Below are positions 1 through 64,000 of a DNA stretch of 64,000 bases, piece by piece. The notes below the pieces were generated by a model that made no database searches, was not told the DNA's origin, and was given only the letters and a program-made list of their open reading frames with translations. The stretch lies in the sequence record MT446416.1; one strand, given 5' to 3'. The number at the start of each line of letters is the position of its first letter. The stretch's first letter is position 1. The translations under genes were made by a program, and so were the position numbers. This DNA is from Escherichia virus TH47.

Positions 1-375
1 GCTATTATTATCGATATACACCTTCACTCCACTTTCAAGATAATCATTTTCTTTGGAGTTGAAGTTTCTAATAGCAAACTTGACTCCATTTGTTGTATCC
101 GTGAATACATATCGTTCAGCACCGTAGAATGTTCTACCACGAAATAAACTGCCGTCTTCCCACTTCCAACGACTGGAATCATAATCATTAACGTAATCAA
201 TGATTAATGGTAGCAAAGGGTGTTTGCTCAATTTATATTTTGCTTCTAACAGAACACGACGATCTTGATCTGTATTGATACTATCTTTAAGTGAAAAACT
301 TTTTGATATAATTTTAAAGATAATTTCATGCCAAATTAAAGTACTGTTTTGTTTTCCAACTGGGCCAAAAAACAT
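1..375 (-). CDS. hypothetical protein, N-terminal part only (gene runs off the window start)
   Basis: ATG at 373-375 with GAGGA 6 nt upstream; frame stays open to position 1 (about 125 codons); immediately downstream of the stop of the 388-954 gene. Confidence 0.45.
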   Translation of the reverse strand, partial: MFFGPVGKQNSTLIWHEIIFKIISKSFSLKDSINTDQDRRVLLEAKYKLSKHPLLPLIIDYVNDYDSSRWKWEDGSLFRGRTFYGAERYVFTDTTNGVKFAIRNFNSKENDYLESGVKVYIDNNS

Positions 376-387
376 ATTCATTCCTCA

Positions 388-954
388 TTAATATAAATCA
401 GTAATGTCTTTGTATGCATTAAACTGTTTTTGTTGTAATGAAAGTTCATTGAGTTTAGTTACCATTTTATCTACACCGATACGTGTATAGAAAATAATAA
501 ATGAATCTAAATTGCCTAGAGTAATTCTTGAACTGAAATTTGAAAGTTTTCTTGCATAAACATAAATTTCTTCTTCACTTGGTAAACGTTTCTCAATCAG
601 CAAGTTTTCCACAACATTCGGCTCATAAACAATCTCGAACTCTACGCCTATCACAGTATCTTGAATGATATCAGTATATGAACCACCGAAAAAAAACTCT
701 CTTGGTTTGGTTCTCCAACGAGGACTAAATGGGTCAGATGCGTATTCTTTTACAAATTTGTAAAAGGACATTTTACTGAGCATATACTTCATCTCAATTA
801 GTGCTTTGCGGTCATCATCAGTTTTAAACTCTGCTTTGAGCGATGGACTTTTACACAGTAACTTAACTAAATTGTTGTACATCTTTAATGTACGTTGGTC
901 TTTCATTTCTTTGATTTTGTGACGCTTTGGTGGTGGTAGTAAAGATTTGACCAT
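388..954 (-). CDS. hypothetical protein
   Basis: 188-aa ORF, AGGAGGA Shine-Dalgarno upstream of the ATG; no recognisable motif. Confidence 0.55.
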   Translation of the reverse strand: MVKSLLPPPKRHKIKEMKDQRTLKMYNNLVKLLCKSPSLKAEFKTDDDRKALIEMKYMLSKMSFYKFVKEYASDPFSPRWRTKPREFFFGGSYTDIIQDTVIGVEFEIVYEPNVVENLLIEKRLPSEEEIYVYARKLSNFSSRITLGNLDSFIIFYTRIGVDKMVTKLNELSLQQKQFNAYKDITDLY

Positions 955-987
955 AATTTCCTCCTGTATTTTCTAGTATTATACACA

Positions 988-1016
988 TAAAAGAAAAGCC
1001 CGTCAATAGACGAGCT
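988..1016 (-). terminator. rho-independent terminator (minus-strand sense)
   Basis: Stem AGCCCGTC/GACGAGCT (one G-U pair) with a 4-nt loop, followed on the minus strand by TTTCTTTT; 9 nt after the stop of the 1025-3754 gene. Confidence 0.5.
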
Positions 1017-1024
1017 TAAAATTT

Positions 1025-3754
1025 TTAATGCCAACGTGTACCAGAGCTTGAAGGAACACCAGAACTTGCAGGGATAGCAGAACCACGCTTGGTTGTACTA
1101 GGTCTGTATGTCAAGAATCGTGTTACCTTTTCAGTATCAATTGACGTGATACTCGTACTTCCAGTAACAATATCACCTACGTATACGTTTGTCAATGTCT
1201 CATCAAGAAGAGTTGTACTGATAACGTATGCCGCTTTTCTTGTGTTACGGTTCATTTGAATGTAAAGATAAAAAGTACTGTTAGCTGGGTTAGTTTTAAT
1301 AGTACTTAATTCTATATTTTGAATCGCTAATCTATCAAACATACCACCAAGGAATACCGGAACTTCACGGGTGAAGTACACAGTGAAACCTTCAGCAACA
1401 TCTTGTGAAACTACTACGATTTTATCTTGTACAGTTCCTGAACCATCAATCAACCCATCCATCTGTGCTGATGTTGTCCCAAAGAGACTAAACACTGCTT
1501 TGGTTTGATAATCTGAATCTTGTAGATGATAGTATCCAAATCCAACACCTGGTATAACTCCGTGCTGGAATGCATTGCCATTATCTATGTAGCTGGATGA
1601 CATAAAACGGTTAGATGTAATCAAACCATTCACTGTTTTAGCAATCATCAATTTGAATTGAGCATTACCCGGTTGTGAAAACTGATGAACTGCATCAACA
1701 CCAATATAACCAAAACCAGAATATTTAGCAACAGTTAGACCTGTACAGCGTTTCATATAGGCTTCGGTTACAATACCTGTTACAGAATTAAGTGTTTCGT
1801 ATCTAGAACTCACCATAGTCGCAGAACTAATATTGGTTCCTGAAACAGTGACATCAACTTCAGAATATATTGCATAACCTTGGTTATTGCCTAAGTTATA
1901 TGCAGAAACCACCGCAATAGATTTTGAGAAAGAACTATCTGGTACATAATATAAAGCAATTTTACCAGAAAATGCTCCTACTATTCCAATATTAGCAAGT
2001 ATTTCTTGTTTTAATGTTTCCAGAACATTATCATCAATTGTATAAGAACCATCAAATTCTAAAGTATCTGGGTTAAACAAACCACCACTTGTTTTGTATA
2101 CACCTTCAATGAATGATGTCCCATAACATTTAACTGAACCGTCAGTATCAATTAGTGAAATCATACCTGTATATTTGAAATCATCACCAAGACGAATTCG
2201 ATTAGCTTGTGGAGCAAAACCATTAAGTGTTGTATTGTTTTGTACTGAATTGAACTGGAAGGTTGGATCAGTACCAATTTCAGAAAATACTGTATTGTTA
2301 TAACCATATGACTCACCTTCATATGTTCCAGAACATGCTAACAGTACTTTACGTTTATCAATAAAACGTGTTCCTAAAAGGTTTTCACCTACTGCACTAC
2401 CATATGTTGGGGCAACGTTTACAAATTTGGAATTGTTCGCTTTACGAGTACTGGCAATCCAACTATCATATGGTGTTCCTGTTACGTTGTAAACCTGAAT
2501 ACCATAGGTTTCAGATGAACTCCAACGAGCACGAGTGCTGAATACTAAACCGTCATAGGTTTGGCATATAGAACCAACGTTACCTAATAGTGGAACACCT
2601 AACTGTGTACCCATGAAGTTATTCATCTCAATTGCAAATGGGTTTGTTAGTGTGAATCCATCAACATCATTATATCCCGCAGCTATTGGTGCTCTACTAC
2701 TTCCATCAATTGATAATGATTTAGAGTTGATAGTGTAAACAAAACTAAAACCACTAGCATAAACAGTACTAATATATAGATTTGATACTAAACGGTTAGT
2801 TGGGAATAATGTAATTCTAATCTTTGATAAATCGGGACTTACGTTTGCTTGTATATTATAATCTGTATAATCTGAATATTCAACTCGTGTAACTGGTGAA
2901 GTGCATTCAAATAATGAATCACTGCTAGTTCCAACTGAATATAATCTTTCATAAATTTTCAAATTATTAGCACTTGTGTAGTTAACACTTCTTAAGGTTT
3001 GACCAGAAAAACCAGTAACCTTAGCAAAAGTACTCATAGTACCATCTTTAATACTACTTGTATCAACAGTATATAATGTTAAAGCCAAACCATAGTTTGC
3101 TATAGTAGTGTCTTTGCACCACACAAATACTTTATCATTAACGATATGTGCATATAATGGTTTATCTGTACCAAATGCTGTACCAGCGATAGAAGCGTGA
3201 ATATGTGCAACTTCGTTAAATGTACCATTTGTTAAAGTGAAAATATAATTACTTGCACTTGATAGACTAACTAGCAATTCATAACCATTCGTTCCGATGA
3301 ATTGTTTAACATTTTCAGTACTTGGAAGAATTCTAGGATGATATTTTGATGTAGTACTGATAACACTACTTTGTGTTAGTACATCAATATTACGTAAATC
3401 ACGAATAAATGCGTAGTAATATCCTTCAGTACTACCATTTGTACCAGCACGTAAAACCACACCAGTACCATCATCTTCGACTATTGTTGGTTGCATACGG
3501 TATACATTTGAAAGCGATGTTGCACCTTCGTATGAACCATTAACGTTTAAAGGTAGATAATCCATTTCCCCTATACGGGAGATTGGTAACATATCAAGTA
3601 TTTTTTGAACTTCTGATCTTTTATAAATTGGATAGTCAACAATACCTGTATTTGCGTCTGGTGCTGTACCATTAAAAGTACGCATAGCGTACTTTCCACC
3701 AATTGCCAAATTTCCAAGTATAGCAGCACTACCAATGATGCGTTTGGATGACAT
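1025..3754 (-). CDS. tail-fibre-like structural protein (paralog 3, 909 aa)
   Basis: Long Ser/Thr/Gly/Asn-rich ORF; shares an N-terminal LPIS-x-G-x(3)-YLP motif and a C-terminal module of about 110 aa (VYFT...RPSTT-x-GS-x-P-x-S-x-G-x-P...GT-x-W) with the 3771-4358 and 4371-7067 proteins. Confidence 0.6.
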   Translation of the reverse strand: MSSKRIIGSAAILGNLAIGGKYAMRTFNGTAPDANTGIVDYPIYKRSEVQKILDMLPISRIGEMDYLPLNVNGSYEGATSLSNVYRMQPTIVEDDGTGVVLRAGTNGSTEGYYYAFIRDLRNIDVLTQSSVISTTSKYHPRILPSTENVKQFIGTNGYELLVSLSSASNYIFTLTNGTFNEVAHIHASIAGTAFGTDKPLYAHIVNDKVFVWCKDTTIANYGLALTLYTVDTSSIKDGTMSTFAKVTGFSGQTLRSVNYTSANNLKIYERLYSVGTSSDSLFECTSPVTRVEYSDYTDYNIQANVSPDLSKIRITLFPTNRLVSNLYISTVYASGFSFVYTINSKSLSIDGSSRAPIAAGYNDVDGFTLTNPFAIEMNNFMGTQLGVPLLGNVGSICQTYDGLVFSTRARWSSSETYGIQVYNVTGTPYDSWIASTRKANNSKFVNVAPTYGSAVGENLLGTRFIDKRKVLLACSGTYEGESYGYNNTVFSEIGTDPTFQFNSVQNNTTLNGFAPQANRIRLGDDFKYTGMISLIDTDGSVKCYGTSFIEGVYKTSGGLFNPDTLEFDGSYTIDDNVLETLKQEILANIGIVGAFSGKIALYYVPDSSFSKSIAVVSAYNLGNNQGYAIYSEVDVTVSGTNISSATMVSSRYETLNSVTGIVTEAYMKRCTGLTVAKYSGFGYIGVDAVHQFSQPGNAQFKLMIAKTVNGLITSNRFMSSSYIDNGNAFQHGVIPGVGFGYYHLQDSDYQTKAVFSLFGTTSAQMDGLIDGSGTVQDKIVVVSQDVAEGFTVYFTREVPVFLGGMFDRLAIQNIELSTIKTNPANSTFYLYIQMNRNTRKAAYVISTTLLDETLTNVYVGDIVTGSTSITSIDTEKVTRFLTYRPSTTKRGSAIPASSGVPSSSGTRWH

Positions 3755-3770
3755 ATTCTTTTTCCTTTAA

Positions 3771-4358
3771 TTACCAGTCTAATGTACCAGTTTGTGTTGG
3801 ATTTCCAGTACTGACTGGGAAAGATGAACCTTTTTGTGTTGTACTTGGTCTGTATGTATTGAATCGTGATACGCGTTCAATGTTGATAGCAGTAATACCA
3901 GAAGTTCCAACGGTAATAGTCCCGATGAACATTATAATCTGTGATTCTTGTAATTGTGAAGTTGAGATTCTATAAATTGGCTCACCCAGTACTAAAGTAG
4001 CGTATACATATTGTGTTTGTGTTCCTGATGCCACTGTTGGTGCTGTCACTGCAACAACAGGGTAATTATAAAGATAGCCTCCGATGAATGCAGGTATCTC
4101 TCGGTTAAAACGTAATGAATAACCGCTTGATGTAATTGACAAACTAGATACATCATAAAGTTCACCATATTGTGATAATGGTAAACCGTTAACAATAGAA
4201 TCAACTTCATCTTTTGTTAAGAGGGGGAATGTACATTCCCCATTTGCGTCTGTTCGATACGATACGTCATTAATATCACTAATAGATAGTCCAGTGTTTT
4301 TATTCTGGACTACGATTTGTGACATAGCTTCGATATCGGATCTTATAATATATGCCAT
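3771..4358 (-). CDS. short tail-fibre paralog (195 aa; N-terminal motif plus shared C-terminal module only)
   Basis: C-terminus RFNTYRPSTTQKGSSFPVSTGNPTQTGTLDW aligns with the C-termini of both large neighbours; 16-nt gap to the next gene with an AAAGGA Shine-Dalgarno. Confidence 0.55.
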   Translation of the reverse strand: MAYIIRSDIEAMSQIVVQNKNTGLSISDINDVSYRTDANGECTFPLLTKDEVDSIVNGLPLSQYGELYDVSSLSITSSGYSLRFNREIPAFIGGYLYNYPVVAVTAPTVASGTQTQYVYATLVLGEPIYRISTSQLQESQIIMFIGTITVGTSGITAINIERVSRFNTYRPSTTQKGSSFPVSTGNPTQTGTLDW

Positions 4359-4370
4359 AAGATTAATCCT

Positions 4371-7067
4371 TTACCAATTGATTGTTCCTGTTTGTGACGG
4401 TAGACCATAACTAACTGGGAATGAAGAACCAGCAGCTTCAAGCGACGCACCGAAAATATCCAATCTTGAACGTTTTTGTATGTTAACATTTGATATTTGT
4501 AGTGAGTTTGTTTGTATAGTACCTATCCAGAAAATATTATATGCTGTAGTACCAGTCTCTGAAATAACATCAGTTGTTATTACATATTTTGCATTACCTT
4601 GTTCCATTTTAACATATACATGAAATAATGTGTTTGCCGGATTAGCCTTAACTGTAGTTAAGTTTATACTAGTAATAGGTAATGTAAATGCTTTACCAGA
4701 AAGAATTACTGGAGTTTCTTCTGTGAAGTACACAATAAAACCTTGAGCAACGTCTTGTGAAACTACGTTAATCGGTGCACCTTGAGCAGTCCAGTTATTA
4801 TAATCAGCAATTGTAGTACCACATTTTTGGAAAGTCATTTTGTTTACATAGTCTATTGCTTGGAAATAACCAAAACCAATACCAGGTAAAGCTGCTGGTT
4901 GAATACCTTGCTCATAACTTGCATGTGAACCACTGATAATAAAACTATCAAATTGTGCAGTTGCTTTTGTTACATATGCTCTGAATTGGTGTGTGTTTGT
5001 ATTACCAATAGTTGGGTGAGATAATGGGTCAGAACCACCTATGAAGTAGAAAGAACCACCATCATATATTGTTAAACCAACAGAAGACGATGCAAAACTA
5101 CCATTACCATTTGGTGTAAAGTTACTTCCGTAAACGTTTTCTAGTACTAAACGCTTGAAGGTAATTGTAGTGATATTACCTGAACGTGTATTCACATTCA
5201 CTTCAGCAATTCTAATATAGTTCTGATATGTATTTGTAACTGTACTTAGCATTACGAATGCAGGTATATCAGTTTGTTGTGGAACAAACAATGTCATATC
5301 TTTATAAGCAGCAGGAGATAAGTTCCAGTCGCTTAGTACTTTAGCGTATTCAGCATTTCTGAAATTATCAAGTACTGATTGAGTAACACTAATGATACCA
5401 GTTCCGTTCATATTTTTATCATATGATAGTGATTGGGAATATCTCTGACCTACCATGAATATCCCACCATTTGTAGTAACATTATTACCACTAATGGAAC
5501 TAATAAAAACTCTGTTGTTAGTGTTATCTGTCACATTAGCACGTTCTGTTGTTGGCTCATAACCTTGTATGGTTCCACGTGATAAAGAATTAAACGTAAA
5601 GTTAGGAGTACTTTTATGAACTGCATAAGATGGACGGAATGCACCAGAACCAGTTGAACGAGAATACTGTTTAGTACTGTTCCCTGGAAGCAATTCTACT
5701 CCGTTAATAAAAGAACCAACTGCTGAACCAAATGAAGGACGGACTATACCATTTCTGAAATCAGTTGAAATGTTCGCACGTACATTGATCATGCTATATA
5801 TTGATTGCGAAGTAAATTTAGCTTTCTGCATAAGTAATGGTTCTGCTAAGTTTGGACATGCAGTACAGAATACATCACCTGTATTCAGATAATAATATGA
5901 ACTGTAAATATTTCTTGCACCGTTATGGTCATATAACGGATCTTTGTTGAGAACATTACCAGTAGCAACCAATGCCGAACCTGTGTTTGTGACAACCAAT
6001 GGTGCAGCAAATGTACCAATATCGTTCCCAGTATCCAAGTTACATTGTTTAGTACTCATGTTAAAATTGAAACTATAACTATGCTGTGGTCGGGTATTGT
6101 AGTTTGCCATAGTGAACCATGCGTCACCATTCATTCTGAATCGGAAGTTCTGCGTTCCTGGCTCCTGAGCAACATATAAATCGATAGATGTCATATAAAT
6201 CCCCATACCAGCCAAATTTTGTGGTACATAGACATAGGGCTTATCAGCTATATTAGTTGAGTTAACATGGTCAGTAATGATTATATTATTCTGAGAAGTA
6301 TATGTAGTATTGTAAAAAGTTTTTGTTGTCCACCCCGTGATTCGGGTAGCAGTATAAGTACCGTTTGCAATATTCAACACAACACGAACAACAACAATCT
6401 GTAGTTTGTTATTTTCATTAAGGACGTTGAATACATAAACTGAACCGTCTTCTGCCATCATAGCATACTCAATCCCACCTTCAGGTGAAATATCAGCTTG
6501 GTTCACAAAAAGACCACTATGTTGTGTATCATCCAATGTACCATTCGTTACTGATATAAACAACCCATTAGTACTGGTAGATGTGTCATTGTAACGACCT
6601 AACAGTATTTTTGAATCGGTATTGTATAAACCAATAGCAACACGGTTTGCCCCGAAATAGCCAGGCTTATACTGACGGCTTGTATTAACAGTACGACTCA
6701 TATCGGTAACTGATAATGCGTTCGCTAGGTAAGAATAAAACAAACCTTCAACACTACCGTTTGTACCACTACGTAATAGTACTAATGTGCCATCGTTTTC
6801 TAAAAGTATTTTGTTTCTACGTTGGGATTGGTTTTCTGATGCACCATTAAAATCACCAGATACCCCAGCAGGTAGATAGTTATGTGTACCATAATGCGAG
6901 ATTGGAAGTAAACTAATTACATCAAGTAATTCTTCTTTGGAATATGTATCAATTTCCATATTACCATTAGCATCAAATACTTGATCATTGATGCCCTGTA
7001 CTGTTCTTTTCCCTTTAACTGTCACATTATGAGTGACGTCTAAGCCACCATATATTTTCTTTGACAT
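4371..7067 (-). CDS. tail-fibre-like structural protein (paralog 1, 898 aa)
   Basis: Same N-terminal and C-terminal modules as 1025-3754; AAGGGA Shine-Dalgarno upstream of the ATG. Confidence 0.6.
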   Translation of the reverse strand: MSKKIYGGLDVTHNVTVKGKRTVQGINDQVFDANGNMEIDTYSKEELLDVISLLPISHYGTHNYLPAGVSGDFNGASENQSQRRNKILLENDGTLVLLRSGTNGSVEGLFYSYLANALSVTDMSRTVNTSRQYKPGYFGANRVAIGLYNTDSKILLGRYNDTSTSTNGLFISVTNGTLDDTQHSGLFVNQADISPEGGIEYAMMAEDGSVYVFNVLNENNKLQIVVVRVVLNIANGTYTATRITGWTTKTFYNTTYTSQNNIIITDHVNSTNIADKPYVYVPQNLAGMGIYMTSIDLYVAQEPGTQNFRFRMNGDAWFTMANYNTRPQHSYSFNFNMSTKQCNLDTGNDIGTFAAPLVVTNTGSALVATGNVLNKDPLYDHNGARNIYSSYYYLNTGDVFCTACPNLAEPLLMQKAKFTSQSIYSMINVRANISTDFRNGIVRPSFGSAVGSFINGVELLPGNSTKQYSRSTGSGAFRPSYAVHKSTPNFTFNSLSRGTIQGYEPTTERANVTDNTNNRVFISSISGNNVTTNGGIFMVGQRYSQSLSYDKNMNGTGIISVTQSVLDNFRNAEYAKVLSDWNLSPAAYKDMTLFVPQQTDIPAFVMLSTVTNTYQNYIRIAEVNVNTRSGNITTITFKRLVLENVYGSNFTPNGNGSFASSSVGLTIYDGGSFYFIGGSDPLSHPTIGNTNTHQFRAYVTKATAQFDSFIISGSHASYEQGIQPAALPGIGFGYFQAIDYVNKMTFQKCGTTIADYNNWTAQGAPINVVSQDVAQGFIVYFTEETPVILSGKAFTLPITSINLTTVKANPANTLFHVYVKMEQGNAKYVITTDVISETGTTAYNIFWIGTIQTNSLQISNVNIQKRSRLDIFGASLEAAGSSFPVSYGLPSQTGTINW

Positions 7068-7100
7068 ACATATCCCTTGTAATTTAGATATTAGTTACTG

Positions 7101-7108
7101 TATTTATG
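7101..7108 (-). promoter_or_regulatory. candidate T4-late-type promoter (CATAAATA on the minus strand)
   Basis: Minus-strand CATAAATA about 35 nt upstream of the first tail-fibre ATG, between the nrdG terminator and the fibre operon; T4 late consensus is TATAAATA. Confidence 0.3.
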
Positions 7109-7116
7109 AATGTACT

Positions 7117-7137
7117 AAAAAAGCACCCATTGGGTGC
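7117..7137 (-). terminator. rho-independent terminator
   Basis: GCACCC-ATT-GGGTGC hairpin followed on the minus strand by TTTTTT; 7 nt after the nrdG stop. Confidence 0.55.
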
Positions 7138-7143
7138 TTGTGT

Positions 7144-7614
7144 TTAAAAGTCTTTATTTTTATATAAAATTCGTTGGTTATTTGAACCACGAAAAGGTAA
7201 TGTTAAATTCTTTTCTTCTGAAACAAATTTACCATCAACTAATACATCTAAGTACTGAAGAATGTCTTTAGCATGATTATCCATAATCTCTTCTAACGTA
7301 TATCCACTCCAGCACCAAATAGTTTTATTGGGATAAGTCTCTTTTACAATCTTACATAGTTCTAAAATTGTTTCTATGTTCTTTTTCATTAGAGGATCTC
7401 CACCAAGGAGGGATAATCCACTAACGTAAGGCTTACTGAGTTCAGCTAAAATTATATCAATTGTATCAGTACTGAACTCTTGTCCACTTCGGTAGTCCCA
7501 TGCATGTTCTGAGTAACATCCGGGGCATCCATGTGAACAACCGCTTACGAAAAGTGAACATCTAACACCTTCACCATTTATCAAATCATCTTTGAAAATT
7601 GCCATATAATTCAT
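7144..7614 (-). CDS. nrdG: anaerobic ribonucleotide reductase activating protein (radical SAM)
   Basis: N-terminal CSHGCPGCYS cysteine cluster (CxxxCxxC-type radical SAM motif); about 156 aa; adjacent to nrdD and grcA; ATGA start/stop overlap with the upstream gene. Confidence 0.85.
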   Translation of the reverse strand: MNYMAIFKDDLINGEGVRCSLFVSGCSHGCPGCYSEHAWDYRSGQEFSTDTIDIILAELSKPYVSGLSLLGGDPLMKKNIETILELCKIVKETYPNKTIWCWSGYTLEEIMDNHAKDILQYLDVLVDGKFVSEEKNLTLPFRGSNNQRILYKNKDF

Positions 7615-8597
7615 TTAATATTCCTTACTAGGTTATTTAAAATCTCCACATGGTTTTCATCATAACGTATTCTGATAAACTGTATATTATTGTCTATACA
7701 GAACTTTGTTTTTATATTGTCATTAATTTGTCTATTAATAAATTCTTTCTCCCCTCCCCAATGTTCAAAAATTTCATAATGTTGTTTACCATCATATTCT
7801 ATTAATATATTATAATCATTCAAATATATGTCAAATGGTAATTTTTGTTTGTTGTAACATTCAGGGAATTTTTTTTCTCGTTCAAAAGATATATTATTTT
7901 TTGTCAATATTTCAATTATATCATACATAGCTTTTGATGTGCTAGTATGTAACGCACACTCTGGGCATCCTCTTCCTGAGTTTAATGATGTTGGTGTAAT
8001 ATTAAATTCATGACCTTTTTCACAAATTGCAATACTAGGAGTTCTTACATTTATATATTTGAATTTATTAAAATTGTAATCTTTGAATTTATTATTTGAT
8101 TTTATTTTTGATATAAAATAATCTGAATCAATATTATGTTTTCTCCCATTTTTCATTTTACAAAGTTCACATCCAGTATTTCCTCTCAAGAAGGTTCTTG
8201 CTCTCAATGTTTTGGATTTTTTATGGATATTACACATAACTGTTATATTATCAACCATGCGAGTATAATCACTGATTAGTGTGAATTTATCTCCATAAAT
8301 TTTATTCATTTCTTGTATGAATTCATATTTTGATTTTGTTATTTTATTATCAGAACATTTTTTACAGCCCTTCCCACTTAAAAGTATATTTGGTGTTGAA
8401 TAAAAATCCGTTTTACATATGTTACAGTGGACATGTATTTTACATTGTGACCCGCCGTATTCATTTAAAAATGTGAATTTTTGTCCATGTATTAACAAAA
8501 TCTTATTAATGAATTCTTCATGTGTAAGTTTACGTGGCATTATTAAAACTCCTTTGACATTTGTGATGTTTATAAATGCCAAAGGGTATATCCTCAT
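7611..8597 (-). CDS. putative free-standing homing-endonuclease-like protein (zinc-ribbon repeats plus C-terminal DUF559/Vsr-like nuclease motif)
   Basis: Three L-x-x-G-x-G-C-x-x-C repeats and a C-terminal ...ILIEYDGKQHYE... motif; more AT-rich than its neighbours and contains no AGTACT. Confidence 0.45.
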   Translation of the reverse strand: MRIYPLAFINITNVKGVLIMPRKLTHEEFINKILLIHGQKFTFLNEYGGSQCKIHVHCNICKTDFYSTPNILLSGKGCKKCSDNKITKSKYEFIQEMNKIYGDKFTLISDYTRMVDNITVMCNIHKKSKTLRARTFLRGNTGCELCKMKNGRKHNIDSDYFISKIKSNNKFKDYNFNKFKYINVRTPSIAICEKGHEFNITPTSLNSGRGCPECALHTSTSKAMYDIIEILTKNNISFEREKKFPECYNKQKLPFDIYLNDYNILIEYDGKQHYEIFEHWGGEKEFINRQINDNIKTKFCIDNNIQFIRIRYDENHVEILNNLVRNIK

Positions 8598-8927
8598 TTA
8601 ATTATCGTCTGGTAATTCATCTAGTATTGCACTCACTATTTCAACGAGAACATCACCATGACATGATTTTGGTTTACAGAAACAACCAAGACGTTTCCCT
8701 GCTAATTCAAGTAAATCATCAATTTTAACTTCGCCATTAGAAATACGTTCAATTATGTATTCTCTGAACTTTTCGATTGATTCTTCCCTTGTAGCAACAA
8801 TGAACTCGGCCTTAGTCTGTTTATCATTGATATGGGTAAATGGGTTACCCCATTTAGACCCACGACCAATGTACACATCATACGGTTCTTTGTATTTGTT
8901 AACCACAATTGGCTTTAAATCCATCAA
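8598..8927 (-). CDS. DUF4326-family protein
   Basis: [12 protein letters not shown] ... [13 protein letters not shown] signature. Confidence 0.6.
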
Positions 8928-9283
8928 ATTTCCTTTGTAAAGGTACGAGAAATTACATCATCTTGTTGTTCTTTTGTTAGTGAATTGAAACGAACAGCAT
9001 AACCACTAACACGAATAGTAAGTTGCGGATACTTTTCTGGATTGTTTTGTGCATCAATGAGTTGTTCTTTAGATAAAACATTTACATTCAAATGTTGACC
9101 ACCCTCAATAACTGGTTCATGTTTGACCTGTACATCACGTAGAACCTCACCATCAAAAGTACTCAATAGTACTTCATCATCTTCGGAAAAAGTTTTAGAT
9201 ACTACAATTTTTACAACATCATCTTCTTTTAGAAAAATAGTACCACGATGTTCACCTGACATTACCTGTTTAGCTTCTAACAT
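8924..9283 (-). CDS. grcA: autonomous glycyl-radical cofactor (GrcA/YfiD-like)
   Basis: C-terminal ...[11 protein letters not shown]...[35 protein letters not shown] matches the glycyl-radical motif (RVSGYAV) and flanks as I recall them for E. coli GrcA; AAGGAG Shine-Dalgarno. Confidence 0.85.
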
Positions 9284-9351
9284 ATATTTCTCCTTAATTT
9301 TATTTCAGTGTTTTTTTAATATTCTATCATCAAACGATATTTTATAAACAA

Positions 9352-9386
9352 ATGAACAAAAAAAATAGATTCTTTGTTCATTTTTT
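9352..9386. terminator. hairpin with flanking T-runs (terminator-like, orientation ambiguous)
   Basis: ATGAACAAA / TTTGTTCAT 9-bp stem with a 12-nt A-rich loop, followed by TTTTTTC on the plus strand; lies between nrdD and grcA. Confidence 0.35.
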
Positions 9387-9404
9387 CATTTCATAATTAG
9401 TTTA

Positions 9405-9439
9405 CTCGATTTAATTTTAAATATTTATGTTAAATCGAG
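9405..9439. repeat. perfect 10-bp inverted repeat (CTCGATTTAA / TTAAATCGAG) with a 15-nt spacer
   Basis: Read directly from the sequence, 8 nt downstream of the nrdD stop; no T-run follows on the minus strand. Confidence 0.4.
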
Positions 9440-9446
9440 ACAATTA

Positions 9447-10331
9447 TTATAAATGGCGAATTCTCTGAATCACTTCATCTTGCTTTCCTTTATTGAATGG
9501 GCGACTATTTGGTGCACTAAGATATCCGCTAACTCTTCGAATAACTGACATAGATTTTTCATCTCTATTATTACAAACTGGACAGTGGAAACCGTTTTTA
9601 TCGACGCTGAATTCACCTTCAAAATTACATTTATGACAATGATCAACTGGCTGGTTTATTCCAAAATATGGAATTTTTTCATAGGCATAATTGATTAATG
9701 TTTCAAGTGCTTGAATGTTGTTTGTTAAGTTTGGTGTTTCGACATAGCTAATATTACCACCATTGCTTAGATAAGCAAAGTTTTCCTCATAATCCCACTT
9801 TTCAAAAGCAGAACTTTCAACCCATACTGGTTGATGGAATGAATTTGTAATATAATTACGTTTTAGTACTGAAGGGTACTTAGATTCGATGCAACGTGCA
9901 AATTTGTAGCAAAGTGACTCTGCTGGGGTTCCATATAGACTAAAAGCTATGTTACTCTCTTTTTTGAACTCATCGCATTTAACTTTCATATAATTCAGTA
10001 CTGACATACAAAACTCCTTACTGATAGAACCAGTGAGGATTTCTGAACATTCAACAAGTCCAACATAACCAATACTAATACTAGCATAACCATTGTAAAA
10101 TAGTTTGTCAATAGTTTCTTCTGCACCTAAACGTGCTAATGCACCTTCCATGAACAAAATTGGATTCTGTTTCGCTTTAGTGCCTTTTAAACGCTCTACA
10201 CGGTTCATCTGAGCACGATATGCAATATTCATATGCTCATCTATCTTATCAAAAAACTCTCCATCTGAGGCACTTTCAAGAGCAATTAACGGTAGGTTGA
10301 TTGAGACAACCATTTGTACCTTCACTTTCAT
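9447..10331 (-). CDS. nrdD: anaerobic ribonucleoside-triphosphate reductase, C-terminal exon (ORF extends into the intron; true exon probably begins near 10310)
   Basis: C-terminal zinc ribbon CHKCNFEG...CPVCNN followed by the glycyl-radical motif RRVSGYL; the first codons (MKVKVQM) are probably intron sequence. Confidence 0.8.
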   Translation of the reverse strand: MKVKVQMVVSINLPLIALESASDGEFFDKIDEHMNIAYRAQMNRVERLKGTKAKQNPILFMEGALARLGAEETIDKLFYNGYASISIGYVGLVECSEILTGSISKEFCMSVLNYMKVKCDEFKKESNIAFSLYGTPAESLCYKFARCIESKYPSVLKRNYITNSFHQPVWVESSAFEKWDYEENFAYLSNGGNISYVETPNLTNNIQALETLINYAYEKIPYFGINQPVDHCHKCNFEGEFSVDKNGFHCPVCNNRDEKSMSVIRRVSGYLSAPNSRPFNKGKQDEVIQRIRHL

Positions 10332-10354
10332 GAAGGATTAGAGTACACCATACT

Positions 10355-11194
10355 CTAACGAAGAGGAAATGACATATAACCAAGTTTATTTGATAGTTCT
10401 TTATATCCAGAACCGTTATTGATATTTGCAACAGTTTTTCTTCCTACATTTAAACATTTTGCAATTTCGGAATAATTTTTATCTGTATTAATTAGCATAT
10501 CAATAATCTTAGAAACTGTTTTAATAGAATGACGTTTTGATGAATTTTGTGGTTTAAAAATTGGGTATTCAAGTGATTTATTTCGATAGATTACTCCATT
10601 ATTAACATTACAAATGGTGACATTTGAAACATTATATATTTTTGCAATTTCTATACTAGAAACACCATTTCTTAATAACTCATAAATTGAATCTATATTA
10701 TCTTCAATCTTATTTCTTTTGTTATCTCTAATAGGGTATGTTTCATTTATTTGATACCAAGTTTCGCCACAATTTATATCACTAACACAGCCGTATGGGA
10801 CATTTAAAGTTTTTGCTATTTCTACAAATGAAAGATCTTTATGTGATTTGATATATTCTATAATTTTGATAGCATCAATTTCAGTTATTTTACTTCCATT
10901 GAAGGTTTGGTTACCACCTAATGTTGAGTTGTAACCATTCTTATAACTATCATAAATTTCAATATATTTTATTTCTTCATCATTAAGATTATTTAAATCA
11001 ATATTAGTTTTTAAAATTTGAAATGTAAAATTTTCAAAGCCAAATTTTTTAATAGCTTTACTAATACATGATTTTTCATCATTGTTGTTACAGTGTTCCA
11101 CCCATCTTTTCATCGGTGGATATAAAACAGTTTGTCCAATATAAACTTTATTAGTTACTATACACTCTATTTTATATATGCTTCCTTTTCTCAT
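10355..11194 (-). CDS. intron-encoded GIY-YIG homing endonuclease (I-TevII-like)
   Basis: N-terminal IYKIECIVTNKVYIGQT...W..H GIY-YIG motif; GGAGGA Shine-Dalgarno; lies inside the nrdD interruption. Confidence 0.75.
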   Translation of the reverse strand: MRKGSIYKIECIVTNKVYIGQTVLYPPMKRWVEHCNNNDEKSCISKAIKKFGFENFTFQILKTNIDLNNLNDEEIKYIEIYDSYKNGYNSTLGGNQTFNGSKITEIDAIKIIEYIKSHKDLSFVEIAKTLNVPYGCVSDINCGETWYQINETYPIRDNKRNKIEDNIDSIYELLRNGVSSIEIAKIYNVSNVTICNVNNGVIYRNKSLEYPIFKPQNSSKRHSIKTVSKIIDMLINTDKNYSEIAKCLNVGRKTVANINNGSGYKELSNKLGYMSFPLR

Positions 11195-11218
11195 TATATA
11201 TCCTCCATAAAATATTAT

Positions 11219-11226
11219 TTATGGAA
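11219..11226 (-). promoter_or_regulatory. candidate late-type promoter (CATAAATA) inside the intron, upstream of the homing endonuclease ORF
   Basis: Minus-strand CATAAATA about 24 nt upstream of the endonuclease ATG; same variant as upstream of the tail-fibre operon. Confidence 0.25.
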
Positions 11227-11456
11227 GTTTTAATATTAGAGTCACGTATTATACTCGTTGAACCTTCCACCATTCTAAAATGATAGCTTGGCTGCTGATT
11301 TCCCATTTTTTGTGCATATGAACTGATTTACAACTTTTCATATATCCATAATTCTTTTTTCTACTCTCGTAACATTCACGTTTATCTATTAAGATTGCGT
11401 TGTAGTGATTATGGCTTTAGGGGGTTCCAGCATGTTAACGTGTTTGCTATTACTGC

Positions 11457-12452
11457 TCACGCAGCAAAGGGGCATGTATGTCTACCCAAGTTGAAACGAC
11501 CGTTATATTGCTCATTTCCATTTGAATCTTCCCATTTTCCTAAGAATGAACGACAGCCCATCGGTGTTACAGCAGTGCTATTACTTCCCGTCACTTTGTG
11601 ATTTAATGGAACTGAAACAAAGTCTGGGTAGATTCTCTTCGATGCACAACGCATTGCCAACTGTTTCATGTCATAGTTGCAATCATCGCTATTCATGTTG
11701 ATTCCGTCCTGTAAAAAGAAAATTACTTTAGGAAACACTGGAGTAATCTTATCTTTGCCTAAACCATTCTCATGTACTTTTAAGTACTGTTCAGTGATTA
11801 ATTTGCCAAATTTTGAAGTATTCAGTCCTAAACTAAGAGAAATGAATGCTGCTTGTCCGTTTGTACTAATCATTGAATTTGTCTGGTAAAGTAAGGTTTG
11901 ACACCCATCATAGACTTCTTTTCGTAATTCTTCCTCAATGTATTCAGTACTGAGATTATATGCCTTTTGCTTCGCTAATAGCTTATCCCACGACTTTTGG
12001 ACGTAAGGTTCAAGACCAACGTCAATATGAGCCAATGATTGACCACCGTACTGGGAACTAGCAACAGCCTGAACAATTTGTGTCAGTACTGTACATGCTA
12101 CACTAAAACTCTTTGGTTCTTCAATTTTTGCACAACCAATGGTAAATCCATTTTTTAGCATATCTGGGTAGTTAACCAAGCAACAGTTAGTTAATGGGCT
12201 GATATAGTAGTCTAAATCATGAATGTGACCATAACCATCATTATGCCACTGCATTAGCTCCTTTGGAATAACATCTTGTGAATAATGTTTAGATAGGATA
12301 CCAGCAAGTAAATCCCTGTGTGTATTGACGCATTTCGCATCTTTGTTTGCATTTTCATTTGTAAGATCAGTATTGCTCTGATTTAGGAAATTTGTTACGT
12401 CAGTATATAATTTATCTAATTGCATTTTACTTTCCTTGTATTTTGAAATCAT
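11457..12452 (-). CDS. nrdD: anaerobic ribonucleoside-triphosphate reductase, N-terminal exon (ORF reads through into the intron; 5' splice site probably near 11484)
   Basis: ...PMGCRSFLGKWEDSNGNEQYNGRFNLG; continuity with the downstream exon ORF; the last 8 codons (RHTCPFAA) are probably intronic. Confidence 0.8.
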   Translation of the reverse strand: MISKYKESKMQLDKLYTDVTNFLNQSNTDLTNENANKDAKCVNTHRDLLAGILSKHYSQDVIPKELMQWHNDGYGHIHDLDYYISPLTNCCLVNYPDMLKNGFTIGCAKIEEPKSFSVACTVLTQIVQAVASSQYGGQSLAHIDVGLEPYVQKSWDKLLAKQKAYNLSTEYIEEELRKEVYDGCQTLLYQTNSMISTNGQAAFISLSLGLNTSKFGKLITEQYLKVHENGLGKDKITPVFPKVIFFLQDGINMNSDDCNYDMKQLAMRCASKRIYPDFVSVPLNHKVTGSNSTAVTPMGCRSFLGKWEDSNGNEQYNGRFNLGRHTCPFAA

Positions 12453-12563
12453 CTGGGGGTGAAGTTATTTAACATCACCAGACACCATTATAGCGTCAGA
12501 ACAGGGTATTTCTCTTGATCTATATCAAGGAAAGGTCACATTGCTTTTTATTTGCACAAATAG

Positions 12564-12584
12564 AAAAAGCACCTCTAGGGTGCT
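12564..12584 (-). terminator. rho-independent terminator
   Basis: AGCACC-loop-GGTGCT hairpin followed on the minus strand by TTTTT; between the small ORFs and the nrdD start. Confidence 0.5.
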
Positions 12585-12701
12585 TTAAAGTACTGCTAAT
12601 ATAAAAACTGCCCAAATTAGCAGTACTACATTGGTTGGAGCGGCAAAAAACATATATGCAGCAAGTGCACTGCATCCGATTACAAGTTTAGCTAGTCTCA
12701 T
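12585..12701 (-). CDS. small hydrophobic peptide (38 aa, MRLAKLVIGCSALAAYMFFAAPTNVVLLIWAVFILAVL)
   Basis: Not in the ORF track (below its size cutoff); ATG at 12699-12701; two predicted hydrophobic segments; contains a perfect 12-bp inverted repeat; a terminator follows immediately. Confidence 0.25.
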   Translation of the reverse strand: MRLAKLVIGCSALAAYMFFAAPTNVVLLIWAVFILAVL

Positions 12702-12873
12702 CTGGACTCCATGTAATAGTCACAGTAAATGTGCCTTCTTGGAAACCAAACTCATCTTGTGGGATTTGTCCAGCTAATGGGTTAAATCTTGAATCGAATG
12801 CTTCATGTACGTCTCGCTGAATATCATAGAGACTTTCACCATCGTATTCTTTTTTAAAGATTTCATTCTGCAT
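12688..12873 (-). CDS. hypothetical protein (61 aa)
   Basis: Minus-strand ORF in an operon-like array. Confidence 0.4.
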   Translation of the reverse strand: MQNEIFKKEYDGESLYDIQRDVHEAFDSRFNPLAGQIPQDEFGFQEGTFTVTITWSPDETS

Positions 12874-13273
12874 TTATACGTACCGACCCTCGTATTCTGT
12901 CTGGATATCCATCAAATAGATCAATGAATTGGTTTAACGCATAAGTACTGAAGAATGGATTATTCTTTGCAATTTCTATGCGTTTTTCAATATCCATTAA
13001 TATAATCTCTGGTCTACTGAAATTACCTTTACGTCTATATGTTAGTAAACGCTCTTTGTGTCCTCTGAACTGAAATTCAAAATATGTTGATGATGTGTAA
13101 TCACTTCCATCAGGAATCGGAATTGAAAAATCAACATTGTACTTATAACCAATTGCGAAAAAATAACCACCATCTTCTAACGGTATAGTTGCATCATTTA
13201 GATGAAAATCGATTTCATCTCCTAACATATCAAATATTTTGGTACTTAGAGACATAAAATCATCGACTAACAT
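12863..13273 (-). CDS. hypothetical protein
   Basis: 136-aa ORF, packed with neighbours. Confidence 0.5.
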   Translation of the reverse strand: MLVDDFMSLSTKIFDMLGDEIDFHLNDATIPLEDGGYFFAIGYKYNVDFSIPIPDGSDYTSSTYFEFQFRGHKERLLTYRRKGNFSRPEIILMDIEKRIEIAKNNPFFSTYALNQFIDLFDGYPDRIRGSVRINAE

Positions 13274-13284
13274 GTCTTTTTACC

Positions 13285-13503
13285 TTATCTTATAACTCGA
13301 CAGTAGTACTGAATAATGTAAGGAAATAAAGGATTATTTACGTATGTTGCAAAATTAGCTATTGTAACTTTTTTATAGTAAAAGTTGTGAATTGTTATAA
13401 TAGTGTGAGGATCTATTGAATCTCTATTAGAGAGTTCAACATAACGCCCACACTTCATATAAGCCTTACCATAATAATCGTAAATTATATCGTATTTTTC
13501 CAT
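13285..13503 (-). CDS. hypothetical protein
   Basis: 72-aa ORF. Confidence 0.45.
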   Translation of the reverse strand: MEKYDIIYDYYGKAYMKCGRYVELSNRDSIDPHTIITIHNFYYKKVTIANFATYVNNPLFPYIIQYYCRVIR

Positions 13504-13863
13504 TTACTCAGGATCTTTATTTTTATCAACTGTGTTGTTTTTATTCAAATCAATTTGCAAAGCCATTGCAGCTTCAGCATTTTCTTCATGTGTACCATTG
13601 AATTTATACCCATTCTTGATGAGATTCACTGTGTAGTACTTATTATAAAGAAATGCCCATACGATCATGGCAATAGAACCTACAATCCAAAAAGACACTG
13701 CGTTTAGGATGAAGTAAATTACAAATGCACCGATAAACGTAATAAAGTCACCACGGAACAATGCAGGGAAAGGTCCAAAAAATAATGTGGTCCAAGAAAA
13801 ACCATAGAAGCCATCTTTTCGTTGTCCTACCTTTTCATTTTTTAAAGAAATTGTTTTAGCCAT
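13504..13863 (-). CDS. small membrane protein
   Basis: Two hydrophobic helices (FITFIGAFVIYFILNAVSFWIVGSIAMIVWAF). Confidence 0.55.
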   Translation of the reverse strand: MAKTISLKNEKVGQRKDGFYGFSWTTLFFGPFPALFRGDFITFIGAFVIYFILNAVSFWIVGSIAMIVWAFLYNKYYTVNLIKNGYKFNGTHEENAEAAMALQIDLNKNNTVDKNKDPE

Positions 13864-13872
13864 TTTAATCTC

Positions 13873-14097
13873 CTACTTATTATTTGAGTTTGGAATACAG
13901 TACACAAATACTAGATTACTAAAGTGTTCAGTACTAGAATATTTTGCTAAATCTGTTATATGGAAGTTGACATCTTTGAATTTACCATTCTCATATGTCG
14001 TTATTTGTAAACAGTGTGTGGGTCTGAAAATATAAAAATAAAATATATCATCTTCAGTCACAACTGTATGGTTTTGGTAGCGTTCGATTTTCTTCAT
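13873..14097 (-). CDS. hypothetical protein
   Basis: Start moved to the ATG at 14095-14097 (MKKIERY...), which makes an ATGA overlap with the stop of the upstream gene. Confidence 0.45.
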   Translation of the reverse strand: MKKIERYQNHTVVTEDDIFYFYIFRPTHCLQITTYENGKFKDVNFHITDLAKYSSTEHFSNLVFVYCIPNSNNK

Positions 14098-14462
14098 GTA
14101 TGAATAATTTCTTTGACCCCATATTCCAGAATTGCCAACGTACAAATCTCACAAGGCTTGGCAGAAACGGGAATTCCATCTTTACTAACCCGTGCAATTA
14201 ATAATGTGTGAACATCAGCCCTTGCTGCGAGTAAACAGCTTATTTCAGCATGTAACCATATTGCATCATTTCTTCCAGCTTTAACTGCAAAGTTTTTCTG
14301 CTTAGGGTGAGTCCGTGTATAAGAATTGGTGCGAGTTGCCAGTACTCGACCTTTTTTATCAAGTGCACGAGCAATAATACGATACCGTTTATAATTACCT
14401 ACTTGTTCAATCGGTGGCATCTGGCGTAATTCTTCGATTAGTTTCTCCAATTTACTATTCAT
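14094..14462 (-). CDS. small zinc-dependent deaminase-like protein (CDA fold)
   Basis: HAE ... PCEIC zinc-binding signature of cytidine/dCMP deaminase superfamily; only 122 aa. Confidence 0.55.
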   Translation of the reverse strand: MNSKLEKLIEELRQMPPIEQVGNYKRYRIIARALDKKGRVLATRTNSYTRTHPKQKNFAVKAGRNDAIWLHAEISCLLAARADVHTLLIARVSKDGIPVSAKPCEICTLAILEYGVKEIIHT

Positions 14463-15085
14463 AAGTCTAAGTCTATACCCTTTTCAATAGATTTCTCTAG
14501 AACCCAAAGTTTACATTCTTCACTCTCCAAATGCATCTTTGCCTCTTTCTGTTGTTCTATTGTACAATACTTTATAAATTCACGCAAGGCTTCTATTGTA
14601 CTTTTTATATTTTTTATGTCTTCGAGAATTGTTTCTTTGGCTTCGGCATCAATTACAGATGAACTCCACCCGTGACGTTCTTCCCAAACTGTTTTTGTTG
14701 GATTGTAAATTGATGATGTAGAAATGACCACATGGATCTTATTAAACGTATCGTCTGCTTCTTGTTGGGTGTAATCACCATAAGTGTTTAGCACATTTTT
14801 GTATAGTTCATCGATTGCCTCATCATAAGTATCACCACCGCAATCTAACTCATAATCATGTGCTTGTACCCATTCATCATCTTGCTCAATGTACATAGGT
14901 GAGATGAATTCTACCCAAAATTGTGTCTTTGTATTCAGAGCTTTAAATGATTCAATGCGGTTTGTGATTGGACACACATCATGTGGTTCGATATCAATCC
15001 TTGGGGGAACCATATCTCTGTTGATGAATTTAGGATGGCCCAAAATCCACCAGTACTTTTCTGATGTAGTCATAGTAATCTCCAA
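14459..15085 (-). CDS. hypothetical protein
   Basis: 208-aa ORF. Confidence 0.55.
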   Translation of the reverse strand: MEITMTTSEKYWWILGHPKFINRDMVPPRIDIEPHDVCPITNRIESFKALNTKTQFWVEFISPMYIEQDDEWVQAHDYELDCGGDTYDEAIDELYKNVLNTYGDYTQQEADDTFNKIHVVISTSSIYNPTKTVWEERHGWSSSVIDAEAKETILEDIKNIKSTIEALREFIKYCTIEQQKEAKMHLESEECKLWVLEKSIEKGIDLDL

Positions 15086-15119
15086 TTAAAAAGTACCGCC
15101 CACTGTGGCAGTACTGATA

Positions 15120-15479
15120 TTAAATGTAACGTTTCTTTTTATAATCATACCCTACTGCTTTGTAAAAGTCAAACAACGAAGCATGTTCAAATGTAGGTAA
15201 TAGATCATATGGGTGCTGATAGTTCGCAATACCAACAACTGTCAGCATCGTTTCAGACGTTCGTGTGTTATCACTATCCCATTCATCTAAACGCCAAAGT
15301 GAGCAAAGTACCTCTCGTTCATGTTGCTTACCCAGAAAGAATTCAGCTTCACGGTCACGAAATGCACCTACACTGATAGTACTTTTGTACCAGTCTTCTT
15401 CACCATAAGCTGGCATACGGATAATGTGTTTTTCTTGAGCTTCACCAAAGCGATGAAGAAATGCCACATAATCACTCAT
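15120..15479 (-). CDS. hypothetical protein
   Basis: 119-aa ORF. Confidence 0.5.
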   Translation of the reverse strand: MSDYVAFLHRFGEAQEKHIIRMPAYGEEDWYKSTISVGAFRDREAEFFLGKQHEREVLCSLWRLDEWDSDNTRTSETMLTVVGIANYQHPYDLLPTFEHASLFDFYKAVGYDYKKKRYI

Positions 15480-15646
15480 AATTTATAACCCATTACAGGT
15501 TTGGTATGATCCGGTTCGTAAGACTTTTCAGTACTGAACCCTCTGAAATTACCACGACCTGGCTTCGGACAAGCCATCCCTTCTACACCGTGCTTACCCT
15601 GAACCTTTCCGCAGTTTTTGCATTTGTATCCAATAACTTCTTTCAT
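15476..15646 (-). CDS. small zinc-ribbon protein (56 aa, MKEVIGYKCKNCGKVQGKHGVEGMACPKPGRG...)
   Basis: Not in the ORF track; CxxC...CP cysteine pairs; start and stop overlap both neighbours (translational coupling). Confidence 0.35.
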   Translation of the reverse strand: MKEVIGYKCKNCGKVQGKHGVEGMACPKPGRGNFRGFSTEKSYEPDHTKPVMGYKL

Positions 15647-15876
15647 TGTGCATCCTTTGGAATAGTGTTAAGGCGTGTACGGTTTACAATCTTCCTGCAC
15701 ATGAGATTAAGATCTTGCCCATGACGCATCTCATGGCAAGCATACAATGTGCCATCATAGTTAAGTTTAGTCAAATTCTGTCGAATGAACTCTGCATCAG
15801 CCTCCTGAACTTTAGGTGCACAACCACAGAGAGTAATGGATACAAATATTGTTAATGTAATGAATATATTTTTCAT
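15643..15876 (-). CDS. small secreted or lipoprotein-like protein
   Basis: Start moved to the ATG at 15874-15876 (track start is GTG); MKNIFITLTIFVSITLCGC signal-peptide-like N-terminus. Confidence 0.45.
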   Translation of the reverse strand: MKNIFITLTIFVSITLCGCAPKVQEADAEFIRQNLTKLNYDGTLYACHEMRHGQDLNLMCRKIVNRTRLNTIPKDAQ

Positions 15877-15886
15877 GATATTTTTC

Positions 15887-16327
15887 TCATTTTGGGCTAT
15901 AACCACTTTTAATTTTAGAAATTACTTTCTTCTCGAAGAACTTACGTGCTTCTTCAATAGTTTTGAATTCTTCACCATCTGTGGTACTGCTTTTACCAAT
16001 AGCACCATACTCAATAATTACTTCACACACTGGAGCATTCAATTCAATATTATAGAATTTGTTTGAAGAACCGTGAACATATTCCAAATGTACATTATCA
16101 GGAATGTTCTGCACATAATCATAGTTCTTGAAGATAATATCAATCATATTTTCTTCACCGCGTTCAGGAAATAGTTCAGTATTATTCAGTACTAAACGCT
16201 GTGCAGCACGGAACATATCAAAATATCGTTCGCCTTTTTTCAGTTCTTTTATATCAGAACAGAAATGACCATAGTATTCTACATAATCATTCCAAGGATA
16301 AATTCCTTCATCAGCAGTTTCAAACAC
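15887..16327 (-). CDS. hypothetical protein
   Basis: 146-aa ORF. Confidence 0.5.
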   Translation of the reverse strand: MFETADEGIYPWNDYVEYYGHFCSDIKELKKGERYFDMFRAAQRLVLNNTELFPERGEENMIDIIFKNYDYVQNIPDNVHLEYVHGSSNKFYNIELNAPVCEVIIEYGAIGKSSTTDGEEFKTIEEARKFFEKKVISKIKSGYSPK

Positions 16328-16349
16328 GTAAGTTTCATCTTGTGGAACT

Positions 16350-16883
16350 TTAAAACCACGAGTTTTTTGGATGAGAAATTAAGCACAGTGAAATATTATG
16401 ACCTATATCTGAATCATCAGTAATACTACCACCAACCATATGAACAACATTTTTAATAATTTTAAAATCTACATCTTCAATAATTTTAAAATCTACATCT
16501 TCAATATCATGATACATTAAATGTTCTTCAATATTACTTACTAGTAATGAATTACCATTTCCGGCATCGAATTCAAAAATGAAAAGTTCTACACAATCTT
16601 CTTCTTTCATTTCAATAGTATCACTGAGTTTAATATACTCATTTTTTACTTGTTCAATATTTTCATGAGAACCAAAACTATAACGAGAACTGATATAACT
16701 ACTACCGTCTAACCATCCCATATCCCAATGTTCTTCTGACATGTATTCGGAGCTATAGAAATCAGTCAAATCATCTCTCTGAGTACAAACAGTAAGAGAA
16801 CGAACATTACTAAGACCTTGAACTTCAAGATTCAGTACTGTAGTATTGCCTATTTTTTGTTCAGAAATAATTTTAGTTTTCAT
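16350..16883 (-). CDS. hypothetical protein containing an in-frame 8-aa tandem duplication (IEDVDFKI x2)
   Basis: 177-aa ORF; holds the 24-bp tandem repeat at 16457-16504. Confidence 0.5.
   Translation of the reverse strand: MKTKIISEQKIGNTTVLNLEVQGLSNVRSLTVCTQRDDLTDFYSSEYMSEEHWDMGWLDGSSYISSRYSFGSHENIEQVKNEYIKLSDTIEMKEEDCVELFIFEFDAGNGNSLLVSNIEEHLMYHDIEDVDFKIIEDVDFKIIKNVVHMVGGSITDDSDIGHNISLCLISHPKNSWF
16457..16504. repeat. perfect 24-bp tandem duplication (TAATTTTAAAATCTACATCTTCAA x2)
   Basis: Read directly; in-frame within the 16350-16883 CDS. Confidence 0.9.
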
Positions 16884-16894
16884 TAAAAAAAAAC

Positions 16895-17734
16895 CTATTG
16901 AATTGATTTACGCCATTTGGCTAGTTTAACATTCATGTAAGTAAGGAACTCACGTTCCATCTCTTCTGGACTCATATTATCGCATTGCAAAGCGAACATG
17001 TCAAGTGCACAAATGCAAAGATCTACAGCTTCACCTTTGACACCATCTTTACCTGCTTCTTTATATGATAACCCATCACGGATGTTCATTTCAAGTGTCA
17101 TTTCACCAAGTTCTTCATTTATTTTACGAAGAACATAATCATCAGTTCTTGACGCATCGAAACCTTTAGCACCAAGCATTGAACTCATTTGGAACATATT
17201 ATTCAGTGCTGGTTGGCTGAAATCAATATCATTGATATTAGTAAGAGTTCTTCCCCAAGTAGGATTGGTATTGTATGGTGAAAGTTCTAAGTCAACAGAA
17301 TCAGTTAATTCAACATTTGTGGTCTTACTATTGAAATCATTAATTGCTTTAAGTTCATTCTTAGAACAACAATCTTTGAAATTATTAATATCTAAATCAT
17401 ATCGTTGAAGTGCTTGCTGTAATTCATCAATCCTACGTTGGTGCTTATCAGTATCTTTATGATTCTTATAAGCATATGCTAGACGATAAATCAATAGACG
17501 AACTTCACCTGCTTTGGTGATAGTATAGGTATGTGTTGCATTATCATAATCACTTTCCCATTTCTGACCAGCATATTCATACCAAAGTTCATTAGTTTCC
17601 CATTTAATGAAATCGAATTCTAACAAACTGTCAATCAACTTAGCCAAATTACCACTGTACTCACGGCTAATGATATTGAAACCACCATTGTACTTTGCAA
17701 GGTACAGAATCTTTTCTTGTGATACATTTTTCAT
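16895..17734 (-). CDS. protein with a C-terminal all-alpha NTP-pyrophosphohydrolase-like region (MazG / T4 gp56 dCTPase-like)
   Basis: C-terminal INEELGEM...GEAVDL...MSPEEME pattern resembles the EExGE motifs of MazG/gp56-type enzymes; the first 180 aa are unassigned. Confidence 0.4.
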   Translation of the reverse strand: MKNVSQEKILYLAKYNGGFNIISREYSGNLAKLIDSLLEFDFIKWETNELWYEYAGQKWESDYDNATHTYTITKAGEVRLLIYRLAYAYKNHKDTDKHQRRIDELQQALQRYDLDINNFKDCCSKNELKAINDFNSKTTNVELTDSVDLELSPYNTNPTWGRTLTNINDIDFSQPALNNMFQMSSMLGAKGFDASRTDDYVLRKINEELGEMTLEMNIRDGLSYKEAGKDGVKGEAVDLCICALDMFALQCDNMSPEEMEREFLTYMNVKLAKWRKSIQ

Positions 17735-18063
17735 TACATGTAATCCTTAATGTATTTTAGCAGTTTAGATTTCTCTTCGGTACTTAATGATTTCTTGTTC
17801 ATTAAGTGTTTCATTTCTTGACGTTCAATTTCTTCACATCTTTTAGATTCAGCTTCAATTCGTGTATTATATTCTTCGTCAGTTTCTTCTCTGGTCCAAA
17901 TTACATTGTATCCATCGAATCCTCCGTAACCACCGTCTGGTGAAAGACTAATGTATCCCTTGTACTCTGAACGGTACTTATTAAGAGTGTCAATAAAGGT
18001 ATCAATGCCACACTGTTCAATTTCAATATAACCAATCACTACAGCAACTTCAATTTTGTTCAT
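17734..18063 (-). CDS. hypothetical protein
   Basis: 109-aa ORF. Confidence 0.5.
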   Translation of the reverse strand: MNKIEVAVVIGYIEIEQCGIDTFIDTLNKYRSEYKGYISLSPDGGYGGFDGYNVIWTREETDEEYNTRIEAESKRCEEIERQEMKHLMNKKSLSTEEKSKLLKYIKDYM

Positions 18064-18090
18064 AATATACCTATATAAAAATAGGGAGCA

Positions 18091-18648
18091 TTAGCTCCCT
18101 TTGTATTGATGTTTACGTTTAGTACTGTATTTCCAGCCAGTACTGTGTCTTGTTCTGATATCGTCCCAATACGATGGTAGTGAACGCATCTTACGTCTTC
18201 CACGTATTTCAGGTTCCCCCTCATCCTTCAGTACTGCACAAGCCATACGACGCTCTTGTTGGGTCTTAGGACGTTTGTATCGGGAGTGGTTATGTTTGTA
18301 CATATACGAACGCTTGTGTCGCCATTCAGTGTCACGAGCATTTCGTTTATGCTCCCAGTACTCATTATAGAGTATCATGTATTCACCCATAAGTAAATCA
18401 GGAGATACAAGTAATCCTTTTTCAGTACAAAGATAATAACCTACGAACTTTTCTGGATACATTTCGTAATAGAAACGGTTCTTCCAAAATGTTTCACGAT
18501 TCTTTTTGTTGAATTCAGCTAAATCGAATTTCATCTTACTGTGGAAACGGTCTATACCGTCATGTTCCGCAATGTACTCTAACAGATTATCAATAATCTC
18601 AACTTTACCTGAATCATGGTACAACGTAAATGTTTGGTCAAAAAACAT
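18091..18648 (-). CDS. hypothetical protein (basic C-terminus)
   Basis: 185-aa ORF. Confidence 0.5.
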   Translation of the reverse strand: MFFDQTFTLYHDSGKVEIIDNLLEYIAEHDGIDRFHSKMKFDLAEFNKKNRETFWKNRFYYEMYPEKFVGYYLCTEKGLLVSPDLLMGEYMILYNEYWEHKRNARDTEWRHKRSYMYKHNHSRYKRPKTQQERRMACAVLKDEGEPEIRGRRKMRSLPSYWDDIRTRHSTGWKYSTKRKHQYKGS

Positions 18649-18741
18649 ATATTTCTCCTTTAAGTTAAACTAACCTAATGGAATGTCATTCTTCCTTTAC
18701 TACATGTTCTCATGGTTTAATCCTTTTGTCAATATCTAGAA

Positions 18742-18770
18742 AGAAAAAATCCCTGCCAAATGACAGGGAT
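18742..18770 (-). terminator. rho-independent terminator
   Basis: TCCCTG...CAGGGA hairpin followed on the minus strand by TTTTTTCTTTC. Confidence 0.5.
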
Positions 18771-18873
18771 GAAAAACTGAAATAACACATGGAGTTCTTT
18801 TTAAATTAATAAAAAGTATTATTATTCTTATGAAAGTATTTATCATGAACTCCAGTTTATTGCTTCAAATGAA

Positions 18874-19062
18874 TCAATAACCTTTTTGTGCTACTAGCTC
18901 ACGGTATTGAGCACGAGTTAGAACACCTTGTTTACGTAGAGCTTGAAGACTTGTTAGGGTTTCTGCTTTACGTAGTTCGAAAGTACGTTGTTCTTTAGAT
19001 TGAGTAACTTTAACTTTCTTAACTTTAGCTACTGGTTCTTGTTTCTTAGGTTGCTTTGCCAT
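18874..19062 (-). CDS. small basic protein (62 aa)
   Basis: Lys/Arg-rich ORF followed by a terminator. Confidence 0.4.
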   Translation of the reverse strand: MAKQPKKQEPVAKVKKVKVTQSKEQRTFELRKAETLTSLQALRKQGVLTRAQYRELVAQKGY

Positions 19063-19128
19063 GAGTATTTCTCCTTTGTTGTTAACAATATTATTATATC
19101 ATGTATGGGACGAATGTCCCACACATTA

Positions 19129-20568
19129 TTACATATTTTCTTCTGCAAATTCTGCTAGTGGTGAACGAACGACACCTTCTAGTTCGATTACACGACAGCC
19201 GTCCCAGTTTTTAAATTTCTCAACAACATATGTTAAGCCGCTGTTAACTGGGCTAATGAATTTACTATCAATCTGTGCCAAGTTTCCAAGAATAATCACT
19301 TTGCAGTTCATGCCAGCACGAGTAAGGATTGTCTTAGCCTGAGCAGGTGTGATGTTCTGAAACTCATCCACAACCAGAATGGTGTTGGTAAATGAACGAC
19401 CGCGAATGAAGTTCAATGCTTTGAACTGAATAACATTACGCTTGATTATTTCCTCAATACTACCTTGTGGTGATGCATCATCTTTATGTAAGAATTCCAA
19501 AGCATCCAATGCAGGGCCACAATGTGGTAGCATTTTTTCCATTTCAGTGCCTGGTAAGAAACCGATTTCGGCCCATTGTGAATCTTGTGGTTTTGAGAAC
19601 ATAATACGGTCGTATTTCTTCTTCTCAAGAACCAATTCAAGTGCAGTCGCAATGGTAATTAGCGTTTTACCAGTACCAGCAGAGCCTAGCAGTACTGTTA
19701 GATGAACATCAGGATCTAGAATACTGTTGATTGCTAGTGCTTGCTGAATATTCTTAGCCTTGATATCCCACACTTTAGCACGTAAAGCAACTGATTGTCC
19801 AACGTCCTGGAATACAAGAATATCTTCTGGTGTTAAAGTACCGTCGTCTTCTTCAATTGCAGATTGACCTTCGTACACAAATAGAACATCAGCATTATCA
19901 TATAGGTAATCACCGATGCAAACATTTTGTGGCATGATATGTTCAATCAAGCTTTTAGGAATGTAGTGATACAAACGGCGACCAACTTGTTCAGATTGGA
20001 TAGACACATCAGTTAGATTGCTATACACATCCCAAAAATCTAGGTCTAGGTGATGTTGACCAATGTGAATCAAATCACTATCACCAATCACGATATCATG
20101 ACGGTAATCTTGAACTTCTACCCCGTAGCTTAGAGCCTTGATACGCATGTTGATATCACGGGTAACAAGTACTGAATCAGTTGCTAATGCTACTAAAATG
20201 ATTTTATCATCTGGTACTGTGCTTTTTAGAAGAGTTTGAACTTTCTCTTCGTCGCCAGTAGTACGAATTAGTGCTTCAGCTTCTTCGCTTGTAATAACAA
20301 ACAATTTGCTTTCAGGACTCATATTAGTATGAACATCGGCAATATTAACACCAGTACTACTAATTTCTTCATGTGATGCATCAGAAAGGATTGCTTCAAT
20401 GTTACGGATTGCAACACGAGCATCACGGGAAACATCCACATTACGACTTTTGATTGAATCCAATTCTTCAAGTACTGTGAACGGTAGAATGATAGCTGCT
20501 CCATCAAAAGCAATGGTAGCATTTGGATCAGATAGTAGTACGTTTGTGTCAATTGTATATTTTTTCAT
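19129..20568 (-). CDS. phoH: PhoH-like ATPase with N-terminal PIN domain
   Basis: Walker A VLLGSAGTGKTLIT in the C-terminal half; PIN-like acidic N-terminus (IDTNVLL...). Confidence 0.8.
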   Translation of the reverse strand: MKKYTIDTNVLLSDPNATIAFDGAAIILPFTVLEELDSIKSRNVDVSRDARVAIRNIEAILSDASHEEISSTGVNIADVHTNMSPESKLFVITSEEAEALIRTTGDEEKVQTLLKSTVPDDKIILVALATDSVLVTRDINMRIKALSYGVEVQDYRHDIVIGDSDLIHIGQHHLDLDFWDVYSNLTDVSIQSEQVGRRLYHYIPKSLIEHIMPQNVCIGDYLYDNADVLFVYEGQSAIEEDDGTLTPEDILVFQDVGQSVALRAKVWDIKAKNIQQALAINSILDPDVHLTVLLGSAGTGKTLITIATALELVLEKKKYDRIMFSKPQDSQWAEIGFLPGTEMEKMLPHCGPALDALEFLHKDDASPQGSIEEIIKRNVIQFKALNFIRGRSFTNTILVVDEFQNITPAQAKTILTRAGMNCKVIILGNLAQIDSKFISPVNSGLTYVVEKFKNWDGCRVIELEGVVRSPLAEFAEENM

Positions 20569-20629
20569 AAAACATCCTTGAGTTATGAGTACATCCTTGT
20601 ACTCGACTAATGGTTAGTGACTCGGAATA

Positions 20630-20932
20630 TTACATGCTCGGTTCGTATTCAACATAACATCTTGAACCACGAGCCTTTTCCTCCCAGCATTCCTGGTAAA
20701 CTAGTTGACCAATTGATACTGGATCTCTTGATAACCCATTACGAACTTCACCAGTACTGGTTTTATAAGTAAATGAGCATTTATTTTCATTACATTGACC
20801 TAATCCCGTTACAGTCGCTGTATTGTAATGAATATTATAACGTTTAGTGTTCTCATGATATGAACTGAACCACAGAACACCTATACCTAACAGTGTTGTG
20901 CAAATAAGACTCTTGATATGTGTTGAAATCAT
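20630..20932 (-). CDS. hypothetical protein with N-terminal hydrophobic (signal or anchor) segment
   Basis: 100-aa ORF. Confidence 0.45.
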   Translation of the reverse strand: MISTHIKSLICTTLLGIGVLWFSSYHENTKRYNIHYNTATVTGLGQCNENKCSFTYKTSTGEVRNGLSRDPVSIGQLVYQECWEEKARGSRCYVEYEPSM

Positions 20933-21249
20933 AGTGCATTAAACCCATTGGTTAAGTAAGTTTCAATATTAACTTTTCCAACTGGATTACTACTATGTAC
21001 ATAGTATTTAAATGGTTCTTTAATATTATGCTCAAACATATAATCAATTAGAAATTTGGCAAAAGTGTATCCAGTTTTCTCATCTGTACTCAAGTCACCC
21101 AAGTCATGGTCAAATGAGACAAATGCTGGAATTCCATTTTTGATTACGTATTCACATGCACTTTCGTAGTCACGACACAATACCATCTCTTGGTCAGGAT
21201 AATATTTTTGATAATCGCGAATATCATCCAAGAACATTGAGTACGACAT
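20929..21249 (-). CDS. hypothetical protein
   Basis: 106-aa ORF. Confidence 0.5.
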   Translation of the reverse strand: MSYSMFLDDIRDYQKYYPDQEMVLCRDYESACEYVIKNGIPAFVSFDHDLGDLSTDEKTGYTFAKFLIDYMFEHNIKEPFKYYVHSSNPVGKVNIETYLTNGFNAL

Positions 21250-21258
21250 TTTAAACTC

Positions 21259-21810
21259 CTATAGATAGCTGATTAGTAAGTTTTCTTTTTGTACAAGATA
21301 CTCCAATTCTTGTTTCGCAGTTCCGATGAAGTTCTGTGTCATAAGATTATTATATCCTGCTTCTCGATTTTGTCCCTTAGAATAACGTGAGATGTGACAT
21401 AAATTTACACCCGCCACCTCTGCACTAGCATGTTTGCCATATGCATAATTATCACGAAGTTTTTTAAGTTCAGCATAAGTCATTTCATAACTATAGCTAT
21501 GGGTGTGTCCCTCTGGAAACAATTCAAGTGATTTTAATGGAGACAGGCGACTTTTGTCAATGATATAGTTCATTTCTTCTTGAACTTCACGCTGTAACGC
21601 ATCTTCTAATGACTTATCAGTACTTTCAACTGTTCCACCACATGCACCCAACAATCCATCCCAACGCACTTGTAGGAGTACTAAGTTAACCACTGGAATA
21701 TCATTTAGTTCATAATCAGCGTATGGGGTACATTCTTTTGCATAAAAGAAACAGAATACAAAATTTGCACGTTTCCCCATTTGCCCCAGTGGTACTTCAG
21801 CTTTACTCAT
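21259..21810 (-). CDS. Nudix-hydrolase-like protein
   Basis: GGTVE...REVQEE resembles the Nudix box (G-x5-E-x7-REUxEE) but the spacing is not canonical. Confidence 0.4.
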   Translation of the reverse strand: MSKAEVPLGQMGKRANFVFCFFYAKECTPYADYELNDIPVVNLVLLQVRWDGLLGACGGTVESTDKSLEDALQREVQEEMNYIIDKSRLSPLKSLELFPEGHTHSYSYEMTYAELKKLRDNYAYGKHASAEVAGVNLCHISRYSKGQNREAGYNNLMTQNFIGTAKQELEYLVQKENLLISYL

Positions 21811-22559
21811 CGCATTCGTTCCTTAATTATAGTTTCAACCTGTGGAATTGCTTTCGTCGCAGGTTTGATGACCTTCTCATTAAAAAGAAAATCATTATCA
21901 TTTTTTCGGATGTTCACATTTACACTATAGCATGGAAGTGCACCAGCTAGTCTGGACCATACCAGTACTGTATCACTGCTTCCAATAACTACAACTGTAT
22001 CATTTTCGGTGAGACTTTTCAACACTTCATTTCGTTCTTCATAAATGGGGAGACGTACCCCATCAACGTAGCGATGGTACTCACCAATCATCACTACATT
22101 TGGTTTTGCAAAAACATCAGCTTTAGGGATATATGGTTCATAACCACAATTAATGACATTGTAATCATCAGTATTAATAGAAAAGTTCTCAATTACTTCA
22201 CATAGATTTCCGTGTAGTTTGAGTTCGGTTCCACCAATTCTAGTATATAGATCATCCATATTAGAAGTCATGTGTAAAAAACAATCACCATACAAATCTT
22301 CTAATGATTTAATAAAGTAATGCATTTCATTAGGATGACATTCTCCTAATTTTACACGCAATGTATTATAAAATGAATGAACTACATGATACTTAGAACT
22401 AAGTCGTGCAATGTTACAAACATCATTAATTTTGAAATTGTCCCACAACCCATCATCAAAGCGGAATGGTTCCATCCCGCTCTCAACTGAAAGACCTGCC
22501 CCTGAAATTATAAGTAATCTTTTGTTCCCAGCATTTTGTATAAATTTATCTGATATCAC
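21807..22559 (-). CDS. SIR2-family (sirtuin-like) protein
   Basis: ISGAGLSVESGMEPFR near the N-terminus matches the sirtuin GAGIS-x-ESGIP-x-FR NAD-binding motif; downstream LHG. Confidence 0.65.
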   Translation of the reverse strand: MISDKFIQNAGNKRLLIISGAGLSVESGMEPFRFDDGLWDNFKINDVCNIARLSSKYHVVHSFYNTLRVKLGECHPNEMHYFIKSLEDLYGDCFLHMTSNMDDLYTRIGGTELKLHGNLCEVIENFSINTDDYNVINCGYEPYIPKADVFAKPNVVMIGEYHRYVDGVRLPIYEERNEVLKSLTENDTVVVIGSSDTVLVWSRLAGALPCYSVNVNIRKNDNDFLFNEKVIKPATKAIPQVETIIKERMR

Positions 22560-22568
22560 ATTTACTCC

Positions 22569-22769
22569 TTATATAAAAAGTATCAAGTTTAATACTAAAA
22601 ATACAATGATAGCAATATGATAGACATACATCCACTTATTGTGTCCATGTTTATTACCATTCCTGAATTCTCGGTATAAACATTTAGTGTGATTGTATAA
22701 CACCACACAAATAAACACAACTATGAAACAAAAAATCCACTCGTAAATTATGTATGCCATCAGATACAC
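22569..22769 (-). CDS. small membrane protein (two predicted TM helices)
   Basis: 66-aa hydrophobic ORF. Confidence 0.4.
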   Translation of the reverse strand: MYLMAYIIYEWIFCFIVVFICVVLYNHTKCLYREFRNGNKHGHNKWMYVYHIAIIVFLVLNLILFI

Positions 22770-22791
22770 TCTCTCTTTATAATTATTATTC

Positions 22792-23385
22792 TCAGTATTT
22801 CAAAATATCAAACTCTGGACTAACGCTTGTTACATTATCACTAACAATTTTGAAAATAGACTCAACACGTTCATGTAACTGAACATTGGTTTCTTCTTGA
22901 ACTTCAATATATGCTGACATGGATGCAATTGCATGATAAGTCCCACTTCCGACAGCAGTAATTTGTGTTTTAGGTTGCAGTACTGAAAAGTCTTCTTGAA
23001 CTTCATAAATTGTGTGATTATGAAGGATGATGAACTGACCACCACCAACATCTTGTGAAGCATCACGAGCACCCCATTCATCTTTGAACATTTGACGAAT
23101 GATAGGAATAACTTTCAGTACTAGATACTGCGAAAAGGTTTCTCCTGCAACTTGTTCTGGTAGAGTTAGGTTGTAATTCAACAACTGCCCCATGCGGAAC
23201 GATGTAGTGTACCCTAACGCCATTACTTCTTTTGTGCGAGTAAGACCATCCTCATTGAGTTTAATGAACTCTTTCTCAAACACTTTAGGCTCAGTTTGAA
23301 CTGCTTTAGTGAATCCATTGCTTCCTAATTTATCACCAGCGATGAAGGAAGATGTGCCATTTGTGTGAGCGATAATACAAGTCAT
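22792..23385 (-). CDS. HslV/proteasome-beta-like Ntn-hydrolase
   Basis: Start moved to the ATG at 23383-23385 (AAGGAG Shine-Dalgarno, ATGA overlap with the upstream stop), giving an N-terminal Met-Thr; ...TAVGSGTYHAIA resembles the HslV GSG segment. Confidence 0.5.
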   Translation of the reverse strand: MTCIIAHTNGTSSFIAGDKLGSNGFTKAVQTEPKVFEKEFIKLNEDGLTRTKEVMALGYTTSFRMGQLLNYNLTLPEQVAGETFSQYLVLKVIPIIRQMFKDEWGARDASQDVGGGQFIILHNHTIYEVQEDFSVLQPKTQITAVGSGTYHAIASMSAYIEVQEETNVQLHERVESIFKIVSDNVTSVSPEFDILKY

Positions 23386-23642
23386 GAAATAACTCCTTGT
23401 GCAAAAAGTGCCGTATATAACCAGTATATCAGCAACCCTAGTGTAAGTAAACATGCTCCATAAGAAATCGATAGAACATAGTAAATTCCTGCTCCGAACT
23501 TGGATGCAAATTTGTGTGTACTGGAATCCATAAAACCACGTTTGTAGTCTTTATAGATGAAACATGTTAAAACTAATGTAATGCAATATACAATAGTTGT
23601 TGCATAAAAAACAAGAGATGTTAAGTTTTGTAAATTTGTCAT
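23382..23642 (-). CDS. small membrane protein
   Basis: 86-aa ORF with hydrophobic helices. Confidence 0.45.
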   Translation of the reverse strand: MTNLQNLTSLVFYATTIVYCITLVLTCFIYKDYKRGFMDSSTHKFASKFGAGIYYVLSISYGACLLTLGLLIYWLYTALFAQGVIS

Positions 23643-23736
23643 AGTTTATACACTCCTAGTGTATGTTAACTTATAACAAAGGGGATGTACCACTTTATCA
23701 TCCTCTTATTATAATATTATTATTTTGTATCTAATA

Positions 23737-24345
23737 CTAATGAATGATACTACCTAATTCGAACAACTGCTCTGGTGTAAGTCTTACAACTTCATCACCA
23801 CGAACTTTACTAACCTCCACTAACAATTCTGGAGGAATACCATTCGCTGCATATAACGCAAATAGAACACCAACCTTAGTTGATAGCTGTTCTGCAAAAA
23901 TAGTCATTTGGCGAACTGTTATGTATGTGTCATCACTATTTCGTGCTTTACTTTCGATTGACACATTATGTAGACCTAGAATTGAGTCCTTCATCATGTA
24001 TCTGTTTTCTATATTAGCACTAAAGAATGCGATAGTGCAAGAAGAATTACAATATCTTTCAACAATAATTGTTAAATTGTTATCATTGACAAAATTTCCT
24101 AGTGCCACTCCCGCATCAAAATCACCACCTGGTGACGTAATGATGATAGTGTCAAATGGGTGTGTTTCTCTAAAAACCATCAAACGGTTTACAGTATTTT
24201 CAGTTAAAGTTGAAATGAACTGAACTGTCTGTTTAGATTCATCATATCTAATGATACTTTTTCTTTCATCACCTGCACTTGCAGGAAAGTTAATTAAGAA
24301 AATAATAATAATAGATTGGATGATTTCTTTACATAATCGTACCAC
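23737..24345 (-). CDS. secreted ClpP/S49-superfamily protease-like protein
   Basis: N-terminal signal-peptide-like segment ending ASA; IITSPGGDFDAGVALGNFV resembles the ClpP/SppA SPGG segment. Confidence 0.45.
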   Translation of the reverse strand: MVRLCKEIIQSIIIIFLINFPASAGDERKSIIRYDESKQTVQFISTLTENTVNRLMVFRETHPFDTIIITSPGGDFDAGVALGNFVNDNNLTIIVERYCNSSCTIAFFSANIENRYMMKDSILGLHNVSIESKARNSDDTYITVRQMTIFAEQLSTKVGVLFALYAANGIPPELLVEVSKVRGDEVVRLTPEQLFELGSIIH

Positions 24346-24472
24346 TGGTTAACCCTCTTAGTTGATTGTTGATTACATAAATAATATTATAGGAAGATTT
24401 AACTTAAGTCAAATTGTTTTTTTATCACTTCACACATTCCCTCGCAGAATCACCCCACATTTGTACCTTCTT

Positions 24473-24502
24473 TTGTATGATTATATCACACTAATGTATA
24501 AT
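24473..24502 (+). promoter_or_regulatory. candidate sigma70-like promoter on the plus strand (TTGTAT-N18-TATAAT)
   Basis: Read in the 280-bp intergenic region; would start a transcript of about 120 nt ending at the 24605-24627 terminator. Confidence 0.25.
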
Positions 24503-24604
24503 GTCTATGCTTTTGTTAACAAATAACGTGGTAGTACTGAACTCGTTGTTGGTTCTAAGAGTTTTCCTGAAATTCAAACAAGTTGTGTACTAACAAAAGA
24601 AAAA

Positions 24605-24627
24605 GGAGCCTTATGGCTCCTTTTTTT
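24605..24627. terminator. bidirectional rho-independent terminator
   Basis: GGAGCC-TTAT-GGCTCC hairpin with TTTTTTT on the plus side and TTTTCTTTT on the minus side. Confidence 0.55.
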
Positions 24628-24892
24628 ATTCTACCGTATTAAGTTTCTGACAAATCATGTCAGCTTCAACACGGTCTTTATAATAAATGGTAAAACCAAA
24701 TTTACCAGTTACTTTATACTCTTTACAAGTTAAACAATTTACAATGTAGTACTTGTTGTTTTGTGCTGAAAATCGTACTTCATGATTACGCATCACAGGT
24801 TGAGTAGTATTATCATTTAATACAATCATCACTAAAAGTACAAGAATCACAACTGCAAATGGAATACCTAAAATCAAGAAAGTCAAAGTCAC
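24626..24892 (-). CDS. small membrane protein
   Basis: N-terminal TM helix (LTFLILGIPFAVVILVLLVMIVL). Confidence 0.45.
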   Translation of the reverse strand: MTLTFLILGIPFAVVILVLLVMIVLNDNTTQPVMRNHEVRFSAQNNKYYIVNCLTCKEYKVTGKFGFTIYYKDRVEADMICQKLNTVE

Positions 24893-25365
24893 AACCCCTT
24901 ATCATAAATGCAATTTACAATAATCCCAGCATCTTCCAGTACTTTAATAGCTTCTGGTGGAGTGCGAGGATAACTTTTGTGATAAATCACGCGTGCAATA
25001 CCACTTCCTGCAATCAACTTAGAACAAGTATAGCATGGTTGTAGCGTTGTGTAAAGTGTTGCTCCCTGACGTTCGGTAGGTGAACTGTATAACAATGCAT
25101 TCATTTCAGCATGGATTTCATGGATATTACTCCATTCATGGTGTTCATGCTTTGCGTCATCGCTAACCCAGTCTTGGAAACGTCCACCATTAACTAAGTG
25201 CTCATTAGCGTCACAGCAGTTCGGTTGCTTAGATGGAGTACCATTATAACCAGTACTCAATACTCGGTTATTTTTAACAATAACACAACCAACTTTCTGT
25301 GAAATGCATTTACTCTCTTCAGCCACGACTTCGGCTATCTTCAACCACGTCAAGTGTTTCATCAT
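24889..25365 (-). CDS. cd: dCMP deaminase
   Basis: HAEMNAL ... PCYTCSKLI zinc-binding motifs; N-terminus LKIAEVVAEESKC aligns with T4 Cd as I recall it. Confidence 0.85.
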   Translation of the reverse strand: MMKHLTWLKIAEVVAEESKCISQKVGCVIVKNNRVLSTGYNGTPSKQPNCCDANEHLVNGGRFQDWVSDDAKHEHHEWSNIHEIHAEMNALLYSSPTERQGATLYTTLQPCYTCSKLIAGSGIARVIYHKSYPRTPPEAIKVLEDAGIIVNCIYDKGL

Positions 25366-25846
25366 ATACTCCTAGGGATTGTAATTTGGCTTTACAGTTC
25401 GAATGAATTTTAAGAATACGAAGGTAGTTTAGTACATCTGATTCTTCAATGTCAAATGGTTTCGCAGCATAAACGTCCCATGCACCCATTAATTCTGCAC
25501 AGAACTTGATATCACCAGAACTCAGCAACTTGTCACGGAATTGTTTAAACTCGATTTCTTCATCGGATAATGAAAAACCCAAATCCATAAAACACATACC
25601 GCCAGCACTGAAGCATGACCCAGATGATGTACCAATTAAAATATCATCCATCCCATATAAGCCGTAAAAAATATTGGAGTACCAAGTACTAAGTTTACTT
25701 CGGTGATGATATTTAAGAACATTCTTCTTGATATTTACATCTAATGAATTAGCTGTTGATATCACTTTTTTGGTTAAAATAATAGTTTTGTTCAAATTAC
25801 TCAACCATACTTTAGTATCAGTTGGGCTAAGAGCAGTGTATTTCAT
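25319..25846 (-). CDS. hypothetical protein
   Basis: 175-aa ORF; 3' end overlaps the cd start by about 47 nt. Confidence 0.5.
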   Translation of the reverse strand: MKYTALSPTDTKVWLSNLNKTIILTKKVISTANSLDVNIKKNVLKYHHRSKLSTWYSNIFYGLYGMDDILIGTSSGSCFSAGGMCFMDLGFSLSDEEIEFKQFRDKLLSSGDIKFCAELMGAWDVYAAKPFDIEESDVLNYLRILKIHSNCKAKLQSLGVYDETLDVVEDSRSRG

Positions 25847-25847
25847 G

Positions 25848-26372
25848 TTAATCCTCTAAATTCCATTCATCAACCACAGTTGAGCATAATTCCATGTGAC
25901 GGAAATATTTATCATTAAGTGAATATGGACTCTTATAAAATTGTCTTACATCAGTGAATATATCATAGTTTCTATATATAAATGACATATTTTTATTCAT
26001 GAATTCTATAATCTTCCATAACTTTTCTGTATCGTTTTGTATAGTTTCTGCACTCAATCCCGTCAATTTCATTAGACGCTTGATTTTAAAGCCAGACTCT
26101 ATTGGCGTATTATTATGCTTGGTTAAGTAACTATAGTCAATGGAACTATATATTAGTTCAATACTATCAGTACTGGTTATTGTTCCTAGAAATGATTTTA
26201 AATTTCTATTCAACCAATACCATTTTTTGTTCTTGTTATAGCAAGAATACCATTTTTTAACTATATCTATTGCCTCTGAATTTAAAACCTCGACAAATTC
26301 ATCAATTAAAAACATGTGATTGAAAAATACATCACTTTGATCTTCAGATAATTTATATTGCTGCATATCCAT
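25848..26372 (-). CDS. hypothetical protein
   Basis: 174-aa ORF. Confidence 0.5.
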   Translation of the reverse strand: MDMQQYKLSEDQSDVFFNHMFLIDEFVEVLNSEAIDIVKKWYSCYNKNKKWYWLNRNLKSFLGTITSTDSIELIYSSIDYSYLTKHNNTPIESGFKIKRLMKLTGLSAETIQNDTEKLWKIIEFMNKNMSFIYRNYDIFTDVRQFYKSPYSLNDKYFRHMELCSTVVDEWNLED

Positions 26373-26449
26373 CTACCCTATTAACAATTACACCTTGGGT
26401 ATTTACCTTGTATGGATCAATTTTTGATCAATAATTTTTGATATACAGC

Positions 26450-26478
26450 AAATAAAATGGGAATCATGAAAGATTCCC
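26450..26478 (-). terminator. rho-independent terminator
   Basis: GGGAATC...GATTCCC hairpin followed on the minus strand by ATTTTATTTG. Confidence 0.5.
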
Positions 26479-26485
26479 TAAGTAA

Positions 26486-26932
26486 TTATTTCTGGAATGG
26501 AGTGTACTGGTACTGCTCACAATCAGATACAGTTAGTACACCTTCATCATAACCGTACTGGAGAATAAGATCAAATGCTTTATCAACCATAGCTACAACG
26601 TCTTTGTAACGAACGATGGTATGTGCCTGTTTCTCAACTGCTTTCATAATACCCATCAACATCCAGCGACCTTCATCAGTGTGAAGTTTAGCAAAACGAG
26701 GACGTTTAGTTGCTGCCATAATGTCAGTCCATTCTGCTTTAAACACTGATGGACGTTTAGGAATATCATACAGAGTTGTTGGGAATGTTACGTTGTTTTT
26801 TTTCATAGCTTCAGCTTGTGCAGCACGATAACCTTGACGGAATAGTGGGTGCTGTGATTTTAGCTGTTCATTGTTAAAAACTACTTTGTTTTTAAACGCG
26901 GCAGAACCTTCTTTGTATTGTGCATTAGACAT
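26486..26932 (-). CDS. hypothetical protein
   Basis: Start moved to the ATG at 26930-26932 (MSNAQYKEG...), 1 nt after the upstream stop. Confidence 0.5.
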   Translation of the reverse strand: MSNAQYKEGSAAFKNKVVFNNEQLKSQHPLFRQGYRAAQAEAMKKNNVTFPTTLYDIPKRPSVFKAEWTDIMAATKRPRFAKLHTDEGRWMLMGIMKAVEKQAHTIVRYKDVVAMVDKAFDLILQYGYDEGVLTVSDCEQYQYTPFQK

Positions 26933-26933
26933 A

Positions 26934-27224
26934 TTATTCTTTCCCCTCGTCAGTACTGATGAATTTTTTATCTGAGAATGTGCCATGTTCTTGACGCATA
27001 GCTTCTGCGTGTTGAACTGCGTTAATTGGATTAATGTTCTTTTTAATAAGAACTTCTTGCATTAGTTCGAGAACAATAGAAAAACCATTGAGTACTCGCT
27101 CTGCCTCGTCAACACCTTTCAATTCAATAGCCACTGCACTAATCTGATCTAATGCGGTATTTATAAACTCTGAATCATCTAACACATCATTGACTTCAGT
27201 ATTATTACGTACAAGAACTTTCAT
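26934..27224 (-). CDS. hypothetical protein
   Basis: Start moved to the ATG at 27222-27224 (MKVLVRNN...) with GGAG 5 nt upstream; the track start is TTG. Confidence 0.45.
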   Translation of the reverse strand: MKVLVRNNTEVNDVLDDSEFINTALDQISAVAIELKGVDEAERVLNGFSIVLELMQEVLIKKNINPINAVQHAEAMRQEHGTFSDKKFISTDEGKE

Positions 27225-27275
27225 ATAATCTCCAGAAATAAGATGCCCCAAATGAGGCATCAAATGAAATTCAAA

Positions 27276-27971
27276 TTAGACCCACTCTTCCACGCCACCG
27301 CGACGTTTGACGAGATACTTACCTTCTTCGTTGCGTGGACCAAGGATGATACCATCAATGAAACCATGTTCACCGTATTCGAGTGCTTCTTCAGCGTTCA
27401 ACCACAGGTCACGGTCAGCATCTTTCAGTAGTTGTTCGTGTGATACACCAACTGCTTCAGCAATTTCTTTCGTCAATAGTGTGTTCAATGCGTCAGAGTG
27501 TTTCAAAGAAATCTTCTGATCGGTAATCAGACCCTGAGTACCGGAACTCACTTGGTGACACATGAAGTAAGAACGCTTACCACCTAGACGGAAACCTTTA
27601 GTTCCAACTACTGATTGTGTATAGCAACCCATTGATGCTGCATAACCCATTACTACTGTACGGATAGGAGATACACAAGACTTAGCAATGTCAGCGATAC
27701 CCAAACCTGCGTGTACTGAACCACCAGGAGAACTAATGTAGAAGGTAATTGGTTCAGAACCCTGAGAATCCAACCACACCAATTGTTGCTTGATGATATG
27801 TGCCATTTGGTCATTGAAGTCAGTATCAAGGAAAATGATACGGTCTTGCATCATACGAGATGCTAGGTCATAAGTACGTTCTGCACCATTAACTTTTTCA
27901 ACTACATAAGGAATAGAAATGTTGCGAACTTCACCACCAGCATAACCACCAAAATTGAATTGTTCAACCAT
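27276..27971 (-). CDS. clpP: ATP-dependent Clp protease proteolytic subunit (ClpP-like)
   Basis: RIIFL...ISSPGGSVHAGLGI...GYAASMG...MCHQ matches the ClpP fold and Ser/His catalytic motifs; AGAGGA Shine-Dalgarno. Confidence 0.85.
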   Translation of the reverse strand: MVEQFNFGGYAGGEVRNISIPYVVEKVNGAERTYDLASRMMQDRIIFLDTDFNDQMAHIIKQQLVWLDSQGSEPITFYISSPGGSVHAGLGIADIAKSCVSPIRTVVMGYAASMGCYTQSVVGTKGFRLGGKRSYFMCHQVSSGTQGLITDQKISLKHSDALNTLLTKEIAEAVGVSHEQLLKDADRDLWLNAEEALEYGEHGFIDGIILGPRNEEGKYLVKRRGGVEEWV

Positions 27972-28030
27972 TGTTATTTTCCTCTATTGTTTCATTGATG
28001 TGAGTATTATATCACAGTGTTCGTATTTGT

Positions 28031-28414
28031 CTACAAGTTTCTTAAAAAATCTAGTAAACCGCAAATTGTATGTTTATTAAACATATCGTGGTCAATCTTT
28101 AACAACTTAACCATAGCATTATCATACACCGTAGAGTCGGTAATGTCAAACAAAGAATTTGTGTAATAACGTTCATTTTCTACATAAATGTATAATTCAT
28201 TTGATTTGTCAAGATCTTCATAGAAGTTAGCATCAAAGTACTCTGCATTTCCATCAATCCAAACCTCAACTGAATCATCATATAAGCAGTAGTTTCTTGC
28301 TTCTTTTGAATATATTTCCAGCTTTCTGGCTGCACTGGAGTAATGTTTATAACCATTAATCACGTACTTGATTTCATCATTGTACTCAATTATATATACA
28401 ACAACATTTTCCAT
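28031..28414 (-). CDS. hypothetical protein
   Basis: 127-aa ORF. Confidence 0.5.
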   Translation of the reverse strand: MENVVVYIIEYNDEIKYVINGYKHYSSAARKLEIYSKEARNYCLYDDSVEVWIDGNAEYFDANFYEDLDKSNELYIYVENERYYTNSLFDITDSTVYDNAMVKLLKIDHDMFNKHTICGLLDFLRNL

Positions 28415-28809
28415 CAGTACACCCCTATTGACGCAAGAGCATGAAGAAATTCATATCGTATACCAACTGGGATGTCATCAAAATCAATCTCAATCATTCT
28501 TAGTGAATTTGAAAATTGTTCGTATCTAAAGAACATATTAATTGATAAAGTACTGAATGGTAACACACCACCACGTCTATCATCATTAATTAGAACATAC
28601 ACCTTTCCCGTAAATGAATCTAAATCGTCTGCTTGTTTTACATCACTGGTGAAGTGATGCCTATCTTTCATCACAGTACCAGTACCATCAGGATTGTAGT
28701 ATTGGGTTTTGTCACAAGAGTATAGCATACGCATACCCAATCGTTGAAACATATAACAACTACCCAATATAACAAGCATTTTATCATCAATGTGAAGTGT
28801 ATGTATCAT
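28414..28809 (-). CDS. hypothetical protein
   Basis: 131-aa ORF. Confidence 0.5.
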   Translation of the reverse strand: MIHTLHIDDKMLVILGSCYMFQRLGMRMLYSCDKTQYYNPDGTGTVMKDRHHFTSDVKQADDLDSFTGKVYVLINDDRRGGVLPFSTLSINMFFRYEQFSNSLRMIEIDFDDIPVGIRYEFLHALASIGVY

Positions 28810-28818
28810 AACATTACC

Positions 28819-29610
28819 TTAGATTTCAAATACAAATTTAGGATCGTAATCGAAGTTCTCACATGCACCACTGTAAGATTCATAACCTCTTGGGTTACAA
28901 ATGATACGAGTTTTCCCAATATTGTAGTCAAAGCTACTATGAACGTGACCATGAATCCAAACATCAGCACCCAAATCTTCGATGTACTGGTCCATATCAG
29001 AACAATAACATCCATTCAGTGAGTCATTCTTGTATCTCGGAGATACACTCTGATAACTTGGTGCATGATGTGTTACCACCACAACCTTGAAATCATTATC
29101 ATTCATTAGACGAACTGTGTCAACTGAATTTTTGATAAATTGTTTATCCTGATAATGCATGAACTCAACATCATCAGGTTTGAACTTACGTTTCCACGGT
29201 TCTGATGTTGTTCCATGACGAATGTGTTTATAATCATTCATCTTTTGTTGAGCATCAAACTTAACCAGTGCATTGCCTTTATCAAAGTCAGTCCACAGTG
29301 TACTACCAACCAGCAGTACACCATCCAGCCATACAAATTTGTTTTGCAAAAAGATGAAATTTGGAATCTCATCTTGCATATCGGACAGTACTTTATTAGT
29401 CTTGTGAATGTTTGAACCGTAGTACTCATGATTACCAGGAACCAGTACTACATTTTTGAACTGCTTACACAGTGATTCGATACCAGTACGGTAACGACTG
29501 CGTTTAACTTCATCGAAGTCCCCAGCAATGATCAGTACTGTATCACTGTAATCACCACTATGGAGGTAATCAGTTCCACCGTGTACATCAGATGTTACGA
29601 CAAATTTCAT
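28819..29610 (-). CDS. calcineurin-like metallophosphoesterase
   Basis: DVHG, GDFD, GNHE and HGHVH motifs; start moved to the ATG at 29608-29610 with GGAGGT Shine-Dalgarno. Confidence 0.7.
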   Translation of the reverse strand: MKFVVTSDVHGGTDYLHSGDYSDTVLIIAGDFDEVKRSRYRTGIESLCKQFKNVVLVPGNHEYYGSNIHKTNKVLSDMQDEIPNFIFLQNKFVWLDGVLLVGSTLWTDFDKGNALVKFDAQQKMNDYKHIRHGTTSEPWKRKFKPDDVEFMHYQDKQFIKNSVDTVRLMNDNDFKVVVVTHHAPSYQSVSPRYKNDSLNGCYCSDMDQYIEDLGADVWIHGHVHSSFDYNIGKTRIICNPRGYESYSGACENFDYDPKFVFEI

Positions 29611-29624
29611 AATTACCTCCGTAG

Positions 29625-30482
29625 TTATTTTATTCTTACCCCACCCCAATTCTCATATATTTCAATGATTTTGTCAATGTCTAAAGGTGATGTGGTTTCG
29701 GTATATCCGTCTTTCATTTCACGAGCATCAAGTACATGTGAAAAAGTTCTTTTACATTCAGCTTCTGCTGATTTACATAACGTGACCGATTCAAACTCCC
29801 ATACGCCACAATTATTAACATCATAGATGGAATGTTTATTTTGGGATTTTTCTCTGGTTGTATAATTATTGGCAATACCATATTTTAATGCAATAGGAAC
29901 CCCACTGTCAAGTACTAAATTTATGTAACATTGTTGTTGGTTGTTTCCATTACATGAACACGACACTTTACCACTTTTGAGATTACCCTGTTGACATTCA
30001 CATACATCTCCACATACTGGACATTTATAAAACCAAAATATCGGATGTCCATGATTATTCAAACGCTTAGATCTCCAAAACTTTGTACATGGATGGTATT
30101 TGCCAGTACTAAGAAAATCGTTTATATGAATATTATCATCAAACAATCTACTCTGGCCTATTCTTTCATTACCACAATCATTACATGCTTTGTCATGAAA
30201 CAGTAAATTGTCAATAGATGTTGTATTCCAGTATCCATGTTTTTTGCAATGCATTTTTAAATGCACCAACCCTTTTTGACGCACGGAATCCCATGAATCG
30301 TAAAAACCAAGGAAAGTATATCCTAACTGATTGCATTTTTCATAAACTTTCATCGTATATTGATATTTTGTCTTTTTAGATGAATTTGAACAATCACATC
30401 CTATTTTACCTTTTGAAATATTACTTTTCATTGATGCAAATATTCCAGTTCCGTGACATTTTAGGATTTTGTTTACATACAT
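29625..30482 (-). CDS. Cys-rich zinc-ribbon protein with C-terminal T5orf172-like (GIY-YIG-related) domain; putative nuclease
   Basis: Multiple CxxC pairs; C-terminus ...ALKYGIANN...DGYTET resembles the T5orf172 domain; start uncertain (ATG at 30482 or 30431); overlaps the 30421-30705 ORF. Confidence 0.4.
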   Translation of the reverse strand: MYVNKILKCHGTGIFASMKSNISKGKIGCDCSNSSKKTKYQYTMKVYEKCNQLGYTFLGFYDSWDSVRQKGLVHLKMHCKKHGYWNTTSIDNLLFHDKACNDCGNERIGQSRLFDDNIHINDFLSTGKYHPCTKFWRSKRLNNHGHPIFWFYKCPVCGDVCECQQGNLKSGKVSCSCNGNNQQQCYINLVLDSGVPIALKYGIANNYTTREKSQNKHSIYDVNNCGVWEFESVTLCKSAEAECKRTFSHVLDAREMKDGYTETTSPLDIDKIIEIYENWGGVRIK

Positions 30483-30705
30483 CACATTGTTCAAAATACA
30501 TCTTAGTATAACCACCGACACCGGTTCTGACGAAACCAATTATAGAATCGTGGTTTGAACAATACTCATCAGTTTCAAGATTATTAATATCAAAATTTTT
30601 GGGAAGCCATTTGTATTTTTCTTCCCAAATTTTATATGATATTAATAATGGATCTCCGCTATTATATAAATTGAAATAATCCGTTATTTCTTTATCAATT
30701 TTCAT
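30421..30705 (-). CDS. hypothetical protein (possibly the frameshifted N-terminal part of the downstream Cys-rich gene)
   Basis: 94-aa ORF overlapping the next ORF by 62 nt in another frame. Confidence 0.35.
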   Translation of the reverse strand: MKIDKEITDYFNLYNSGDPLLISYKIWEEKYKWLPKNFDINNLETDEYCSNHDSIIGFVRTGVGGYTKMYFEQCDVCKQNPKMSRNWNICINEK

Positions 30706-32120
30706 TACTTTATAGAATTTAGTAGTTTAGTACTGAATACTTCAATTGAACTCTCTTTAATTTCAAGGATTCGTTCGAAGCTATCACCAGTATCTTTATC
30801 ATCACGTATACAATCAAATACAGGTAAAAACAAACTTGGTTCATTAGTTCTTTTATCATATACAATATCATTACAAATACAAGTTACAATTTTGTCATAT
30901 AATGAATTTCTGTTATTCCATATATCATCCAACATTTCATCAGTGAACCCAGTACCACAATTTGTTTTTAGAGTACCACATTCAGATTGAAGTGTCAATG
31001 CACCAAGTGTTCCTTTTCGTTTACCTGAACCTTCAATAAAATCTACAATACGCAAATCAACCTCCATTTTCAACTTCACTTTTAGGCACGTTGGTGATGT
31101 GTGTGATTTAAATACAGAGTCACAACTTTTAATAATACTACCCTCTTCACCACGTGACATTAGTTCAGTATTGTAATCAAATGCATCTTTGAAATTTTTG
31201 AATTTTTTAAATTCAACCATACGAACAAATGTATTATTAACTTCTGAAATGGCTTTGACTAAATGTTCTCTGCGTTCTATTAGTTTGCAATTCCATGAAC
31301 CATTATTATAATTATCTAATGGTATTGCATCCCATAAACAAAATGCCACACTTTGTGCTTCCAATAAAGTTATAGTATTTTTGCCATCACCAGCTTTGGA
31401 AATTATACCATTATTATATGTTCGGGGCATTACAGTTTCACCATCTTCACCACCAAGACACACACCCTCACCAATCAATGCAATACCATTAGCATACACA
31501 GGATCAATTTTAGCTAATTCCGAAGCAATAGCATTCAAAACATCATCTTTTGTTCCAAGAAAATCATATACTTTTGCATTTCTACTGGTGGTTACAATTA
31601 CACCATTTTTGATAGTGTGTGCAAGATAAGTTCCATCCATTTTAACATCGCTGTAAAAATAATCATAATCTTTTAAGTTGATGTTTTTAATAGTTTTCTC
31701 GGTAAGAAGACTACAACGCTGGTATGGAACTTCTGAAATAAAGCCTTTACCGAATACATCATTACAGTTCTTTTCCTGAATACCACAATCAAGGTTCTTG
31801 GTAAGCATTTTACGAAGAACTTCCTGATCATCTTCAGAAACAGCACCCAGTACTGAAGCAATGAAGTCACGTCCAGCATTTCCGGTCACACCACGTTTGT
31901 AAATGCATTCTAGCTTATCAATAGCTTCGTCTAATGTCATATGTTGATATACATCATCAGCTTGTGGTAGCTTTTTATACCCACTTACAATTGAAGGGTC
32001 TAGTGTATATTTCAGTACTTTTTGTAATGTTTGGTTATCTTTGTTTTGTTCAAGGATAGCTTTTTTACCCAGAGTACTGCTAGTATTTTTAATGCTTTCA
32101 AGAATTGCTAAAATGCTCAT
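30705..32120 (-). CDS. ATP-dependent DNA ligase (T4 gp30-like)
   Basis: N-terminus MSILAILESIKNTSSTLGKKAILEQNKDN parallels T4 ligase as I recall it; nucleotidyltransferase motif I VKMDGTY. Confidence 0.85.
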   Translation of the reverse strand: MSILAILESIKNTSSTLGKKAILEQNKDNQTLQKVLKYTLDPSIVSGYKKLPQADDVYQHMTLDEAIDKLECIYKRGVTGNAGRDFIASVLGAVSEDDQEVLRKMLTKNLDCGIQEKNCNDVFGKGFISEVPYQRCSLLTEKTIKNINLKDYDYFYSDVKMDGTYLAHTIKNGVIVTTSRNAKVYDFLGTKDDVLNAIASELAKIDPVYANGIALIGEGVCLGGEDGETVMPRTYNNGIISKAGDGKNTITLLEAQSVAFCLWDAIPLDNYNNGSWNCKLIERREHLVKAISEVNNTFVRMVEFKKFKNFKDAFDYNTELMSRGEEGSIIKSCDSVFKSHTSPTCLKVKLKMEVDLRIVDFIEGSGKRKGTLGALTLQSECGTLKTNCGTGFTDEMLDDIWNNRNSLYDKIVTCICNDIVYDKRTNEPSLFLPVFDCIRDDKDTGDSFERILEIKESSIEVFSTKLLNSIK

Positions 32121-32131
32121 TGTATATTCCC

Positions 32132-33334
32132 TTATAGATAATACTTTCCAATGTAAAGTGTATTACTTAGTGATAGCTGGACGTGACAAGGTTTTTCTTG
32201 GTAGTAACGAGTTGATGATGTTTTATTTTCTGTTGGTGGGAAGAAAGGAGAACGGTATCCATTCCATGTACCAAATGATACATGTTCGTTTAAATCCACA
32301 TCCATTGTCATAATGCCATTAGCATCAATTTCAACTGGATACGCACTGTATCGTTCAAATACATCAGTGTATTGAAGAATATAATCACCATTACGACCAT
32401 AATAACTTCTGGTTGTATTGTTCTTTACACCAAAGAAAACACGATATGCCTGTTCATCAACTTTACACATGAACGGTACGTTCTCGTTGAATCGTCCATT
32501 ACTCATTATATCATCAGGATTGATTTCTTCGTACTTTACTTTCAAATCTTGTGCTTTAAACGACTTATCACTTATCAGTACTGGAATATTGCTTTCACAT
32601 AATGGGTTACTGCGATTTCGTTGGATATTTTGCCAGAATGCATTAGCTTTAACAATTTCATCTTGAACTGTAGTTTTTACATTCAGTGCAGCACTTGGTT
32701 CTAACGCATAAGTTTCAAGACGAGCATTAAGAGCATATGTCCCACGAGTAGTATTATATACTAAGTGATACTTGGAACTCTTATCAGAAAATGAAAACTC
32801 TTTAGTTTTCTTGATACAAATAGCATTTACTTTACCACAATAATAGTAATCTTCCTTATTGTGTCTAAAACCATCACCCACTTTCAATTTAGAAACAACT
32901 TCTTTTTGATGTTCTTTCTTATTCTCCTTCTCAACCAATTTAGCAAAGGTTTTAGTTTTACCGTTAATTAGTTCTAAACTATTATTAAAGAACATAGGTT
33001 CAACAAATACACCCTTAACAATATCATTGTTGATGATAAGGTCGTTCATGTTTTTAGCACTCACCAAGAACTCGAAACCTTCAGGGTGACGTATGGTGAA
33101 GTATGTTTCACGAGCATGAACAGTGAGCTTATGTACCACAGAAAACCCAATTGTAGGCACATTATCAATCCATAGTGACGGTAGATTGTTTTTCTTAGCC
33201 CAGTACTCGGCCTTTTCTTTTTTAGTCTCAAACGCTTTTGTGTGTGATTTTGTGGCATCTATAATATAACCAGTAACTTGGTTATGATTTACATATGAAC
33301 GAGCCACAAATAACTTCTCTGGAAAATCCATCAA
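32132..33334 (-). CDS. hypothetical protein (400 aa)
   Basis: Large ORF; no motif recognised. Confidence 0.55.
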   Translation of the reverse strand: MMDFPEKLFVARSYVNHNQVTGYIIDATKSHTKAFETKKEKAEYWAKKNNLPSLWIDNVPTIGFSVVHKLTVHARETYFTIRHPEGFEFLVSAKNMNDLIINNDIVKGVFVEPMFFNNSLELINGKTKTFAKLVEKENKKEHQKEVVSKLKVGDGFRHNKEDYYYCGKVNAICIKKTKEFSFSDKSSKYHLVYNTTRGTYALNARLETYALEPSAALNVKTTVQDEIVKANAFWQNIQRNRSNPLCESNIPVLISDKSFKAQDLKVKYEEINPDDIMSNGRFNENVPFMCKVDEQAYRVFFGVKNNTTRSYYGRNGDYILQYTDVFERYSAYPVEIDANGIMTMDVDLNEHVSFGTWNGYRSPFFPPTENKTSSTRYYQEKPCHVQLSLSNTLYIGKYYL

Positions 33335-33750
33335 ACAGTCCTCATTGTACTAATTGCTTTTAATGTGTTAAACAATGCACCATATTTTACTTGCATTAGT
33401 TGATCCCCAGCAGGAAGATTCATACGCATAACAGACATGTCTTCAACCATTTCAGATGTACACAGTACTGCTACACATGTAGTTGCATCATTTAATCCGG
33501 CTTCATTGAATTTAGCGAATGGCACTTTTCCCTGCTTACAAAGGTCATCATAATAAGAATTTAACTTATCATGACCGCCAGCATTTAGTACTACAATAGT
33601 TTCGTGGTCATAATACCATTCATCAATAATAGTACTGAAAGCAGTACCTTCATATTCTTTAATTAGTTTTACGCCAGCATGAAATGCTTGAATTCCTGCT
33701 TGTACACCTTGGCAGTACATGTTTGTTAAGCAATATAATTTCATTTCCAT
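33331..33750 (-). CDS. hypothetical protein
   Basis: 139-aa ORF. Confidence 0.5.
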   Translation of the reverse strand: MEMKLYCLTNMYCQGVQAGIQAFHAGVKLIKEYEGTAFSTIIDEWYYDHETIVVLNAGGHDKLNSYYDDLCKQGKVPFAKFNEAGLNDATTCVAVLCTSEMVEDMSVMRMNLPAGDQLMQVKYGALFNTLKAISTMRTV

Positions 33751-33968
33751 ACCTCTTGTTTTTCTACAAACCCTTTACCATCACAATGTGGACAAGCATA
33801 ATAACTGCGATAGTCTTCAGATGGTACTTGTTGTGTTCCATTACATGTAGGGCATACTTTACGTGCACCAGAAATAATACGTTCATGATGTTCAGCTTGT
33901 TTCGCTGAATCAAAAATACGACCATCTTCAGTTTGGTATTTTTCTACCATAACTTGAATTACTTTCAT
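33741..33968 (-). CDS. small zinc-ribbon protein
   Basis: CPTCNG...CPHCDG. Confidence 0.45.
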   Translation of the reverse strand: MKVIQVMVEKYQTEDGRIFDSAKQAEHHERIISGARKVCPTCNGTQQVPSEDYRSYYACPHCDGKGFVEKQEVWK

Positions 33969-33978
33969 TTCTATTTCC

Positions 33979-34557
33979 TTATAAAAATGTTAAATCTTCA
34001 GTACTTAATTGTGATAATTTGCCATCATATTCAACTTCAACATATATTGTTTGGTCTGAAATTATAACTACTCTTCTAATAACACCATAAACCACGACAT
34101 TTTTGTTGTAATGGAATTTAACCTCTGCACCAATAAGTTTTTTTGATAGGAAGTTACGTACCTGTTTGATCTGGTCGGCAAGTATAGAATTGATGGTTTT
34201 TTTCATAATATATAAATCATACAATGATTTTTTAATATCATCATGCATATTATTAACTTTTGGATCAGTTTCATCAAGTGCATTGTGAACATTCACTTGC
34301 ATTTGAACTTCAACTTTAAGTTCTTCTTGTTCTTCAGGAATAACTTTTTCAGGTTCTGGTGTAACCTGATCACGTTTATCATTAATCATGAAGTTGATAT
34401 TACGTTCACCAAGTACTAATAAAGTAACAATGGTGAGTACTGGGGTCAGTACTAGACTAAGTAGTACATAGCCGATAACACTACGGTTGTAATTGTAGGC
34501 AAGCATACCTGCAATGACTACACCTAGTACACTAATAACTGCTGCGATTGTTAACAT
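33979..34557 (-). CDS. membrane-anchored protein
   Basis: Two N-terminal hydrophobic helices followed by a charged region. Confidence 0.5.
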   Translation of the reverse strand: MLTIAAVISVLGVVIAGMLAYNYNRSVIGYVLLSLVLTPVLTIVTLLVLGERNINFMINDKRDQVTPEPEKVIPEEQEELKVEVQMQVNVHNALDETDPKVNNMHDDIKKSLYDLYIMKKTINSILADQIKQVRNFLSKKLIGAEVKFHYNKNVVVYGVIRRVVIISDQTIYVEVEYDGKLSQLSTEDLTFL

Positions 34558-34870
34558 ATTCTACTCCTTTGTATATAAATTTACCAATATCTTCGATGTA
34601 TAAACAGATTCCACCGCGTTCGTTTAACACAAGCCAATCACCAAAACCGCAACGAATGTTTTGTATATTAAATTCTTCAATACCATCCGGTGAATACGCA
34701 ATGAATGGACATATTTCATCTGATATACCATTTACATAGTTATTACATATTAAATCAAATGTATGTGAACTATAAGAATTATCAGTACTGAAAATGTGCA
34801 TTAATGAATTAGATAGAATTACTATTGTTTTTTCCCACATTTTTAAAAAATCGTTATTCACAACAACCAC
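34532..34870 (-). CDS. hypothetical protein
   Basis: 112-aa ORF. Confidence 0.45.
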   Translation of the reverse strand: MVVVNNDFLKMWEKTIVILSNSLMHIFSTDNSYSSHTFDLICNNYVNGISDEICPFIAYSPDGIEEFNIQNIRCGFGDWLVLNERGGICLYIEDIGKFIYKGVEYVNNRSSY

Positions 34871-34918
34871 TCCATGTCAGTGTCGTAATGAAATTATATC
34901 ACCGAATCAAGATATGTC

Positions 34919-35224
34919 TCATGAGATTCGCATTTCATCCAGATATAAACTACATGCTTCGAAATTGTTGTCAGCACTTAAACCTAAATCAACCATCAGA
35001 CCACAATGCGTTCCACAGAATTTCTTTATGTATAGTTTCTTATTGTTTGTACCTAAGTCATAAACATATTCATTTTCGAAAATAGTTTTTAAATCATTAC
35101 AAATACTTTTTACTATCTTCATTACATCATTATGATACTCATATGGTATTCCATCTAGTTCATTAATGATAATAGCAAAACCATTGTCATAGAGCTTTAA
35201 TTTATTGAATGTATATGTATCCAT
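34919..35224 (-). CDS. hypothetical protein
   Basis: 101-aa ORF. Confidence 0.45.
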   Translation of the reverse strand: MDTYTFNKLKLYDNGFAIIINELDGIPYEYHNDVMKIVKSICNDLKTIFENEYVYDLGTNNKKLYIKKFCGTHCGLMVDLGLSADNNFEACSLYLDEMRIS

Positions 35225-35530
35225 TTAATATATAATCTCACTAGCTTCTGTTGTGTAAATGCCATTATCAGTCATTACCCTTACTGCAATCTTTATGTTT
35301 TTACCCATTTTGGCAACTATCAAACCAATGATAATACCATCCATCTCAAACTTATTATTTCCAGCAGGATATCTAACTTTAATTTTAATTTTATTATCAA
35401 TCAAGTATCTACGGATGATGTGGATTTCTGTTCTGAATAAATCCAAAAGAACTTCGCTCTGTTCCTTATCAGAACCATCAGCACAGCTATACAATAAATT
35501 TACTTGTTCAAATAATTTTTTTATATTCAT
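35225..35530 (-). CDS. hypothetical protein
   Basis: 101-aa ORF. Confidence 0.45.
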   Translation of the reverse strand: MNIKKLFEQVNLLYSCADGSDKEQSEVLLDLFRTEIHIIRRYLIDNKIKIKVRYPAGNNKFEMDGIIIGLIVAKMGKNIKIAVRVMTDNGIYTTEASEIIY

Positions 35531-35829
35531 AAAAAACTCACAGATTTAATATTACTAGTTGTATGTTTAAACACAGTATTATCAAACTTGTAAACAATAG
35601 TATTAAGAGATTTATAAAAATTAACATCAGTTATTACTGCTTTGGAACCATTGATTAAACACGATGATGACGGTAATTTATTTTCTAATATATTCTTTTC
35701 ATCTGAACAAAGTGTTCCAATACAATCATAATATAAAGGTTCACCAACTTTATCAGTACTAAGAAAATCGAAAGCAAGATCATCTATTAGTTTTATGTAT
35801 TTGAATAAATCTTGATAGTACTCATTCAT
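35527..35829 (-). CDS. hypothetical protein
   Basis: Start moved to the ATG at 35827-35829 with AGAGGA Shine-Dalgarno. Confidence 0.45.
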   Translation of the reverse strand: MNEYYQDLFKYIKLIDDLAFDFLSTDKVGEPLYYDCIGTLCSDEKNILENKLPSSSCLINGSKAVITDVNFYKSLNTIVYKFDNTVFKHTTSNIKSVSFL

Positions 35830-36082
35830 GGTCGATCCTCTTGAATTTAGCATTATTCGAATAAGTATATGAATGTCCAAAATCATTTACACCATGCACA
35901 TTCAATACACCGTCGATGAAATAGATTCGGTCGATTGTTAGTTCACGTTTATAATCTGAATTATCATACCAACACAGAACACGAATACCTTTGTACTTTG
36001 TAGTTAGCTCTTTTTCTAAATCAGTAATTAGACTATTGATAAGATTACCTATCTGTGTTATATCTGTGTGAAATTTATCCAT
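35822..36082 (-). CDS. hypothetical protein
   Basis: 86-aa ORF. Confidence 0.45.
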   Translation of the reverse strand: MDKFHTDITQIGNLINSLITDLEKELTTKYKGIRVLCWYDNSDYKRELTIDRIYFIDGVLNVHGVNDFGHSYTYSNNAKFKRIDHE

Positions 36083-36271
36083 TACAATAATCCTCTCACA
36101 TAAAACATTGATGAAAATAGATAATCATCAGTACTGGAATTTAGTAGTTTATCAAAATTATAATTTTTATGTTTATTTTCATACAAAGACATTCTATAGA
36201 ATCTTTCTATATTTTCTAAGTAGTCTTTTCGCAATAACATCTGTGTTGTTACATTCACTATAATGTACCTT

Positions 36272-36301
36272 AAAAGAAAAAGGGACCAAATTATGATCCC
36301 T
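36272..36301 (-). terminator. rho-independent terminator
   Basis: AGGGA...TCCCT hairpin followed on the minus strand by TTTTTCTTTT. Confidence 0.45.
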
Positions 36302-36326
36302 CAAAAATTATAATCCATAAAAATAT

Positions 36327-37067
36327 TCATTCTCTCCACTTTTGACCACGTTGCCAATCTGGATCATTCAAACGTGGGTCATTTTCATTTTGTGTATTAG
36401 TAACTTTACCACTTTTATGAACTAACCAAATTCGTTTTGACGCGACCGAAGAATATTTTTGTTTTTGAACATCAGTTCTCTTTTTACCAGTGTTTGATTT
36501 CTTTATATTGTTGGACCATGATGTTTTTTCTTCATCTGTCATTTTATATGTACAGGGTTTACCATGCATAGGATTTTTATCTCCAGGGAAACAACCTTTC
36601 ATCCTCTGACTCATTTGAATACGTGTTTCTTCTGATACAGATTTACCTTTATTCCAAGCCACAACACCTGAAGAATATCGCTTCTTTTGTGCCGTTGATA
36701 TTTGTTTTTTCCAATTTTCTTTATCAATTACGCCGTAGCCACCTTCTCCACCACGTTTGATGTTATATGTGTCGCTTCTTTGTATAAATTGTTCATTAAC
36801 AATTTCTCTTTCTTTGTTATACATTTCTTCTTTATTATCAAAAATATAAAGTATTTCTTTATTGAATTTTTCAATTCCATATTTCTTAATGGATTTCTTT
36901 ATCAGAACACCTGAACCCATATATTCATCATTTATGTCATCAGTCATATGAGCACCAATATAAATTTTATTATTAATTAAATTGGTTATTTTATATATAA
37001 TATAATAGTGCATATAGAAAGTCCTTTTTGTCATATATGCACTATTTATTTTATCAAAAACGTCCAA
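36327..37067 (-). CDS. free-standing GIY-YIG homing endonuclease (Seg-like)
   Basis: YYIIYKITNLINNKIYIGAH...YMGSG GIY-YIG motif; repeated basic DNA-binding-like modules in the C-terminal half; contains no AGTACT. Confidence 0.7.
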   Translation of the reverse strand: MDVFDKINSAYMTKRTFYMHYYIIYKITNLINNKIYIGAHMTDDINDEYMGSGVLIKKSIKKYGIEKFNKEILYIFDNKEEMYNKEREIVNEQFIQRSDTYNIKRGGEGGYGVIDKENWKKQISTAQKKRYSSGVVAWNKGKSVSEETRIQMSQRMKGCFPGDKNPMHGKPCTYKMTDEEKTSWSNNIKKSNTGKKRTDVQKQKYSSVASKRIWLVHKSGKVTNTQNENDPRLNDPDWQRGQKWRE

Positions 37068-37986
37068 AATCTACTTGAAATACCTTCAAACCAAGTAGCT
37101 TACGCCACATGAACGTCACGGCTTCGCGGTCATCATATACCTTTTTAACATCGTATTGATTAACCACATTTTTCATGTACAGGTCGAATTTAACAACATC
37201 ATCAGGACGTTTATCATCGATGCCTCGCATAAACAATGCATCGTAAGGAACACCCCAATTCTTAAGCCACTGTTCGGTGTCAGTACGACACCCTTCAGTA
37301 CGCCCACTCATGACGATAATCTTGCGTTTATGAAAAACTGCTTCTGCGATAATAGACAAAATAACTTCTTCGTCTGGTGTATCCTGGAGTACAGTACTTT
37401 CATCGAACGGGTTACGGCCCCATTTATGAGCAAGAGTTCCATCGATATCAACGATGATAGCAGCTTCGCGTGAATTACCATAGTAACCAATGTGTAATGC
37501 CTTACTATAATAGTACGTATCTGCCATTGTGTCAATGATATTATCTTGTACTGAACGCTCACGCTGGAGGTTATATTTCTTACAAAGTTTTACGAACTCT
37601 TTAATCTTAAAGAATTCATGAACATCTGCACCACGGTCTTCATTAGGTACAAAATCATCATAGAAGTTCTTTTCTTTGTAATCATAACCATTATCTTTAG
37701 CCCACATTTTCCATTGATCACGGAAATGTGGTTTAAGGTTCGTATCGGATACGATGATATTCCAACTATTCTCCGCTGCTGAATTTGCTGCACTGAACTG
37801 TAAATTAGTTACGTACTTCTCATTAGCATCATTGAATTTGTAAGCATCATGTGACCCAGCCATAGATTCACGAATATCATCACGGTTGATGTTGATAGTC
37901 TTGGATTTGGCTTTTTTAATCTCTTGCACTGCCCATGTAGTTTTACCACACCCAGGCAATCCAACTGTTAGTGTGATAGTTGGCAT
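37054..37986 (-). CDS. pseT: polynucleotide 5'-kinase / 3'-phosphatase
   Basis: N-terminal P-loop GLPGCGKTT and NINRDD; C-terminal HAD motif IVDIDGTL; 310 aa, same architecture as T4 Pnk. Confidence 0.85.
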   Translation of the reverse strand: MPTITLTVGLPGCGKTTWAVQEIKKAKSKTININRDDIRESMAGSHDAYKFNDANEKYVTNLQFSAANSAAENSWNIIVSDTNLKPHFRDQWKMWAKDNGYDYKEKNFYDDFVPNEDRGADVHEFFKIKEFVKLCKKYNLQRERSVQDNIIDTMADTYYYSKALHIGYYGNSREAAIIVDIDGTLAHKWGRNPFDESTVLQDTPDEEVILSIIAEAVFHKRKIIVMSGRTEGCRTDTEQWLKNWGVPYDALFMRGIDDKRPDDVVKFDLYMKNVVNQYDVKKVYDDREAVTFMWRKLLGLKVFQVDFGRF

Positions 37987-37989
37987 CCT

Positions 37990-38319
37990 TTAATCCTCTA
38001 AAAATTTAACATGCTCTATATTATGATAGGTGAGCCATTCCTGTGGCGTTCCCTTGCGTATTAAAACACCAACATACGCAATACCATTAATTAGACCATT
38101 ACTATCAGTATTCACATCAACTTTCACAATCTCGGAATCGTACCAGTGTTTGAATGTGTAATCCCAACATCTGACTTTCTTTCCAATAAGATTGCTCTTG
38201 TATTTGTCAATCATTTCATCGACGATAGTTTGTACTGAATTTTTAATTTCAGCTTCTACTGACTTTATATATAGTAAATTACTTTGTGCATTGTTTATCA
38301 TTATATTTTCCAATCCCAA
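37990..38319 (-). CDS. hypothetical protein
   Basis: 109-aa ORF. Confidence 0.5.
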   Translation of the reverse strand: MGLENIMINNAQSNLLYIKSVEAEIKNSVQTIVDEMIDKYKSNLIGKKVRCWDYTFKHWYDSEIVKVDVNTDSNGLINGIAYVGVLIRKGTPQEWLTYHNIEHVKFLED

Positions 38320-38515
38320 ATCGCTTGGAGATTTTCACAAGTACAGATTCATCACAACGAATACTAGCAGTATCATTGGTTGAACTGTACTTTAATGGGG
38401 TCCACTGTAATTGAGATTCTTCTAGGAACTTGATACATCTGAAATAATCTTTTAAGGAAAGAAATTTAACTACTGACATATCCTGAACAATACTATGCTG
38501 AACTTCAACTTTCAT
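38279..38515 (-). CDS. hypothetical protein
   Basis: 78-aa ORF. Confidence 0.4.
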   Translation of the reverse strand: MKVEVQHSIVQDMSVVKFLSLKDYFRCIKFLEESQLQWTPLKYSSTNDTASIRCDESVLVKISKRFGIGKYNDKQCTK

Positions 38516-38524
38516 ATGAACTCC

Positions 38525-38782
38525 TTATAGTGGGTCGAATTTATTTTCACGTTTCGATGTATAGCGAGTTACATCATGTATTCTCGGCTTAACATCTTTT
38601 GGTTTCCTTTTCTTCTTGTATTCAGTACTACTACACCCGAAAGTATTCTCGATTCGTTTCTTACTAATCTTCACACCTTTCTTAGAGCGTTTGTGCTGTA
38701 ATTCATCGATTTCTTCTTGTATTTTCCTGAATTCTGTCGGAGAAAGGGAACCGTCATTTTTATACTTAGGTTTAGCCATCAC
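38525..38782 (-). CDS. small basic protein
   Basis: 85-aa Lys/Arg-rich ORF. Confidence 0.45.
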   Translation of the reverse strand: MMAKPKYKNDGSLSPTEFRKIQEEIDELQHKRSKKGVKISKKRIENTFGCSSTEYKKKRKPKDVKPRIHDVTRYTSKRENKFDPL

Positions 38783-38808
38783 TTCTCCTTGTGCTAGGCT
38801 AGATAGTA

Positions 38809-39951
38809 CTAAAAATCCTTTAGTACAATTTTCATGTACTTAATAAGAGTCTCTTTGTAATCGACTTTCTTATTGTTGTACATTGCAAAGGCCAAGCCCT
38901 GACGATTCAGTTCATTAGTTAAACACTCCTGAACCTTCTTAGCGAATTCCTTTCGCTCCAAGTGCTTGTGTTCCTTGACGAAGCTTTCAACTTCATCTTG
39001 TAAAGCATTATAGCACGAAAAGACTAGTTGTTCCATTCTTAATATCTTTTGAGTAGCATATTCGTCAGTACTGAACAACTGTTTTAAATCATCACTCGAA
39101 CCATTTAATACAGCTTCATATAAATGGGAATCGAATATAATACTGTCTTTCGTTAAATGCAAAGAACAATACCAGTCGGTTTTGATTTTGCACATTGTAC
39201 CATTATTTAGGATGCACACAAAACCTTCAATGTCAAGCATTTTCTTAACTTCTTCAACACTTTCTTTGAATGTAGTACGAACAGGGAAAGTGTAATGAAT
39301 ATCTTTACCTGTCATATTAGTACTGTACTGTGCAAGGCATGGAAACTTATTACGTAATGCAGAACCACATAATAGTTCACCACTCTTGCGATGGCGAACG
39401 TTTAGTACAAATAATTGTTCAACCTGGTATGGTAATACAATTCGGTACTCTGGACTTGTATACTCCAGATTAACAGTATAGCCCAAACGGTCTGCTTCGT
39501 CAATGTATTGATACAAATTTTGGTTCTCGGTGAGAAGACGAGTGCTGTTAATCGCATGGTCTGAATACAATGCAGTATGTGATTTACAACGAATCTCACC
39601 ATCATTATCACGGTAAGTACTGATCACTGAACCATCCAACTTAGGCATCACTACCGCAATGTCATCGCAGGTGGTATCAGCAGGGAACATTGTAGCAGGA
39701 TTCTCGTAAGCATTGAAGAACTTTTTCATAGTACGAGCAGCACAACGAATCATATTACCTTCTTCATCAATTTCCCACATAGATCCACGGGTTTCTAATG
39801 CATTGGGTTGCATGAAATCAGTATATGATGCTAGACGATAACTGAATACACGATACGTTCCACCAGCAGGACTTTTATGATCCACATAAAAGAAAGCCTC
39901 ACGGGTATTACATAAGTGCATTAAATCTTCATATATTTGTAAAAGGGTCAT
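38809..39951 (-). CDS. rnlA: RNA ligase 1 (T4 gp63-like)
   Basis: Adenylation motif MPKLDGSV; extended similarity to T4 Rnl1 as I recall it (FFY...SYRLASY...RG..WE, KIKTDWY.SLH, GSSDDLK). Confidence 0.9.
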   Translation of the reverse strand: MTLLQIYEDLMHLCNTREAFFYVDHKSPAGGTYRVFSYRLASYTDFMQPNALETRGSMWEIDEEGNMIRCAARTMKKFFNAYENPATMFPADTTCDDIAVVMPKLDGSVISTYRDNDGEIRCKSHTALYSDHAINSTRLLTENQNLYQYIDEADRLGYTVNLEYTSPEYRIVLPYQVEQLFVLNVRHRKSGELLCGSALRNKFPCLAQYSTNMTGKDIHYTFPVRTTFKESVEEVKKMLDIEGFVCILNNGTMCKIKTDWYCSLHLTKDSIIFDSHLYEAVLNGSSDDLKQLFSTDEYATQKILRMEQLVFSCYNALQDEVESFVKEHKHLERKEFAKKVQECLTNELNRQGLAFAMYNNKKVDYKETLIKYMKIVLKDF

Positions 39952-40256
39952 TTTATTACCTCTATATCTACATCTGTGCCATAGTAGGAAACGTAACCAT
40001 TATCTGACTTACATTGAATTGATAACTCTGATTCATAGTATGTTACTTTGATCACTGTTAGTACTTTTTCTTCAATTTCTCCCGTTAAATAATCCATTTC
40101 ACGAACACGAACGTTGGTTCCTTTTGGGAGTTCTTGTGCAATTTTATTAACAAGTTCAAAAGCAGCTTCTTCAAGTGTGTGCAACAATTGCAATCTATCT
40201 TGGATATTCATATTATTTCCACCAAGTTGTATCTCGACCACCAGACAAAGATTCAT
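39948..40256 (-). CDS. hypothetical protein
   Basis: 102-aa ORF. Confidence 0.5.
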   Translation of the reverse strand: MNLCLVVEIQLGGNNMNIQDRLQLLHTLEEAAFELVNKIAQELPKGTNVRVREMDYLTGEIEEKVLTVIKVTYYESELSIQCKSDNGYVSYYGTDVDIEVIK

Positions 40257-40902
40257 TGTACTGATGCCTGAAATTAGTATTTGGATTATTTGTCATTGTA
40301 CTAATAAAATCAAATTTAACATTCTCTTGAATGTAATTAATAACATTATCTTTAAATTTAATAGTACTGAAGTCTAAATCTAAATGTTCATACAATACCG
40401 GATGACAAAACTCATGTGTACGCAATGATGGCATGGTATCCTTAATGTATTGCACAGTGTTAATCATTGCATTATATTCAGGCATAGCACGCATCATCAT
40501 TAGCTGAAAGTGTTCTTCCTCTGACATTGATTCATCCAAATCAATAACGACTTCATCATTTTTAGAGTCAAATACTTTAATGTCACTCTTTGTTGGATCA
40601 AGCATAGCCCACTCTGGATACAGGCATGTTTTCCAAAAAGGATTATTGCACTGAAACATACTAATGAGATTTTGATCTTTATCAAAAATAGCAAATCCAA
40701 GATCCGAACTTGGCTGTACTTCACATACACAAATATCGTAAGGAGATTCTTCAGTACTGAATGATCCAACTACATTTGATATATGTGAATATGGAGTTTC
40801 TCTTGATTTTAATTCAAAGGCTCTCTCCATACGATTAACCTGTGGTTGTAATGTAATTACACCCCTCAGTACATATAAAATTCTATCTAAATCTTTAATC
40901 AA
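40213..40902 (-). CDS. FQ-motif family member (dispersed copy)
   Basis: SEEEHFQLMMM motif. Confidence 0.5.
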   Translation of the reverse strand: MIKDLDRILYVLRGVITLQPQVNRMERAFELKSRETPYSHISNVVGSFSTEESPYDICVCEVQPSSDLGFAIFDKDQNLISMFQCNNPFWKTCLYPEWAMLDPTKSDIKVFDSKNDEVVIDLDESMSEEEHFQLMMMRAMPEYNAMINTVQYIKDTMPSLRTHEFCHPVLYEHLDLDFSTIKFKDNVINYIQENVKFDFISTMTNNPNTNFRHQYNESLSGGRDTTWWK

Positions 40903-41477
40903 AATTCTATCCCCGTATCGGTTAATTTCGTTCCGTCCATATACTTAACAATTATTTCAATGCGTCGATCAGTACTCATTTTTTGAAGATCATTGTAGTA
41001 CAATTTAAATTCTTCAAAGAACTCAAGTGGTGGAATATCGTATAAAGTACTAATCTGGAAGTGCTCATGTAATCCAAAATCCAATATATCAATCTTAGGT
41101 ATAAGTCCATCGGCTGCTGCACCTTCTGGTGTACTGCTGTCTGCTACATAAAACATAGAATTACCATGACGCTGGATAACGAATACGCAATCATCTTCAC
41201 TTATATAAATCATATTTCCAAGGCATGGATCGTTATCACACCAATTGTCATGGACGAATTGATCAACTTGAAGTAAATCGTGTATAATTCCTCGACCACT
41301 ATCATCGATTCTAATATGTAAACCAGAATCACTTTTGCTCAACCAGCGGTATTTTGAATCACATCCTGATTCCATAACTGGATATTTTGAAAAATTCATA
41401 TCAGTACCATTATAAAACCAATCGTGCCACTCATTACGCATACTAATCAGCTTAGTACTTAATTCTAATACATTCAT
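40899..41477 (-). CDS. FQ-motif family member (dispersed copy)
   Basis: HEHFQISTLYDIPP motif, closest to 57529-58110. Confidence 0.5.
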   Translation of the reverse strand: MNVLELSTKLISMRNEWHDWFYNGTDMNFSKYPVMESGCDSKYRWLSKSDSGLHIRIDDSGRGIIHDLLQVDQFVHDNWCDNDPCLGNMIYISEDDCVFVIQRHGNSMFYVADSSTPEGAAADGLIPKIDILDFGLHEHFQISTLYDIPPLEFFEEFKLYYNDLQKMSTDRRIEIIVKYMDGTKLTDTGIEF

Positions 41478-41484
41478 TTTAGTT

Positions 41485-41787
41485 TTATCCTCTTAGTTTA
41501 ATAGTACTGGCTGGATAATCTACCATAGTACTATCTGGTAATCCTATACAGTAATAAGGAAAATATCCCATCTTTATATTAATACCAATTAACATTCCAG
41601 TTTTATATGAAGTATTAATTTCATAGTGGTCGTCTATATCAACTGCCAGTCCATATAAGGATATATTACAATCCTTGATGTATCGTTCAAAGATTTTATA
41701 CATTGATGGGTATAAAGTTCCATTGGATTCTTTTACTACATCAGCCAACAACTTTATAGTACTGTTAATTAAATCTATACTGAGCAT
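41485..41787 (-). CDS. hypothetical protein
   Basis: 100-aa ORF. Confidence 0.45.
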   Translation of the reverse strand: MLSIDLINSTIKLLADVVKESNGTLYPSMYKIFERYIKDCNISLYGLAVDIDDHYEINTSYKTGMLIGINIKMGYFPYYCIGLPDSTMVDYPASTIKLRG

Positions 41788-41800
41788 CTTTGTACCTGCG

Positions 41801-41838
41801 AAAAAAGACCAGCAAACGCTGGCCTATATTTTTATTTT
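41801..41838. terminator. terminator-like hairpin with T-runs on both sides
   Basis: GACCAGC-AAAC-GCTGGCC hairpin flanked by AAAAAA and TTTTTATTTT. Confidence 0.45.
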
Positions 41839-42116
41839 AACTCACTACAAGTGTATATACCGACAGTATCATCAGAAAATGTAATATAGAAATACACACC
41901 ACGGGTATCAAATGAAATTTCATCAATTGTACCTGTTTTATTCATAGTCTTATGTGTAACTTCTTTATTCACATAAAGGTATAAACTATTAAATTCCTTT
42001 GAATATTCATCAATCATATTGCTAAAATAATTGCAGTATGACATATCAGTATTATAAATTTCATTATACAAAGAAATATACTGGTAGAATGTCCAAGCAT
42101 GTGAGTTAAAATCCAT
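41832..42116 (-). CDS. hypothetical protein
   Basis: 94-aa ORF. Confidence 0.45.
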   Translation of the reverse strand: MDFNSHAWTFYQYISLYNEIYNTDMSYCNYFSNMIDEYSKEFNSLYLYVNKEVTHKTMNKTGTIDEISFDTRGVYFYITFSDDTVGIYTCSELK

Positions 42117-42125
42117 AACAGTTCC

Positions 42126-42854
42126 TTAGAAATATACCATACCCATCAATTCTGAATCTTCAGGGCGAGTATAACCTTGTTTCTTAACTTTAAAGTAGAA
42201 GGATTCATTATCTTCTAAATTATAACGTTTCTTTAAGCAACGGGTGTATGTTTGGCAATTAGGTGAAACCCATTCATAAACATGAACACCATTTTCATCA
42301 TAACCATTAATACTACAACGGTTTCCTTCGTGTTTCTTGAAGTTTTTACTCTTCTCAGTGAATTCTTTTACCGATGTAGTGGATGGTTTTTTATATTCAA
42401 ATGGAACTTCTGTTATACGAAAATAGAAATATTGGTCGTCTTCATCATATCCAACTAGCACTGTGTTAGTTTCACGTACATTGTAATGATTCTTACTTTT
42501 CAATTCATTTTCATATATATCTTTTAATACCTCATCGAATACAATATCACTTGCTGCATTTGGGTCTGAAACCCCACTAATACGGCGTTCAATAATAAAA
42601 TCGGTGAATTTGCGGTCTTCTGAAATATCTTCATTCATATAAAGACTTACGAACTTATCCTTGTATGTCTTTACGCTATATTGTTTGCTTTGAACTTCAC
42701 TATAAACATCAGCTAACATGTTAGCTTGTCCACATTGTATACCGCTAGATGAATATGCCGCAGCATGTTCAGCCATAACAGATGTTAACATTTGGAAATT
42801 TGCAATATTGAGTTGATTCGCCATTTCTGTTGCAAATTTTATATTATCTATCAT
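42126..42854 (-). CDS. hypothetical protein
   Basis: 242-aa ORF; contains no AGTACT. Confidence 0.5.
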   Translation of the reverse strand: MIDNIKFATEMANQLNIANFQMLTSVMAEHAAAYSSSGIQCGQANMLADVYSEVQSKQYSVKTYKDKFVSLYMNEDISEDRKFTDFIIERRISGVSDPNAASDIVFDEVLKDIYENELKSKNHYNVRETNTVLVGYDEDDQYFYFRITEVPFEYKKPSTTSVKEFTEKSKNFKKHEGNRCSINGYDENGVHVYEWVSPNCQTYTRCLKKRYNLEDNESFYFKVKKQGYTRPEDSELMGMVYF

Positions 42855-42879
42855 TTCACATTCCTTGTGTTTATGATTT

Positions 42880-43812
42880 TCATATTTTTAATTTATTTTC
42901 GAGTAAACATTTACATACATAATCAATAACAAGATTTATGTCTTGTAAATCAAATGTTTCAGTATACCCATCACCAAAATAATCCTTTGGCAATTTACTA
43001 CTATTTTTAAGCAGATTTAAAATATTATATTCTACACTTTTAATAACTTCGGTATTTCCAGTAAAATAATATAATTCCTCTACTATAAAATTAGTTTTTG
43101 ACCTAATACTAATTAGTCTTGATTTATCAATCTTTGTAGAAATACCAACTTTATATTTTATTAAAATATTTTGTTCATATATTCCTAAAATATATAATTT
43201 ACTTTCTTCTGGGATTGGTCTGATACAATTGCAGTTAAGAGATCCACATTTAACTCTACTATAATTAATATATTTGTCAAAATTACACGCTGTACAATAA
43301 AATCTAACCTTATATTGTGTACCACGGTATGTAGATTTATCCATATATATTGTATTTGAGTAATCTTTTATTTTATTCATAATAGTGTTATATGCTTCGT
43401 CGATATCTAACGGCATACAATATGATGAATGACATTTACAATATGAACCTCTAGACTTAACATCATGCACCGTCATATATCTTTCAAACGCACAATCGTC
43501 ACAATAAAATCTAGATTTGTTTTTTGTAGTTGTGAATGTGGAAATATCTAATTTTAATTTTGAATTAATTTCACCCAATTTATTATATAAAGTTTTAAAT
43601 GTGGGACAGTGACAAAATATTCCATTTTTGTACACATTCCTAACTATGATATTTTTACTAAACCCACATTCATCACAGAAAAAAGTTGATTTGTTTGATA
43701 TGGTAGTGTATGTTGTTCTATCCATTTTTACCGATGAACCAATTGAACTCAATTTTTCATCAACCAGTCTGAATACTTCAGAATCTGGCTTTTTACTTGG
43801 CACTTTACACAC
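42880..43812 (-). CDS. zinc-ribbon-repeat protein with C-terminal T5orf172-like (GIY-YIG-related) domain; putative homing-endonuclease-like nuclease
   Basis: Three F-x-C-x-x-C ... C-x-C repeats; C-terminus LYILGIY...KYKVGISTKIDKSRL...EYNILNLL...GDGYTETFDL resembles the T5orf172 domain; contains no AGTACT. Confidence 0.5.
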   Translation of the reverse strand: MCKVPSKKPDSEVFRLVDEKLSSIGSSVKMDRTTYTTISNKSTFFCDECGFSKNIIVRNVYKNGIFCHCPTFKTLYNKLGEINSKLKLDISTFTTTKNKSRFYCDDCAFERYMTVHDVKSRGSYCKCHSSYCMPLDIDEAYNTIMNKIKDYSNTIYMDKSTYRGTQYKVRFYCTACNFDKYINYSRVKCGSLNCNCIRPIPEESKLYILGIYEQNILIKYKVGISTKIDKSRLISIRSKTNFIVEELYYFTGNTEVIKSVEYNILNLLKNSSKLPKDYFGDGYTETFDLQDINLVIDYVCKCLLENKLKI

Positions 43813-43852
43813 TCCTTGTGTTAGTTATTGTTCCTCATCCAATATTATATCA

Positions 43853-44164
43853 CTACTTGAGCCATTGTCCCGCTTTGTAACAATAAAGATTCTCAAATTT
43901 AAAGTTCTCTATATCACATTCCTCACGTACTCGATTCTTGTTCCAGAATAAAATACGAATCCTTTCATAATCACGATAAACACTAATAATGCTTCTGTGT
44001 TTAGATTTATAATATTCTTTTACAATATCAAGATACATTGACCTAAGTAACGATTTCACTGGATAAGACAAATCCTGTGCCGTAGTAATAAAGTAAATCA
44101 TCTTCATTGTTTCAGCAATAAGAACTTCATTTGTTGTATTTGTCATTGTAATCCTTACATACAC
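43853..44164 (-). CDS. hypothetical protein
   Basis: 103-aa ORF. Confidence 0.45.
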   Translation of the reverse strand: MYVRITMTNTTNEVLIAETMKMIYFITTAQDLSYPVKSLLRSMYLDIVKEYYKSKHRSIISVYRDYERIRILFWNKNRVREECDIENFKFENLYCYKAGQWLK

Positions 44165-44309
44165 TATGTAAAGTAAATCCTAAACCAACACCAACAATTG
44201 GGAATAGTAAATTAACATACCATGTGTTCATTGTTAAAAAGGAATAAGCACCTGAAGCTGTCAGTACTGCAATAGAAAAAAGACTCCAGATAAAAAATAA
44301 TGCTCTCAT
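44127..44309 (-). CDS. small membrane protein
   Basis: 60-aa hydrophobic ORF. Confidence 0.35.
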   Translation of the reverse strand: MRALFFIWSLFSIAVLTASGAYSFLTMNTWYVNLLFPIVGVGLGFTLHSVCKDYNDKYNK

Positions 44310-44596
44310 AAAAATGTTACCTCGTTAGATGAGTAGTTACGATATATTTGTGAATTATGTTCCACACCATGAATTGTTATATGCCCGTTGTAGAAAAAAG
44401 TAATATCTACAACTTTGAGTTCTTTACGTTTTTTAGTACTGAAATATCTACCCACTAACGCAGCATATATATAATCCCTGTACTCTTGAGTAATGAATTT
44501 ATACATATTATGATTTGCACTACACTTTTCATCATAAGTATTAGTATATTCTTTCATCAGTAGAGCATATGTTTTTTGTATTAATATGATATTCAT
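44306..44596 (-). CDS. hypothetical protein
   Basis: 96-aa ORF. Confidence 0.45.
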   Translation of the reverse strand: MNIILIQKTYALLMKEYTNTYDEKCSANHNMYKFITQEYRDYIYAALVGRYFSTKKRKELKVVDITFFYNGHITIHGVEHNSQIYRNYSSNEVTFL

Positions 44597-44793
44597 CTGT
44601 AGTTTAATATTGAAATGGGAAGACTATATATATGTGCGTAAAGTTTATCAACTCTTTCCATATTCACTTTTAAAGTACTTCCAATACGACTGATGCTATC
44701 TATACGATAAAGCACGTCATTCAGCATCATTACGGTATCGGTGTAATCTTCACTAAGAGATTCAATGTAGATATCTTCAAGTTTCACATCCAT
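44593..44793 (-). CDS. hypothetical protein (start uncertain)
   Basis: The track ORF begins at a GTG at 44979 and would overlap the zinc-ribbon ORF; shortened to the internal ATG at 44793. Confidence 0.3.
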   Translation of the reverse strand: MDVKLEDIYIESLSEDYTDTVMMLNDVLYRIDSISRIGSTLKVNMERVDKLYAHIYSLPISILNYR

Positions 44794-44848
44794 GCGTGGT
44801 ATATCTAAATCCCTCAATAAACGCAGTGTTTGCACGATCAGTTCAGCT

Positions 44849-45049
44849 TTAGTAATGAATACGCTCACATGCCAGACAATAAATGCACTCAATGTCAGGT
44901 CGCCATGATTTATCGAAATCTTTGTGCTGTTCTTCAGTGTATTCCGCATCATCATTGATAGGAAAGAAATCCCCAGCACCAGAGGCCCAGTCTGAATCTA
45001 AACGGAAACGAGCTAATTGAGTACTGTTGCAATATGGACATTTATTCAA
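44849..45049 (-). CDS. small zinc-ribbon protein (TTG start)
   Basis: CPYC...CIYCLAC; no in-frame ATG, but the TTG has AAGGA 7 nt upstream. Confidence 0.35.
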   Translation of the reverse strand: MNKCPYCNSTQLARFRLDSDWASGAGDFFPINDDAEYTEEQHKDFDKSWRPDIECIYCLACERIHY

Positions 45050-45326
45050 AATTTATTCCTTCTAACTGATATACGTTTAATGAAAATGACCCACTATTAT
45101 TATCGCATCTGAAACACAGTGTTAAAGAACCATTATAACTCACGACATCCGTACATATACATTTTTCACCATTGGATATGATAGATTTTCCTATATATAA
45201 ATCTCTTACTATAGTACGGTAATGTTGCCATAAAAAATAATACACACTTTCATAGTACTCATCTTTTACATATGACAAGTATAAGAATTTATAAAATACT
45301 TGTATTTCCTTTAAGTTGTTTTTCAT
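45042..45326 (-). CDS. member 5 of a five-gene tandem paralog family (shared N-terminal M-x-N-x-x-IQFTYK-x-LY motif)
   Basis: MKNNLKEIQVFYKFLYLSY. Confidence 0.5.
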   Translation of the reverse strand: MKNNLKEIQVFYKFLYLSYVKDEYYESVYYFLWQHYRTIVRDLYIGKSIISNGEKCICTDVVSYNGSLTLCFRCDNNSGSFSLNVYQLEGINFE

Positions 45327-45600
45327 TCTCCAACTCCAGTAAATTTACACCAATCCAATCAACATCACTATCAGTACTTAATTCCAATCGTAGCTTACCG
45401 CTATGACTAACAATATCGCGGAATTTGTATATTTTATTATCACGAACTATACACAAATCATGGTAATATTCATGTAATTCATCCAAAAACTTTATCCATA
45501 CCGAACGATAGATTTCACCGTAGAGATATTCTCCAGCATCAACCGTAGCGTATTGGATATACAAAAATTTGTATGTGAATTGTATATCATTAATATTCAT
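45289..45600 (-). CDS. member 4 of the five-gene tandem paralog family
   Basis: MNINDIQFTYKFLYIQY. Confidence 0.5.
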   Translation of the reverse strand: MNINDIQFTYKFLYIQYATVDAGEYLYGEIYRSVWIKFLDELHEYYHDLCIVRDNKIYKFRDIVSHSGKLRLELSTDSDVDWIGVNLLELENEKQLKGNTSIL

Positions 45601-45610
45601 ATGTCAACTC

Positions 45611-45922
45611 TTATAGGTCCGTTAACTTCAAAACTTTGATCTCCATAAATTCCCTATCAGTTTTTTCAAGAAATTCTACATGGATAATACCTTGATAAGA
45701 TTTTACACCTGAATATTCAAATATGTCATCTCCATCAGTGTAAGTACTGTAATTCTTTTTTATATATTCAGCAATAGAATCTAAGTAATCATAGTAATTA
45801 TTAATAAATGGTGATTCTTTTGATTCGACATGTTCACCAATCTTCCCACTAAAAAGATACATGTCATACAAACCATATATATTTTTATACGTGAATTGAA
45901 CATCATTCAAATTTAATTTCAA
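45611..45922 (-). CDS. member 3 of the five-gene tandem paralog family
   Basis: MKLNLNDVQFTYKNIYGLY. Confidence 0.5.
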   Translation of the reverse strand: MKLNLNDVQFTYKNIYGLYDMYLFSGKIGEHVESKESPFINNYYDYLDSIAEYIKKNYSTYTDGDDIFEYSGVKSYQGIIHVEFLEKTDREFMEIKVLKLTDL

Positions 45923-46179
45923 GGGAATATCTCCAGAGGAACACTCGTAAATCCAAAATCAGTGTAGAACTGTACCTCTACTTTACCATCGAGCTTAATG
46001 ATTATATCTGAAAATTCTGCATGATCGTTGTTGATAATTACAGTACTGAATTTTTCTTTAATCCTCTCACGCACAGTATTAATCATTTCAATACATGTAT
46101 TTTCTAAAAATATACTATTATTTTTATCTGCTAGGTCACGAATGCACTTGAATGTTAATTGGAAATCTTTATAATTCAT
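45919..46179 (-). CDS. member 2 of the five-gene tandem paralog family
   Basis: MNYKDFQLTFKCIRDL. Confidence 0.5.
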   Translation of the reverse strand: MNYKDFQLTFKCIRDLADKNNSIFLENTCIEMINTVRERIKEKFSTVIINNDHAEFSDIIIKLDGKVEVQFYTDFGFTSVPLEIFP

Positions 46180-46445
46180 ATATTCACCAAATCAACAGAG
46201 AATAAGTCGTTATCAAATTTATATGAAAGTACTAATCTACCATCAAAACTATCGACACTAAGTATCTTTCGTTTTTTCCCATTAATGAAAATTTCAGTAT
46301 CAATAAAATACTCACGTAATTCTTCTAGGTAATTTGACCATAATTTATGAGTAAACGCATATTTATTAATTGTGTTAGTACTTCTGTGATTATGGTGTAA
46401 TTTAAATAATTCCATATAAGTGAATTGTATATGTTTGTAATTCAT
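46176..46445 (-). CDS. member 1 of the five-gene tandem paralog family
   Basis: MNYKHIQFTYMELFKL. Confidence 0.5.
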   Translation of the reverse strand: MNYKHIQFTYMELFKLHHNHRSTNTINKYAFTHKLWSNYLEELREYFIDTEIFINGKKRKILSVDSFDGRLVLSYKFDNDLFSVDLVNI

Positions 46446-46454
46446 ATTTCCCCT

Positions 46455-46484
46455 TACAAAAATAGCCCGAACTTATGTCGGGCT
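46455..46484 (-). terminator. rho-independent terminator
   Basis: AGCCCGA...TCGGGCT hairpin followed on the minus strand by ATTTTTGT. Confidence 0.5.
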
Positions 46485-46491
46485 ATATGTG

Positions 46492-47109
46492 TTATTCATC
46501 GTCATCATCATCGTCGTCGAGATCTAGGTAAATGCCATCATCACCATCATCGAAGTACTCAACCACTACACCAGGAATGTTCAGTGCTGTGAACATCGCA
46601 TCATATTTTTCATCAGATGGGATAAGAACAAACTCATCAATACTTTGAATTTCAGGCATACGATCTTCAGGAATACCCATTTGCAACAAGGATTGGATGA
46701 TTTTTTCCTTGTATTCTAGGAACTTCTCTTCTGATTCGAAATCCATAATAAGTTGTGCTACATAACCATCTTCGTTACCAAATGCGATTGACATTTGTGC
46801 ATCAGTACCGACATATGACCATGTACGCTTGCCAGTATTTTTCTCAATGAAGTTCTGAATTTCAAGAACGATTTCATGACGAGAACTATTGGCAATGTTG
46901 TTAAGGTTAGCAACACCAGCAATAATTTCTGAACTATCATTGGATTCTTCGAATGTACCATAGTCACCTAATACATATTGAACACCATCACAATGTAATG
47001 CATATGCATAATCCAAATCAGCAAGTGAATCACACTTACCACGGATTGGGCGTAGGGAAAGCCCTAGGCGAAGATAACGAAAGTATGTATTAGTATTTGT
47101 ATTTGTCAA
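46492..47109 (-). CDS. hypothetical protein with poly-Asp/Glu C-terminal tail
   Basis: C-terminus ...YFDDGDDGIYLDLDDDDDDDE; start taken as the TTG at 47107-47109 with AAGGAG 7 nt upstream; the first in-frame ATG is far downstream. Confidence 0.4.
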   Translation of the reverse strand: MTNTNTNTYFRYLRLGLSLRPIRGKCDSLADLDYAYALHCDGVQYVLGDYGTFEESNDSSEIIAGVANLNNIANSSRHEIVLEIQNFIEKNTGKRTWSYVGTDAQMSIAFGNEDGYVAQLIMDFESEEKFLEYKEKIIQSLLQMGIPEDRMPEIQSIDEFVLIPSDEKYDAMFTALNIPGVVVEYFDDGDDGIYLDLDDDDDDDE

Positions 47110-47377
47110 CGTAATGCTCCTTAACAATATAAAAGTAGTTGCTGTTGTTGTCAAAAAAGATGACTAATCCTTTGTAGACATTTACACCAATCTTGATTTG
47201 GCATATTTTATTCGATTTACAAGCCTCAGTCAATAACATCTTGTGCTCTTTACTGAAAGTGTGGAATAGTGGTTTTACATGCCACATCTCCACACCATCT
47301 AGTACTGGAAAATGTTCACTGAATTTGATCATTGATTCTTGTAAAAAATAACCTGTTAGATTCGAATCATCAGACAT
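47090..47377 (-). CDS. hypothetical protein
   Basis: Start moved to the first ATG (47375-47377); the track start is TTG. Confidence 0.4.
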   Translation of the reverse strand: MSDDSNLTGYFLQESMIKFSEHFPVLDGVEMWHVKPLFHTFSKEHKMLLTEACKSNKICQIKIGVNVYKGLVIFFDNNSNYFYIVKEHYVDKYKY

Positions 47378-47663
47378 GTAAGTTCGCCAGGAAGTCAATT
47401 ACTTCTTCATGTGTTAACTTATCACTACGCTCTAGAACATTGATGATGAATGGTGTTTGACTATATAATTCAGCCAGAAACGCAACTTCATCAGATGTAT
47501 AAGAATATCCCATAGGAACAACTTGTGCAGTCCAGTTTCCTAAAGTTTTGTTTGCAATGATTGCAACCACCGTATTACCTTTGAATTCAACATGGATTGA
47601 ACGGAAACCCGAATCCTCATTCTGATCCCAAAGTACTGGGTTAGTTTTAAACAGTACTGACAT
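47370..47663 (-). CDS. hypothetical protein
   Basis: 97-aa ORF. Confidence 0.45.
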   Translation of the reverse strand: MSVLFKTNPVLWDQNEDSGFRSIHVEFKGNTVVAIIANKTLGNWTAQVVPMGYSYTSDEVAFLAELYSQTPFIINVLERSDKLTHEEVIDFLANLHV

Positions 47664-47665
47664 AG

Positions 47666-48199
47666 TTATTTCCTCATGTATTTTATTACATCTTCAAATA
47701 GTTTAGTTTTCAGTGCATCATCATTACCAGGTAGAAAAGTACTGAAGCTATTAAAATCTTCATTCTTGGCAAACTCACGCATCTGTGTGGAACTGTAGCG
47801 ACTTACATTTCGGTCAATTCCAGCTTGAACTGCCTTGATTGAACAAAAATTATATAACTTCCCATTGTACGTGTCAAGCGTTTTTTGGAATGGTTCAAGT
47901 CTGTCTGAACCACATATGAAAAGAACATCTAAGTACTTTCCATCCAGTTCTCTCATTATATCAAACAGATTATCTTCTGTATAGATATTTTCTTGTACAG
48001 ATGGGTAAAATCCTTCTGTATAGTACATTTTCAGTTCAGGAGGTAATGGGTTTTTGACGGCATCAGTACTGGTACTAAGGAATATTTTCAAATCAGCATT
48101 GTACTGTTCTTGTAGTGCTTGGGCTTTTTCAAACACTAAACCATGTCCATTGTGGACTGGGTTACATCTCATGAATGTCACTACGCATGTTTCTTTCAT
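47666..48199 (-). CDS. HxGH-motif nucleotidyltransferase (cytidylyltransferase-like fold; possible NMN/NaMN adenylyltransferase)
   Basis: FMRCNPVHNGH near the N-terminus matches the (H/T)xGH signature; downstream SSTQMR resembles the ISSTxxR motif. Confidence 0.5.
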   Translation of the reverse strand: MKETCVVTFMRCNPVHNGHGLVFEKAQALQEQYNADLKIFLSTSTDAVKNPLPPELKMYYTEGFYPSVQENIYTEDNLFDIMRELDGKYLDVLFICGSDRLEPFQKTLDTYNGKLYNFCSIKAVQAGIDRNVSRYSSTQMREFAKNEDFNSFSTFLPGNDDALKTKLFEDVIKYMRK

Positions 48200-48720
48200 A
48201 TGTTCTTCATCACCTGACCAAGAGATTTAAGATAGTTGATTTTAGCTGGAGTCAAATACTTATCCAGTACTATTAAACAACTAGGGAATGGAGCACTGTC
48301 CGTCTTTTTATCTGGTTCTTCAGGGATACCGAATTTTAAGCGACCTTTTATAAAACAAATACAGTCGCATTCTTTTGATGCATAGTTCTGAAACGCAACC
48401 GTATCGGTACGTGAAGGTACAAGTATCAGTACTGTAGCACCTTTGTTATATGCATCAACTGCCTTAGATAACCACGTTTTCAAATCACTGTACGGTGGGT
48501 TGAGCCACACGATATTGTTTCCCCAGTCCTGTTCAAGTGAATTGTCTTCTGGTGTAAAGAACTTATCACACAATGCTGTTTCTTTAACACATGCTGCATC
48601 TAGTGTAAATTCCCAGAGTTCATCCAAATCTTCAAAGAAATCCTTTGGAGTAGTCCAGTTATCTTTTCCAGTACTGAAATGTACTGATTGTTTTTTCTTC
48701 GAAGCATCCTTCTTCGACAT
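48196..48720 (-). CDS. phage-type DNA N6-adenine methyltransferase (small Dam-like)
   Basis: NPPYS catalytic motif (the DPPY/NPPY family signature of N6-adenine MTases); about 170 aa. Confidence 0.65.
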   Translation of the reverse strand: MSKKDASKKKQSVHFSTGKDNWTTPKDFFEDLDELWEFTLDAACVKETALCDKFFTPEDNSLEQDWGNNIVWLNPPYSDLKTWLSKAVDAYNKGATVLILVPSRTDTVAFQNYASKECDCICFIKGRLKFGIPEEPDKKTDSAPFPSCLIVLDKYLTPAKINYLKSLGQVMKNI

Positions 48721-48736
48721 ACATAATTTCCTTTGA

Positions 48737-49282
48737 TTATAGACAGTTAAGTACTATGTCATCAAAAGTACTACTGTCAATGTTGTATTCATATAAAAAT
48801 TTAAAATGTGATCCATAACGCATCATCAGATTAAACTCTTCTTCAGTATTAAATTTGTAATCATGAAGAGTTTCAAGGGTACATGTTAAACCTAAAAACT
48901 CAATAATTTCTGATGTTACATCATTTCCTGAATTGAAGTATTTAACCCAAACACATTTTCCTTGTGGGTTGAATTTTCTATATTCTCCTTCTAGTTCTCC
49001 ATTGACGATATGTGCTTTCGCACTGATTAGATTATTACTATAACGCTCTTCGTAGTAGTTCCCATAACGAGCTTTAAGAATTGTAGGCTTCTTGGTTGGG
49101 AATAACTTAATGGAAGTTAATTCAAAACCGCACTGCAACTCTTTGATGTACGAAATACATCCCTTTTCTTTAATCACAACAAAACCAGTAAAATTCTCCT
49201 GGTCTTGGTTCTGATTGTCTGAATCAACAAATTCTAGTGTTTTATAAGTGACGCTTTTAGATTTTTTAATAAATGACATCAT
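48737..49282 (-). CDS. FQ-motif family member (degenerate motif TEEEFNLMMRY)
   Basis: Start moved to the ATG pair at 49277-49282 with AGGA Shine-Dalgarno; the track start at 49369 is TTG. Confidence 0.45.
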   Translation of the reverse strand: MMSFIKKSKSVTYKTLEFVDSDNQNQDQENFTGFVVIKEKGCISYIKELQCGFELTSIKLFPTKKPTILKARYGNYYEERYSNNLISAKAHIVNGELEGEYRKFNPQGKCVWVKYFNSGNDVTSEIIEFLGLTCTLETLHDYKFNTEEEFNLMMRYGSHFKFLYEYNIDSSTFDDIVLNCL

Positions 49283-49962
49283 TATTCCTATGGAAACATC
49301 AATGACTGTCCATGGCGTTGACTTCATCAACACCAGTCGAATTATACACGCTTCGCATGTATAATTCAACGAAAGTACTATGATTTGTTTTAATTAATAT
49401 TGACGGGGTTTGCTTGAGCATATTTCATCCCCCCGCAGGGGAAAGAACAAAAAAGTTTGACGCTGGTGGCCTTCACATAGTTCATATCACGAATTCTCTT
49501 ACGAGGCGAAAGCGGGTTGCTCTGTTTCTCTCTATCGCGGTTCTTGTAGCAACGGTCGTCGGTCTTAAACATCCCGACACATAATACAAATACCATATGA
49601 CCAGTACTTGTATTTGATTTCACGAATTTTGGACGCAACTATTTTGTATAAATTACGACCGCAAATTTCTCATGAAATCTCCCTTAGATAATTGGTAAGG
49701 TGCGATCCTTATATGTCTATCGAGGAACTCTCTTTATCCTATTGGAGTTCTTTATACAGCCGCATTGCCGTGAGTGGTTCAAACTATGCCATCATCTAAC
49801 GGGTTTCATTTGCTGTTCGTACTGAAAGGACTACTCATCTACCCTCTACTTTTCGAGTGGATTAGGCTTCAATCATTTCCATATGGAACCTTTCAGGATT
49901 AAAAAAAGGTGACAACATATTCTGCTGTCACCTTACATTATATCATAAACTTATGGTATGTC
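49283..49962 (-). other. ORF-free, GC-richer intergenic island of about 680 bp (candidate structured RNA, regulatory or origin region)
   Basis: No ATG-initiated ORF with a Shine-Dalgarno on either strand; local GC about 40-55 percent versus about one-third elsewhere; palindrome TTCCATATGGAA at 49877-49888; CCCCGCAGGGG hairpin; no tRNA T-loop found. Confidence 0.3.
49901..49932 (-). terminator. rho-independent terminator
   Basis: GGTGACA / TGTCACC 7-bp stem followed on the minus strand by TTTTTTT; 30 nt after the stop of the 49963-50826 gene. Confidence 0.6.
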
Positions 49963-50826
49963 TCAGTTGTATTCTGTTTTTTCAGTGAAATTCGTTAAGA
50001 TATCTGCACTTAAGCTTCTCATAACCTCAATCTTACTTGGCATGAACCTGTGCTTGTTTTTTACATACAACTCATCATCTTCAATGAAAGATGTGAACAT
50101 GAATACCATATCTTCACGTGGAATTGAGAGAATATTACAGTTTTCATTTTCAGTAACAGGGGAATCCCCGTAGTACTTAGAGAATGCAGTACTTTGACGA
50201 CCGATTATGATAGAATTTCGGATTAGAAAATTACTACAGTACTGAAAATCTTTGTAGTACTTGTCAAGGATATATGGCATTATCGCTTCTTTCACTTCTT
50301 CATATCCATTTGAACTATCAATTTCAGTACAATAATCTTCTCGGTCTTTTTTCCCTCGATGATTATCAAACTCGTACTCAAAGAATAAATTTTTATTTGA
50401 TGAATCTGAATCATTTAAACCAACTGATCCACTATAGTATGAATTTCGTGAATTTCTATCCTTCATTCGATCATCCGGGCATGATGCATACATAGAAATG
50501 TCATGTGTTGACGTACCGATATAAATTTTCTTAGTAATGTGATTGTACGCGATGTAATCATAATCTTGTACTCCAGTGAGCATTAACTGGAACATCAATT
50601 CATCAGGAACATCAATTAACGGGTACTCAAACTTCGAATATCTACTACGACAGAAATTCTTTTCAAATGCTCGGTGTGCGATGAAATCTTTTAGATTTGT
50701 AATAGATTCATGCTCATGTGTATTACTGGTGCGTACATTGACATTAGTAGACGAGCAATACCCTTCAGATTCTTCTGCGTAGACATAAAAACCCTTACTG
50801 TAGTCAACGATTAGATAAAGTTTCAT
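49963..50826 (-). CDS. FQ-motif family member (287 aa)
   Basis: PDELMFQLMLTG motif. Confidence 0.55.
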   Translation of the reverse strand: MKLYLIVDYSKGFYVYAEESEGYCSSTNVNVRTSNTHEHESITNLKDFIAHRAFEKNFCRSRYSKFEYPLIDVPDELMFQLMLTGVQDYDYIAYNHITKKIYIGTSTHDISMYASCPDDRMKDRNSRNSYYSGSVGLNDSDSSNKNLFFEYEFDNHRGKKDREDYCTEIDSSNGYEEVKEAIMPYILDKYYKDFQYCSNFLIRNSIIIGRQSTAFSKYYGDSPVTENENCNILSIPREDMVFMFTSFIEDDELYVKNKHRFMPSKIEVMRSLSADILTNFTEKTEYN

Positions 50827-50837
50827 ATATCTCCAGA

Positions 50838-50870
50838 CAAAAAAAAGGACGAGATATTATATCCAGTCCT
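50838..50870 (-). terminator. rho-independent terminator
   Basis: AGGAC...GTCCT stem followed on the minus strand by TTTTTTTT. Confidence 0.5.
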
Positions 50871-50878
50871 TTGGTTTA

Positions 50879-51184
50879 TTAGTGGCTTGCCCAGCAGTAA
50901 ACAGGACGTAGATTTTCCATTGGGTTTACTTCAGGCTTCAGTACTGTAACACGAACTTCATACGGAGTACCATCTGCATGATGGAACGTTTCGTAATGAA
51001 TACTCTCAATGAAGGTTTCATATTCTTCTTGAGAACGTGAACGAACTGATGGGGAATATTTCTTTTTGGTATCTGATTTTAGCGTAACACTTACTAGTTC
51101 TGTTTCTTCACCTTCTTCAAGTTTATTGAAATCGAACTCTGGTACACCTTCAAACATATCAAATTTCATTCCGTTGTCTTCCAT
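50879..51184 (-). CDS. hypothetical protein
   Basis: 101-aa ORF. Confidence 0.5.
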   Translation of the reverse strand: MEDNGMKFDMFEGVPEFDFNKLEEGEETELVSVTLKSDTKKKYSPSVRSRSQEEYETFIESIHYETFHHADGTPYEVRVTVLKPEVNPMENLRPVYCWASH

Positions 51185-51235
51185 TTTAAATTCCTTTTTA
51201 TATAATGTTAGTTAGATAGTTTTTAATAAATCAGA

Positions 51236-51622
51236 TTAGATTACGTCATACGGTAGAGTACCGTGACGGAATTTATCAAGTTGTGCAAGAACTTCTTTAC
51301 GTTCGACAATCTCTGGCACATCTTCTTGCAGTTGGTCACATACTTCAACGATGAAATCCCAATCGCTCTCACAACTCACACGTACTGCTTCAATTGTTTT
51401 CCAATCAGCACTAATTTCACCTTCAGGATTTACATACGAAGGCCATACCTTTCCATAGTCTTGTACTGATTTGTCGTTAAGAACACGAATAGCATTGAAA
51501 ATCTGTCCAGTACTGAAGTGTTTAGTATTCTTCATGTCTTCTAAGCAACATAGCTTAGGTTCACCCTGGACTTCAATCAGAAGTACACCACCAATCGCTT
51601 TTAGAACAGAACTTGTATTCAT
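51236..51622 (-). CDS. hypothetical protein
   Basis: 128-aa ORF. Confidence 0.5.
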   Translation of the reverse strand: MNTSSVLKAIGGVLLIEVQGEPKLCCLEDMKNTKHFSTGQIFNAIRVLNDKSVQDYGKVWPSYVNPEGEISADWKTIEAVRVSCESDWDFIVEVCDQLQEDVPEIVERKEVLAQLDKFRHGTLPYDVI

Positions 51623-51695
51623 CTATATCTCCATTTATCAAAAAAAAAGATGTGAACATTATATCACAAGGAATTGTTATGTCCACAATATTTTA

Positions 51696-51989
51696 TCAAA
51701 TAGTCAAACTTTCGTGCCAGTTATTGAAATCGTTAATAGCCAGCATAAACATATTCTCATCATTAAATTCTAGAATATGTTCATTGTATAAGTAGCTAAT
51801 GTACTTATTACTACAGTGTTTGCTATTCATAATTAGCATTTCAACTGCACGTTCATACGAACATGGGCTGAGATACAATTTTGTTCCATCAGGATGCTCA
51901 ATCTCCACTGCACCAGGTGGAATAAAACGTTCACCAGTATAAGGGATATACGGTTCTGTTTTGAAAATAAGTTTGAATTTAGTATCCAT
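51696..51989 (-). CDS. hypothetical protein
   Basis: 97-aa ORF. Confidence 0.45.
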   Translation of the reverse strand: MDTKFKLIFKTEPYIPYTGERFIPPGAVEIEHPDGTKLYLSPCSYERAVEMLIMNSKHCSNKYISYLYNEHILEFNDENMFMLAINDFNNWHESLTI

Positions 51990-52005
51990 ACCAAATCCTC
52001 CATAA

Positions 52006-52863
52006 TTACATTGTTTCTTTTATGTTGCACAACATAGTATTAACTATGTTCATCTTCCCGCCTAACTTGAAGTAATATTCCAATTTATTAATAATATTAC
52101 TTTTTAATATCTCAAATAGTTGATATTCATTTGTTTCGAAACCAAGTTCGAATTGAAAAGTATATAAATTGTTGAATAGATGTACTAAAGATGCATCCGG
52201 TGAATGCATTGTAAATGTGTAGTTGGCACGATAACCAGTACTAATCACTACTTCTGATATATCACCTTTCATGTATATGTCAATATTGTACATCATTGGT
52301 CTGCCTGTTGCAATATCTTTCATGCGAAAGAATGCAGTGCTACGATAAACAACACCTTCTTCTGTAACTTTTTCTTGAATAGTGATATTTGAAACGTCAC
52401 TCTCTTTGAATTTGGACTCGAATGAATGTGTGTAGCTTGTTTTTTCATTATCCGCGTGCATAGTACATGTGTACTTTCCAAAATCATCTCTAGATGTATA
52501 TGATTTATCACTGGCGGTTTTATAGAACGAAACCCCATTGATGTGTTCTTCTTTGTACATCATAGTGTCATTGGATTTGTAGTATGAACAATTAGGTGTT
52601 GAAAGAGATTCAAAAATGTTCACATCATGACAGTAAGAAATAGAAGAATCGCTATACAGTACTACATCACGAATTGCAACTTCTTTTGAAGTACCTTTTT
52701 TGACAGAAATTTGAAAGTCATTGCATGGGAAGATTCTATATCCATCGTATGTATCTGATGTACTGATGCCAAATGGTGTTGGGGAATTTAGAAATTCGTT
52801 GATATGTTCAAGTACTGAATACTTTTTGAAATTGCGAAAGTCAGTGCTATCTAACATATACAA
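52006..52863 (-). CDS. hypothetical protein
   Basis: 285-aa ORF. Confidence 0.5.
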   Translation of the reverse strand: MYMLDSTDFRNFKKYSVLEHINEFLNSPTPFGISTSDTYDGYRIFPCNDFQISVKKGTSKEVAIRDVVLYSDSSISYCHDVNIFESLSTPNCSYYKSNDTMMYKEEHINGVSFYKTASDKSYTSRDDFGKYTCTMHADNEKTSYTHSFESKFKESDVSNITIQEKVTEEGVVYRSTAFFRMKDIATGRPMMYNIDIYMKGDISEVVISTGYRANYTFTMHSPDASLVHLFNNLYTFQFELGFETNEYQLFEILKSNIINKLEYYFKLGGKMNIVNTMLCNIKETM

Positions 52864-52874
52864 TCTCCATAAAT

Positions 52875-52909
52875 TTGGACAAAAAATTAGTCGAGAATAA
52901 ATCTCGACT
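52875..52909 (-). terminator. terminator-like hairpin
   Basis: AGTCGAGA-ATAAA-TCTCGACT 8-bp stem followed on the minus strand by AATTTTTTG; overlaps the 3' end of the small ORF. Confidence 0.4.
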
Positions 52910-53018
52910 TGTGTTTTACTTTACCATTCTTCATTGCTTTCTTACGGTCCACATGTGTTTGAGGTTTATTAAACTCATTCATATGCTTTTGTACAAAGTT
53001 GTTTACATTTTTAGCCAT
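52887..53018 (-). CDS. small basic protein (43 aa, MAKNVNNFVQKHMNEFNKPQTHVDRKKAMKNGKVKHKSRFILD)
   Basis: Not in the ORF track; ATG at 53016-53018 with GGAG 5 nt upstream; lies in an otherwise empty 157-bp gap. Confidence 0.25.
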   Translation of the reverse strand: MAKNVNNFVQKHMNEFNKPQTHVDRKKAMKNGKVKHKSRFILD

Positions 53019-53020
53019 AC

Positions 53021-53494
53021 TTACTCCAAATCGGGATCTTTAACTGTTAGGCTTTCAATATCACTTGCGTAAAGAACTACATTAGTTTGTGTCTCTGATA
53101 CTTTAAAATCATGATAACTATCTTTCACTTTAAAATTATCCAAAATAAACCCTTTACTACAACACATCATGATTTTATCATCTTTGATAGTGTATGTATT
53201 CTTTTTCTTACGCACTTCAGATTGTGGGGTAATATTATCATTATTACGAATAACACAATCAATGTACTCGTCATTTGTACTCATAGGCATACCCATAATA
53301 AACGAATTGCTAGTACTGATTGTTAGTATAAAAACATTAGTATTTGGATTGTGAAAGAAGTCGTGCATAGTTTTACTGCATAAAAACAAACACTGAATTA
53401 TGTCCTTTACATTGAACATTATATCATGAACTTTGAATGCGTCCAACTCTAAAATGTCATCTATCTTTCCATTCTCAACAGTTTTAATCTCCAT
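53021..53494 (-). CDS. hypothetical protein at the downstream end of the 53-64 kb paralog array (no FQ motif seen)
   Basis: 157-aa ORF. Confidence 0.5.
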   Translation of the reverse strand: MEIKTVENGKIDDILELDAFKVHDIMFNVKDIIQCLFLCSKTMHDFFHNPNTNVFILTISTSNSFIMGMPMSTNDEYIDCVIRNNDNITPQSEVRKKKNTYTIKDDKIMMCCSKGFILDNFKVKDSYHDFKVSETQTNVVLYASDIESLTVKDPDLE

Positions 53495-53536
53495 GATCTA
53501 TCCTTGATCTTCAAAGGCACTCCATGTGCACATATA

Positions 53537-54037
53537 TTAGGTCACAGCTTTGTATTTCTCCATTGCTTCGGTGATATTCAATACTGCTTGCGGTACGTCA
53601 CTTTTGTTGTATGCAGTGGTTAGTTTTTCCATGTTATTGAGAAGACTAAGAAACAATGGAAGTACTTCTGCATTGTCACTGAAGTTGCAATCATTGACAG
53701 TACTCAATTGGAATAACTCACCCGCATCAACATTGAGTGTGTTGTATTCTTTAACAATGTTTTCTTCAGTATTGAAGATGTAGAATACAGTCCCCATGTG
53801 GTGTAAGTATACACCAGTTTCATTCTGAATATGACATGGGGTGATTACAATTGCTGTGTTATCAATATTATTTACTATTGTCAAACGCAGACTATGTAAC
53901 CCAAAGATTACAGTACAATCCTTTGTACTGTGTTGGATCTGGTCACTAGTAAAGGAAGACCCACTATATATTTTAGATCCATTTAGTATTTCTTTGATAA
54001 TTTTAAATGAATACTTCATCGAATTAGTTAAAAGCAT
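53537..54037 (-). CDS. FQ-motif family member
   Basis: GELFQLST. Confidence 0.55.
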   Translation of the reverse strand: MLLTNSMKYSFKIIKEILNGSKIYSGSSFTSDQIQHSTKDCTVIFGLHSLRLTIVNNIDNTAIVITPCHIQNETGVYLHHMGTVFYIFNTEENIVKEYNTLNVDAGELFQLSTVNDCNFSDNAEVLPLFLSLLNNMEKLTTAYNKSDVPQAVLNITEAMEKYKAVT

Positions 54038-54437
54038 GAACTTTACCTTTAAGTAAATTAATTAATGTTCGCATAGATTCAGTACTGACAGTACCAAAAT
54101 CAACACCTAAGCACTCGTATTGAAAGAACTCAATAGAATCAATTGAGTCCAAAGGAATATCAACAACCTGATTCCCTATACCAGACATAGTAACATTGCT
54201 TTTATTAATCGTCAAGAAGTTTTTTGTATAAGTGTTAAATTTTAGAGAAATCGCGTCGGGGTGCTTTGTAACAATGCAGTACTGGGAACCGTAGACATAT
54301 AGTACTTTACTTTCACTAAGATACGTTTTAAAAAAATGAATCCCATTGAAGTATTTCTCATTGGCGACCATCGCCGCGATTAGTTCATCTGTTGTTGTTA
54401 ACCTTGTTTCGTTCTTCGTTAAACTGTTGAAAAGCAT
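54024..54437 (-). CDS. FQ-motif family member
   Basis: SIEFFQYE; AAGGT Shine-Dalgarno. Confidence 0.5.
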   Translation of the reverse strand: MLFNSLTKNETRLTTTDELIAAMVANEKYFNGIHFFKTYLSESKVLYVYGSQYCIVTKHPDAISLKFNTYTKNFLTINKSNVTMSGIGNQVVDIPLDSIDSIEFFQYECLGVDFGTVSTESMRTLINLLKGKVHAFN

Positions 54438-54858
54438 AGAATACTACCTTAACCATTTGTAGTGTTTCAGACATTACTTCTGATGAAAATTCAACATCAT
54501 TGAATTTCAGCATAGTGTTCTGTGTAAAGAATGTTGCTTCTAAGTCTTCCAGATTGAAAGGTTCATCAAACAAATTAGTACTGAACATGTCAGTCTTCTT
54601 CTTGTATGTGAACAGGAATTTGGAATTATAACGAAGAACTACTTCATCTTTATTGACCAAAATACGTGCAATGTTCTGACGTGTCAATGTGGTAATGTTT
54701 AAATTGAACACGTTCTTGCGTGTTTCAGTGATATCAACAAAATACCCATCTCCCTGATGGATATTACATCGTACATCCAACCCTTTCTGTACTGTATTGA
54801 ACAGTGCATCTTGAATAAAATAATTTGCTGTATCGATGTTTCCTAAAATGTCTAACAT
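54385..54858 (-). CDS. probable FQ-motif family member (degenerate motif)
   Basis: EATFFTQNT. Confidence 0.45.
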   Translation of the reverse strand: MLDILGNIDTANYFIQDALFNTVQKGLDVRCNIHQGDGYFVDITETRKNVFNLNITTLTRQNIARILVNKDEVVLRYNSKFLFTYKKKTDMFSTNLFDEPFNLEDLEATFFTQNTMLKFNDVEFSSEVMSETLQMVKVVFYAFQQFNEERNKVNNNR

Positions 54859-55370
54859 AACTTCTCCTTGATTGCTGTCATATTTAGAAGAAATTCTTCA
54901 AGCAATTCCTCTGTAACATACTCAACATACCAGAATATCATAATATCTTTTGAAAGTCGAGTATTCTTAAAAATATCTACTAACTCTTTGTAGTACTCAA
55001 GATCATATACATCTTTTATAATTAGTGAGTACTGAAATAGTGATTCTTCAGTTAACTTAAATTCTGGATATAGTAAGTCATTAAATTCTAATGATTCTGA
55101 TTGTACTTTTATTTTAGTGAAGTCATTTGTTAATCCACCATTACATCCATATAATGCAGCGTAATTCACGAACTTGGCTTTTGGATTAAAATCAAGAACA
55201 GTTTCACCATTATATGACAATCGGTGGAACGCCGTGAACTTTGTAATTTGCCACGGTAGCTTAATACCTAAGTCATTTATGTCTTTATTATTGTACATAA
55301 GAACAGTGAATATTTCAGCAATCTTCAATAATAATTTAGTACGTGCTAGTACTGTCATAGGTTCAATCAT
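54852..55370 (-). CDS. FQ-motif family member
   Basis: EESLFQYS. Confidence 0.55.
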   Translation of the reverse strand: MIEPMTVLARTKLLLKIAEIFTVLMYNNKDINDLGIKLPWQITKFTAFHRLSYNGETVLDFNPKAKFVNYAALYGCNGGLTNDFTKIKVQSESLEFNDLLYPEFKLTEESLFQYSLIIKDVYDLEYYKELVDIFKNTRLSKDIMIFWYVEYVTEELLEEFLLNMTAIKEKLC

Positions 55371-55783
55371 TATACACCTTCATATTCATCAAGGAAATCT
55401 TCGATGATCATTTCTGCATCATCCATATGCATAGCATCTACTTCAACAATGCGAACCTTAGATGCATCCCAAATCATATAGCTAGGAACTGTATCTGGTT
55501 CGTAATCGTTCTTGTACTGAACAGCATCGTAACCCTTAGAATTACAATGTTCAATCAGCCCACGCCACTCATCATCACTACCTAAATCTTCCCATAGAAG
55601 CACGTTATCAACATCAACTTCTAATGTATGCAAGTATACTGTATTAGCGTCAACAACGTTCAGTGGGCTTCTCAGCTTGCGTAATGCAGCTTCTAAAGCA
55701 CTGTGCTTGCCTCCCATATGAAGGCCACCATACGGGATATAAAAGTTATCAATTTTTACAGTACTCGCATGATACAGTTTCAT
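55370..55783 (-). CDS. hypothetical protein inside the array (no FQ motif seen)
   Basis: 137-aa ORF. Confidence 0.5.
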   Translation of the reverse strand: MKLYHASTVKIDNFYIPYGGLHMGGKHSALEAALRKLRSPLNVVDANTVYLHTLEVDVDNVLLWEDLGSDDEWRGLIEHCNSKGYDAVQYKNDYEPDTVPSYMIWDASKVRIVEVDAMHMDDAEMIIEDFLDEYEGV

Positions 55784-55792
55784 AATTCATTC

Positions 55793-56377
55793 CTATTTCA
55801 GTACTTTGACCAGGGCTTTAACCGCTGTTTCAAGTTGTGCAAAGTCGTTGATTGTAAGATAATGAATACCCAATGTACTCATTTCTGAATCTATTTTACT
55901 ATACAAATCGAACATGTCAAGTAGATATTGATATGTATATGACTCCGATGACACGCATGATTCTTGAAATAGACGTTCTTCCATATCATTTACTACTTCG
56001 TCATTCACGTCTCGAATCACACCATCTTTGTATGTGTAGTAAATCTCATCCCATTCATCTGATAAGTGGAATAGTAAAGGCTTACCATTAAACATCTCAA
56101 GGTCATATGCATTGATTTCACTCAATAACATATCATCAGGATCAGGTGTGAAATCGAATTGGGCGAGTGACGAACCATCATAATCTTTAAGGAATACACC
56201 AATAGCATTCAATTTAACTTCGCCATAATTGCCATTCTTGAACTTCACACGAATATTAATATCAATGTTTTGAACAGTATCATCATCTTGGAACTGATAA
56301 TCAATTTTATACTTTTCCCAAAGTTTTTTAATATCTTTGAAGTACTTAATTTTACTTTCTATTTCTTTAAAGTTCAT
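55793..56377 (-). CDS. FQ-motif family member
   Basis: EERLFQES. Confidence 0.55.
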   Translation of the reverse strand: MNFKEIESKIKYFKDIKKLWEKYKIDYQFQDDDTVQNIDINIRVKFKNGNYGEVKLNAIGVFLKDYDGSSLAQFDFTPDPDDMLLSEINAYDLEMFNGKPLLFHLSDEWDEIYYTYKDGVIRDVNDEVVNDMEERLFQESCVSSESYTYQYLLDMFDLYSKIDSEMSTLGIHYLTINDFAQLETAVKALVKVLK

Positions 56378-56969
56378 CTGGAACCACCATCTCTTGTATG
56401 TTCTTGCATTTTTTCATTGCACAATTAGTATTTAAAATGATAGAGTACTTATGTAATGATTTAATTTTATAACACTCATTAAGTACTGAAATGATGCCCC
56501 ATAACTCTTCTACATCAATAGTGATAGGTTCACTAGTACTAAGTTGCATTAGTGCTGCTTCCACATCATCTTTGTTATTGATTTTGAACTGTATGCCACG
56601 TTTCAGTATTTTGGTTTTTGGATTATACTCTGCCATTACATCACCTTCAGGGTAACCCTCGTGTAATAATAATGTTGTCTCATAATCTCCACAATTGAAA
56701 TTAATTTCATCATAGTCAGGAACACAAATCATTCCTTCACCATATTGATTATCTACTGATTCGATTGTTAAAATACGCTGATGTTCATTACTCAGGATAA
56801 TAGAATCGTGCCAGTACTGCGTAGTGAATTTACTACGTTTCTTTTGACAGCACATACTTGACATGGGGCCATACTTTTTATATAGGGACTTCTTGAATGC
56901 TATCGCACCAGGAGCCACCTTAATAACTTCTCGAATTAGGTCAATAGCTTCTTGATAACTTTTTCTCAT
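56367..56969 (-). CDS. FQ-motif family member (variant)
   Basis: EAALMQLST; start moved to the ATG at 56967-56969 (ATGA overlap with the upstream stop). Confidence 0.45.
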   Translation of the reverse strand: MRKSYQEAIDLIREVIKVAPGAIAFKKSLYKKYGPMSSMCCQKKRSKFTTQYWHDSIILSNEHQRILTIESVDNQYGEGMICVPDYDEINFNCGDYETTLLLHEGYPEGDVMAEYNPKTKILKRGIQFKINNKDDVEAALMQLSTSEPITIDVEELWGIISVLNECYKIKSLHKYSIILNTNCAMKKCKNIQEMVVPDEL

Positions 56970-57517
56970 TTGTCGTACCCATATAAAATATGATCTAGTG
57001 TGCATTGTACTTCTTCATGGAAGAACAACGGGTAAATTTGTATCAATTTTTCTTTAAGTTCAAGTGAATGACATAGTTCCAGTGATTTAATACAATCTTC
57101 GTATTGAACTAAGCTATGTAATGTACTTAACTGAAAATGTTGTTCTTCAGAGTAAGCTAAATCATATACCAAATTATCATTTAATAGATTTGATTTAGTT
57201 GAAGGATCAAGTACTGTGTTGCTATGACCTACCCAGAAAAAAGCATTGGTGTTCATATTATTACAACCCCAACCTGTCCCCATTTTCTGGTGAATAGCAA
57301 AGACACAACTATCATAGAGATTAATACCAAGACGTTCTTCGTTGACATAAATCGTAACACCATCGATTGTCATGGTTATTTGGAAACGCATTGAACCTTC
57401 ACTTCGTGAACGTGCACAGAAGCCAAGATAACGGTTAATAATTGTATTGATTTTATCTGCCCATCCTTCCACATCTTTGGATGCACATAATTTAAAAAGA
57501 TCATGACTTTGGTTCAT
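56966..57517 (-). CDS. FQ-motif family member
   Basis: EEQHFQLST. Confidence 0.55.
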   Translation of the reverse strand: MNQSHDLFKLCASKDVEGWADKINTIINRYLGFCARSRSEGSMRFQITMTIDGVTIYVNEERLGINLYDSCVFAIHQKMGTGWGCNNMNTNAFFWVGHSNTVLDPSTKSNLLNDNLVYDLAYSEEQHFQLSTLHSLVQYEDCIKSLELCHSLELKEKLIQIYPLFFHEEVQCTLDHILYGYDK

Positions 57518-57528
57518 GTAGTTCTCCG

Positions 57529-58110
57529 TTAATCAAGCATAAGTGGCATCATCGCCCATATCTTTTTCATAATCATATCTTCAGTAAAAACAAACGTTTT
57601 AGGTGCAGTATATGATATTGACAACCCAAATGGAAGTACGATTGCATCATCAATTATATTATGAATATCAAACCATGTTTTTACACAATCATATGGTGGA
57701 AGTTCATGTATTGTACTTAACTGAAAGTATTGTTCTTCGCCAAAAGTACTGCAATCAATATCACAAATTTTAGTGAAATGATGATTCCATTTAGATATAA
57801 TACTGTTTTTATTATTGGACATATTAGTTCTATGCATGAAACCATTTCTGCTAATATAATTTGATATTGCGTTTTCTTCAATATCATTGCTTATTTTAAA
57901 ATTCATGTAAAAGTTGTAGTACACACTCGACGATTCTTTGAATTTTAAATGAAAATAACGATTGTTATTAATTTCCATTTCAATACAAAACACATCTGAA
58001 TCAAAACGATTAAACTTGTAATCGTTGTCTTCAGGTAGAGTCTGTAATTTTTTCATAACACCAAGCATAGGGTGCACTAAGCTTCTAATAAAATCATTAG
58101 TTATTTTCAT
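57529..58110 (-). CDS. FQ-motif family member
   Basis: EEQYFQLST. Confidence 0.55.
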   Translation of the reverse strand: MKITNDFIRSLVHPMLGVMKKLQTLPEDNDYKFNRFDSDVFCIEMEINNNRYFHLKFKESSSVYYNFYMNFKISNDIEENAISNYISRNGFMHRTNMSNNKNSIISKWNHHFTKICDIDCSTFGEEQYFQLSTIHELPPYDCVKTWFDIHNIIDDAIVLPFGLSISYTAPKTFVFTEDMIMKKIWAMMPLMLD

Positions 58111-58603
58111 AGTATTCCTTTAGAACTTTAAATGATTCAACAATACTATCTTGTGTGTAATTAGAACTATATACAATTGCATTTGATTTGATTGACCACA
58201 GATATGACATAAAGGTTATAACACTACTGCATGAACTTAATGTATTGTTTTGGAATTCATTTTCTTCAATGTTATCAGTACTGGTATTGATGAATTGGAT
58301 AGTATCTTGTTTCTGATTAGACATTGAAACTAAAGTACAATCAGTATAAGGAGTGTACAAAAACGTCTCATTACTAATTGAACTATCATTAGTATATGAT
58401 GGTTTGGTAATATAAATCAAACGCATGATATCACGCTCAAGACCCGATTTACTACTTTCCACTAAAGAAATCATATCTATATTTTTCATATGATCAACAT
58501 TGACATGGAACTTTTTGTTGAGAATTACATCTTTTGGAGAATTTTTATATGAAGATAAGATCTCATACATCTCAACTAATTCTCGTGCATTTAATAAACT
58601 CAT
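58097..58603 (-). CDS. FQ-motif family member
   Basis: EENEFQNNT. Confidence 0.5.
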   Translation of the reverse strand: MSLLNARELVEMYEILSSYKNSPKDVILNKKFHVNVDHMKNIDMISLVESSKSGLERDIMRLIYITKPSYTNDSSISNETFLYTPYTDCTLVSMSNQKQDTIQFINTSTDNIEENEFQNNTLSSCSSVITFMSYLWSIKSNAIVYSSNYTQDSIVESFKVLKEYYENN

Positions 58604-59028
58604 GTTTTGTCTCTTAATGAAAGAATATACTTAGTATAAACTGAAACTGAAATATGATTATATTTCATCATTAATTTATACACATAAGAAGCTAGTACTA
58701 AATCGTAAATTAATTTAGTATCATACAGTACTCCGTATTGTAAAGCAAGTGAATCAATATCATCTTTACTTTCAATATCCAGAAATGTACCGAAAATTGT
58801 AGTACCGTGAAGATGAAAAGTGGAATTAATGCAATCAATGCATTGATTGTCCAACAGTGTAGATGCAGATGCCCTTTGTGAATCCCAAATTGTCAGTACA
58901 TGTTTTTCATCAACAAACAAATCTATCCATGTTTTGTGTCGTTGCTTTTTTTGTGTTTTATAATTTTCTGGATTTGAAAGTGTAGTGTCAATTATATCCC
59001 ATATGTATAAGCATTCATCTCTTGTCAT
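58600..59028 (-). CDS. hypothetical protein inside the array (motif weak or absent)
   Basis: 142-aa ORF. Confidence 0.5.
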   Translation of the reverse strand: MTRDECLYIWDIIDTTLSNPENYKTQKKQRHKTWIDLFVDEKHVLTIWDSQRASASTLLDNQCIDCINSTFHLHGTTIFGTFLDIESKDDIDSLALQYGVLYDTKLIYDLVLASYVYKLMMKYNHISVSVYTKYILSLRDKT

Positions 59029-59606
59029 TATAGCACCTTATCCATTGCTGCATTTAATGCTTTTAAACGATCAACATTCAAAGTATTGAAGATGTACGTT
59101 CCTAAAATGTGGAAATCGAATTGGTTCTTTTTGTATGTGTGATAAATTAAACTACAAAAAACAACAGTACTAAGAACCTCTTCAGGTATAACGGTGCTCA
59201 TCTGAAACAGTTCTTCATCAACTGTACTTGATTCTGGATTGATAGCTTTTAACTCATACTCTTTATCACCGAATAGTACTTTAATATTATATAAAACACC
59301 AACAGTACTAATATGAAATGGATGGTGTGAAAAACTTCCATCATCATTAATTTGGATATCGGATCTAATCTCGCACTCTTCATTACTTTTACTATTATTT
59401 TTTACAATACAAATATTCCTGGCACCAGAAATAGTAAGAATACCGTGATCGTAATATTCTTTGGACAAACATTTAGATGAAAATGACACATCACGAATGA
59501 GGTAATGTTTGTTAATTTCTTTGGCACTACCAACAATGTGTAGCATCTTTGTACTGATATCATATAGCTGTTGGTGTCGGGCTGTCATATAACTATAAGC
59601 GTTCAT
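59028..59606 (-). CDS. FQ-motif family member
   Basis: DEELFQMST. Confidence 0.55.
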   Translation of the reverse strand: MNAYSYMTARHQQLYDISTKMLHIVGSAKEINKHYLIRDVSFSSKCLSKEYYDHGILTISGARNICIVKNNSKSNEECEIRSDIQINDDGSFSHHPFHISTVGVLYNIKVLFGDKEYELKAINPESSTVDEELFQMSTVIPEEVLSTVVFCSLIYHTYKKNQFDFHILGTYIFNTLNVDRLKALNAAMDKVL

Positions 59607-60177
59607 ATGTATCCTTGATGTTTTTGATTGCCGTGTGTAGCTCTTTTAATGTATCGGATTCACAGTTAATGAACTTACTATACATTACCAATTCACCAGT
59701 GTCAATAGCTTTTGCAGTTTCATAGCAAAGCATCATGTACTCAAACTCCTTGAAGTTGTCAAGTACTGATCTCTGGAAAATGTATGCTTCACGAATGTCT
59801 TCACTTTGATCTAGTTCTGGTGGAATTTCCAAATATGTATCATCCTCTACGTCATCAAAATTAGATTCAACAATTCGATTAATATCTTCGTGTAAAGCAT
59901 TGACAAATATCATGTTTGGGGTAATGGAACCGATTTGCTCACCATGCCTTGATGTACGGATATACATTGCCATAGTATCCCATGAACCTTTTTTTGTCGT
60001 TCCATAATCGTAAACTTTATAAGACTCCAGTGTCACTGAACCAAAACGATATGGTAATTTGCTTTCAACTTTAAGACGATAATTTCCAATAGGATCATGA
60101 ACGGTAATGTTGTGCTTATCAGATAGTTCTGCAATGTCATGCATCAATTTCATAATTTGAATGTGTTCAGCTTGCAT
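59593..60177 (-). CDS. FQ-motif family member
   Basis: EAYIFQRS. Confidence 0.5.
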   Translation of the reverse strand: MQAEHIQIMKLMHDIAELSDKHNITVHDPIGNYRLKVESKLPYRFGSVTLESYKVYDYGTTKKGSWDTMAMYIRTSRHGEQIGSITPNMIFVNALHEDINRIVESNFDDVEDDTYLEIPPELDQSEDIREAYIFQRSVLDNFKEFEYMMLCYETAKAIDTGELVMYSKFINCESDTLKELHTAIKNIKDTYERL

Positions 60178-60740
60178 TATAAGTCCTCTAATTTAACAGG
60201 TACATGTTCATTAATGAACTTCTTAAGAGCCAGTACTAGATCTTCTAATTCTTCTGTACTGAATTTTAAAATAGTTTTAAAGAATATCAATTCATTTCTT
60301 TCTATAATCTTTGGAATTTCATATGCTAACATAAGATTGCGAACAGTGTAAGCGTTATGTATGAGGTTCGCATTGAATAAAAGTACATCGTACTCGTCTT
60401 TTTTAATTTTATAATTGTACTCTTCAATTACTTCATGTGTGTATGTATTCTTATAAGCAATTTTATTTTTATGAAAGTTATAACCAACAGTAACACTTTC
60501 ATCATAAAATGTAGAACGATAATCTTGTTTTCTATCACCCGACGAAATGATGTGTAATGCTGTGTATTTGTCCTCAACATCTAACTCAATGTTTGCATAA
60601 CTGTTAACAGTTTCATTCTTTAGGACATTAATGTTATATTTCTCATTAATTTTAATGTGCTGGCGTGAACCATTATCTTCAATGAACTTAAAACAATGCT
60701 TTATCAACAATGTGATTTCTTTAATTAATTCAGTACTCAT
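60177..60740 (-). CDS. probable FQ-motif family member (degenerate motif)
   Basis: DVLLFNANL. Confidence 0.45.
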   Translation of the reverse strand: MSTELIKEITLLIKHCFKFIEDNGSRQHIKINEKYNINVLKNETVNSYANIELDVEDKYTALHIISSGDRKQDYRSTFYDESVTVGYNFHKNKIAYKNTYTHEVIEEYNYKIKKDEYDVLLFNANLIHNAYTVRNLMLAYEIPKIIERNELIFFKTILKFSTEELEDLVLALKKFINEHVPVKLEDL

Positions 60741-60827
60741 ATCTTCTCCTGTACTCTGTTAAAAGCGATTATAACACACCTGAATGCTCATGTAAAGCAC
60801 TAAACACAAAAAGACCCATAAGGGTCT

Positions 60828-61346
60828 TTATTTTGGTAAAACGCGGTCAAGGTACGCTAGATCCTCATCTTGGAGGTACGTTCCATCTATTGTTATGTAA
60901 TAGTTCTTAGGGATATCACAACCTATCTTCTCGTAAATTTGCATACATGATATCACATCTTCATCACAAATGGTACTCAATTGAAACAGTACTTCATCAG
61001 TTAGCGGCACAATATCATGTTTAGATATGGGGTTGGTATTTTCATTCAAAACAACATCAAACAAACTGGGAGTATTCTTTGACGAAATGTAACGATGCTT
61101 ACTACGAATTACCATTCTCGATAGTGAAATACTGGAACTCCATCTTGGGTCCACATCTTCGTATGATAGCGAAACTAACATTTCATAATAATCTTGGAAT
61201 TTCATTGATGCATAATATGTTTTTTCCTCACCGTACATTCCAAATGATTTGAATTCAATGTCACCTACATTGTGTGTATCACTCGCACTATTCACGAAAT
61301 TTAACAGACTGTTGATTAGTCTGATTAGAATATCATCTTTATTCAT
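60828..61346 (-). CDS. FQ-motif family member
   Basis: DEVLFQLST; start moved to the ATG at 61344-61346 (track start is TTG). Confidence 0.5.
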   Translation of the reverse strand: MNKDDILIRLINSLLNFVNSASDTHNVGDIEFKSFGMYGEEKTYYASMKFQDYYEMLVSLSYEDVDPRWSSSISLSRMVIRSKHRYISSKNTPSLFDVVLNENTNPISKHDIVPLTDEVLFQLSTICDEDVISCMQIYEKIGCDIPKNYYITIDGTYLQDEDLAYLDRVLPK

Positions 61347-61896
61347 TATCAGATAACTCCCTGTGCATGTCGTATAAATCTCGAAAGTCCTGATAGAAAT
61401 CTTTTTCTTCAAGAATATCTTTTAAACTAGGAATCTCAACCATAATCTCATCGATATCAGTTTCAATAGTAAAACCTGATTTATAATTTTGTAAGAGATA
61501 ACTAAAAGCAACAAGATAAAGAATTTCATTTGGTTTATGAATTAACATGTGTTGGAACATAACTGATTCTAAATCAGATTCAGTACTAAGGTCAGCATAA
61601 CATGTATCGTTGGTGTCAATTCGTACTTTACTTGAATTTGGATTCCATGTAAAGCAATGTGTTCCAACTGTTCCCAAACATCCTACTCTTGTACTATCAT
61701 TTGTTCCCAAAAAGATATCAAAATACGTTTCATCTGTATAATCGTATTTTTGTACTTTACCTTTTTTAAGGCATAAATCATTATCCTTTCGAAAAGTTTT
61801 AGATGATAGTGTATCAATGATGCACATTAATGTTTTTGCAAATGCAATACAATGACGTAATTCAAGTCTATGGAAATTATAATTAGTAAAATTCAT
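61339..61896 (-). CDS. FQ-motif family member (variant)
   Basis: ESVMFQHML. Confidence 0.5.
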   Translation of the reverse strand: MNFTNYNFHRLELRHCIAFAKTLMCIIDTLSSKTFRKDNDLCLKKGKVQKYDYTDETYFDIFLGTNDSTRVGCLGTVGTHCFTWNPNSSKVRIDTNDTCYADLSTESDLESVMFQHMLIHKPNEILYLVAFSYLLQNYKSGFTIETDIDEIMVEIPSLKDILEEKDFYQDFRDLYDMHRELSDNE

Positions 61897-62435
61897 AATT
61901 GTACCTTCAATATTTTATCAGCAATTGATATAACCTTGTCATTGAATACATTACCAATCTCAATTCTTATATACATCGCAGGTGGAATCTTTCCCTGAAG
62001 TGCATAATATGTTTGTATACCTAAGTACTCATTATTTGATAATGAAAATTTGATTCTCTCCATATCTATGTCTGATGTTGGTAAATCTAGTAGTTCATGG
62101 TTGTAGTCAACATTTTCAGTGTATATCTGTTCGACGTAATTTGAATAGTCACTACTAATGTAGATACTATCATCACGGATAATTACTTTATAATTAGAAG
62201 GTTTAAACTTATCTTTAGGAGAAAAGAAGACATCATCTATCTTCTCTTCTCGGACACCGAATAACAATTTACCATCGTACTTTACATCAAGCATACTATC
62301 TAGAATAGTAATTACACAATGATCATCAATGTTATGACGTAAAGAACGAGTCTTGTATTTTGGGTTAATGAAAATTTTCATTAATTTTATACAAATGTCA
62401 GTAATGCATTTTACATTATCATTTTCTATGTACAT
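61893..62435 (-). CDS. probable FQ-motif family member (degenerate motif)
   Basis: MERIKFSLS. Confidence 0.45.
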   Translation of the reverse strand: MYIENDNVKCITDICIKLMKIFINPKYKTRSLRHNIDDHCVITILDSMLDVKYDGKLLFGVREEKIDDVFFSPKDKFKPSNYKVIIRDDSIYISSDYSNYVEQIYTENVDYNHELLDLPTSDIDMERIKFSLSNNEYLGIQTYYALQGKIPPAMYIRIEIGNVFNDKVISIADKILKVQL

Positions 62436-62913
62436 CGTAAATCCTCTTTAATTCTTTTACATTTTTAATGAATACTTTCATTGCAGAAATCTCAAAAGCT
62501 AATGATTTAAATTTGCAGTACTTTTTAAAGTACGACATAATGAATAGCATCTTGAGTTCTTTTTCTGTGTAAATTAAAGTATTTTGAAAGTAACTTTCTT
62601 CTGATAAATCATCAATAAAAGGATATATAACTCCATTTGTTCTCAAGAACATGATACCTTCACTCCATGATCTAAATGAAATGTAATCAGTCTTACCACA
62701 TTCATATAAGGAGTTTATCATTCCGTCAATCATTAAGGAGAACTCAATACTGTATCCTAATCGTTGACACTTGTATCTCTTATCTTCTTTCTTTGTAATT
62801 ACGAAGTGGCGACCCAATGAGTCTTTGTTATCGAAAATGAAATCAACTGTCTCTAAACACTCCTTAGCGAACTTCATAGTTTCTCTGTACTTTCTGTTCA
62901 TTAGTCTCTCCAA
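62419..62913 (-). CDS. FQ-motif family member
   Basis: EESYFQNT. Confidence 0.55.
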   Translation of the reverse strand: MERLMNRKYRETMKFAKECLETVDFIFDNKDSLGRHFVITKKEDKRYKCQRLGYSIEFSLMIDGMINSLYECGKTDYISFRSWSEGIMFLRTNGVIYPFIDDLSEESYFQNTLIYTEKELKMLFIMSYFKKYCKFKSLAFEISAMKVFIKNVKELKRIYDVHRK

Positions 62914-63314
62914 ACTTTACCAGGGAAGTGTTTCTCGTAGAACTCATCATCACTTAACATATAATCAGGTGTTTCTACTTCTATGGGTTTGTAGAATGTT
63001 TCTGGGATGTGTGTAATTTTATTTGGTTGTACTTTATGTTCGCGTAAAACCTTCTGTATAGCTCCTAGGCGTTGTAAATCAATACAGGTGGGCAGAACTA
63101 AGCTGTACTGAAATAGCTCGTCAGGGGTCATTATAGACACATCCTTAGCTTGTTTGATTTTATTGTTGGTATCAATGAATATATCAAATCCAAGTACTGC
63201 ATTATAGCTTACATAGGTTGTTTTGTTTTTGTCAATAGCTGCACTTAAACTATATCCATATATTCCGTATCGGTCAACCATGCATCGTTGCATAATTTTA
63301 ATCATTTCGAACAT
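62901..63314 (-). CDS. FQ-motif family member
   Basis: PDELFQYS. Confidence 0.55.
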   Translation of the reverse strand: MFEMIKIMQRCMVDRYGIYGYSLSAAIDKNKTTYVSYNAVLGFDIFIDTNNKIKQAKDVSIMTPDELFQYSLVLPTCIDLQRLGAIQKVLREHKVQPNKITHIPETFYKPIEVETPDYMLSDDEFYEKHFPGKVWRD

Positions 63315-63663
63315 AATTTACCTCGTATGTGTTATAATTCCACGCTTTAACACTATCCATTTGTATATCCTGAACTTCATGGAAATATTTAAGTACCTTC
63401 TGGTATTCCATTAGTTCGTACACATCTTCAGTACTGACAGTACTCTCCTGAAACAATTCCTCTTCTGATAAAGTACTATAATCAGGGATTTTTATTTCAG
63501 AATATATCTCATTTATATATGAATCATTTTGGTAAATCTGTAGATAAAACTGATTATATTCAGGGATATAGGTTACGAAATGGTTCTCGTTGAATTCATA
63601 TCTTGAAGCAAAGTATTCATTGCCATCCGTCATGTACTGAATTGTTGTAGTATTATTATGCAT
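63298..63663 (-). CDS. FQ-motif family member
   Basis: EEELFQEST. Confidence 0.55.
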   Translation of the reverse strand: MHNNTTTIQYMTDGNEYFASRYEFNENHFVTYIPEYNQFYLQIYQNDSYINEIYSEIKIPDYSTLSEEELFQESTVSTEDVYELMEYQKVLKYFHEVQDIQMDSVKAWNYNTYEVNYVRND

Positions 63664-64000
63664 TTAAATAATCCACACATTTATAGTATACTGCTAAATC
63701 TAAAAAGAATCGTTGTTTGTATTTGTAATGATGAAGTAGTGCACCATAAAGTAATATAGCATTAAGTACTTTTGCATCATGAATACAAGACCATTGGAAG
63801 TACATTTCTTCAGTCATAAAAACTAACTCACTATAAGGGACAAACATTGCATCTCTAAATGTATCAATGTTAATCTTTAAATCAGACCCTTGGCAATATG
63901 AAATATATTCACCTTTGTAATGAAAGTCATTATCGTCAAAGTACTCAGCATATACTTGATTGCCCCTATTATTTTTAAAGGCAAGTCTTCCTTTGGTTGA
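63656..64000 (-). CDS. FQ-motif family member, 3' part (gene probably starts beyond the window end)
   Basis: EEMYFQWS; the frame stays open from the ATG at 63847 up to position 64000 with no stop, and in the other members the motif sits at least 55 residues from the N-terminus. Confidence 0.45.
   Translation of the reverse strand, partial: STKGRLAFKNNRGNQVYAEYFDDNDFHYKGEYISYCQGSDLKINIDTFRDAMFVPYSELVFMTEEMYFQWSCIHDAKVLNAILLYGALLHHYKYKQRFFLDLAVYYKCVDYLNA

Follow-up and report, generated by a model that had tools for sequence, protein, structure and literature searches.

The open reading frame at positions 21807 to 22559 on the minus strand of Escherichia virus TH47 (numbered within the window, that is, the whole stretch of 64,000 nucleotides that was analysed) encodes a real, full-length protein of the SIR2 family. 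This 250-residue sirtuin has the two-domain sirtuin fold, the NAD-binding residues and the catalytic histidine. Its gene heads an operon whose block of genes is conserved in related jumbo phages, and in a relative the two genes that follow it are fused. Judged from its sequence, the protein belongs to a phage clade that lacks the sirtuin zinc site. We propose, tentatively and at somewhat less than even chances, that this single-domain enzyme is catalytically competent, that it forms one NAD+-using unit with a co-expressed Nudix hydrolase and a cREC domain protein, and that its likeliest acceptor is a phosphorylated RNA end.

Fold and active site of the phage sirtuin

The sirtuin gene begins with a GTG codon at position 22559, and an AAGGAG Shine-Dalgarno sequence (22565..22570, minus strand) lies 5 nt upstream of it and overlaps the stop codon of an upstream ORF of 66 aa. 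The Pfam SIR2 profile (PF02146) matches the protein with an E value of 1.3e-19 and 71.3 bits (cut-off 24) over profile positions 1–178 of 180. PHROG 2162, "Sir2 (NAD-dependent deacetylase)", matches it at E 7.9e-74, and a sequence search of the PDB returned E. coli CobB structures as the closest solved relatives (E ~2e-21, sirtuin residues 13–244). Together with the exact reading frame, these matches bear out the preliminary description, which had placed a SIR2-family protein here. The family call was right, as the match covers the entire sirtuin domain including the catalytic His116, far more than a generic Rossmann segment. The NAD-binding motif GAGxS...G(I/M)PxFR is present as SGAGLSVESGMEPFR at residues 19–33, with the GAG motif at residues 20–22, and the signature reported earlier as GAG-LSVESG-MEPFR is found in residues 19–34, which read SGAGLSVESGMEPFRF.

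A model of the sirtuin was calculated with AlphaFold2 from an input alignment of 23 sequences. Its mean pLDDT is 91.6, and it is uncertain only at the cofactor-binding loop, residues 31–40. Comparison of the model with the PDB by Foldseek placed CobB at the top (E 2e-16, TM 0.76–0.84, 28% identity), followed by Sir2Af1/2, SIRT5, PfSir2A and Sir2Tm. The best 50 structural matches listed are all sirtuins of the deacylase type, and no SIR2 NADase of defence systems is among them.

The family alignment shows no variation at G20, G22, S27, N100, D102, H116 (the catalytic histidine of the HG motif), K152-P153 and G159-E160, while F32-R33 and the GSS motif at residues 193–195 are conserved in most family members. 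The protein is probably an active, NAD-using enzyme. In the TQNxD motif, Asn100 and Asp102 are kept and the glutamine is replaced by serine (serine, threonine or alanine across the clade). The two features by which the preliminary description had meant to examine the site part company here: the catalytic histidine is present and invariant, and the four zinc-binding cysteines are absent. The small domain contains no four-cysteine zinc ribbon, the region holding just C120 and C138, neither of which is conserved. Despite the missing cysteines the small domain is modelled at a pLDDT above 90.

In order to describe how the two changes are distributed, 58 distinct sirtuins from viral contigs were compared. 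Among the 44 that carry T[S/T/A]N, 43 have two or fewer small-domain cysteines; among the 14 that carry TQN, 13 have at least four. Loss of the zinc cysteines coincides in these sequences with replacement of the TQN glutamine, and both changes mark a virus-restricted clade. Loss of the VxP loop was also considered as a clade marker and was rejected because zinc-containing relatives lack the loop as well. Absence of zinc in phage sirtuins has been noted earlier for KVP40-like Vibrio phages (Skliros et al. 2016, PMC5107563). The Sir2/CobB proteins of Vibrio phages KVP40, phiSt2 and phiGrn1 are likewise without the zinc site, keep the catalytic histidine and are linked to phage NAD+ salvage genes. 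They are ~30% identical to the TH47 sirtuin, differ from it in gene neighbourhood and are reported to have the VYP motif in the form INP (PMC5107563).

With E. coli CobB (PDB 1S5P, 6RXJ), a class III deacylase, the phage sirtuin has in common the GAG and FR motifs, the asparagine, the aspartate, the catalytic histidine, the GE motif and the equivalent of Tyr92. It differs from CobB in the missing zinc cysteines, in TSN for TQN, and in having leucine and valine at the equivalents of R95 and P221. Tyr92 and Arg95 of CobB have a role in desuccinylation and the recognition of acyl carboxylates. In the phage protein this Y-x-x-R motif is incomplete, since Y64 is kept at the position of Y92 and Leu67 takes the place of R95, with an invariant arginine, R68, one position further; the sequence FYNKRR is retained in a subclade at 36–40% identity to the phage sirtuin. 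CobB A76 corresponds to C48, which is nearly invariant in the clade, F190 to I158, and V219-Y220-P221 to V198-L199-V200. F190 and P221 are residues of the acetyl-lysine tunnel of CobB (PMC5107563). Both NCBIfam models for CobB equivalogs were missed, NF001755 with 89.3 bits against a cut-off of 318 and NF040867 with 84.7 bits against 320.

The preliminary description had viewed the gene against the defence SIR2 NADases, for example ThsA. That framing does not hold, as no PADLOC model matched the sirtuin at E values up to 0.1 in a scan of it and its neighbours, and the best structural matches listed are the deacylase sirtuins named above. The NADases of defence systems (ThsA, DSR1/2, SIR2-HerA, SPARSA) share the SIR2 Rossmann core with the phage protein, and both types are without a zinc ribbon. 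The TH47 sirtuin, in contrast, is a single-domain protein of 250 aa with no sensor or partner domain, and its neighbours are Nudix, cREC and PIN-PhoH genes. Because its NCBIfam scores lie below the cut-offs and PADLOC gave no match, we classify it by sequence as CobB-like (class III/U-like), and as neither a CobB equivalog nor a defence-type SIR2 protein.

Distribution and earlier descriptions of the family

Over 4 kb around the sirtuin gene, TH47 is 98% identical to the Escherichia jumbo phages vB_Ec-M-J, WPEC5, Ecwhy_1, fEgEco12 and others, and 78% identical to the PBECO4 group. The ortholog in Ecwhy_1, a phage classified in the genus Asteriusvirus, is QAY00582.1; it lies in a region of 98% identity, is annotated "Sir2-like" and served as an example accession for jumbo-phage SIR2 in Iyer et al. 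2021 (PMC7824862). Orthologs in jumbo-phage records are annotated "Sir2", "Sir2-like protein" or "NAD-dependent protein deacylase", and a protein identical to that of TH47 is found in public assemblies (P0001). Of 50,697 GenBank phage records, 968 contain a relative, most of them from phages of Escherichia, Salmonella and Klebsiella, and the usual annotation is Sir2; the family is thus borne by ~2% of sequenced phages, including T5-like, rV5-like and jumbo phages. With such numbers, routine annotation and an ortholog cited in 2021, a phage-borne SIR2 copy is hardly the notable occurrence for which it had been taken.

A search of 185,579 species genomes of bacteria and archaea gave best relatives that are at most 35% identical and carry TQN and four cysteines, the sole exception being a MAG contig that resembles a phage (L073). 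At E values of 1e-30 or less, 9 matches were found among 1.84 billion representative proteins. Given the low identity of these zinc-type cellular relatives and the few matches, the clade is narrow and essentially restricted to viruses. Its members are acidic, with pI values of 4.7–5.9.

The family has a GenBank annotation, its own PHROG and an analysis in three papers. The gene, the clade, the missing zinc site and the neighbourhood have already been described, so that the sequence finding as such adds nothing new. Two hypotheses on the substrate of zinc-less phage sirtuins are in the literature, removal of RNA 2'-phosphates and deacylation of proteins.

Gene neighbourhood in TH47 and in related phages

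All genes of the sirtuin region lie on the minus strand, and the sirtuin gene heads a tight operon. The gene immediately downstream encodes a Nudix hydrolase of 183 aa (21259..21810, minus strand), the ATG of which lies in a 4-nt overlap (ATGA) with the end of the sirtuin gene; the earlier mention of a Nudix-like gene at this place was correct, and its linking to the sirtuin apt. The Nudix protein has an intact REVQEE catalytic motif and matches PF22327 at E 1e-18 and NUDT16/X29 structures in the PDB at E ~4e-11 over the whole domain. By these matches it is assigned to the RNA-decapping NUDT16/X29 family and not to the ADP-ribose pyrophosphatase type. After a gap of 9 nt follows the gene of a 106-aa cREC protein (20929..21249, minus strand), predicted to be a cyclic-phosphate-processing receiver domain (PF20274, E 1.9e-23), for which a sequence search of the PDB gave no match. 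The next gene overlaps the cREC stop codon by 4 nt and encodes a conserved predicted membrane protein of 100 aa with a hydrophobic N-terminal segment (20630..20932, minus strand; PHROG 14661, 'membrane protein'). The conserved block ends with a gene, assigned by Pfam and PHROG, for a 479-aa fusion of a PIN_4 RNase domain to a PhoH ATPase (19129..20568, minus strand). The cREC gene, the PIN-PhoH gene and the RNA-repair context had no place in the preliminary description.

Elsewhere the window also encodes a T4-type PNK and Rnl1. No Macro-domain gene is present among the flanking genes scanned, and a tRNA scan of the 64-kb window found none. A tblastn search of the window, which is part of a genome of ~355–380 kb, with the NAMPT, NMNAT-Nudix, Acb1-like 2H, NadR and PnuC proteins of relatives gave no match, and no Asteriusvirus record is among the best 40 NAMPT matches listed. 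The ORF at positions 47666 to 48199, which had been mentioned together with the sirtuin as an HxGH nucleotidyltransferase, does contain the sequence H-N-G-H; its product matched nothing in Pfam or in the PDB sequence search, and the gene lies 25 kb away, with no evidence of a connection.

Twelve related jumbo-phage loci, with sirtuins 46–90% identical to that of TH47, were compared. In every one of the 11 for which a downstream flank is available, the genes follow one another as sirtuin, Nudix, cREC, ~100-aa protein, PIN-PhoH; as these loci are close syntenic relatives, the conserved order is weak functional evidence. At 1–6 kb upstream of the sirtuin gene, NAMPT is encoded in 11 of the 12 loci and NMNAT-Nudix in 10, and a 2H (Acb1-like) gene is found just upstream in 8. 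All three are missing near the sirtuin gene in the TH47 window and in the PBECO4-like locus L006. Serratia phage BF has an ortholog, AQW88637.1, which aligns to the TH47 sirtuin over 250 aa with 44% identity (E 2e-77); its gene is followed by a single gene for a 302-aa Nudix-cREC fusion and has an Acb1-like 2H phosphoesterase encoded two genes upstream. AQW88637.1 is the exemplar of neighbourhood type 1 in the phage 'RNA-repair' sirtuin clade of Iyer, Burroughs, Anantharaman and Aravind 2022 (PMC9503650, section 3.7.3). TH47 resembles this clade in its Nudix, cREC and PIN-PhoH neighbours. It differs in that Nudix and cREC, fused in BF, are separate genes and in that a linked 2H phosphoesterase, NAMPT and NMNAT are absent from the window.

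More remote sirtuins stand in other surroundings. Genes for an Rnl1-type RNA ligase and an AAA_33 kinase directly precede the sirtuin gene in at least 12 loci, on contigs of ~90–155 kb (many ~135–150 kb) and with sirtuins 26–40% identical to that of TH47, a size and context consistent with the phage V5/Mydo type of Iyer et al. 2022 (PMC9503650); one of these loci additionally contains NadR and PnuC. In phages of ~110 kb, a size that is T5-like, an RNA-repair HAD_SAK_2 phosphatase is encoded one gene downstream of the sirtuin and NrdD upstream, and similar sirtuins are carried by T5-like phages in GenBank. NAMPT is encoded directly upstream of the sirtuin in two further loci. The neighbours in five lineages (L014, L023, L031, L033, L049) gave no Pfam match for 9 of 10 proteins. 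The evidence from gene context rests mainly on the Nudix-cREC fusion, on translational coupling and on the independent lineages.

Candidate reactions and substrates

Sirtuins and Tpt1 are alike in that an oxygen of the substrate attacks C1'' of NAD+, after which the ribose 2''-OH gives a 1'',2''-cyclic species. In the reaction that we propose for the phage sirtuin, attack of the substrate oxygen on C1'' would release nicotinamide, and His116 would then activate the ribose 2''-OH for the second step. At the RNA end, either a 2'-phosphate may be removed, as by Tpt1/KptA, or a terminal phosphate may be ADP-ribosylated. The cREC protein would open the cyclic phosphate produced by the sirtuin reaction, the Nudix hydrolase would cut the pyrophosphate of the ADP-ribose-linked product, and the setting would be the repair of RNAs cleaved by host nucleases. 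On the basis of genome context, Iyer et al. 2022 put forward a reaction of the Tpt1/KptA kind on RNA 2'-phosphates, with 2H, cREC, Nudix and related enzymes resolving cyclic phosphates and processing ADP-ribose cyclic phosphate (PMC9503650). TRPT1 ADP-ribosylates RNA ends, and human NUDT16 undoes this modification (PMC6582358). By analogy, Tpt1-like chemistry is plausible for the phage sirtuin, with Tpt1/KptA as a proposed functional analogue of unrelated fold and no sequence similarity; no Tpt1 family match was obtained for the sirtuin, a Pfam scan at E values up to 1 giving SIR2 alone. Literature searches found no experimental work on phage sirtuins, including tests of the RNA or the deacylase hypothesis.

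An RNA end is favoured as the acceptor because the sirtuin has a cREC partner, because the Nudix hydrolase is of the RNA-decapping type and is fused to cREC in a relative, and because RNA-repair neighbours recur in independent lineages. It is further favoured by the alteration of TQN, of the zinc site and of the R95 and P221 equivalents, all in or near the active site, combined with an intact catalytic core in a confidently modelled CobB-like fold and with the tight packing of the genes. Against these points, every one of the closest relatives with a known activity deacylates protein lysines, and we know of no precedent for a sirtuin acting on RNA. The acidic character of the clade is unlike that of Tpt1 enzymes, which are basic and bind RNA. 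The model is also weakened by the T4-type PNK and Rnl1 of the window, a pathway that leaves no 2'-phosphate, by the fact that the function of cREC is itself a prediction and the Acb1-like 2H gene is absent from the window, and by the neighbours without a Pfam match in several lineages.

Were the RNA-end model true, nucleic-acid phosphates would join acyl-lysine as targets of sirtuin chemistry, and the operon would represent a new phage module of RNA repair and NAD recycling, relevant to surviving host ribonuclease defences. In its fullest form, which we consider rather unlikely, the clade would be the first sirtuin fold acting on nucleic acids, would remove or ADP-ribosylate RNA-end phosphates at the expense of NAD+, and would be a convergent replacement of Tpt1/KptA; its ADP-ribose cyclic-phosphate product would be dismantled by cREC and the NUDT16-like Nudix hydrolase and, in relatives, fed to NAMPT/NMNAT salvage.

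The RNA-end model is slightly preferred over one in which the protein is a CobB-like lysine deacylase that retunes metabolism by acting on host or phage proteins, such as acetyl-CoA synthetase, with the Nudix hydrolase clearing O-acyl-ADP-ribose. We regard deacylation as possible, if doubtful. The best matches in sequence and structure are E. coli CobB, Sir2Af1/2 and SIRT5, the residues for the chemistry are all present (H116, N100, D102, F32, Y64), and the acidic pI suits a protein substrate. The pairing with NAMPT in relatives fits a recycling of nicotinamide, the lack of an RNA precedent speaks for the same reading, and deacylation of host enzymes such as acetyl-CoA synthetase was proposed by Skliros et al. 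2016 for the zinc-less Vibrio phage sirtuins (PMC5107563). On the other hand, the score falls far under the NCBIfam cut-offs for CobB equivalogs (89 bits against 318), and neither the TQN glutamine, the zinc site, nor the R95 and P221 equivalents are conserved. The Nudix hydrolase is of the RNA-decapping type, and deacylation leaves the cREC partner and the Nudix-cREC fusion without explanation because it yields no cyclic phosphate. If it is nevertheless the true reaction, the sirtuin would be an instance in which a phage remodels the acylome of its host.

Much less probable is a role as ADP-ribosyltransferase in host takeover, in which the enzyme would modify proteins or nucleic acids of the host as a sirtuin-fold counterpart of T4 Alt, ModA and ModB, the Nudix hydrolase trimming or reversing the mark. 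Some sirtuins do ADP-ribosylate proteins (PMC9503650), and NUDT16 cleaves protein- and RNA-linked ADP-ribose (PMC6582358). However, the phage sirtuin has no Macro-domain partner among the flanking genes scanned, unlike known ADP-ribosylating sirtuins, it keeps the catalytic histidine typical of deacylases, and nothing points to a specific target.

A shade less probable again is a counter-defence module in which the sirtuin, Nudix and cREC proteins act on products of host defence systems, either immune signals derived from NAD or toxic ADP-ribose derivatives, and break them down or divert them. The flanks of the block in relatives contain a 2H gene of the Acb1 family, Acb1 being a validated anti-CBASS nuclease, NAMPT and NMNAT-Nudix, a pair that constitutes the validated NARP2 pathway, and Lar restriction alleviation. 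Cyclic ADP-ribose derivatives could plausibly be degraded by Nudix and cREC proteins (PMC7824862). This argument is one of guilt by association. The Acb1-like, NAMPT and NMNAT genes are absent from the window, and sirtuins have no known role in the degradation of immune signals. Finally, the suggestion in the preliminary description that the protein is an NADase depleting host NAD+ for host shutoff is very improbable: SIR2 domains can be NADases (PMC9503650) and the KVP40 Sir2 was first described as NAD+-hydrolysing (PMC5107563), but the TH47 protein has no similarity to the models of defence SIR2 NADases, depletion of NAD+ is a means by which host defences abort phage infection, and in related phages the NAD+ salvage genes for NAMPT and NMNAT-Nudix precede the sirtuin gene at a distance of a few kb.

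Gene neighbourhood and divergent members of the sirtuin family

In related RaK2-like jumbo phages (loci L002, L003, L004 and L145), genes for an NMNAT-Nudix protein, a NAMPT and an Acb1-family 2H phosphoesterase are found upstream of the sirtuin (L002 1645–4828; L003 811–5991; L004 497–6059; L145 1259–5174), and in some of these relatives a Lar restriction alleviation gene lies downstream of PhoH. With such neighbours, the sirtuin region of the relatives has the look of an island of counter-defence and NAD genes. All three upstream genes are missing from the Asteriusvirus window, where tblastn with the relatives' proteins detected none of them. Just upstream of its sirtuin are two protease-like genes on the minus strand (22792–23454 and 23737–24345), one of them HslV-family-like (PHROG 1040) and the other ClpP-like, the latter being annotated as "head maturation protease" in relatives.

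The jumbo-phage sirtuin family includes a few sequences (L008 7001–7732 and proteins P0011 and P0014) in which GNG replaces GAG and the FR motif is lost, with PYH or LYD in its place. The catalytic His is still there, and such proteins may be degenerate in NAD binding.

Nucleotidyltransferase-like and RNA end-repair genes

The HxGH motif that the preliminary description had assigned to 47666–48199 is indeed present, as H-N-G-H, in an ORF of 177 aa on the minus strand that matches PHROG 3041/395 "cytidyltransferase". SSTQMR follows further along, giving a motif pair of the kind found in HIGH-superfamily nucleotidyltransferases (NMNAT- or cytidylyltransferase-like). Sequence searches gave no match to this ORF in Pfam or in the PDB. 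A DNA methyltransferase-like ORF comes next, and nothing was found that connects the H-N-G-H ORF with the sirtuin.

The window also encodes, 15–17 kb from the sirtuin and on the minus strand, a T4-type polynucleotide kinase-phosphatase (37054–37986; domains AAA_33 and HAD_PNKP) and a T4 Rnl1-type RNA ligase (38809–39951), so that the phage possesses the classical tRNA repair pair. A tRNA scan found no tRNA genes in the window.

Candidate mobile genes and interruptions

A minus-strand ORF (36327–37067) immediately upstream of the gene for polynucleotide kinase shows weak matches to GIY-YIG (SegE-like) and NUMOD3, both below Pfam thresholds, and may be a homing endonuclease. An ORF of 304 aa with a CapR homology domain (29625–30539, minus strand) lies between the metallophosphoesterase and ATP-dependent DNA ligase genes; since these two genes directly adjoin each other in the otherwise collinear phage WPEC5, the ORF has the appearance of an inserted gene, perhaps a mobile one of endonuclease type. 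In WPEC5 itself (locus L001, 11253–13334), the gene for the large subunit of the anaerobic ribonucleotide reductase is split in the annotation into two parts separated by a small ORF, which suggests that nrdD is interrupted or frameshifted; this region is collinear with the window at about equal coordinates.

Follow-up and report, generated by a model that had tools for sequence, protein, structure and literature searches.

Positions 22,569 to 24,345 of the window, by which we mean the whole 64,000-nucleotide stretch of Escherichia virus TH47 that was analysed (sequence record MT446416.1), probably encode two separate accessory hydrolases, each acting in a compartment of its own, whose genes alternate with those of two small hairpin proteins of the inner membrane, and no dedicated four-gene machine. 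The observations concern folds, conserved residues, leader features, gene distribution and selection. One product is, as judged from its sequence and its structural model, a proteasome/HslV-fold Ntn hydrolase; the second has a ClpP fold and a predicted export leader. The initial annotation had suggested that the four genes could represent an envelope-remodelling or anti-defence module, a reading that was mostly not supported.

Gene layout and transcription signals

The window belongs to an Asteriusvirus-like jumbo coliphage genome. The four open reading frames (ORFs) of the initial annotation were found where it had placed them, all on the minus strand, together with a candidate terminator and two promoter-like sites:

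24600 to 24625, minus strand: terminator-like hairpin of the intrinsic type (11-bp stem and T run), closing the upstream transcription unit
24507 to 24480, minus strand: sigma-70-like promoter match, TAGACA-16-TATAAT with TG (consensus match only)
24412 to 24384, minus strand: sigma-70-like promoter match, TTGACT-17-TAATAT (consensus match only)
23737 to 24345, minus strand: ClpP-like gene, predicted exported ClpP-fold serine hydrolase of 202 aa, GTG start preceded by AGAGGG
23382 to 23642, minus strand: tm86, membrane protein of 86 aa, two hydrophobic helices at residues ~11-29 and 56-81 with a basic connecting loop
22792 to 23385, minus strand: HslV-like gene, proteasome/HslV-family Ntn hydrolase of 197 aa (from profile, alignment and model)
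22569 to 22760, minus strand: tm63, membrane protein of 63 aa, hairpin of two helices, residues 3-21 and 45-63, joined by a basic loop

Both promoter-like sites (24384 to 24507) fall within the 280-bp intergenic gap upstream of the ClpP-like gene; the regional count of such sites, 50 for a shuffled expectation of 40 +/- 6, is not clearly higher than chance. The succession of a terminator and promoter-like sites upstream makes it plausible that the genes lie in an early region.

The two small flanking ORFs encode membrane proteins, as the initial annotation had it, and both are predicted to be two-helix membrane hairpins. No family match was obtained for tm86 in Pfam, PHROG and NCBIfam profile searches; its counterpart in phage 121Q is annotated gp474. 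The tm86 stop codon overlaps the start of the HslV-like gene as ATGA, an arrangement of the kind seen in translational coupling and found in the same form in 121Q. The HslV-like reading frame is open upstream to 23454, and we place its start at the conserved ATG at 23385 because 33 of 33 homologs begin with Met-Thr-Cys and because of the ATGA overlap with the upstream stop. The most likely start of tm63 is the ATG at 22760, which gives 63 aa, and not the GTG at 22769, since the gene is so annotated in fEgEco12 and since a homologous ORF of 64 aa, which carries no annotation there, is open in 121Q.

When the window was compared with 121Q, dN/dS was 0.067 for the HslV-like gene, as low as for PhoH; the ClpP-like gene, tm86 and tm63 gave 0.21-0.24. 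The ratios are approximate, as dS is near saturation in this comparison. These values indicate purifying selection and therefore that all four ORFs are real genes. Non-synonymous divergence was 4-6 times faster in the envelope-directed proteins.

The HslV-like protein

The strings MTCIIAH and AVGSGTYHAIA, on which a resemblance to HslV had been proposed, are present exactly in the 22792-23385 protein, and the resemblance proved to be far beyond chance. The protein matched the PHROG 'peptidase HslV family' (E 2.6e-22), hhalign aligned it with E. coli HslV at a probability of 95.7%, and its structural model (pLDDT 92.9) retrieved HslV (E 4e-10) and BPH as best Foldseek matches in the PDB, with TM-scores to BPH of 0.69-0.76 and identities to HslV structures of 14-19%. 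Single-sequence searches of solved structures gave marginal or no matches, and profiles were required for both enzymes of the locus. The protein stays below the curated HslV models (19.1 bits for NF003964, cut-off 137; 18.1 bits for TIGR03692, cut-off 157.75), and no Pfam Proteasome match was found at E <= 1. A Connectase-like ligase was considered and rejected: the sole match, at E ~0.9, covers a non-catalytic stretch.

The proposed N-terminal threonine nucleophile and GSG segment were conserved on proper alignment. Across 33 homologs, with identity down to 25%, residues M1, T2, C3, D18, K34, G146 and G148 are invariant, and in profile and hhalign alignments they correspond to Met-Thr1, Asp17, Lys33 and GSG of HslV. 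The Thr2 codon occupies nt 23380-23382 and the loop is Gly146-Ser-Gly148. The model has helices at residues 63-72, 84-104, 149-166 and 170-184, a lineage-specific beta-hairpin insert at about residues 37-56, and an acidic loop of low pLDDT after helix 2, at about residues 101-117. No AAA+ or HslU gene is annotated within ~20 kb on either side (42 kb) of the ortholog in a sister phage.

We propose that the HslV-like protein is cytoplasmic and that its Met1 would be taken off by the host's methionine aminopeptidase, as happens with E. coli HslV, thereby exposing Thr1, whose partners would be Asp17, Lys33 and the Gly-Ser-Gly loop. The protein most likely forms HslV- or BPH-like rings and may cleave specific host or phage proteins. 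As no unfoldase is encoded with it, it would act either alone, in the manner of BPH, or with host HslU.

A stronger form of the second option, in which the phage protein is a substitute proteolytic core for host HslU that redirects host ATP-dependent proteolysis during infection, appears unlikely to us. It is consistent with the closest solved relatives by E-value being HslV proteins, with no phage unfoldase being encoded nearby, and with the presence of HslU in the bacteria infected by phages that bear HslV-like genes. However, the protein scores about 19 bits where the HslV equivalog cut-offs are 137-158, and shares only the 14-19% identity given above with HslV structures; BPH, which needs no unfoldase (PMC8665760), gives the better TM-scores and rmsd, and HslV has a short pore loop, tied to HslU regulation (PMC8665760), which the loop at ~101-117 exceeds in length.

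The leader-bearing ClpP-like protein and its relatives

The 23737-24345 protein had been described as carrying a signal peptide and a segment typical of ClpP/SppA-fold proteases. That segment, ITSPGGDFDAGVALG, is present exactly in it. The ClpP fold, the leader, the SPGG loop and the conserved Ser and His all held up, but S49/SppA membership did not. As for the HslV-like protein, chance does not account for the resemblance. With Pfam CLP_protease (PF00574) the protein scores 21.0 bits, just above the gathering score of 20.2, and with the NCBIfam ClpP models 19-22 bits, the cut-offs being 228-251. Its structural model (pLDDT 85.5) gave ClpP for all 50 listed Foldseek PDB matches (TM 0.6-0.7), and a fold search of a viral structure library returned the RaK2 ortholog and generic ClpP-fold matches only. 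Profile searches and alignment placed both enzymes of the locus with protease families, and Thr1 and SPGG are both present.

The leader comprises residues 1-24 (nt 24274-24345) and ends in FPASA|G, a call that rests on hydropathy and comparison; in the model, a detached N-terminal helix spans residues 2-23 and pLDDT falls below 50 at residues 23-27. Nearly all of 40 ClpP-like sequences have a basic-then-hydrophobic N-terminus, some with a lipobox-like L-x-x-C. Cleavage of the leader is uncertain because some orthologs have no clean AxA site (FPASQ, FPSH).

SPGGD occupies residues 71-75, Cys99-Asn-Ser101-Ser-Cys103 is encoded at nt 24037-24051 and His126 at nt 23968-23970. In the profile alignment of the family, 'CnSaC' aligns with 'AASM' of ClpP and 'LGLHN' with 'MIHQ'. 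Residues S71, G73, G74, C99, S101, C103 and H126 are invariant in the 40 sequences, with identity down to 18%, and the mature protein of the window has exactly two cysteines. A conserved Asp was not found in the family alignment, where the position aligned with ClpP Asp171 varies between D, N, E, K and S; the protein therefore departs from the canonical protease triad, and its activity could be a different one. S49/SppA membership was rejected, as the conserved pair is Ser-His and not Ser-Lys, and no S49/SppA model occurs among the Pfam and NCBIfam matches of the protein and its relatives. Lys157 is kept only in the close phage group, and the invariant base is His126.

The variable Asp raises the question of whether one or both enzymes are catalytically inert and serve as scaffolds or decoys, for instance by trapping host HslU or a substrate in the periplasm. 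This we regard as improbable: with overall identity as low as 18-25% in the two families, the nucleophile and the general base never vary, which is the pattern expected of active enzymes, and from their sequences both look catalytically active.

The Sec-type leader would direct the ClpP-like protein into the periplasm, where it would either be freed through cleavage at ASA|G by signal peptidase I or stay anchored through its leader. It would act there as an ATP-independent serine hydrolase whose catalytic residues are Ser101 and His126 and whose oxyanion hole is formed by the SPGG loop; the invariant Cys99 and Cys103 probably form a stabilising disulfide.

Existing database labels point elsewhere. 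The entries of fEgEco12, WPEC5 and Turkey3 read 'head maturation protease' or 'ATP-dependent Clp protease proteolytic subunit', and there is a weak match to NF045542. That the protein serves in head maturation or as a cytoplasmic subunit of ClpP is nevertheless very improbable. The NF045542 score is 15.7 for a cut-off of 120, the protein carries a leader peptide, and the gene sits among metabolic genes, outside any head module. A separate gene, at 27276-27971, already encodes a canonical cytoplasmic ClpP, in which Ser, His and Asp are all present. Neither enzyme of the locus is present in the phAPEC6 virion proteome, in which the prohead protease is a different gene product, the T4-type gp227c (PMC7247149).

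On sequence criteria, the exported hydrolase that we favour belongs to a large group of leader-bearing bacterial and phage proteins widespread in Proteobacteria, here termed the CxSxC...H family. Its marks are an N-terminal leader, an S-x-G-G loop, a Cys-x-Ser-x-Cys elbow and an invariant His about 25 residues later, all of which are present in the window protein. The family comprises 767 cluster representatives at E <= 1e-10 and, with the bacterial-subset alignment, 575 confirmed loci in species-representative genomes; neither Pfam nor NCBIfam contains a model specific to it. A hydrophobic N-terminal segment was found in 73 of a sample of 80 bacterial relatives. No conserved neighbour emerged from 80 bacterial loci: the commonest were generic sensor kinases and LysR-type regulators, and a C39 ABC exporter was nearby in 5 of the 80.

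A bolder and rather doubtful proposal is that ATP-independent periplasmic hydrolases with a ClpP fold, marked by a leader, a Cys-x-Ser-x-Cys elbow and a Ser-His dyad, make up a large, undescribed class whose phage member is the ClpP-like protein. Jumbo phages of the RaK2/121Q group would use it soon after infection to cut an envelope or periplasmic target, and its divergence, roughly five times faster than that of the neighbouring enzymes, would reflect an arms race between phage and host at the envelope. Under that proposal the target could be a receptor or a component involved in envelope stress or in defence.

Gene neighbourhood and relation to known systems

The HslV-like family was found in 197 GenBank phage records, T5-like phages included, and at 341 IMG/VR loci. 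In a neighbourhood analysis of 80 IMG/VR loci and the GenBank loci, no neighbour of the HslV-like gene recurred in more than 6 of 69 dereplicated lineages, and in T5-like, Aeromonas and Vibrio phages the gene stands alone. In RaK2, XaC1 and Hallingskeid the ClpP-like ortholog likewise follows dCMP deaminase, at the corresponding position, but neither the HslV-like gene nor the membrane genes accompany it. Conservation of the four-gene unit in relatives, which the initial annotation had proposed to check, is contradicted by these RaK2-type phages, which have the ClpP-like gene only, and by the 69 lineages without a recurring neighbour. Nor is the locus unusual, as had also been supposed, or unrecognised, since 121Q already labels the orthologs as proteases and the HslV-like family occurs in hundreds of phages.

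These distributions bear on a competitor of two separate enzymes, namely that the four genes form one envelope-spanning unit, in which the hairpins tether or regulate the Thr-protease at the inner membrane while the ClpP-fold enzyme is periplasmic, and which could serve superinfection exclusion, envelope remodelling or counter-defence. Several features of the locus agree with it. The terminator and promoter-like sites that precede the ClpP-like gene point to a single transcription unit, and the ATGA overlap between tm86 and the HslV-like start is kept in 121Q. In a jumbo phage at 70% identity the HslV-like gene has small two-helix membrane ORFs immediately on both sides, in Eps7 a membrane protein gene lies directly upstream of it, and in a second, distant lineage (L005/L006) PhoH, a ClpP-fold gene and the HslV-like gene follow one another. 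Given the coupling of tm86 to the HslV-like gene, the membrane genes of that jumbo phage and the L005/L006 order, some functional link may exist. We nonetheless consider such a unit unlikely. Only 2 of the 69 lineage types have a ClpP-fold gene 1.5 kb or less from the HslV-like gene, the ClpP-fold partner in L005/L006 has no leader, and the RaK2, XaC1 and Hallingskeid orthologs do without the other genes. Small membrane proteins were not enriched beside HslV-like genes (8/97, background 43/792, p = 0.25), and those of different lineages have no detectable homology to one another. The neighbourhood analysis rules out the ClpP-like and HslV-like genes as a conserved pair in general, L005/L006 being a minority case, and adjacency to small membrane proteins is not significant as a trait of the HslV-like family. 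PADLOC returned no match for the four proteins, a result that weighs little either way as its models describe defence systems and not anti-defence.

Two separate accessory hydrolases thus remain our preferred reading. To our knowledge, the phage-borne proteasome homologs are still uncharacterised, and we know of no substrate for either enzyme family. The HslV-like family is abundant, including in T5-like Epseptimavirus, and has an unusually sharp signature in its invariant Met-Thr-Cys start. The exported family is potentially the more useful lead, as a ClpP-fold enzyme that would work outside the cytoplasm with neither ATP nor an unfoldase. Should the protein be only an accessory protease, the outcome would be a refined annotation that corrects the 'head maturation protease' label and adds the unannotated small gene of 121Q.

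The direct orthologs 121Q gp475 and gp473 and RaK2 ORF497 are labelled 'protease (ClpYQ-like)', 'protease (ClpP-like)' and 'protease'. These GenBank entries are labels only and record no leader peptide, wider family or analysis of catalytic residues, nor, in 121Q, the 63-aa gene; new here are the export leader, the CxSxC...H family and the finding that the envelope-directed proteins diverge 4-6 times faster at non-synonymous sites. No paper on these genes was found among studies of 121Q, PBECO4, phAPEC6 and Sharanji, and a literature search on COG3904 or a periplasmic ClpP-like protease returned nothing relevant.

With HslV (ClpQ) the phage protein shares the fold, a Thr directly after Met, equivalents of Asp17, Lys33 and GSG, the lack of a propeptide and a similar size. 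It differs from HslV in an invariant Cys after the Thr, a longer acidic loop after helix 2 and, in this lineage, a hairpin insert after Lys33, in its 14-19% identity and scores below the HslV equivalog cut-offs, and in having no HslU gene nearby. The proteasome homologs BPH, PPH, AAH and CPH, the latter three phage-borne, were described by Fuchs, Alva and Lupas in 2021, when the phage-borne forms were first catalogued (PMC8665760). The HslV-like protein has in common with them the compact, propeptide-less group-I form, carriage by tailed phages and the lack of an unfoldase. PPH has ~140 residues and no helix H2 (PMC8665760), whereas the HslV-like protein, compared with that description, has 197 residues and, in its model, a helix at 84-104 at the H2 position.

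The exported protein resembles ClpP (MEROPS S14) in its fold, its SPGG loop, and a nucleophile Ser and general-base His at aligned positions. It departs from ClpP in its predicted export leader, in the lack of a conserved Asp and in its Cys-x-Ser-x-Cys nucleophile elbow, and in the periplasm it could have no AAA+ partner. Like NfeD (PH1510), SppA/S49 and the SDH-type proteinase, it would represent a ClpP fold outside the cytoplasmic AAA+ context, and NfeD1b_N and SDH_protease occur among the weak matches of its relatives, all with scores below cut-off. NfeD and SppA use a Ser-Lys dyad for catalysis, whereas the invariant pair of the ClpP-like family is Ser-His.

Gene order and transcription signals

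The window has a G+C content of ~34% with nearly every gene on the minus strand, and shares 98% identity over 6 kb with the jumbo coliphages vB_Ec-M-J, WPEC5, Ecwhy_1, fEgEco12 and CMSTMSU and ~78% identity with the Asteriusvirus phages 121Q and PBECO4. The four ORFs described in the initial annotation and the peptide strings quoted there were all found in the sequence. In 121Q, the orthologs of the two enzymes are already annotated as 'protease (ClpYQ-like)/peptidase HslV family' and 'protease (ClpP-like)'.

Features of the region. From the 88-aa protein, which follows dCMP deaminase, to PIN-PhoH, genes are in order of transcription; positions are those of the window unless a phage is named.
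24626-24892, minus: 88-aa anchored protein
24625-24600, minus: strong terminator-like hairpin, preceding two promoter-like sites
23737-24345, minus: ClpP-like protein
23382-23642, minus: 86-aa membrane protein
22792-23385, minus: HslV-like protein
22569-22760, minus: 63-aa membrane protein
21807-22559, minus: Sir2, directly downstream
21259-21810, minus: Nudt16-like Nudix hydrolase
20929-21249, minus: cyclic-phosphate-processing receiver domain, cREC_REC
20630-20932, minus: 100-aa protein with hydrophobic N-terminus and five cysteines ('membrane protein' in 121Q)
19129-20568, minus: PhoH-like protein, 479-aa PIN_4 + PhoH fusion
27276-27971, minus: canonical cytoplasmic ClpP (PF00574, E 1.3e-41; Ser in AASMG, His in CHQ, Asp in DRD)
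121Q (L002, NC_025447) 5068-5262, minus: 64-aa two-helix membrane ORF, homolog of window 22569-22760, absent from the RefSeq annotation
L005 4107-4757 and L006 4103-4933 (distant phage lineage): leaderless ClpP-fold gene between PhoH and HslV-like genes

The start codon of the HslV-like gene is the ATG at 23385, which forms an ATGA overlap with the stop of the 86-aa gene; this four-base overlap is also present in 121Q. For the 63-aa gene, 22760 is the probable start, and its unannotated 121Q homolog has the same two-helix layout. The phAPEC6 record is without either small membrane gene. Upstream of the ClpP-like gene, a 280-bp spacer (24346-24625) contains two promoter-like sites, and their position after the terminator-like hairpin suggests that a new transcription unit begins at this gene, promoter-like matches across the region being not clearly above shuffled expectation. 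The equivalent place in 121Q (L002 6995-7500) holds two plus-strand genes, gp472 and that of the Ig-domain virion protein gp471.

Counting the canonical ClpP, which shares 96% identity with its 121Q ortholog, the phage has three self-compartmentalising-protease-type genes, encoding ClpP, the probably exported ClpP-fold protein and the HslV-like protein; a T4-type prohead protease is additionally encoded elsewhere. The 100-aa protein, for which no family match was found, may be a further exported protein of the gene string. In phAPEC6, the ortholog of the PIN_4 + PhoH fusion (gp341c) was among the proteins identified in purified virions (8 peptides, 31% coverage).

The HslV-like protein

The HslV-like protein is very probably an active threonine hydrolase of the proteasome family, as predicted from its sequence, and is not an HslV ortholog. 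No Pfam model matches it and it scores far under the cut-off of the NCBIfam HslV models; PHROG 1040 'peptidase HslV family' matches with an E-value of 2.6e-22. The N-terminal threonine and GSG segment proposed initially hold on alignment: in 33 sequences, drawn from 72 homologous clusters and reaching down to 25% identity, M1, T2, C3, D18, K34, Q67, G146, G148 and V188 are invariant. When solved structures were searched with a profile, HslV came first, followed by proteasome beta subunits and the proteasome homolog BPH. MT-C is thereby placed on MT-T, AGD on AGD and pKVF on kKVR of HslV, and hhalign to E. coli HslV (95.7% probability) leaves the register unchanged with GSG on GSG. With Met removed, T2, D18 and K34 therefore take exactly the numbers Thr1/Asp17/Lys33, which make up the catalytic set of the proteasome/HslV superfamily (PMC8665760). 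AlphaFold modelled the protein with confidence (pLDDT 92.9) except for the acidic loop following helix 2 (~residues 101-117). The best PDB match to the model is HslV when ranked by E-value (4e-10), and BPH when ranked by TM-score (0.69-0.76) and rmsd (~4-5 A), with 14-19% identity to the best matches. Members of the jumbo-phage clade carry a ~17-residue beta-hairpin insert right after Lys34, at the S3/S4 site that carries the connectase specificity element (PMC8665760).

By tblastn the family occurs in 197 GenBank phage records, among them jumbo coliphages, Salmonella phages, many T5-like Epseptimavirus, and Aeromonas, Vibrio, Psychrobacter and other phages; an IMG/VR pattern scan gave 341 confirmed loci. 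Among ORFs within 3 kb of 88 loci, which form 69 groups at 80% identity, no AAA+ unfoldase recurs, and the fEgEco12 annotation shows none across the 42 kb surrounding the ortholog. PhoH, the most frequent neighbour yet present in just 6 of the 69 groups, shares this count with an HD-domain protein and a portal-like protein, followed by dCMP deaminase (5/69). Immediate neighbours show no enrichment of small membrane proteins (8/97 vs 43/792, Fisher p = 0.25). Aeromonas phage 2L372X carries a tandem pair annotated 'peptidase HslV family' (L013 4001-4552 and the next gene) and Salmonella jumbo phage pSal-SNUABM-04 is reported to have two HslV genes and no HslU (PMC7823757), which suggests that some phages use the proteins as paralogs or hetero-oligomers.

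The ClpP-fold protein and its wider family

The proposal of a ClpP-fold protein bearing a leader was borne out by its model, whose top PDB matches are all ClpP, and by its N-terminus, which combines basic residues, a hydrophobic core of 13 residues and FPASA|G. The S49 alternative was not supported by the available tests. The model (pLDDT 85.5) consists of a detached N-terminal helix (2-23), a disordered hinge (23-27) and a ClpP core. Pfam CLP_protease matches barely above threshold (21.0 vs 20.2 bits) and PHROG 26024 'protease' at 8e-69. Close relatives were found only in 121Q/RaK2-type jumbo phages; a hydrophobic leader also begins the RaK2, Hallingskeid and XaC1 orthologs, and a clean AxA site is missing in a few. 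Across 18 sequences SPGGD (71-75), C99, S101, C103, G124-L-H126, G159 and P171 are invariant. Profile alignment sets CnSaC on ClpP AASM (catalytic Ser) and LGLHN on MIHQ (catalytic His), and where ClpP has its Asp the orthologs differ (D/N/E/K/S). The alignment of the CMSTMSU ortholog (MH494197.1 49154-49754) is split into three pieces with 88.9% identity, which could reflect frameshifts or sequencing errors in the record; those of its sister phages align in one piece (96.5-98%).

An exhaustive profile search gave 767 cluster representatives at E <= 1e-10 and 11,298 at E <= 0.001, of which the weaker may take in ordinary ClpP proteins. Among 40 of the best matches, 18-34% identical to the window protein, S71, G73, G74, C99, S101, C103 and H126 are invariant and nearly all have an N-terminal leader, some lipobox-like. 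Pfam and NCBIfam hold no model dedicated to this CxSxC...H family, whose only matches are weak ones to ClpP, 'Clp_rel_HeadMat', NfeD and SDH. A scan of species-representative genomes with the motif CxS[SA]CANY[VIL]F gave 575 chromosomal loci that were confirmed, in taxa that include Undibacterium, Massilia, Duganella, Alteromonas, Vibrio, Aliivibrio, Vogesella and Dehalococcoidia. The 80 loci retained share no conserved neighbour, and 73 of them encode a protein that begins with a hydrophobic segment. Since the only cysteines of the mature window protein are the two invariant ones, a disulfide across the nucleophile elbow would be reasonable; the leaderless L006 copy, which retains CxSxC in a D-C-G-S-M-C elbow, weakens this reading.

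Linkage, divergence and relation to known systems

The four genes had been suggested as a possible envelope-remodelling or anti-defence module, and the tests run gave no support for a module. RaK2, XaC1 and Hallingskeid carry the ClpP-like gene in the identical slot after dCMP deaminase, followed by cytidylyltransferase and nicotinamide phosphoribosyltransferase genes and by no HslV-like or small membrane genes, and a ClpP-fold gene is absent within 6 kb of most HslV-like loci. We read the two enzyme genes as accessory and independent of each other, placed in a variable accessory slot. A real functional link among the four keeps a minority chance: the overlap of the 86-aa and HslV-like genes is conserved, unrelated small two-helix membrane ORFs flank the HslV-like gene on both sides in a 70%-identical jumbo phage, and L005 and L006 have PhoH, a leaderless ClpP-fold gene and the HslV-like gene in order. 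Theirs is the sole other lineage found with both protease types adjacent. In RaK2-type phages, the cytidylyltransferase and nicotinamide phosphoribosyltransferase genes occupy the place of Sir2/Nudix/cREC_REC, which looks like a variable NAD/ADP-ribose-related cargo slot.

The suggested anti-defence role was unsupported by the tests run, PADLOC (defence-system models) giving no match among the four proteins. Several records label the ClpP-like gene 'head maturation protease'; both phAPEC6 orthologs (gp345c, gp346c) are absent from the 62 virion proteins of that phage, whose prohead protease is gp227c (PMC7247149), and the label is therefore unsupported.

Compared with 121Q, the cytoplasmic enzymes of the window show 84-96% identity (dN 0.03-0.09, dN/dS 0.02-0.07; HslV-like 0.067), and identity falls to 50-66% for the ClpP-like protein, both hairpins and the anchored 88-aa protein (dN 0.23-0.39, dN/dS 0.21-0.27), the ratios being approximate because dS is near saturation. 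The envelope-directed proteins have a dN 4-6 times higher than the flanking cytoplasmic enzymes (window 22569-24892 vs L002) and are still under purifying selection.

The earlier observation was correct and its enzymatic assignments hold up well. New are the probable export leader of the ClpP-like protein, the large ClpP-fold family with the CxSxC...H pattern to which it belongs, the Met-Thr-Cys signature that is invariant in an HslV-like family lacking any conserved partner, and the rapid evolution of the envelope-directed proteins. Protease annotations in sister phages are already known, as are phage proteasome homologs as a class, the PPH, AAH and CPH groups having been described by Fuchs, Alva and Lupas (PMC8665760). 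PPH are described there as ~140 residues long and lacking H2, whereas the HslV-like protein has 197 residues and four helices and does not match that description.

Follow-up and report, generated by a model that had tools for sequence, protein, structure and literature searches.

The analysed window is a stretch of 64,000 nucleotides from Escherichia virus TH47 (sequence record MT446416.1). A clpP gene lies on its minus strand at positions 27276..27971, with an ATG start, a stop codon at 27276-27278 and a product of 231 aa, as recognized from the ORF list, Pfam, PDB matches, and AlphaFold2 (AF2) modelling with Foldseek. In the Pfam search, the product matched the CLP_protease domain with E=1.3e-41 and 142.9 bits (cut-off 20.2), covering profile positions 2-179 of 182. 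The top PDB sequence matches were bacterial ClpPs throughout, i.e., S. pneumoniae 1y7o (3.3e-36) and E. coli 1tyf (4e-31), and the PDB alignments opened at residue 19-20 of the phage protein, thus covering the N-terminal axial-loop segment. The AF2 model, for which 80 homologs were used as input, showed a mean pLDDT of 92.2 and a pTM of 0.85. When the model was compared with the PDB by Foldseek, the 50 best matches were all ClpP, with TM scores, taken relative to the target, of 0.91-0.96 and rmsd values of 1.0-2.0 Å. The first-pass annotation, made from the sequence, had called the protein ClpP on the motifs RIIFL, ISSPGGSVHAGLGI, GYAASMG, and MCHQ. Every one of these motifs was found in the 231-aa ORF, and the call was upheld by Pfam, the PDB sequence matches, and the structure comparison. 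The gene itself is already known, and dozens of jumbo-phage genomes contain the same or nearly the same protein under the name ClpP.

The active site was searched by alignment with E. coli ClpP, for which a reference 100% identical to PDB 3mt6 was used, then with 17 homologs and finally with 120 homologs. The triad S113/H139/D188 was invariant in all of them. The codons were checked on the minus strand of the sequence and were placed at 27633-27635 for Ser113 (mature E. coli S97), 27555-27557 for His139 (H122), and 27408-27410 for Asp188 (D171). Loss of a catalytic residue on proper alignment had been named beforehand as a point that would speak against a ClpP protease; the triad was intact and in its canonical positions. 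An inactive ClpR-like subunit was ruled out, as the triad and the oxyanion residues are invariant. The likeness to bacterial ClpP (MEROPS S14; E. coli ClpAP/ClpXP) extends over the full CLP_protease domain, the triad, the oxyanion residues, the R170/D171 pair, the N-terminal axial loop, and the fold (rmsd 1-2 Å). On the full-length cellular ClpP models of NCBIfam, the phage protein reached 153.3 bits with TIGR00493 (cut-off 308.6) and 156.4 bits with NF001368 (cut-off 249). By these scores, the phage protein is a divergent ClpP-family protease and not a strict NCBIfam equivalog.

The N-terminal axial-loop or hairpin region, residues 19-40 (IPYVVEKVNGAERTYDLASRMM), was assigned to 27852..27917 (minus strand) in the clade alignment. 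The equivalents of E. coli P4, V6, E8, E14, R15, D18, S21, and R22 were kept in 62-66 of the 66 phage-clade sequences. Residues 1-18 form a poorly conserved, low-confidence extension, in which residues 1-11 showed a pLDDT below 50. The propeptide of E. coli ClpP is 14 aa long. The short phage extension is placed at the same position, and residues 1-18 may be a propeptide that is removed by processing.

The docking pocket was compared between the 66 phage-clade sequences and 45 cellular ClpP sequences at hydrophobic positions that we take to be those described for E. coli ClpP. Most of them were kept in the phage clade, i.e., the equivalents of Y62, I90, M92, L48, F49, F112, and L189. Three positions were changed clade-wide. 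The V44 position, V in 41/45 cellular sequences, is K in all 66 phage sequences; the F82 position, Y or F in 40/45, is N or S in 54/66; and the L114 position, L in 42/45, is G in 62/66. The counterparts of these three positions in the TH47 protein are K61, S98, and G131. The ClpX-docking residues, of which a check had been proposed in the first-pass annotation, gave a mixed picture: the N-terminal loop and most pocket hydrophobics stood, whereas V44K, F82N/S, and L114G did not follow the cellular pattern. The phage clade also carries the signature HQVSSGTQG in place of HQPLGGxQG, together with a 3-residue insert.

At the other end of the protein, a clade-specific C-terminal extension (residues 210-231, ending in LGPRNEEGKYLVKRRGGVEEWV) was found at 27279..27344 (minus strand) in the clade alignment; it is not present in cellular ClpP. 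This extension of approximately 20 aa is 100% identical between TH47 and phAPEC6. In the AF2 model, it was predicted as ordered beta strands at residues 207-213, 219-222, and 228-230, with pLDDT above 90. Taken together, the pocket changes, the insert with its altered motif, and the C-terminal hairpin suggest a retuned docking surface. They are also, along with the lower identity and scores, the main differences of the phage protein from bacterial ClpP. A further difference is that the phage clpP is virus-encoded and unlinked to its unfoldase gene.

By nucleotide comparison, the TH47 region showed 95-98% DNA identity to the Asteriusvirus Escherichia phages vB_Ec-M-J, CMSTMSU, EC.P1, Turkey3, fEgEco12, and WPEC5, and approximately 84% to 121Q, PBECO4, and phAPEC6. 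The closest relative, vB_Ec-M-J, was approximately 98% identical to the window. The Asteriusvirus relatives are Rak2-like jumbo myoviruses of 350-390 kb with T4-like head genes. The T4-type label implied in the first-pass annotation does not apply narrowly: the phage belongs with the Rak2-like Asteriusvirus, which has T4-like head genes.

Orthologs of the ClpP with 66-74% identity were found in Klebsiella phages RaK2 and K64-1, Cronobacter phage GAP32, Serratia phage BF, Yersinia phage fHe-Yen9-04, and jumbo phages of Erwinia and Salmonella. The PA5oct-like Pseudomonas phages encode a more distant ClpP, at approximately 34% identity. In a large protein database, the phage ClpP block comprised approximately 66 clusters with at least 61% identity, mostly from contigs of approximately 350 kb, and beyond this block the identity stepped down to approximately 45%. 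Cellular ClpPs were approximately 36-45% identical to the phage protein. A recent capture of a host clpP was ruled out by this low identity and by the distinct clade of approximately 66 clusters. Judged by these comparisons, the phage ClpP is an old phage lineage.

The clpP gene is flanked on the same strand, in the window and in vB_Ec-M-J, by genes for dCMP deaminase, metallophosphoesterase, DNA ligase, Sir2, NUDIX, PhoH, anaerobic RNR, PNK, and RNA ligase. The placement in a non-structural metabolic block, as proposed in the first reading of the sequence, was borne out, with genes of nucleotide and nucleic-acid metabolism on both sides. The order from ligase through clpP to dCMP deaminase is the same in phages of Escherichia, Klebsiella, and Serratia, and a looser version of it is seen in Pseudomonas phage MIJ3. 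Among the named phages, the clpP genes of RaK2, K64-1, GAP32, CBB, 121Q, PBECO4, phAPEC6, and BF are orthologs at 66-100% in the same ligase-to-deaminase neighbourhood. Compared with these, TH47 shows no substantive difference and adds one more allele. The dN/dS of clpP was 0.045 at a dS of 0.66, which is strong purifying selection. Because of the deep conservation, the fixed synteny, and this low ratio, the gene looks more like a core housekeeping gene than an arms-race gene.

Transcription signals were searched around the gene. A putative sigma70-type promoter with an extended -10 was found at 28006..28033 (minus strand), composed of TAGACA at 28033-28028, a 16-nt spacer, TG at 28014-28013, and TATAAT at 28011-28006. 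This candidate matches 11 of 12 consensus positions plus the TG and lies inside the 59-bp gap upstream of clpP. The Shine-Dalgarno sequence AGAGGA was read from the sequence at 27985..27980 (minus strand), with 9 nt between GAGG and the ATG, in agreement with the good Shine-Dalgarno reported earlier. Fifteen nt past the stop codon, an intrinsic-terminator-like element occupies 27232..27261 (minus strand), i.e., a hairpin GATGCCTCATTTGGGGCATC at 27261-27242 followed by the T-run TTATTTCT, at which transcription would be expected to end. In phAPEC6, the promoter is kept despite a diverged spacer, and the stem of the terminator is kept with a different loop. The clpP of K64-1 is preceded by TTGACA-16-TGtTACAAT. 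In Serratia phage BF, where clpP is operonic, no promoter was found upstream of it.

The promoter motif is not restricted to this gene. In the window, five copies of the strict motif were found versus 0.1 expected, on the coding strand in every case, and the relaxed motif GACA-N13-TGATATAAT was found in 10 copies, on the minus strand without exception. The same class, GACA-N13-TG(A/C)TATAAT, precedes clpP, clpA, and the gene of a gp55-like late sigma factor. In vB_Ec-M-J and phAPEC6, the motif upstream of clpA has a perfect TTGACA, and clpA stands alone on the opposite strand amid virion genes. In the 49-kb structural region of phAPEC6, three copies of the motif were detected. One precedes clpA, another the gp55-like late sigma gene, and the third lies at an unannotated position; none of them was upstream of a structural gene. 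As the motif is shared with the late sigma gene, which is needed before late transcription, we infer that clpP and clpA are pre-late genes read by the host sigma70. From the consensus matches, clpP would be its own transcription unit of this pre-late class, transcribed by the host sigma70 RNA polymerase.

Several GenBank/RefSeq records label clpP homologs as 'head maturation protease'. The corresponding explanation is that the clpP product is a prohead protease or another protease of virion assembly, as PHROG-based annotation would have it. The best PHROG for the phage ClpP was indeed phrog_94, 'head maturation protease' (9.5e-44), the name that database pipelines assign to the gene. The NCBIfam model for the ClpP-related head maturation protease, NF045542, gave only 51.1 bits (cut-off 120). 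Because this is 51 bits versus 153-156 bits for the cellular ClpP models, the phrog_94 label is considered to reflect shared ClpP homology and fold, not function. The ClpP-like prohead proteases of PHROG 94 and NF045542 share with the phage ClpP the ClpP/crotonase-like fold and the serine-protease chemistry. They differ in that they sit between portal and capsid genes, are in many cases fusions with scaffold or capsid, and are without the unfoldase-docking N-terminal loop; the full axial loop of the phage ClpP is typical of ClpPs that depend on an unfoldase.

The complete genomes of relatives bear on the same question. In phAPEC6, the head module at 141-147 kb was found to encode the major capsid protein (gp225c; Pfam Gp23, 1e-89), the scaffold (gp226c), a Peptidase_S77 of the T4 gp21 family (gp227c; 9.9e-21), and the portal (gp230c; Portal_T4, 5e-112). 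The clpP gene, gp353c, is placed at 263.7 kb, approximately 120 kb off the head module and within the DNA-metabolism block. The S77 protease was found in 73 phage records at 60% identity or more, which matches the size of the Rak2-like clade. The first-pass annotation had stated that T4-type phages use a different prohead protease, and a T4 gp21-type Peptidase_S77 beside Gp23-like capsid and Portal_T4 genes was identified in the relatives. Its view that clpP is probably not morphogenetic was likewise strengthened, since a location in the capsid module was not seen in the relatives' complete genomes and the S77 protease was found in virions.

In the virion mass spectrometry of phAPEC6 (Table 1 of that study), gp227c (S77) was present, and gp353c (ClpP) and ClpA were absent (PMC7247149). 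Virions of RaK2 contain the gp21-like gp092 (S77), which was credited with capsid cleavage, and Clp is unmentioned in the text of that paper (PMC3622015). In the virion mass spectrometry of CBB, one peptide of the ClpP CBB_104 was listed, at a coverage of 4.5% (PMC5259590); this is a weak datum. It is the one homolog seen in virions that would favour a morphogenetic role. The position of clpA among tail and baseplate genes also makes some link with assembly conceivable. These points are set against the dedicated gp21-type protease, the distance of clpP from the head genes, the NCBIfam scores, the axial loop, and the promoter class of clpP, which is missing from structural genes. A morphogenetic role of any kind is thus regarded as highly improbable, and the identity as head-maturation protease was ruled out by where the gene lies, by the existence of an S77 protease of its own in the head module, by the proteins found in virions, and by the NCBIfam scores. 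The ClpP identity, the intact active site, the ClpP fold, and the non-head location of the gene are directly supported here, as are the gp21-type prohead protease as a distinct gene, the clade-wide co-inheritance of clpP with ClpA and a ClpS-like gene, the common promoter motif, and the strong purifying selection.

Partner genes of a Clp protease were searched in the window and in the relatives. In the window, no clpA, no ClpS-like gene, and no ClpX gene were detected. In phAPEC6 and vB_Ec-M-J, gp246c and EcMJ_316, respectively, are ClpAs of 762 aa. The alignment of gp246c to E. coli ClpA spans the N-domain through the end of D2 (E=2.4e-180), and its best NCBIfam model was ClpA with 752 bits; the score of the phage ClpA is under the curated equivalog cut-off of NCBIfam. 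In an alignment of the ClpAs of vB_Ec-M-J, phAPEC6, RaK2, CBB, BF, MIJ3, and E. coli, both Walker modules and the GYVG pore loop were invariant. The ClpP-docking tripeptide was IGM, IGM, IGV, LGM, VGM, and IGF in the six phage proteins in that order, and IGL in E. coli. At 60% identity or more, 69 records were found for ClpP and 70 for ClpA, with nearly equal counts per host genus.

A ClpS-like gene was also found, with 71 records at 80% coverage or more in the same genera as ClpP and ClpA. Its product, of approximately 177-181 aa, is a homolog of GAP32_314, for which a Pfam ClpS match at 9.4e-11 was obtained. The Asteriusvirus protein alone gave no match to the Pfam ClpS model. With E. coli ClpS as query, no ClpS was found in Asteriusvirus, and the search succeeded with the GAP32 ClpS query and a family profile. 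In the PDB, the profile of six phage ClpS-like proteins matched ClpS structures and no others (3.5e-9), and its hhalign comparison to E. coli ClpS gave a probability of 96%. The N-degron pocket of E. coli ClpS is presumably formed by N34, D35, T38, and H66. The equivalents of D35 and T38 were kept in the phage proteins. At the H66 position, Asteriusvirus has N and GAP32 has K, and BF retains H. The divergent ClpS-like protein is a possible adaptor.

The three genes are dispersed, i.e., clpP at 81.7 kb, clpA at 168.7 kb, and the ClpS-like gene at 252.8 kb in vB_Ec-M-J. The ClpS-like gene did not show the shared promoter motif within 2.5 kb upstream. Its neighbours on either side are IF3-like and KTSC/DnaJ-like genes; clpA is placed beside a giant virion gene inside the tail/baseplate region, and in MIJ3 dnaJ adjoins clpA. 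In the Rak2-like and PA5oct-like phages, clpP is always accompanied by a phage ClpA and a ClpS-type gene. For TH47 itself, the presence of ClpA and the ClpS-like gene is expected from relatives that are 97-98% identical.

No ClpX was found in Asteriusvirus, and the Escherichia matches were short contaminant-like contigs or zinc-finger-only proteins. ClpX is encoded by PA5oct-like, Lak, and SCTP-2 phages. A second Clp-like protein was considered as a ClpP1/P2-type partner and was set aside, as it showed a signal-peptide-like N-terminus, a weak ClpP alignment (probability 55%), and much faster evolution.

In the first-pass annotation, hijacking of the host ClpX/ClpA unfoldases was offered as an example of a host-interaction role. 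As stated, this was not supported, because a full-length phage ClpA with the IGM tripeptide and a ClpS-like adaptor were found across the clade. Since the clade has its own ClpA and ClpS-like adaptor, the natural partner of the phage ClpP would be phage-encoded, and the use of host ClpX/ClpA is possible but would not be needed. In the hijacking alternative, the phage ClpP would dock mainly on host ClpX or ClpA, or mix with host ClpP subunits, and thereby redirect degradation. It would fit the N-terminal loop, in which all residues that contact the unfoldase are kept, and most of the pocket hydrophobics; moreover, Asteriusvirus is without its own ClpX, so that a ClpX-type delivery would need the host. 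However, a complete phage ClpA with its docking loop is co-inherited clade-wide and has its promoter class in common with clpP. V44K, F82N/S, and L114G replace near-invariant pocket residues, an extra ordered hairpin is added at the C-terminus, and the identity of approximately 36-45% to cellular ClpPs does not indicate a recent host copy. We therefore consider hijacking of host unfoldases as the main role to be unlikely.

The reading that we prefer, and hold as fairly probable, is that of a phage-autonomous ClpAP-type protease that is cytoplasmic, pre-late, and not a prohead protease. The TH47 protein is predicted to be its catalytically competent proteolytic subunit, as part of an ATP-dependent protease encoded by the phage. 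The phage ClpP would assemble into a barrel. The phage ClpA would dock on this barrel via its hydrophobic-Gly-hydrophobic loop and feed it, and the ClpS-like protein may serve as an adaptor for the phage ClpAP. The complex would be active in the infected cell's cytoplasm, both ahead of virion production and while it proceeds, on phage proteins, host proteins, or both. As a best guess, its role is conserved proteostasis or timed turnover, so that a very large, slow phage would not have to rely on the Clp levels of its host; this is favoured over a fast-evolving anti-defence weapon. We lean to this role because of the core-gene behaviour of clpP and because of the neighbours of the partner genes, i.e., the IF3-like, KTSC/DnaJ-like, dnaJ, and giant virion genes.

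An anti-defence or host-takeover role, in which the phage ClpAP(S) degrades host defence proteins or key regulators, is compatible with pairing to the phage ClpA; degradation of defence proteins was the other example given in the first-pass annotation. A host-directed role for jumbo-phage ClpP was proposed by Iyer et al. 2021 (PMC7824862), argued from its patchy distribution among jumbo phages. Expression before the late stage, as predicted from the host-sigma70 promoter, would suit such a role, and the divergent ClpS-like adaptor with its altered pocket could bring new specificity. However, these genes belong to the core of the Rak2-like and PA5oct-like lineage and are syntenic, with a dN/dS of 0.045, unlike typical anti-defence genes. 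Neither ClpP nor the second Clp-like protein nor the ClpS-like protein matched a PADLOC model; the PADLOC matches of the phage ClpA were generic AAA+. In the literature searched, experimental support for an anti-defence role was not found. Degradation of defence proteins or regulators is thus possible, but we give it a clearly lower probability than the proteostasis reading of the phage ClpAP.

A more specific form of the autonomous protease would be a host-insulated, orthogonal machine. The pocket changes and the C-terminal hairpin of ClpP, together with the IGM-type loop of ClpA, would then let the two proteins recognise each other and not host ClpX/ClpA. A dedicated set of proteins, of host or phage origin, would be handed over for early timed destruction by the ClpS-like protein, whose N-degron pocket is altered and which has extra regions at both termini. 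We regard this proposal as speculative and rather doubtful.

Phage ClpPs with a phage unfoldase are also found outside this clade. Atu_ph07 encodes ClpX, ClpA, ClpB, ClpP, and ClpS, and the Lak phages and Salicola phage SCTP-2 encode ClpX and ClpP. These are similar to the present system in that a phage ClpP occurs with a phage unfoldase, and differ in that they have ClpX, whereas Asteriusvirus has ClpA only. The PA5oct-like phages, likewise, add ClpX to the set. Attai et al. 2018 (PMC6102473) had earlier pointed out the set of Clp genes in Rak2-like phages. Clp is unmentioned in the text of the PA5oct omics paper, and in the fEgEco12 paper there is no mention of Clp or of a protease. Experiments on a phage ClpP, ClpA, or ClpS were not found in the literature searched, nor were expression, assembly, partner, or substrate data for phages of the clade or a biochemically characterised phage ClpAP.

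The present analysis adds three points to this background. First, 'head maturation protease' is a widespread mis-annotation of clpP, and the gp21-type protease fills that role. Second, host unfoldases may not be needed, and ClpP, ClpA, and the ClpS-like protein form a dispersed, co-inherited trio with clpP and clpA in one predicted pre-late promoter class. Third, the clade-wide changes of the docking surface raise the testable question of a host-insulated protease. The phage Clp system would therefore be a reasonable, although not urgent, target for studying how very large phages manage protein turnover.

On the minus strand of the window (23737-24345), Pfam and PHROG matches pointed to a second ClpP/S49-like protein, which is very divergent, 202 aa long, and initiated at a GTG codon. 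The score against Pfam CLP_protease, i.e., 21 bits, was barely over the cut-off of 20.2, and the protein matched phrog_26024, named 'protease', at 8e-69. An SPGG oxyanion-like motif was present, and the Ser and His positions were occupied, at an hhalign probability of only 55%. The N-terminus was similar to a Sec signal peptide (…FLINFPASA/GD). The amino acid identity to the 121Q group was approximately 51%, versus 96% for ClpP, and by sequence comparison the 202-aa protein is evolving rapidly. It was missing from the proteins detected in phAPEC6 virions. The protein may be an exported protease working on the envelope. In some records, it is wrongly labelled 'head maturation protease' or 'ClpP subunit 2'.

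By motif match, the promoter of this gene was assigned as TAGACA-16-TGaTATAAT (24480-24507, minus strand), as for clpP. The promoter-like motif GACA-N13-TG(A/C)TATAAT occurred ten times in the window, on the coding strand every time and mostly within intergenic gaps. The copies were located on the minus strand at 53443-53418, 51683-51658, 49962-49937, 43869-43844, 39032-39007, 34918-34893, 28031-28006, 24505-24480, 21374-21349, and 19118-19093. In phAPEC6, the motif was also placed upstream of clpA and of the gene for the late sigma factor, and it preceded no structural gene. It probably defines the class of early/middle promoters (host sigma70) in these phages.

The early-type block of clpP also encoded, on the minus strand, a Sir2-family protein (21807-22559; 1.3e-19) and a product (33331-33750) that matched a PTH2-like peptidyl-tRNA hydrolase weakly, at the cut-off with 8.5e-5. 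Between the metallophosphoesterase and DNA ligase genes, two extra ORFs of 304 aa and 94 aa were found on the minus strand (29625-30705), neither of which is present in vB_Ec-M-J or the remaining closest relatives. The 304-aa product is Cys-rich and has a CapR homology domain (1.2e-8). The adjoining 3' part of the ligase gene (30705-31633) also had no match at the megablast level. The region looks like a mobile insertion of the homing-endonuclease type with a co-conversion tract.

The naming in public records was noisy. ClpP is recorded as 'head maturation protease'. ClpA is entered as 'porphyrin biosynthesis' in the PA5oct RefSeq record or else as 'virion protein and lysozyme murein', and labels given to the ClpS-like gene are 'ATP-dependent protease' and 'DNA gyrase subunit A'. 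The clpP and clpA genes of CMSTMSU were each broken up into several pieces, with sequencing frameshifts as the probable cause. Many short 'phage' records of the phage collection carried bacterial clpP, clpX, or clpA, e.g., OR845177.1, 'Listeria phage LM 4-11-1', and 'Bacteriophage sp.' contigs (2-20 kb). The ClpX on one 3-kb 'Escherichia phage' contig was 100% identical to E. coli ClpX. These records have the appearance of bacterial contaminants in the collection, and such entries push up the counts of 'phage' Clp genes.

The clpA gene was a lone gene on the opposite strand at all four loci, i.e., vB_Ec-M-J, RaK2, CBB, and BF, with a virion protein gene of approximately 1.5 kb on one side and a giant virion structural gene (approximately 10 kb) on the other. 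This placement was kept across four genera. In Asteriusvirus, RaK2, GAP32, BF, and SE_PL, the ClpS-like gene always followed a phage IF3 gene, which carries IF3_N and IF3_C, and was followed by a KTSC-domain ('DnaJ-like') gene; in vB_Ec-M-J, the locus compared spanned 250272-255802. In MIJ3, dnaJ was located immediately upstream of clpA. This gene order, together with the dnaJ-clpA pair, suggests a conserved cluster for translation and proteostasis.

Follow-up and report, generated by a model that had tools for sequence, protein, structure and literature searches.

Dispersed FQ-motif proteins of an Asteriusvirus jumbo phage: two probable members of a tandem family beside rnlA and two probable look-alikes beside a candidate structured RNA

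Roughly 10% of the gene products of phage RaK2 are paralogous (PMC3622015), phage CBB contains 22 paralogous ORFs (PMC5259590), and a zinc-ribbon expansion in Bacillus phage G amounts to roughly 35 copies (PMC7824862). The FQ family analysed here is neither named nor described in these three papers. Like the expansions in RaK2, CBB and phage G, it consists of many tandem, co-oriented and fast-diverging copies of genes for small proteins within one phage clade; it differs from them in its one sharply defined motif and in a conserved satellite cluster beside rnlA, the gene for RNA ligase 1. It is a large, previously undescribed family that occupies roughly 5% of the genomes of RaK2-like jumbo phages, and a literature search found no description of it and no transcriptome or expression data.

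The window, i.e., the whole analysed stretch of 64,000 nucleotides, derives from an Asteriusvirus jumbo coliphage of the PBECO4/121Q group and is 97% identical to EC.P1. Its main tandem FQ-family array (53537..63663, minus strand) is syntenic with RaK2 ORF412-439, has two conserved non-family genes embedded in it and extends beyond the window end. It includes 15 HMM-significant members, and HMM searches additionally detect weak members at 58600-59028, 60177-60740 and 61893-62435, all on the minus strand. A figure of at least 25 members, proposed earlier from the sequence alone, holds for the whole genome, as the EC.P1 locus has at least 27 HMM-significant members, but not for the window, which has 17 significant members and a few weak ones; RaK2 has ~25.

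FQ-family proteins are ~120-230 aa long and very divergent (mean column identity 11-19%). One block alone is conserved across the whole family, [TS]-E-E-x-[LY]-F-Q-x-S-[TL]-[ILV]-[YH], and it lies 32-88 residues before the C-terminus. In the motif logo, the Gln after Phe is present in 100% of 86 members, and the next residue is Y in 33%, L in 22% and N in 12%. The array genes diverge faster than their neighbours, with a median identity to phage A4 of 32% versus 57% and a dN/dS of 0.22 versus 0.16. The proteins are soluble and mildly acidic (median pI 4.9 versus 5.4 in neighbours), and no hydrophobic segment is found in them; on these two grounds, DNA-mimic-like, highly acidic or membrane proteins were rejected as descriptions of the family. 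Virion internal or ejection paralogues of the phiKZ/T4 type were likewise rejected, as no member is in the phAPEC6 virion: gp378c-gp439c are missing from its virion proteome of 62 proteins (PMC7247149). A sigma-70 promoter scan gave no enrichment above shuffles.

Searches of Pfam, NCBIfam and PADLOC give no match for the array members or for the four dispersed candidate proteins considered below. In PHROGs, each of these four candidates matches phrog_32531, phrog_37163, phrog_16210 or phrog_15199 over its full length (E 1e-78 to 1e-154), all labelled 'unknown function'. Each candidate and each of four scanned array members falls in its own PHROG, so the library links none of them; the sole bridge is phrog_12674, which weakly connects two array members (E ~1e-3). 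For this family, which Pfam and NCBIfam miss and PHROGs fragments, a model could be seeded with the motif logo and the list of members. A search with a profile across 1.84 billion representative proteins returned 16 matches, all of them Asteriusvirus orthologues, and two array profiles matched 13 and 19 proteins in a collection of 5.8 billion. The second of these, the wider one, failed to recover the RaK2 members because it was too diluted, and consequently no deep alignment was available for modelling. AF2 models of array member 61339-61896 (pLDDT 48.5) and of 49963-50826 (pLDDT 50.6) were used for rough secondary structure only; in the former, the motif is predicted at low confidence to begin a helix after beta strands. 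Foldseek found no PDB match below E=1 for either model.

The sequence-only reading assigned four dispersed proteins to the family. Their ORFs, all on the minus strand at 40213-40902, 40899-41477, 48737-49282 and 49963-50826, encode the peptides that it had quoted and are under purifying selection (dN/dS versus 121Q of 0.15, 0.55, 0.14 and 0.18, respectively); in all four, the motif is kept in the protein's own orthologues. It had proposed a search of the window proteins with an HMM built from the array. With a single HMM of 15 array members and 186 ORFs, the first two proteins score E=6e-3 and E=5.5e-4, 48737-49282 is at background (E=0.93), and 49963-50826 is unlisted at E<=10. Fifteen leave-one-out HMMs, which give the true array members that were left out E values of 1.6e-6 to 1.0, rank the four at 1-7, 2-7, 28-163 and 29-168, respectively, among ~170 ORFs. 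The assignment thus stood for the first pair, also by hhalign, and fell for the second. Overall, the best explanation, which we regard as highly probable, is that the FQ family comprises the array and an old satellite at rnlA (40213-40902 and 40899-41477), and that 48737-49282 and 49963-50826 are core genes outside it. The limits of the family are thereby set, with an old conserved satellite beside rnlA, and two apparently false members are removed, either of which would distort a family HMM or phylogeny.

The two proteins that profile comparisons identify as true members are encoded upstream of rnlA (38809..39951, minus strand), which is a conserved anchor by annotation and synteny: an RNA ligase is annotated at the syntenic position in EC.P1, 121Q, A4, RaK2, Munch and Hallingskeid. 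The rnlA-proximal gene (40213..40902) encodes a 229-aa protein with the motif SEEEHFQLMMM, and the second gene (40899..41477) a 192-aa protein with the motif HEHFQISTLYDIPP. The former matches array protein 56966-57517 by BLASTP (E=8e-5), reaches 1.1e-5 in the iterative HMM search before its inclusion (best decoy, 0.16), and aligns with the array by hhalign at 70-80% probability (E 1.4e-5 to 4e-5); its Munch orthologue scores 1.4e-7 with an HMM built without any dispersed member. For the latter, the hhalign probability is 68-73% (E 3e-5 to 5e-5). The resemblance of HEHFQISTLYDIPP to EEQYFQLSTIHELPP of 57529-58110, remarked on earlier, is confirmed, as the best profile matches of both satellite proteins are the 56966-57517 and 57529-58110 groups. 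The 40899-41477 protein agrees with the family in both motif (E-H-F-Q-I-S-T-L-Y-D) and architecture (a 53-aa tail). In the 40213-40902 protein, S-E-E-E-H-F-Q-L is followed by M-M-M rather than S-T-[ILV], and the tail is 98 aa, compared with the family range of 32-88.

The satellite is the sole dispersed site of the family in the window, so that the idea of a family spread through the genome was overstated, and it is older than the divergence of several genera. The 40213-40902 lineage is old, with positional orthologues in Salmonella phage Munch (CPT_Munch_103) and Erwinia phage Hallingskeid (CDS0608), which share the variant EDEHFQLMM; tblastn locates its orthologues directly upstream of rnlA. 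The 40899-41477 gene is a neighbour that is either younger or often lost, and its relatives in the array are the 56966/57529 sub-group: it is restricted to part of Asteriusvirus, tblastn finds it in 27 Escherichia/Salmonella phage records only, and it is absent from JNE01. In RaK2, the satellite cluster is absent between ORF459 and rnlA.

The 48737-49282 ORF (minus strand) begins at the annotated start within a longer TTG ORF, 48737-49369. HMM, hhalign and synteny characterize it as a core gene of RaK2-like phages, conserved in single copy and encoding 181 aa, with a EEEFNLMMRYGSHFKF block. The iterative HMM search of the array never recruits it, and hhalign comparisons with the family give probabilities of 0.3-8%, with 13 columns aligned against 40213-40902. 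FN replaces the invariant FQ in 7 of 7 orthologues, which represent five phage lineages. Judged by these comparisons, the protein lies outside the FQ family, and the resemblance is limited to a helix-start motif of ~13 residues.

The 49963-50826 ORF (minus strand) is likewise a conserved core gene, present in single copy and encoding 287 aa; its orthologues occur in RaK2, K64-1, Munch, Hallingskeid and EJP2, and its signature is HxHE...C...LIDxPDxxxFQxMxxGxxDxDYxxYN. Its D-E-L-M-F-Q-L-M is embedded in the LIDxPDxxxFQxMxxGxxDxDYxxYN portion, a larger signature unlike that of the family. No S-T follows the FQ, 209 residues separate it from the C-terminus, compared with 32-88 in the family, and the protein length exceeds the 120-230 aa of members. 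The hhalign probability against the family is 0.7-1.7%, and a PDB sequence search with the 48737-49282 and 49963-50826 profiles returned no match. By these comparisons, this protein, too, lies outside the family, sharing with it a helix-start motif of ~13 residues. FQ is invariant across 17 homologues and lies in their most conserved block, an invariance exceeding what random matching predicts.

Homology of all four proteins, with 48737-49282 and 49963-50826 diverged beyond detection outside the motif, would be consistent with the conservation of the motif among the orthologues of each, and the true member 40213-40902 has an intermediate FQLMM that resembles both EEEFNLMMR and ELMFQLML. Detection is also marginal for some true members: two array members reach no better than E ~1 in leave-one-out HMMs, and the best pairwise hhalign probability of several core groups is below 10%. 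The homology tests are limited in power for so divergent a family, and very remote homology of the two proteins could therefore have escaped them. However, no HMM or hhalign test raises either of them above background, and no more than 13-14 columns align; 48737-49282 is devoid of the Gln found in every one of the 86 members; the motif of 49963-50826 is far from the C-terminus within a different signature; and both genes are single-copy and slow-evolving, unlike the array. Common ancestry of all four is thus very improbable.

The matches in 48737-49282 and 49963-50826 are probably pure chance, although with considerable room for doubt, arising from a loose motif in an AT-rich phage whose proteome is rich in Glu, Phe, Leu and Met. 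Shuffling of non-family ORFs gives 0.15-0.45 expected matches versus one to two observed: the strict array-derived pattern has one match versus 0.15 expected (P=0.14), and the loose pattern two versus 0.38 (P=0.06). The patterns were defined after the hits had been seen, and a further conserved FQ look-alike, 52006-52863, also fails the tests. Chance accounts less readily for the location of the match, which in both proteins coincides with the stretch that the orthologues conserve best, as an arbitrary position would less often do.

The acidic-x-x-F-Q/N-hydrophobic block may instead be a functional short motif used independently, so that the four proteins would be linked by function and not by ancestry; docking to a single phage or host partner would be one such function, and cleavage by a Gln-specific protease another. 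3C-like and TEV (NIa) proteases have the sites LEVLFQ/GP and ENLYFQ/S, respectively. As in these sites, an acidic residue precedes the aromatic-Gln pair by 4-5 positions in the family, and EVLFQ occurs in one member and EEGYFQG in RaK2 members. In addition, F and Q alone are near-invariant within an otherwise poorly conserved family, and the FQ invariance in the 49963-50826 homologues points in the same direction. Unlike the protease sites, where a small residue (G, S or A) follows the Gln, 67% of members have Y, L or N there, and low-confidence models predict a helical motif rather than an exposed linker. Motif matches outside the family are within chance, and no protease or partner was identified in the window, which is part of the genome only. 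A functional short motif shared by the four proteins is therefore improbable.

A more specific proposal makes the E-E-x-x-F-Q helix start a portable functional module, which a single factor of the phage or host would recognise in all its carriers; in our estimation, this proposal is distinctly improbable. Such a module, perhaps a degron, a site for docking or one for Gln-specific cleavage, would be common to at least 27 array and satellite proteins and to the 287-aa gene beside the structured RNA. If this is true, a single pathway would unite the array with the 287-aa core gene, and possibly with the RNA.

For the FQ family delimited as the array and the rnlA satellite, a function can be proposed with low confidence, and the whole of the following mechanism is rather doubtful. 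The proteins would be soluble, intracellular and non-virion, and would be produced from polycistronic operons. Their variable N-terminal part, a helix plus a beta region, might supply diversified target recognition, and the acidic-capped FQ helix might nucleate a common C-terminal helical module or dock this module to a shared partner. The family would then be a panel of quickly evolving host-interaction or counter-defence binders.

The two look-alike genes flank the ORF-free island 49283-49962, as had been noted from the sequence. A candidate structured non-coding RNA of ~550 nt (49376..49930, minus strand) fills this island. Covariation points to the structure, with compensatory changes in 29 of 95 and 31 of 63 pairs in alignments of 7 and 11 copies, respectively. 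The RNA is preceded by an invariant TGATATAAT box, and the island DNA is conserved in distant jumbo phages. At least three copies of the RNA are present per Asteriusvirus genome and two in RaK2; no match to it was found in Rfam and no description in the literature. Because the second copy in RaK2 follows a sigma factor gene, 49963-50826 was compared as a diverged sigma factor, an idea rejected at an hhalign probability of 0.2%.

The 48737-49282 gene is located between the island and a Dam DNA methyltransferase gene (48196-48720, minus strand), which is followed by a cytidylyltransferase-like gene (47666-48199, minus strand); both latter genes are annotated in 121Q, A4, RaK2, Munch and Hallingskeid. 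In RaK2, Munch, Hallingskeid and Asteriusvirus, a conserved order is found: the 287-aa gene, ~700 bp free of ORFs, the ~180-aa gene, Dam and cytidylyltransferase. The 48737-49282, 49963-50826, Dam and cytidylyltransferase genes are thus a conserved block around the candidate RNA, in which 48737-49282 and 49963-50826 occur as one copy each in fixed synteny, unlike the multi-copy, fast-diverging and clade-variable array. This multi-copy RNA, which has no Rfam family and is partnered by both of the rejected genes, is probably the more interesting object of the interval. An 82-aa ORF within the island is disrupted by indels in relatives.

Four proteins encoded outside the main array of FQ-family genes, at 40213-40902, 40899-41477, 48737-49282 and 49963-50826 (named here by their start coordinates), had been assigned in a sequence-only reading to the same family as the tandem minus-strand paralogues at 53537-63663. 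All four ORFs were confirmed on the minus strand with the peptides quoted for them, and all are real genes, with dN/dS values relative to 121Q of 0.15 (40213), 0.55 (40899), 0.14 (48737) and 0.18 (49963); the orthologues of each protein keep its motif. The annotated start of 48737-49282 lies inside a longer TTG ORF, and the same gene is annotated in relatives. The observation and its interpretation were borne out in part: 40213 and 40899 are true members, whereas 48737 and 49963 are motif look-alikes.

In an alignment of 15 array proteins, mean column identity is 19%, with one Gln column invariant and the neighbouring Phe almost so. Anchored at this FQ pair, 86 members from Asteriusvirus and RaK2 yield the logo [TS]-E(70%)-E(70%)-x-[LY]-F(98%)-Q(100%)-[YLN]-S(82%)-[TL]-[ILV]-[YH], the motif being preceded by 35-152 residues and followed by 32-88. 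RaK2 ORF412-439 form a syntenic array with a cleaner EE-x-x-FQYSTLY motif and 25 HMM-significant members; the EC.P1 locus has 27 and the window 17. Among 1.84 billion representative proteins, a profile search picked out only 16, every one an Asteriusvirus orthologue. The family has no match in Pfam, NCBIfam or PADLOC, PHROGs holds a separate family for each orthologue group, all annotated as function-unknown, and the genome papers speak of paralogues in general terms only, with the FQ family not described there. Two embedded non-family genes on the minus strand (54385-54858 and 55370-55783; 41.5% and 60.4% identity to RaK2; no Pfam match) look like fixed anchors within a fast-evolving array, the array genes around them having mostly no RaK2 match or just 21-28% identity. 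Beside the array, the minus-strand gene at 52006-52863 encodes a conserved FQ look-alike, LYTFQFELGF (LYTFQSELLF in RaK2 ORF441, L008 26759-27652); it aligns on the motif, yet hhalign gives merely 1%, showing that the motif criterion over-calls easily.

Membership was assessed, as the sequence-only reading had proposed, with a single HMM of the 15 array proteins, scored against all 186 window ORFs. This model placed 40899-41477 (E=5.5e-4) and 40213-40902 (E=6e-3) above background, whereas 48737 (E=0.93) and 49963 (unlisted at E<=10) stayed at background. In leave-one-out calibration, true left-out members scored E values of 1.6e-6 to 1.0 (13/15 with E under 0.1 and within the top 7 ranks); across all 15 models 40213 ranked 1-7 and 40899 2-7, whereas 48737 ranked 28-163 and 49963 29-168. 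In an iterative search that covered five loci and used reversed sequences as decoys, 40213 joined at 1.1e-5 (best decoy 0.16), followed by 40899 at 2e-5, and neither 48737 nor 49963 was recruited in any round. Profile-profile comparison of orthologue groups with the 56966-57517 array group gave 80% for 40213 (E 1.4e-5) and 68% for 40899 (E 5e-5), and comparison with a family profile lacking both gave 70% and 73%, respectively; 48737 (0.3-0.8%) and 49963 (0.7-1.1%) did not stand out from ~60 unrelated groups, whose maxima were 2-10%. Against 87 single members, the maxima were 67% (40213), 56% (40899), 8% (48737) and 1.7% (49963). Aligned directly with 40213 by hhalign, 48737 and 49963 gave only 13 and 14 aligned columns.

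Homologues of 40213-40902 were found by tblastn beyond Asteriusvirus in Hallingskeid (31%, E 1e-19), EJP2 and Munch/7t3. In Munch and Hallingskeid, as in the window, the homologue lies directly upstream of the RNA ligase 1 gene rnlA (38809-39951, minus strand), and two or three further genes of ~180 aa precede it. An HMM including no dispersed member detected Munch_103 (EDEHFQLMML, 1.4e-7) and Hallingskeid 0608 (EDEHFQLMME, 3.7e-5), together with the neighbours Munch_100 (4e-6), Munch_102 (6e-6) and Hallingskeid 0609 (4e-7). These positions and scores indicate that the 40213-41477 pair is a conserved family satellite by rnlA, older than the genus; both genes are true members of this old cluster. 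The interval between ORF459 and rnlA in RaK2 has no satellite cluster. The likeness of 40899 to array gene 57529-58110 held, its closest array relatives being the 56966 and 57529 groups; given this kinship, its presence in just 27 records and its absence from JNE01, 40899 is either younger or frequently lost. In Hallingskeid a further member (L006 7024-7566, HMM E=4e-6) directly follows the gene for the cytidylyltransferase, a position with no member in the window, so satellite positions vary between lineages.

In 48737, Asn replaces the family's invariant Gln in 7/7 orthologues. In 49963, FQ is kept, but inside LIDxPDxxxFQxMxxGxxDxDYxxYN, with 209 residues after the motif and an invariant HxHE and Cys upstream of it. 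Both genes are single copy, in a block of fixed order (287-aa gene, ORF-free gap of ~700 bp, ~180-aa gene, Dam methyltransferase, cytidylyltransferase) common to RaK2, Munch, Hallingskeid and Asteriusvirus. A strict array-derived pattern matched the 111 non-family ORFs once, versus 0.15 matches expected from shuffling them (P=0.14), and a loose one twice, versus 0.38 (P=0.06). Low power alone therefore does not explain their failure, given the Gln and architecture mismatches, the single-copy fixed block and the chance-level motif counts. Because the match sits within the best conserved block of each protein, some small weight is kept for a functional motif shared with the family, which is improbable, and for remote homology to it, which is more improbable still. 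In phage A4, the Dam gene and the orthologue of 48737 are separated by an extra 204-aa gene, A4_405 (L003 26710-27324), which has only 14% identity to 48737.

Array genes share one orientation and overlap or abut. Their median identity to phage A4 is 32%, versus 57% for neighbours, and dN/dS is slightly higher in the array (0.22 vs 0.16, P=0.048). The proteins have a median pI of 4.9, hydrophobic segments were not found in them, and the phAPEC6 virion proteome includes no family protein. A low-confidence AF2 model (pLDDT 48.5), which had no fold match, tentatively places a helix at the N-terminus, then a beta meander, with the motif opening a helix that more helices follow. The family might conceivably, though we consider this rather unlikely, be a set of intracellular proteins that diversify to interact with the host or counter its defences and share a helical module. 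As a lead only, the motif resembles 3C/TEV protease sites, although the residue following Gln in the family is mostly large.

The outcome for the four candidates is ordinary family bookkeeping within a dark-matter region, and is probably outranked in interest by the ORF-free island at 49283-49962, whose DNA-level conservation reaches very distant jumbo phages. The minus-strand segment 49376-49930 appears to encode an undescribed structured RNA of ~550 nt that occurs in several copies. It has its own TGATATAAT box; this box and long blocks are invariant in alignments of 7 syntenic and of 11 copies. Compensatory double changes occur in 29/95 predicted pairs among the 7 syntenic copies and in 31/63 among the 11, a long-range helix being among the compensated pairs. 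An Rfam 15 search gave no match even at E<=1. A pattern scan found two further copies in 121Q, a second RaK2 copy downstream of a sigma factor gene, and copies in metagenomic viral contigs, giving at least 3 copies per genome in Asteriusvirus and 2 in RaK2; 48737 and 49963 are conserved neighbours of the candidate RNA at one locus only.

Megablast of 40000-51000 matched 58 phage records, headed by Escherichia phage EC.P1 (97.3% across 98% of the query) and followed by PBECO4, 121Q and further Asteriusvirus jumbo phages of ~350 kb. Nearly every gene in this part of the genome is on the minus strand. At 42880-43812 (minus strand), a 310-aa ORF containing repeated Cys-rich units lacks orthologues in 121Q, A4, JNE01 and RaK2, and the matching interval of vB_Ec-M-J is annotated with an 'endonuclease'; the ORF is likely a mobile insertion of homing-endonuclease type. 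A second small tandem paralogue family at 44306-46445 (minus strand) comprises five or six ORFs of ~86-103 aa with a common N-terminal 'QFTYK' region (pairwise BLASTP E 5e-7 to 4e-4). Another minus-strand paralogous set, at 1025-3754, 3771-4358 and 4371-7067, consists of two ~900-aa proteins and a 195-aa ORF with 28-32% identity (best E 1.5e-35).
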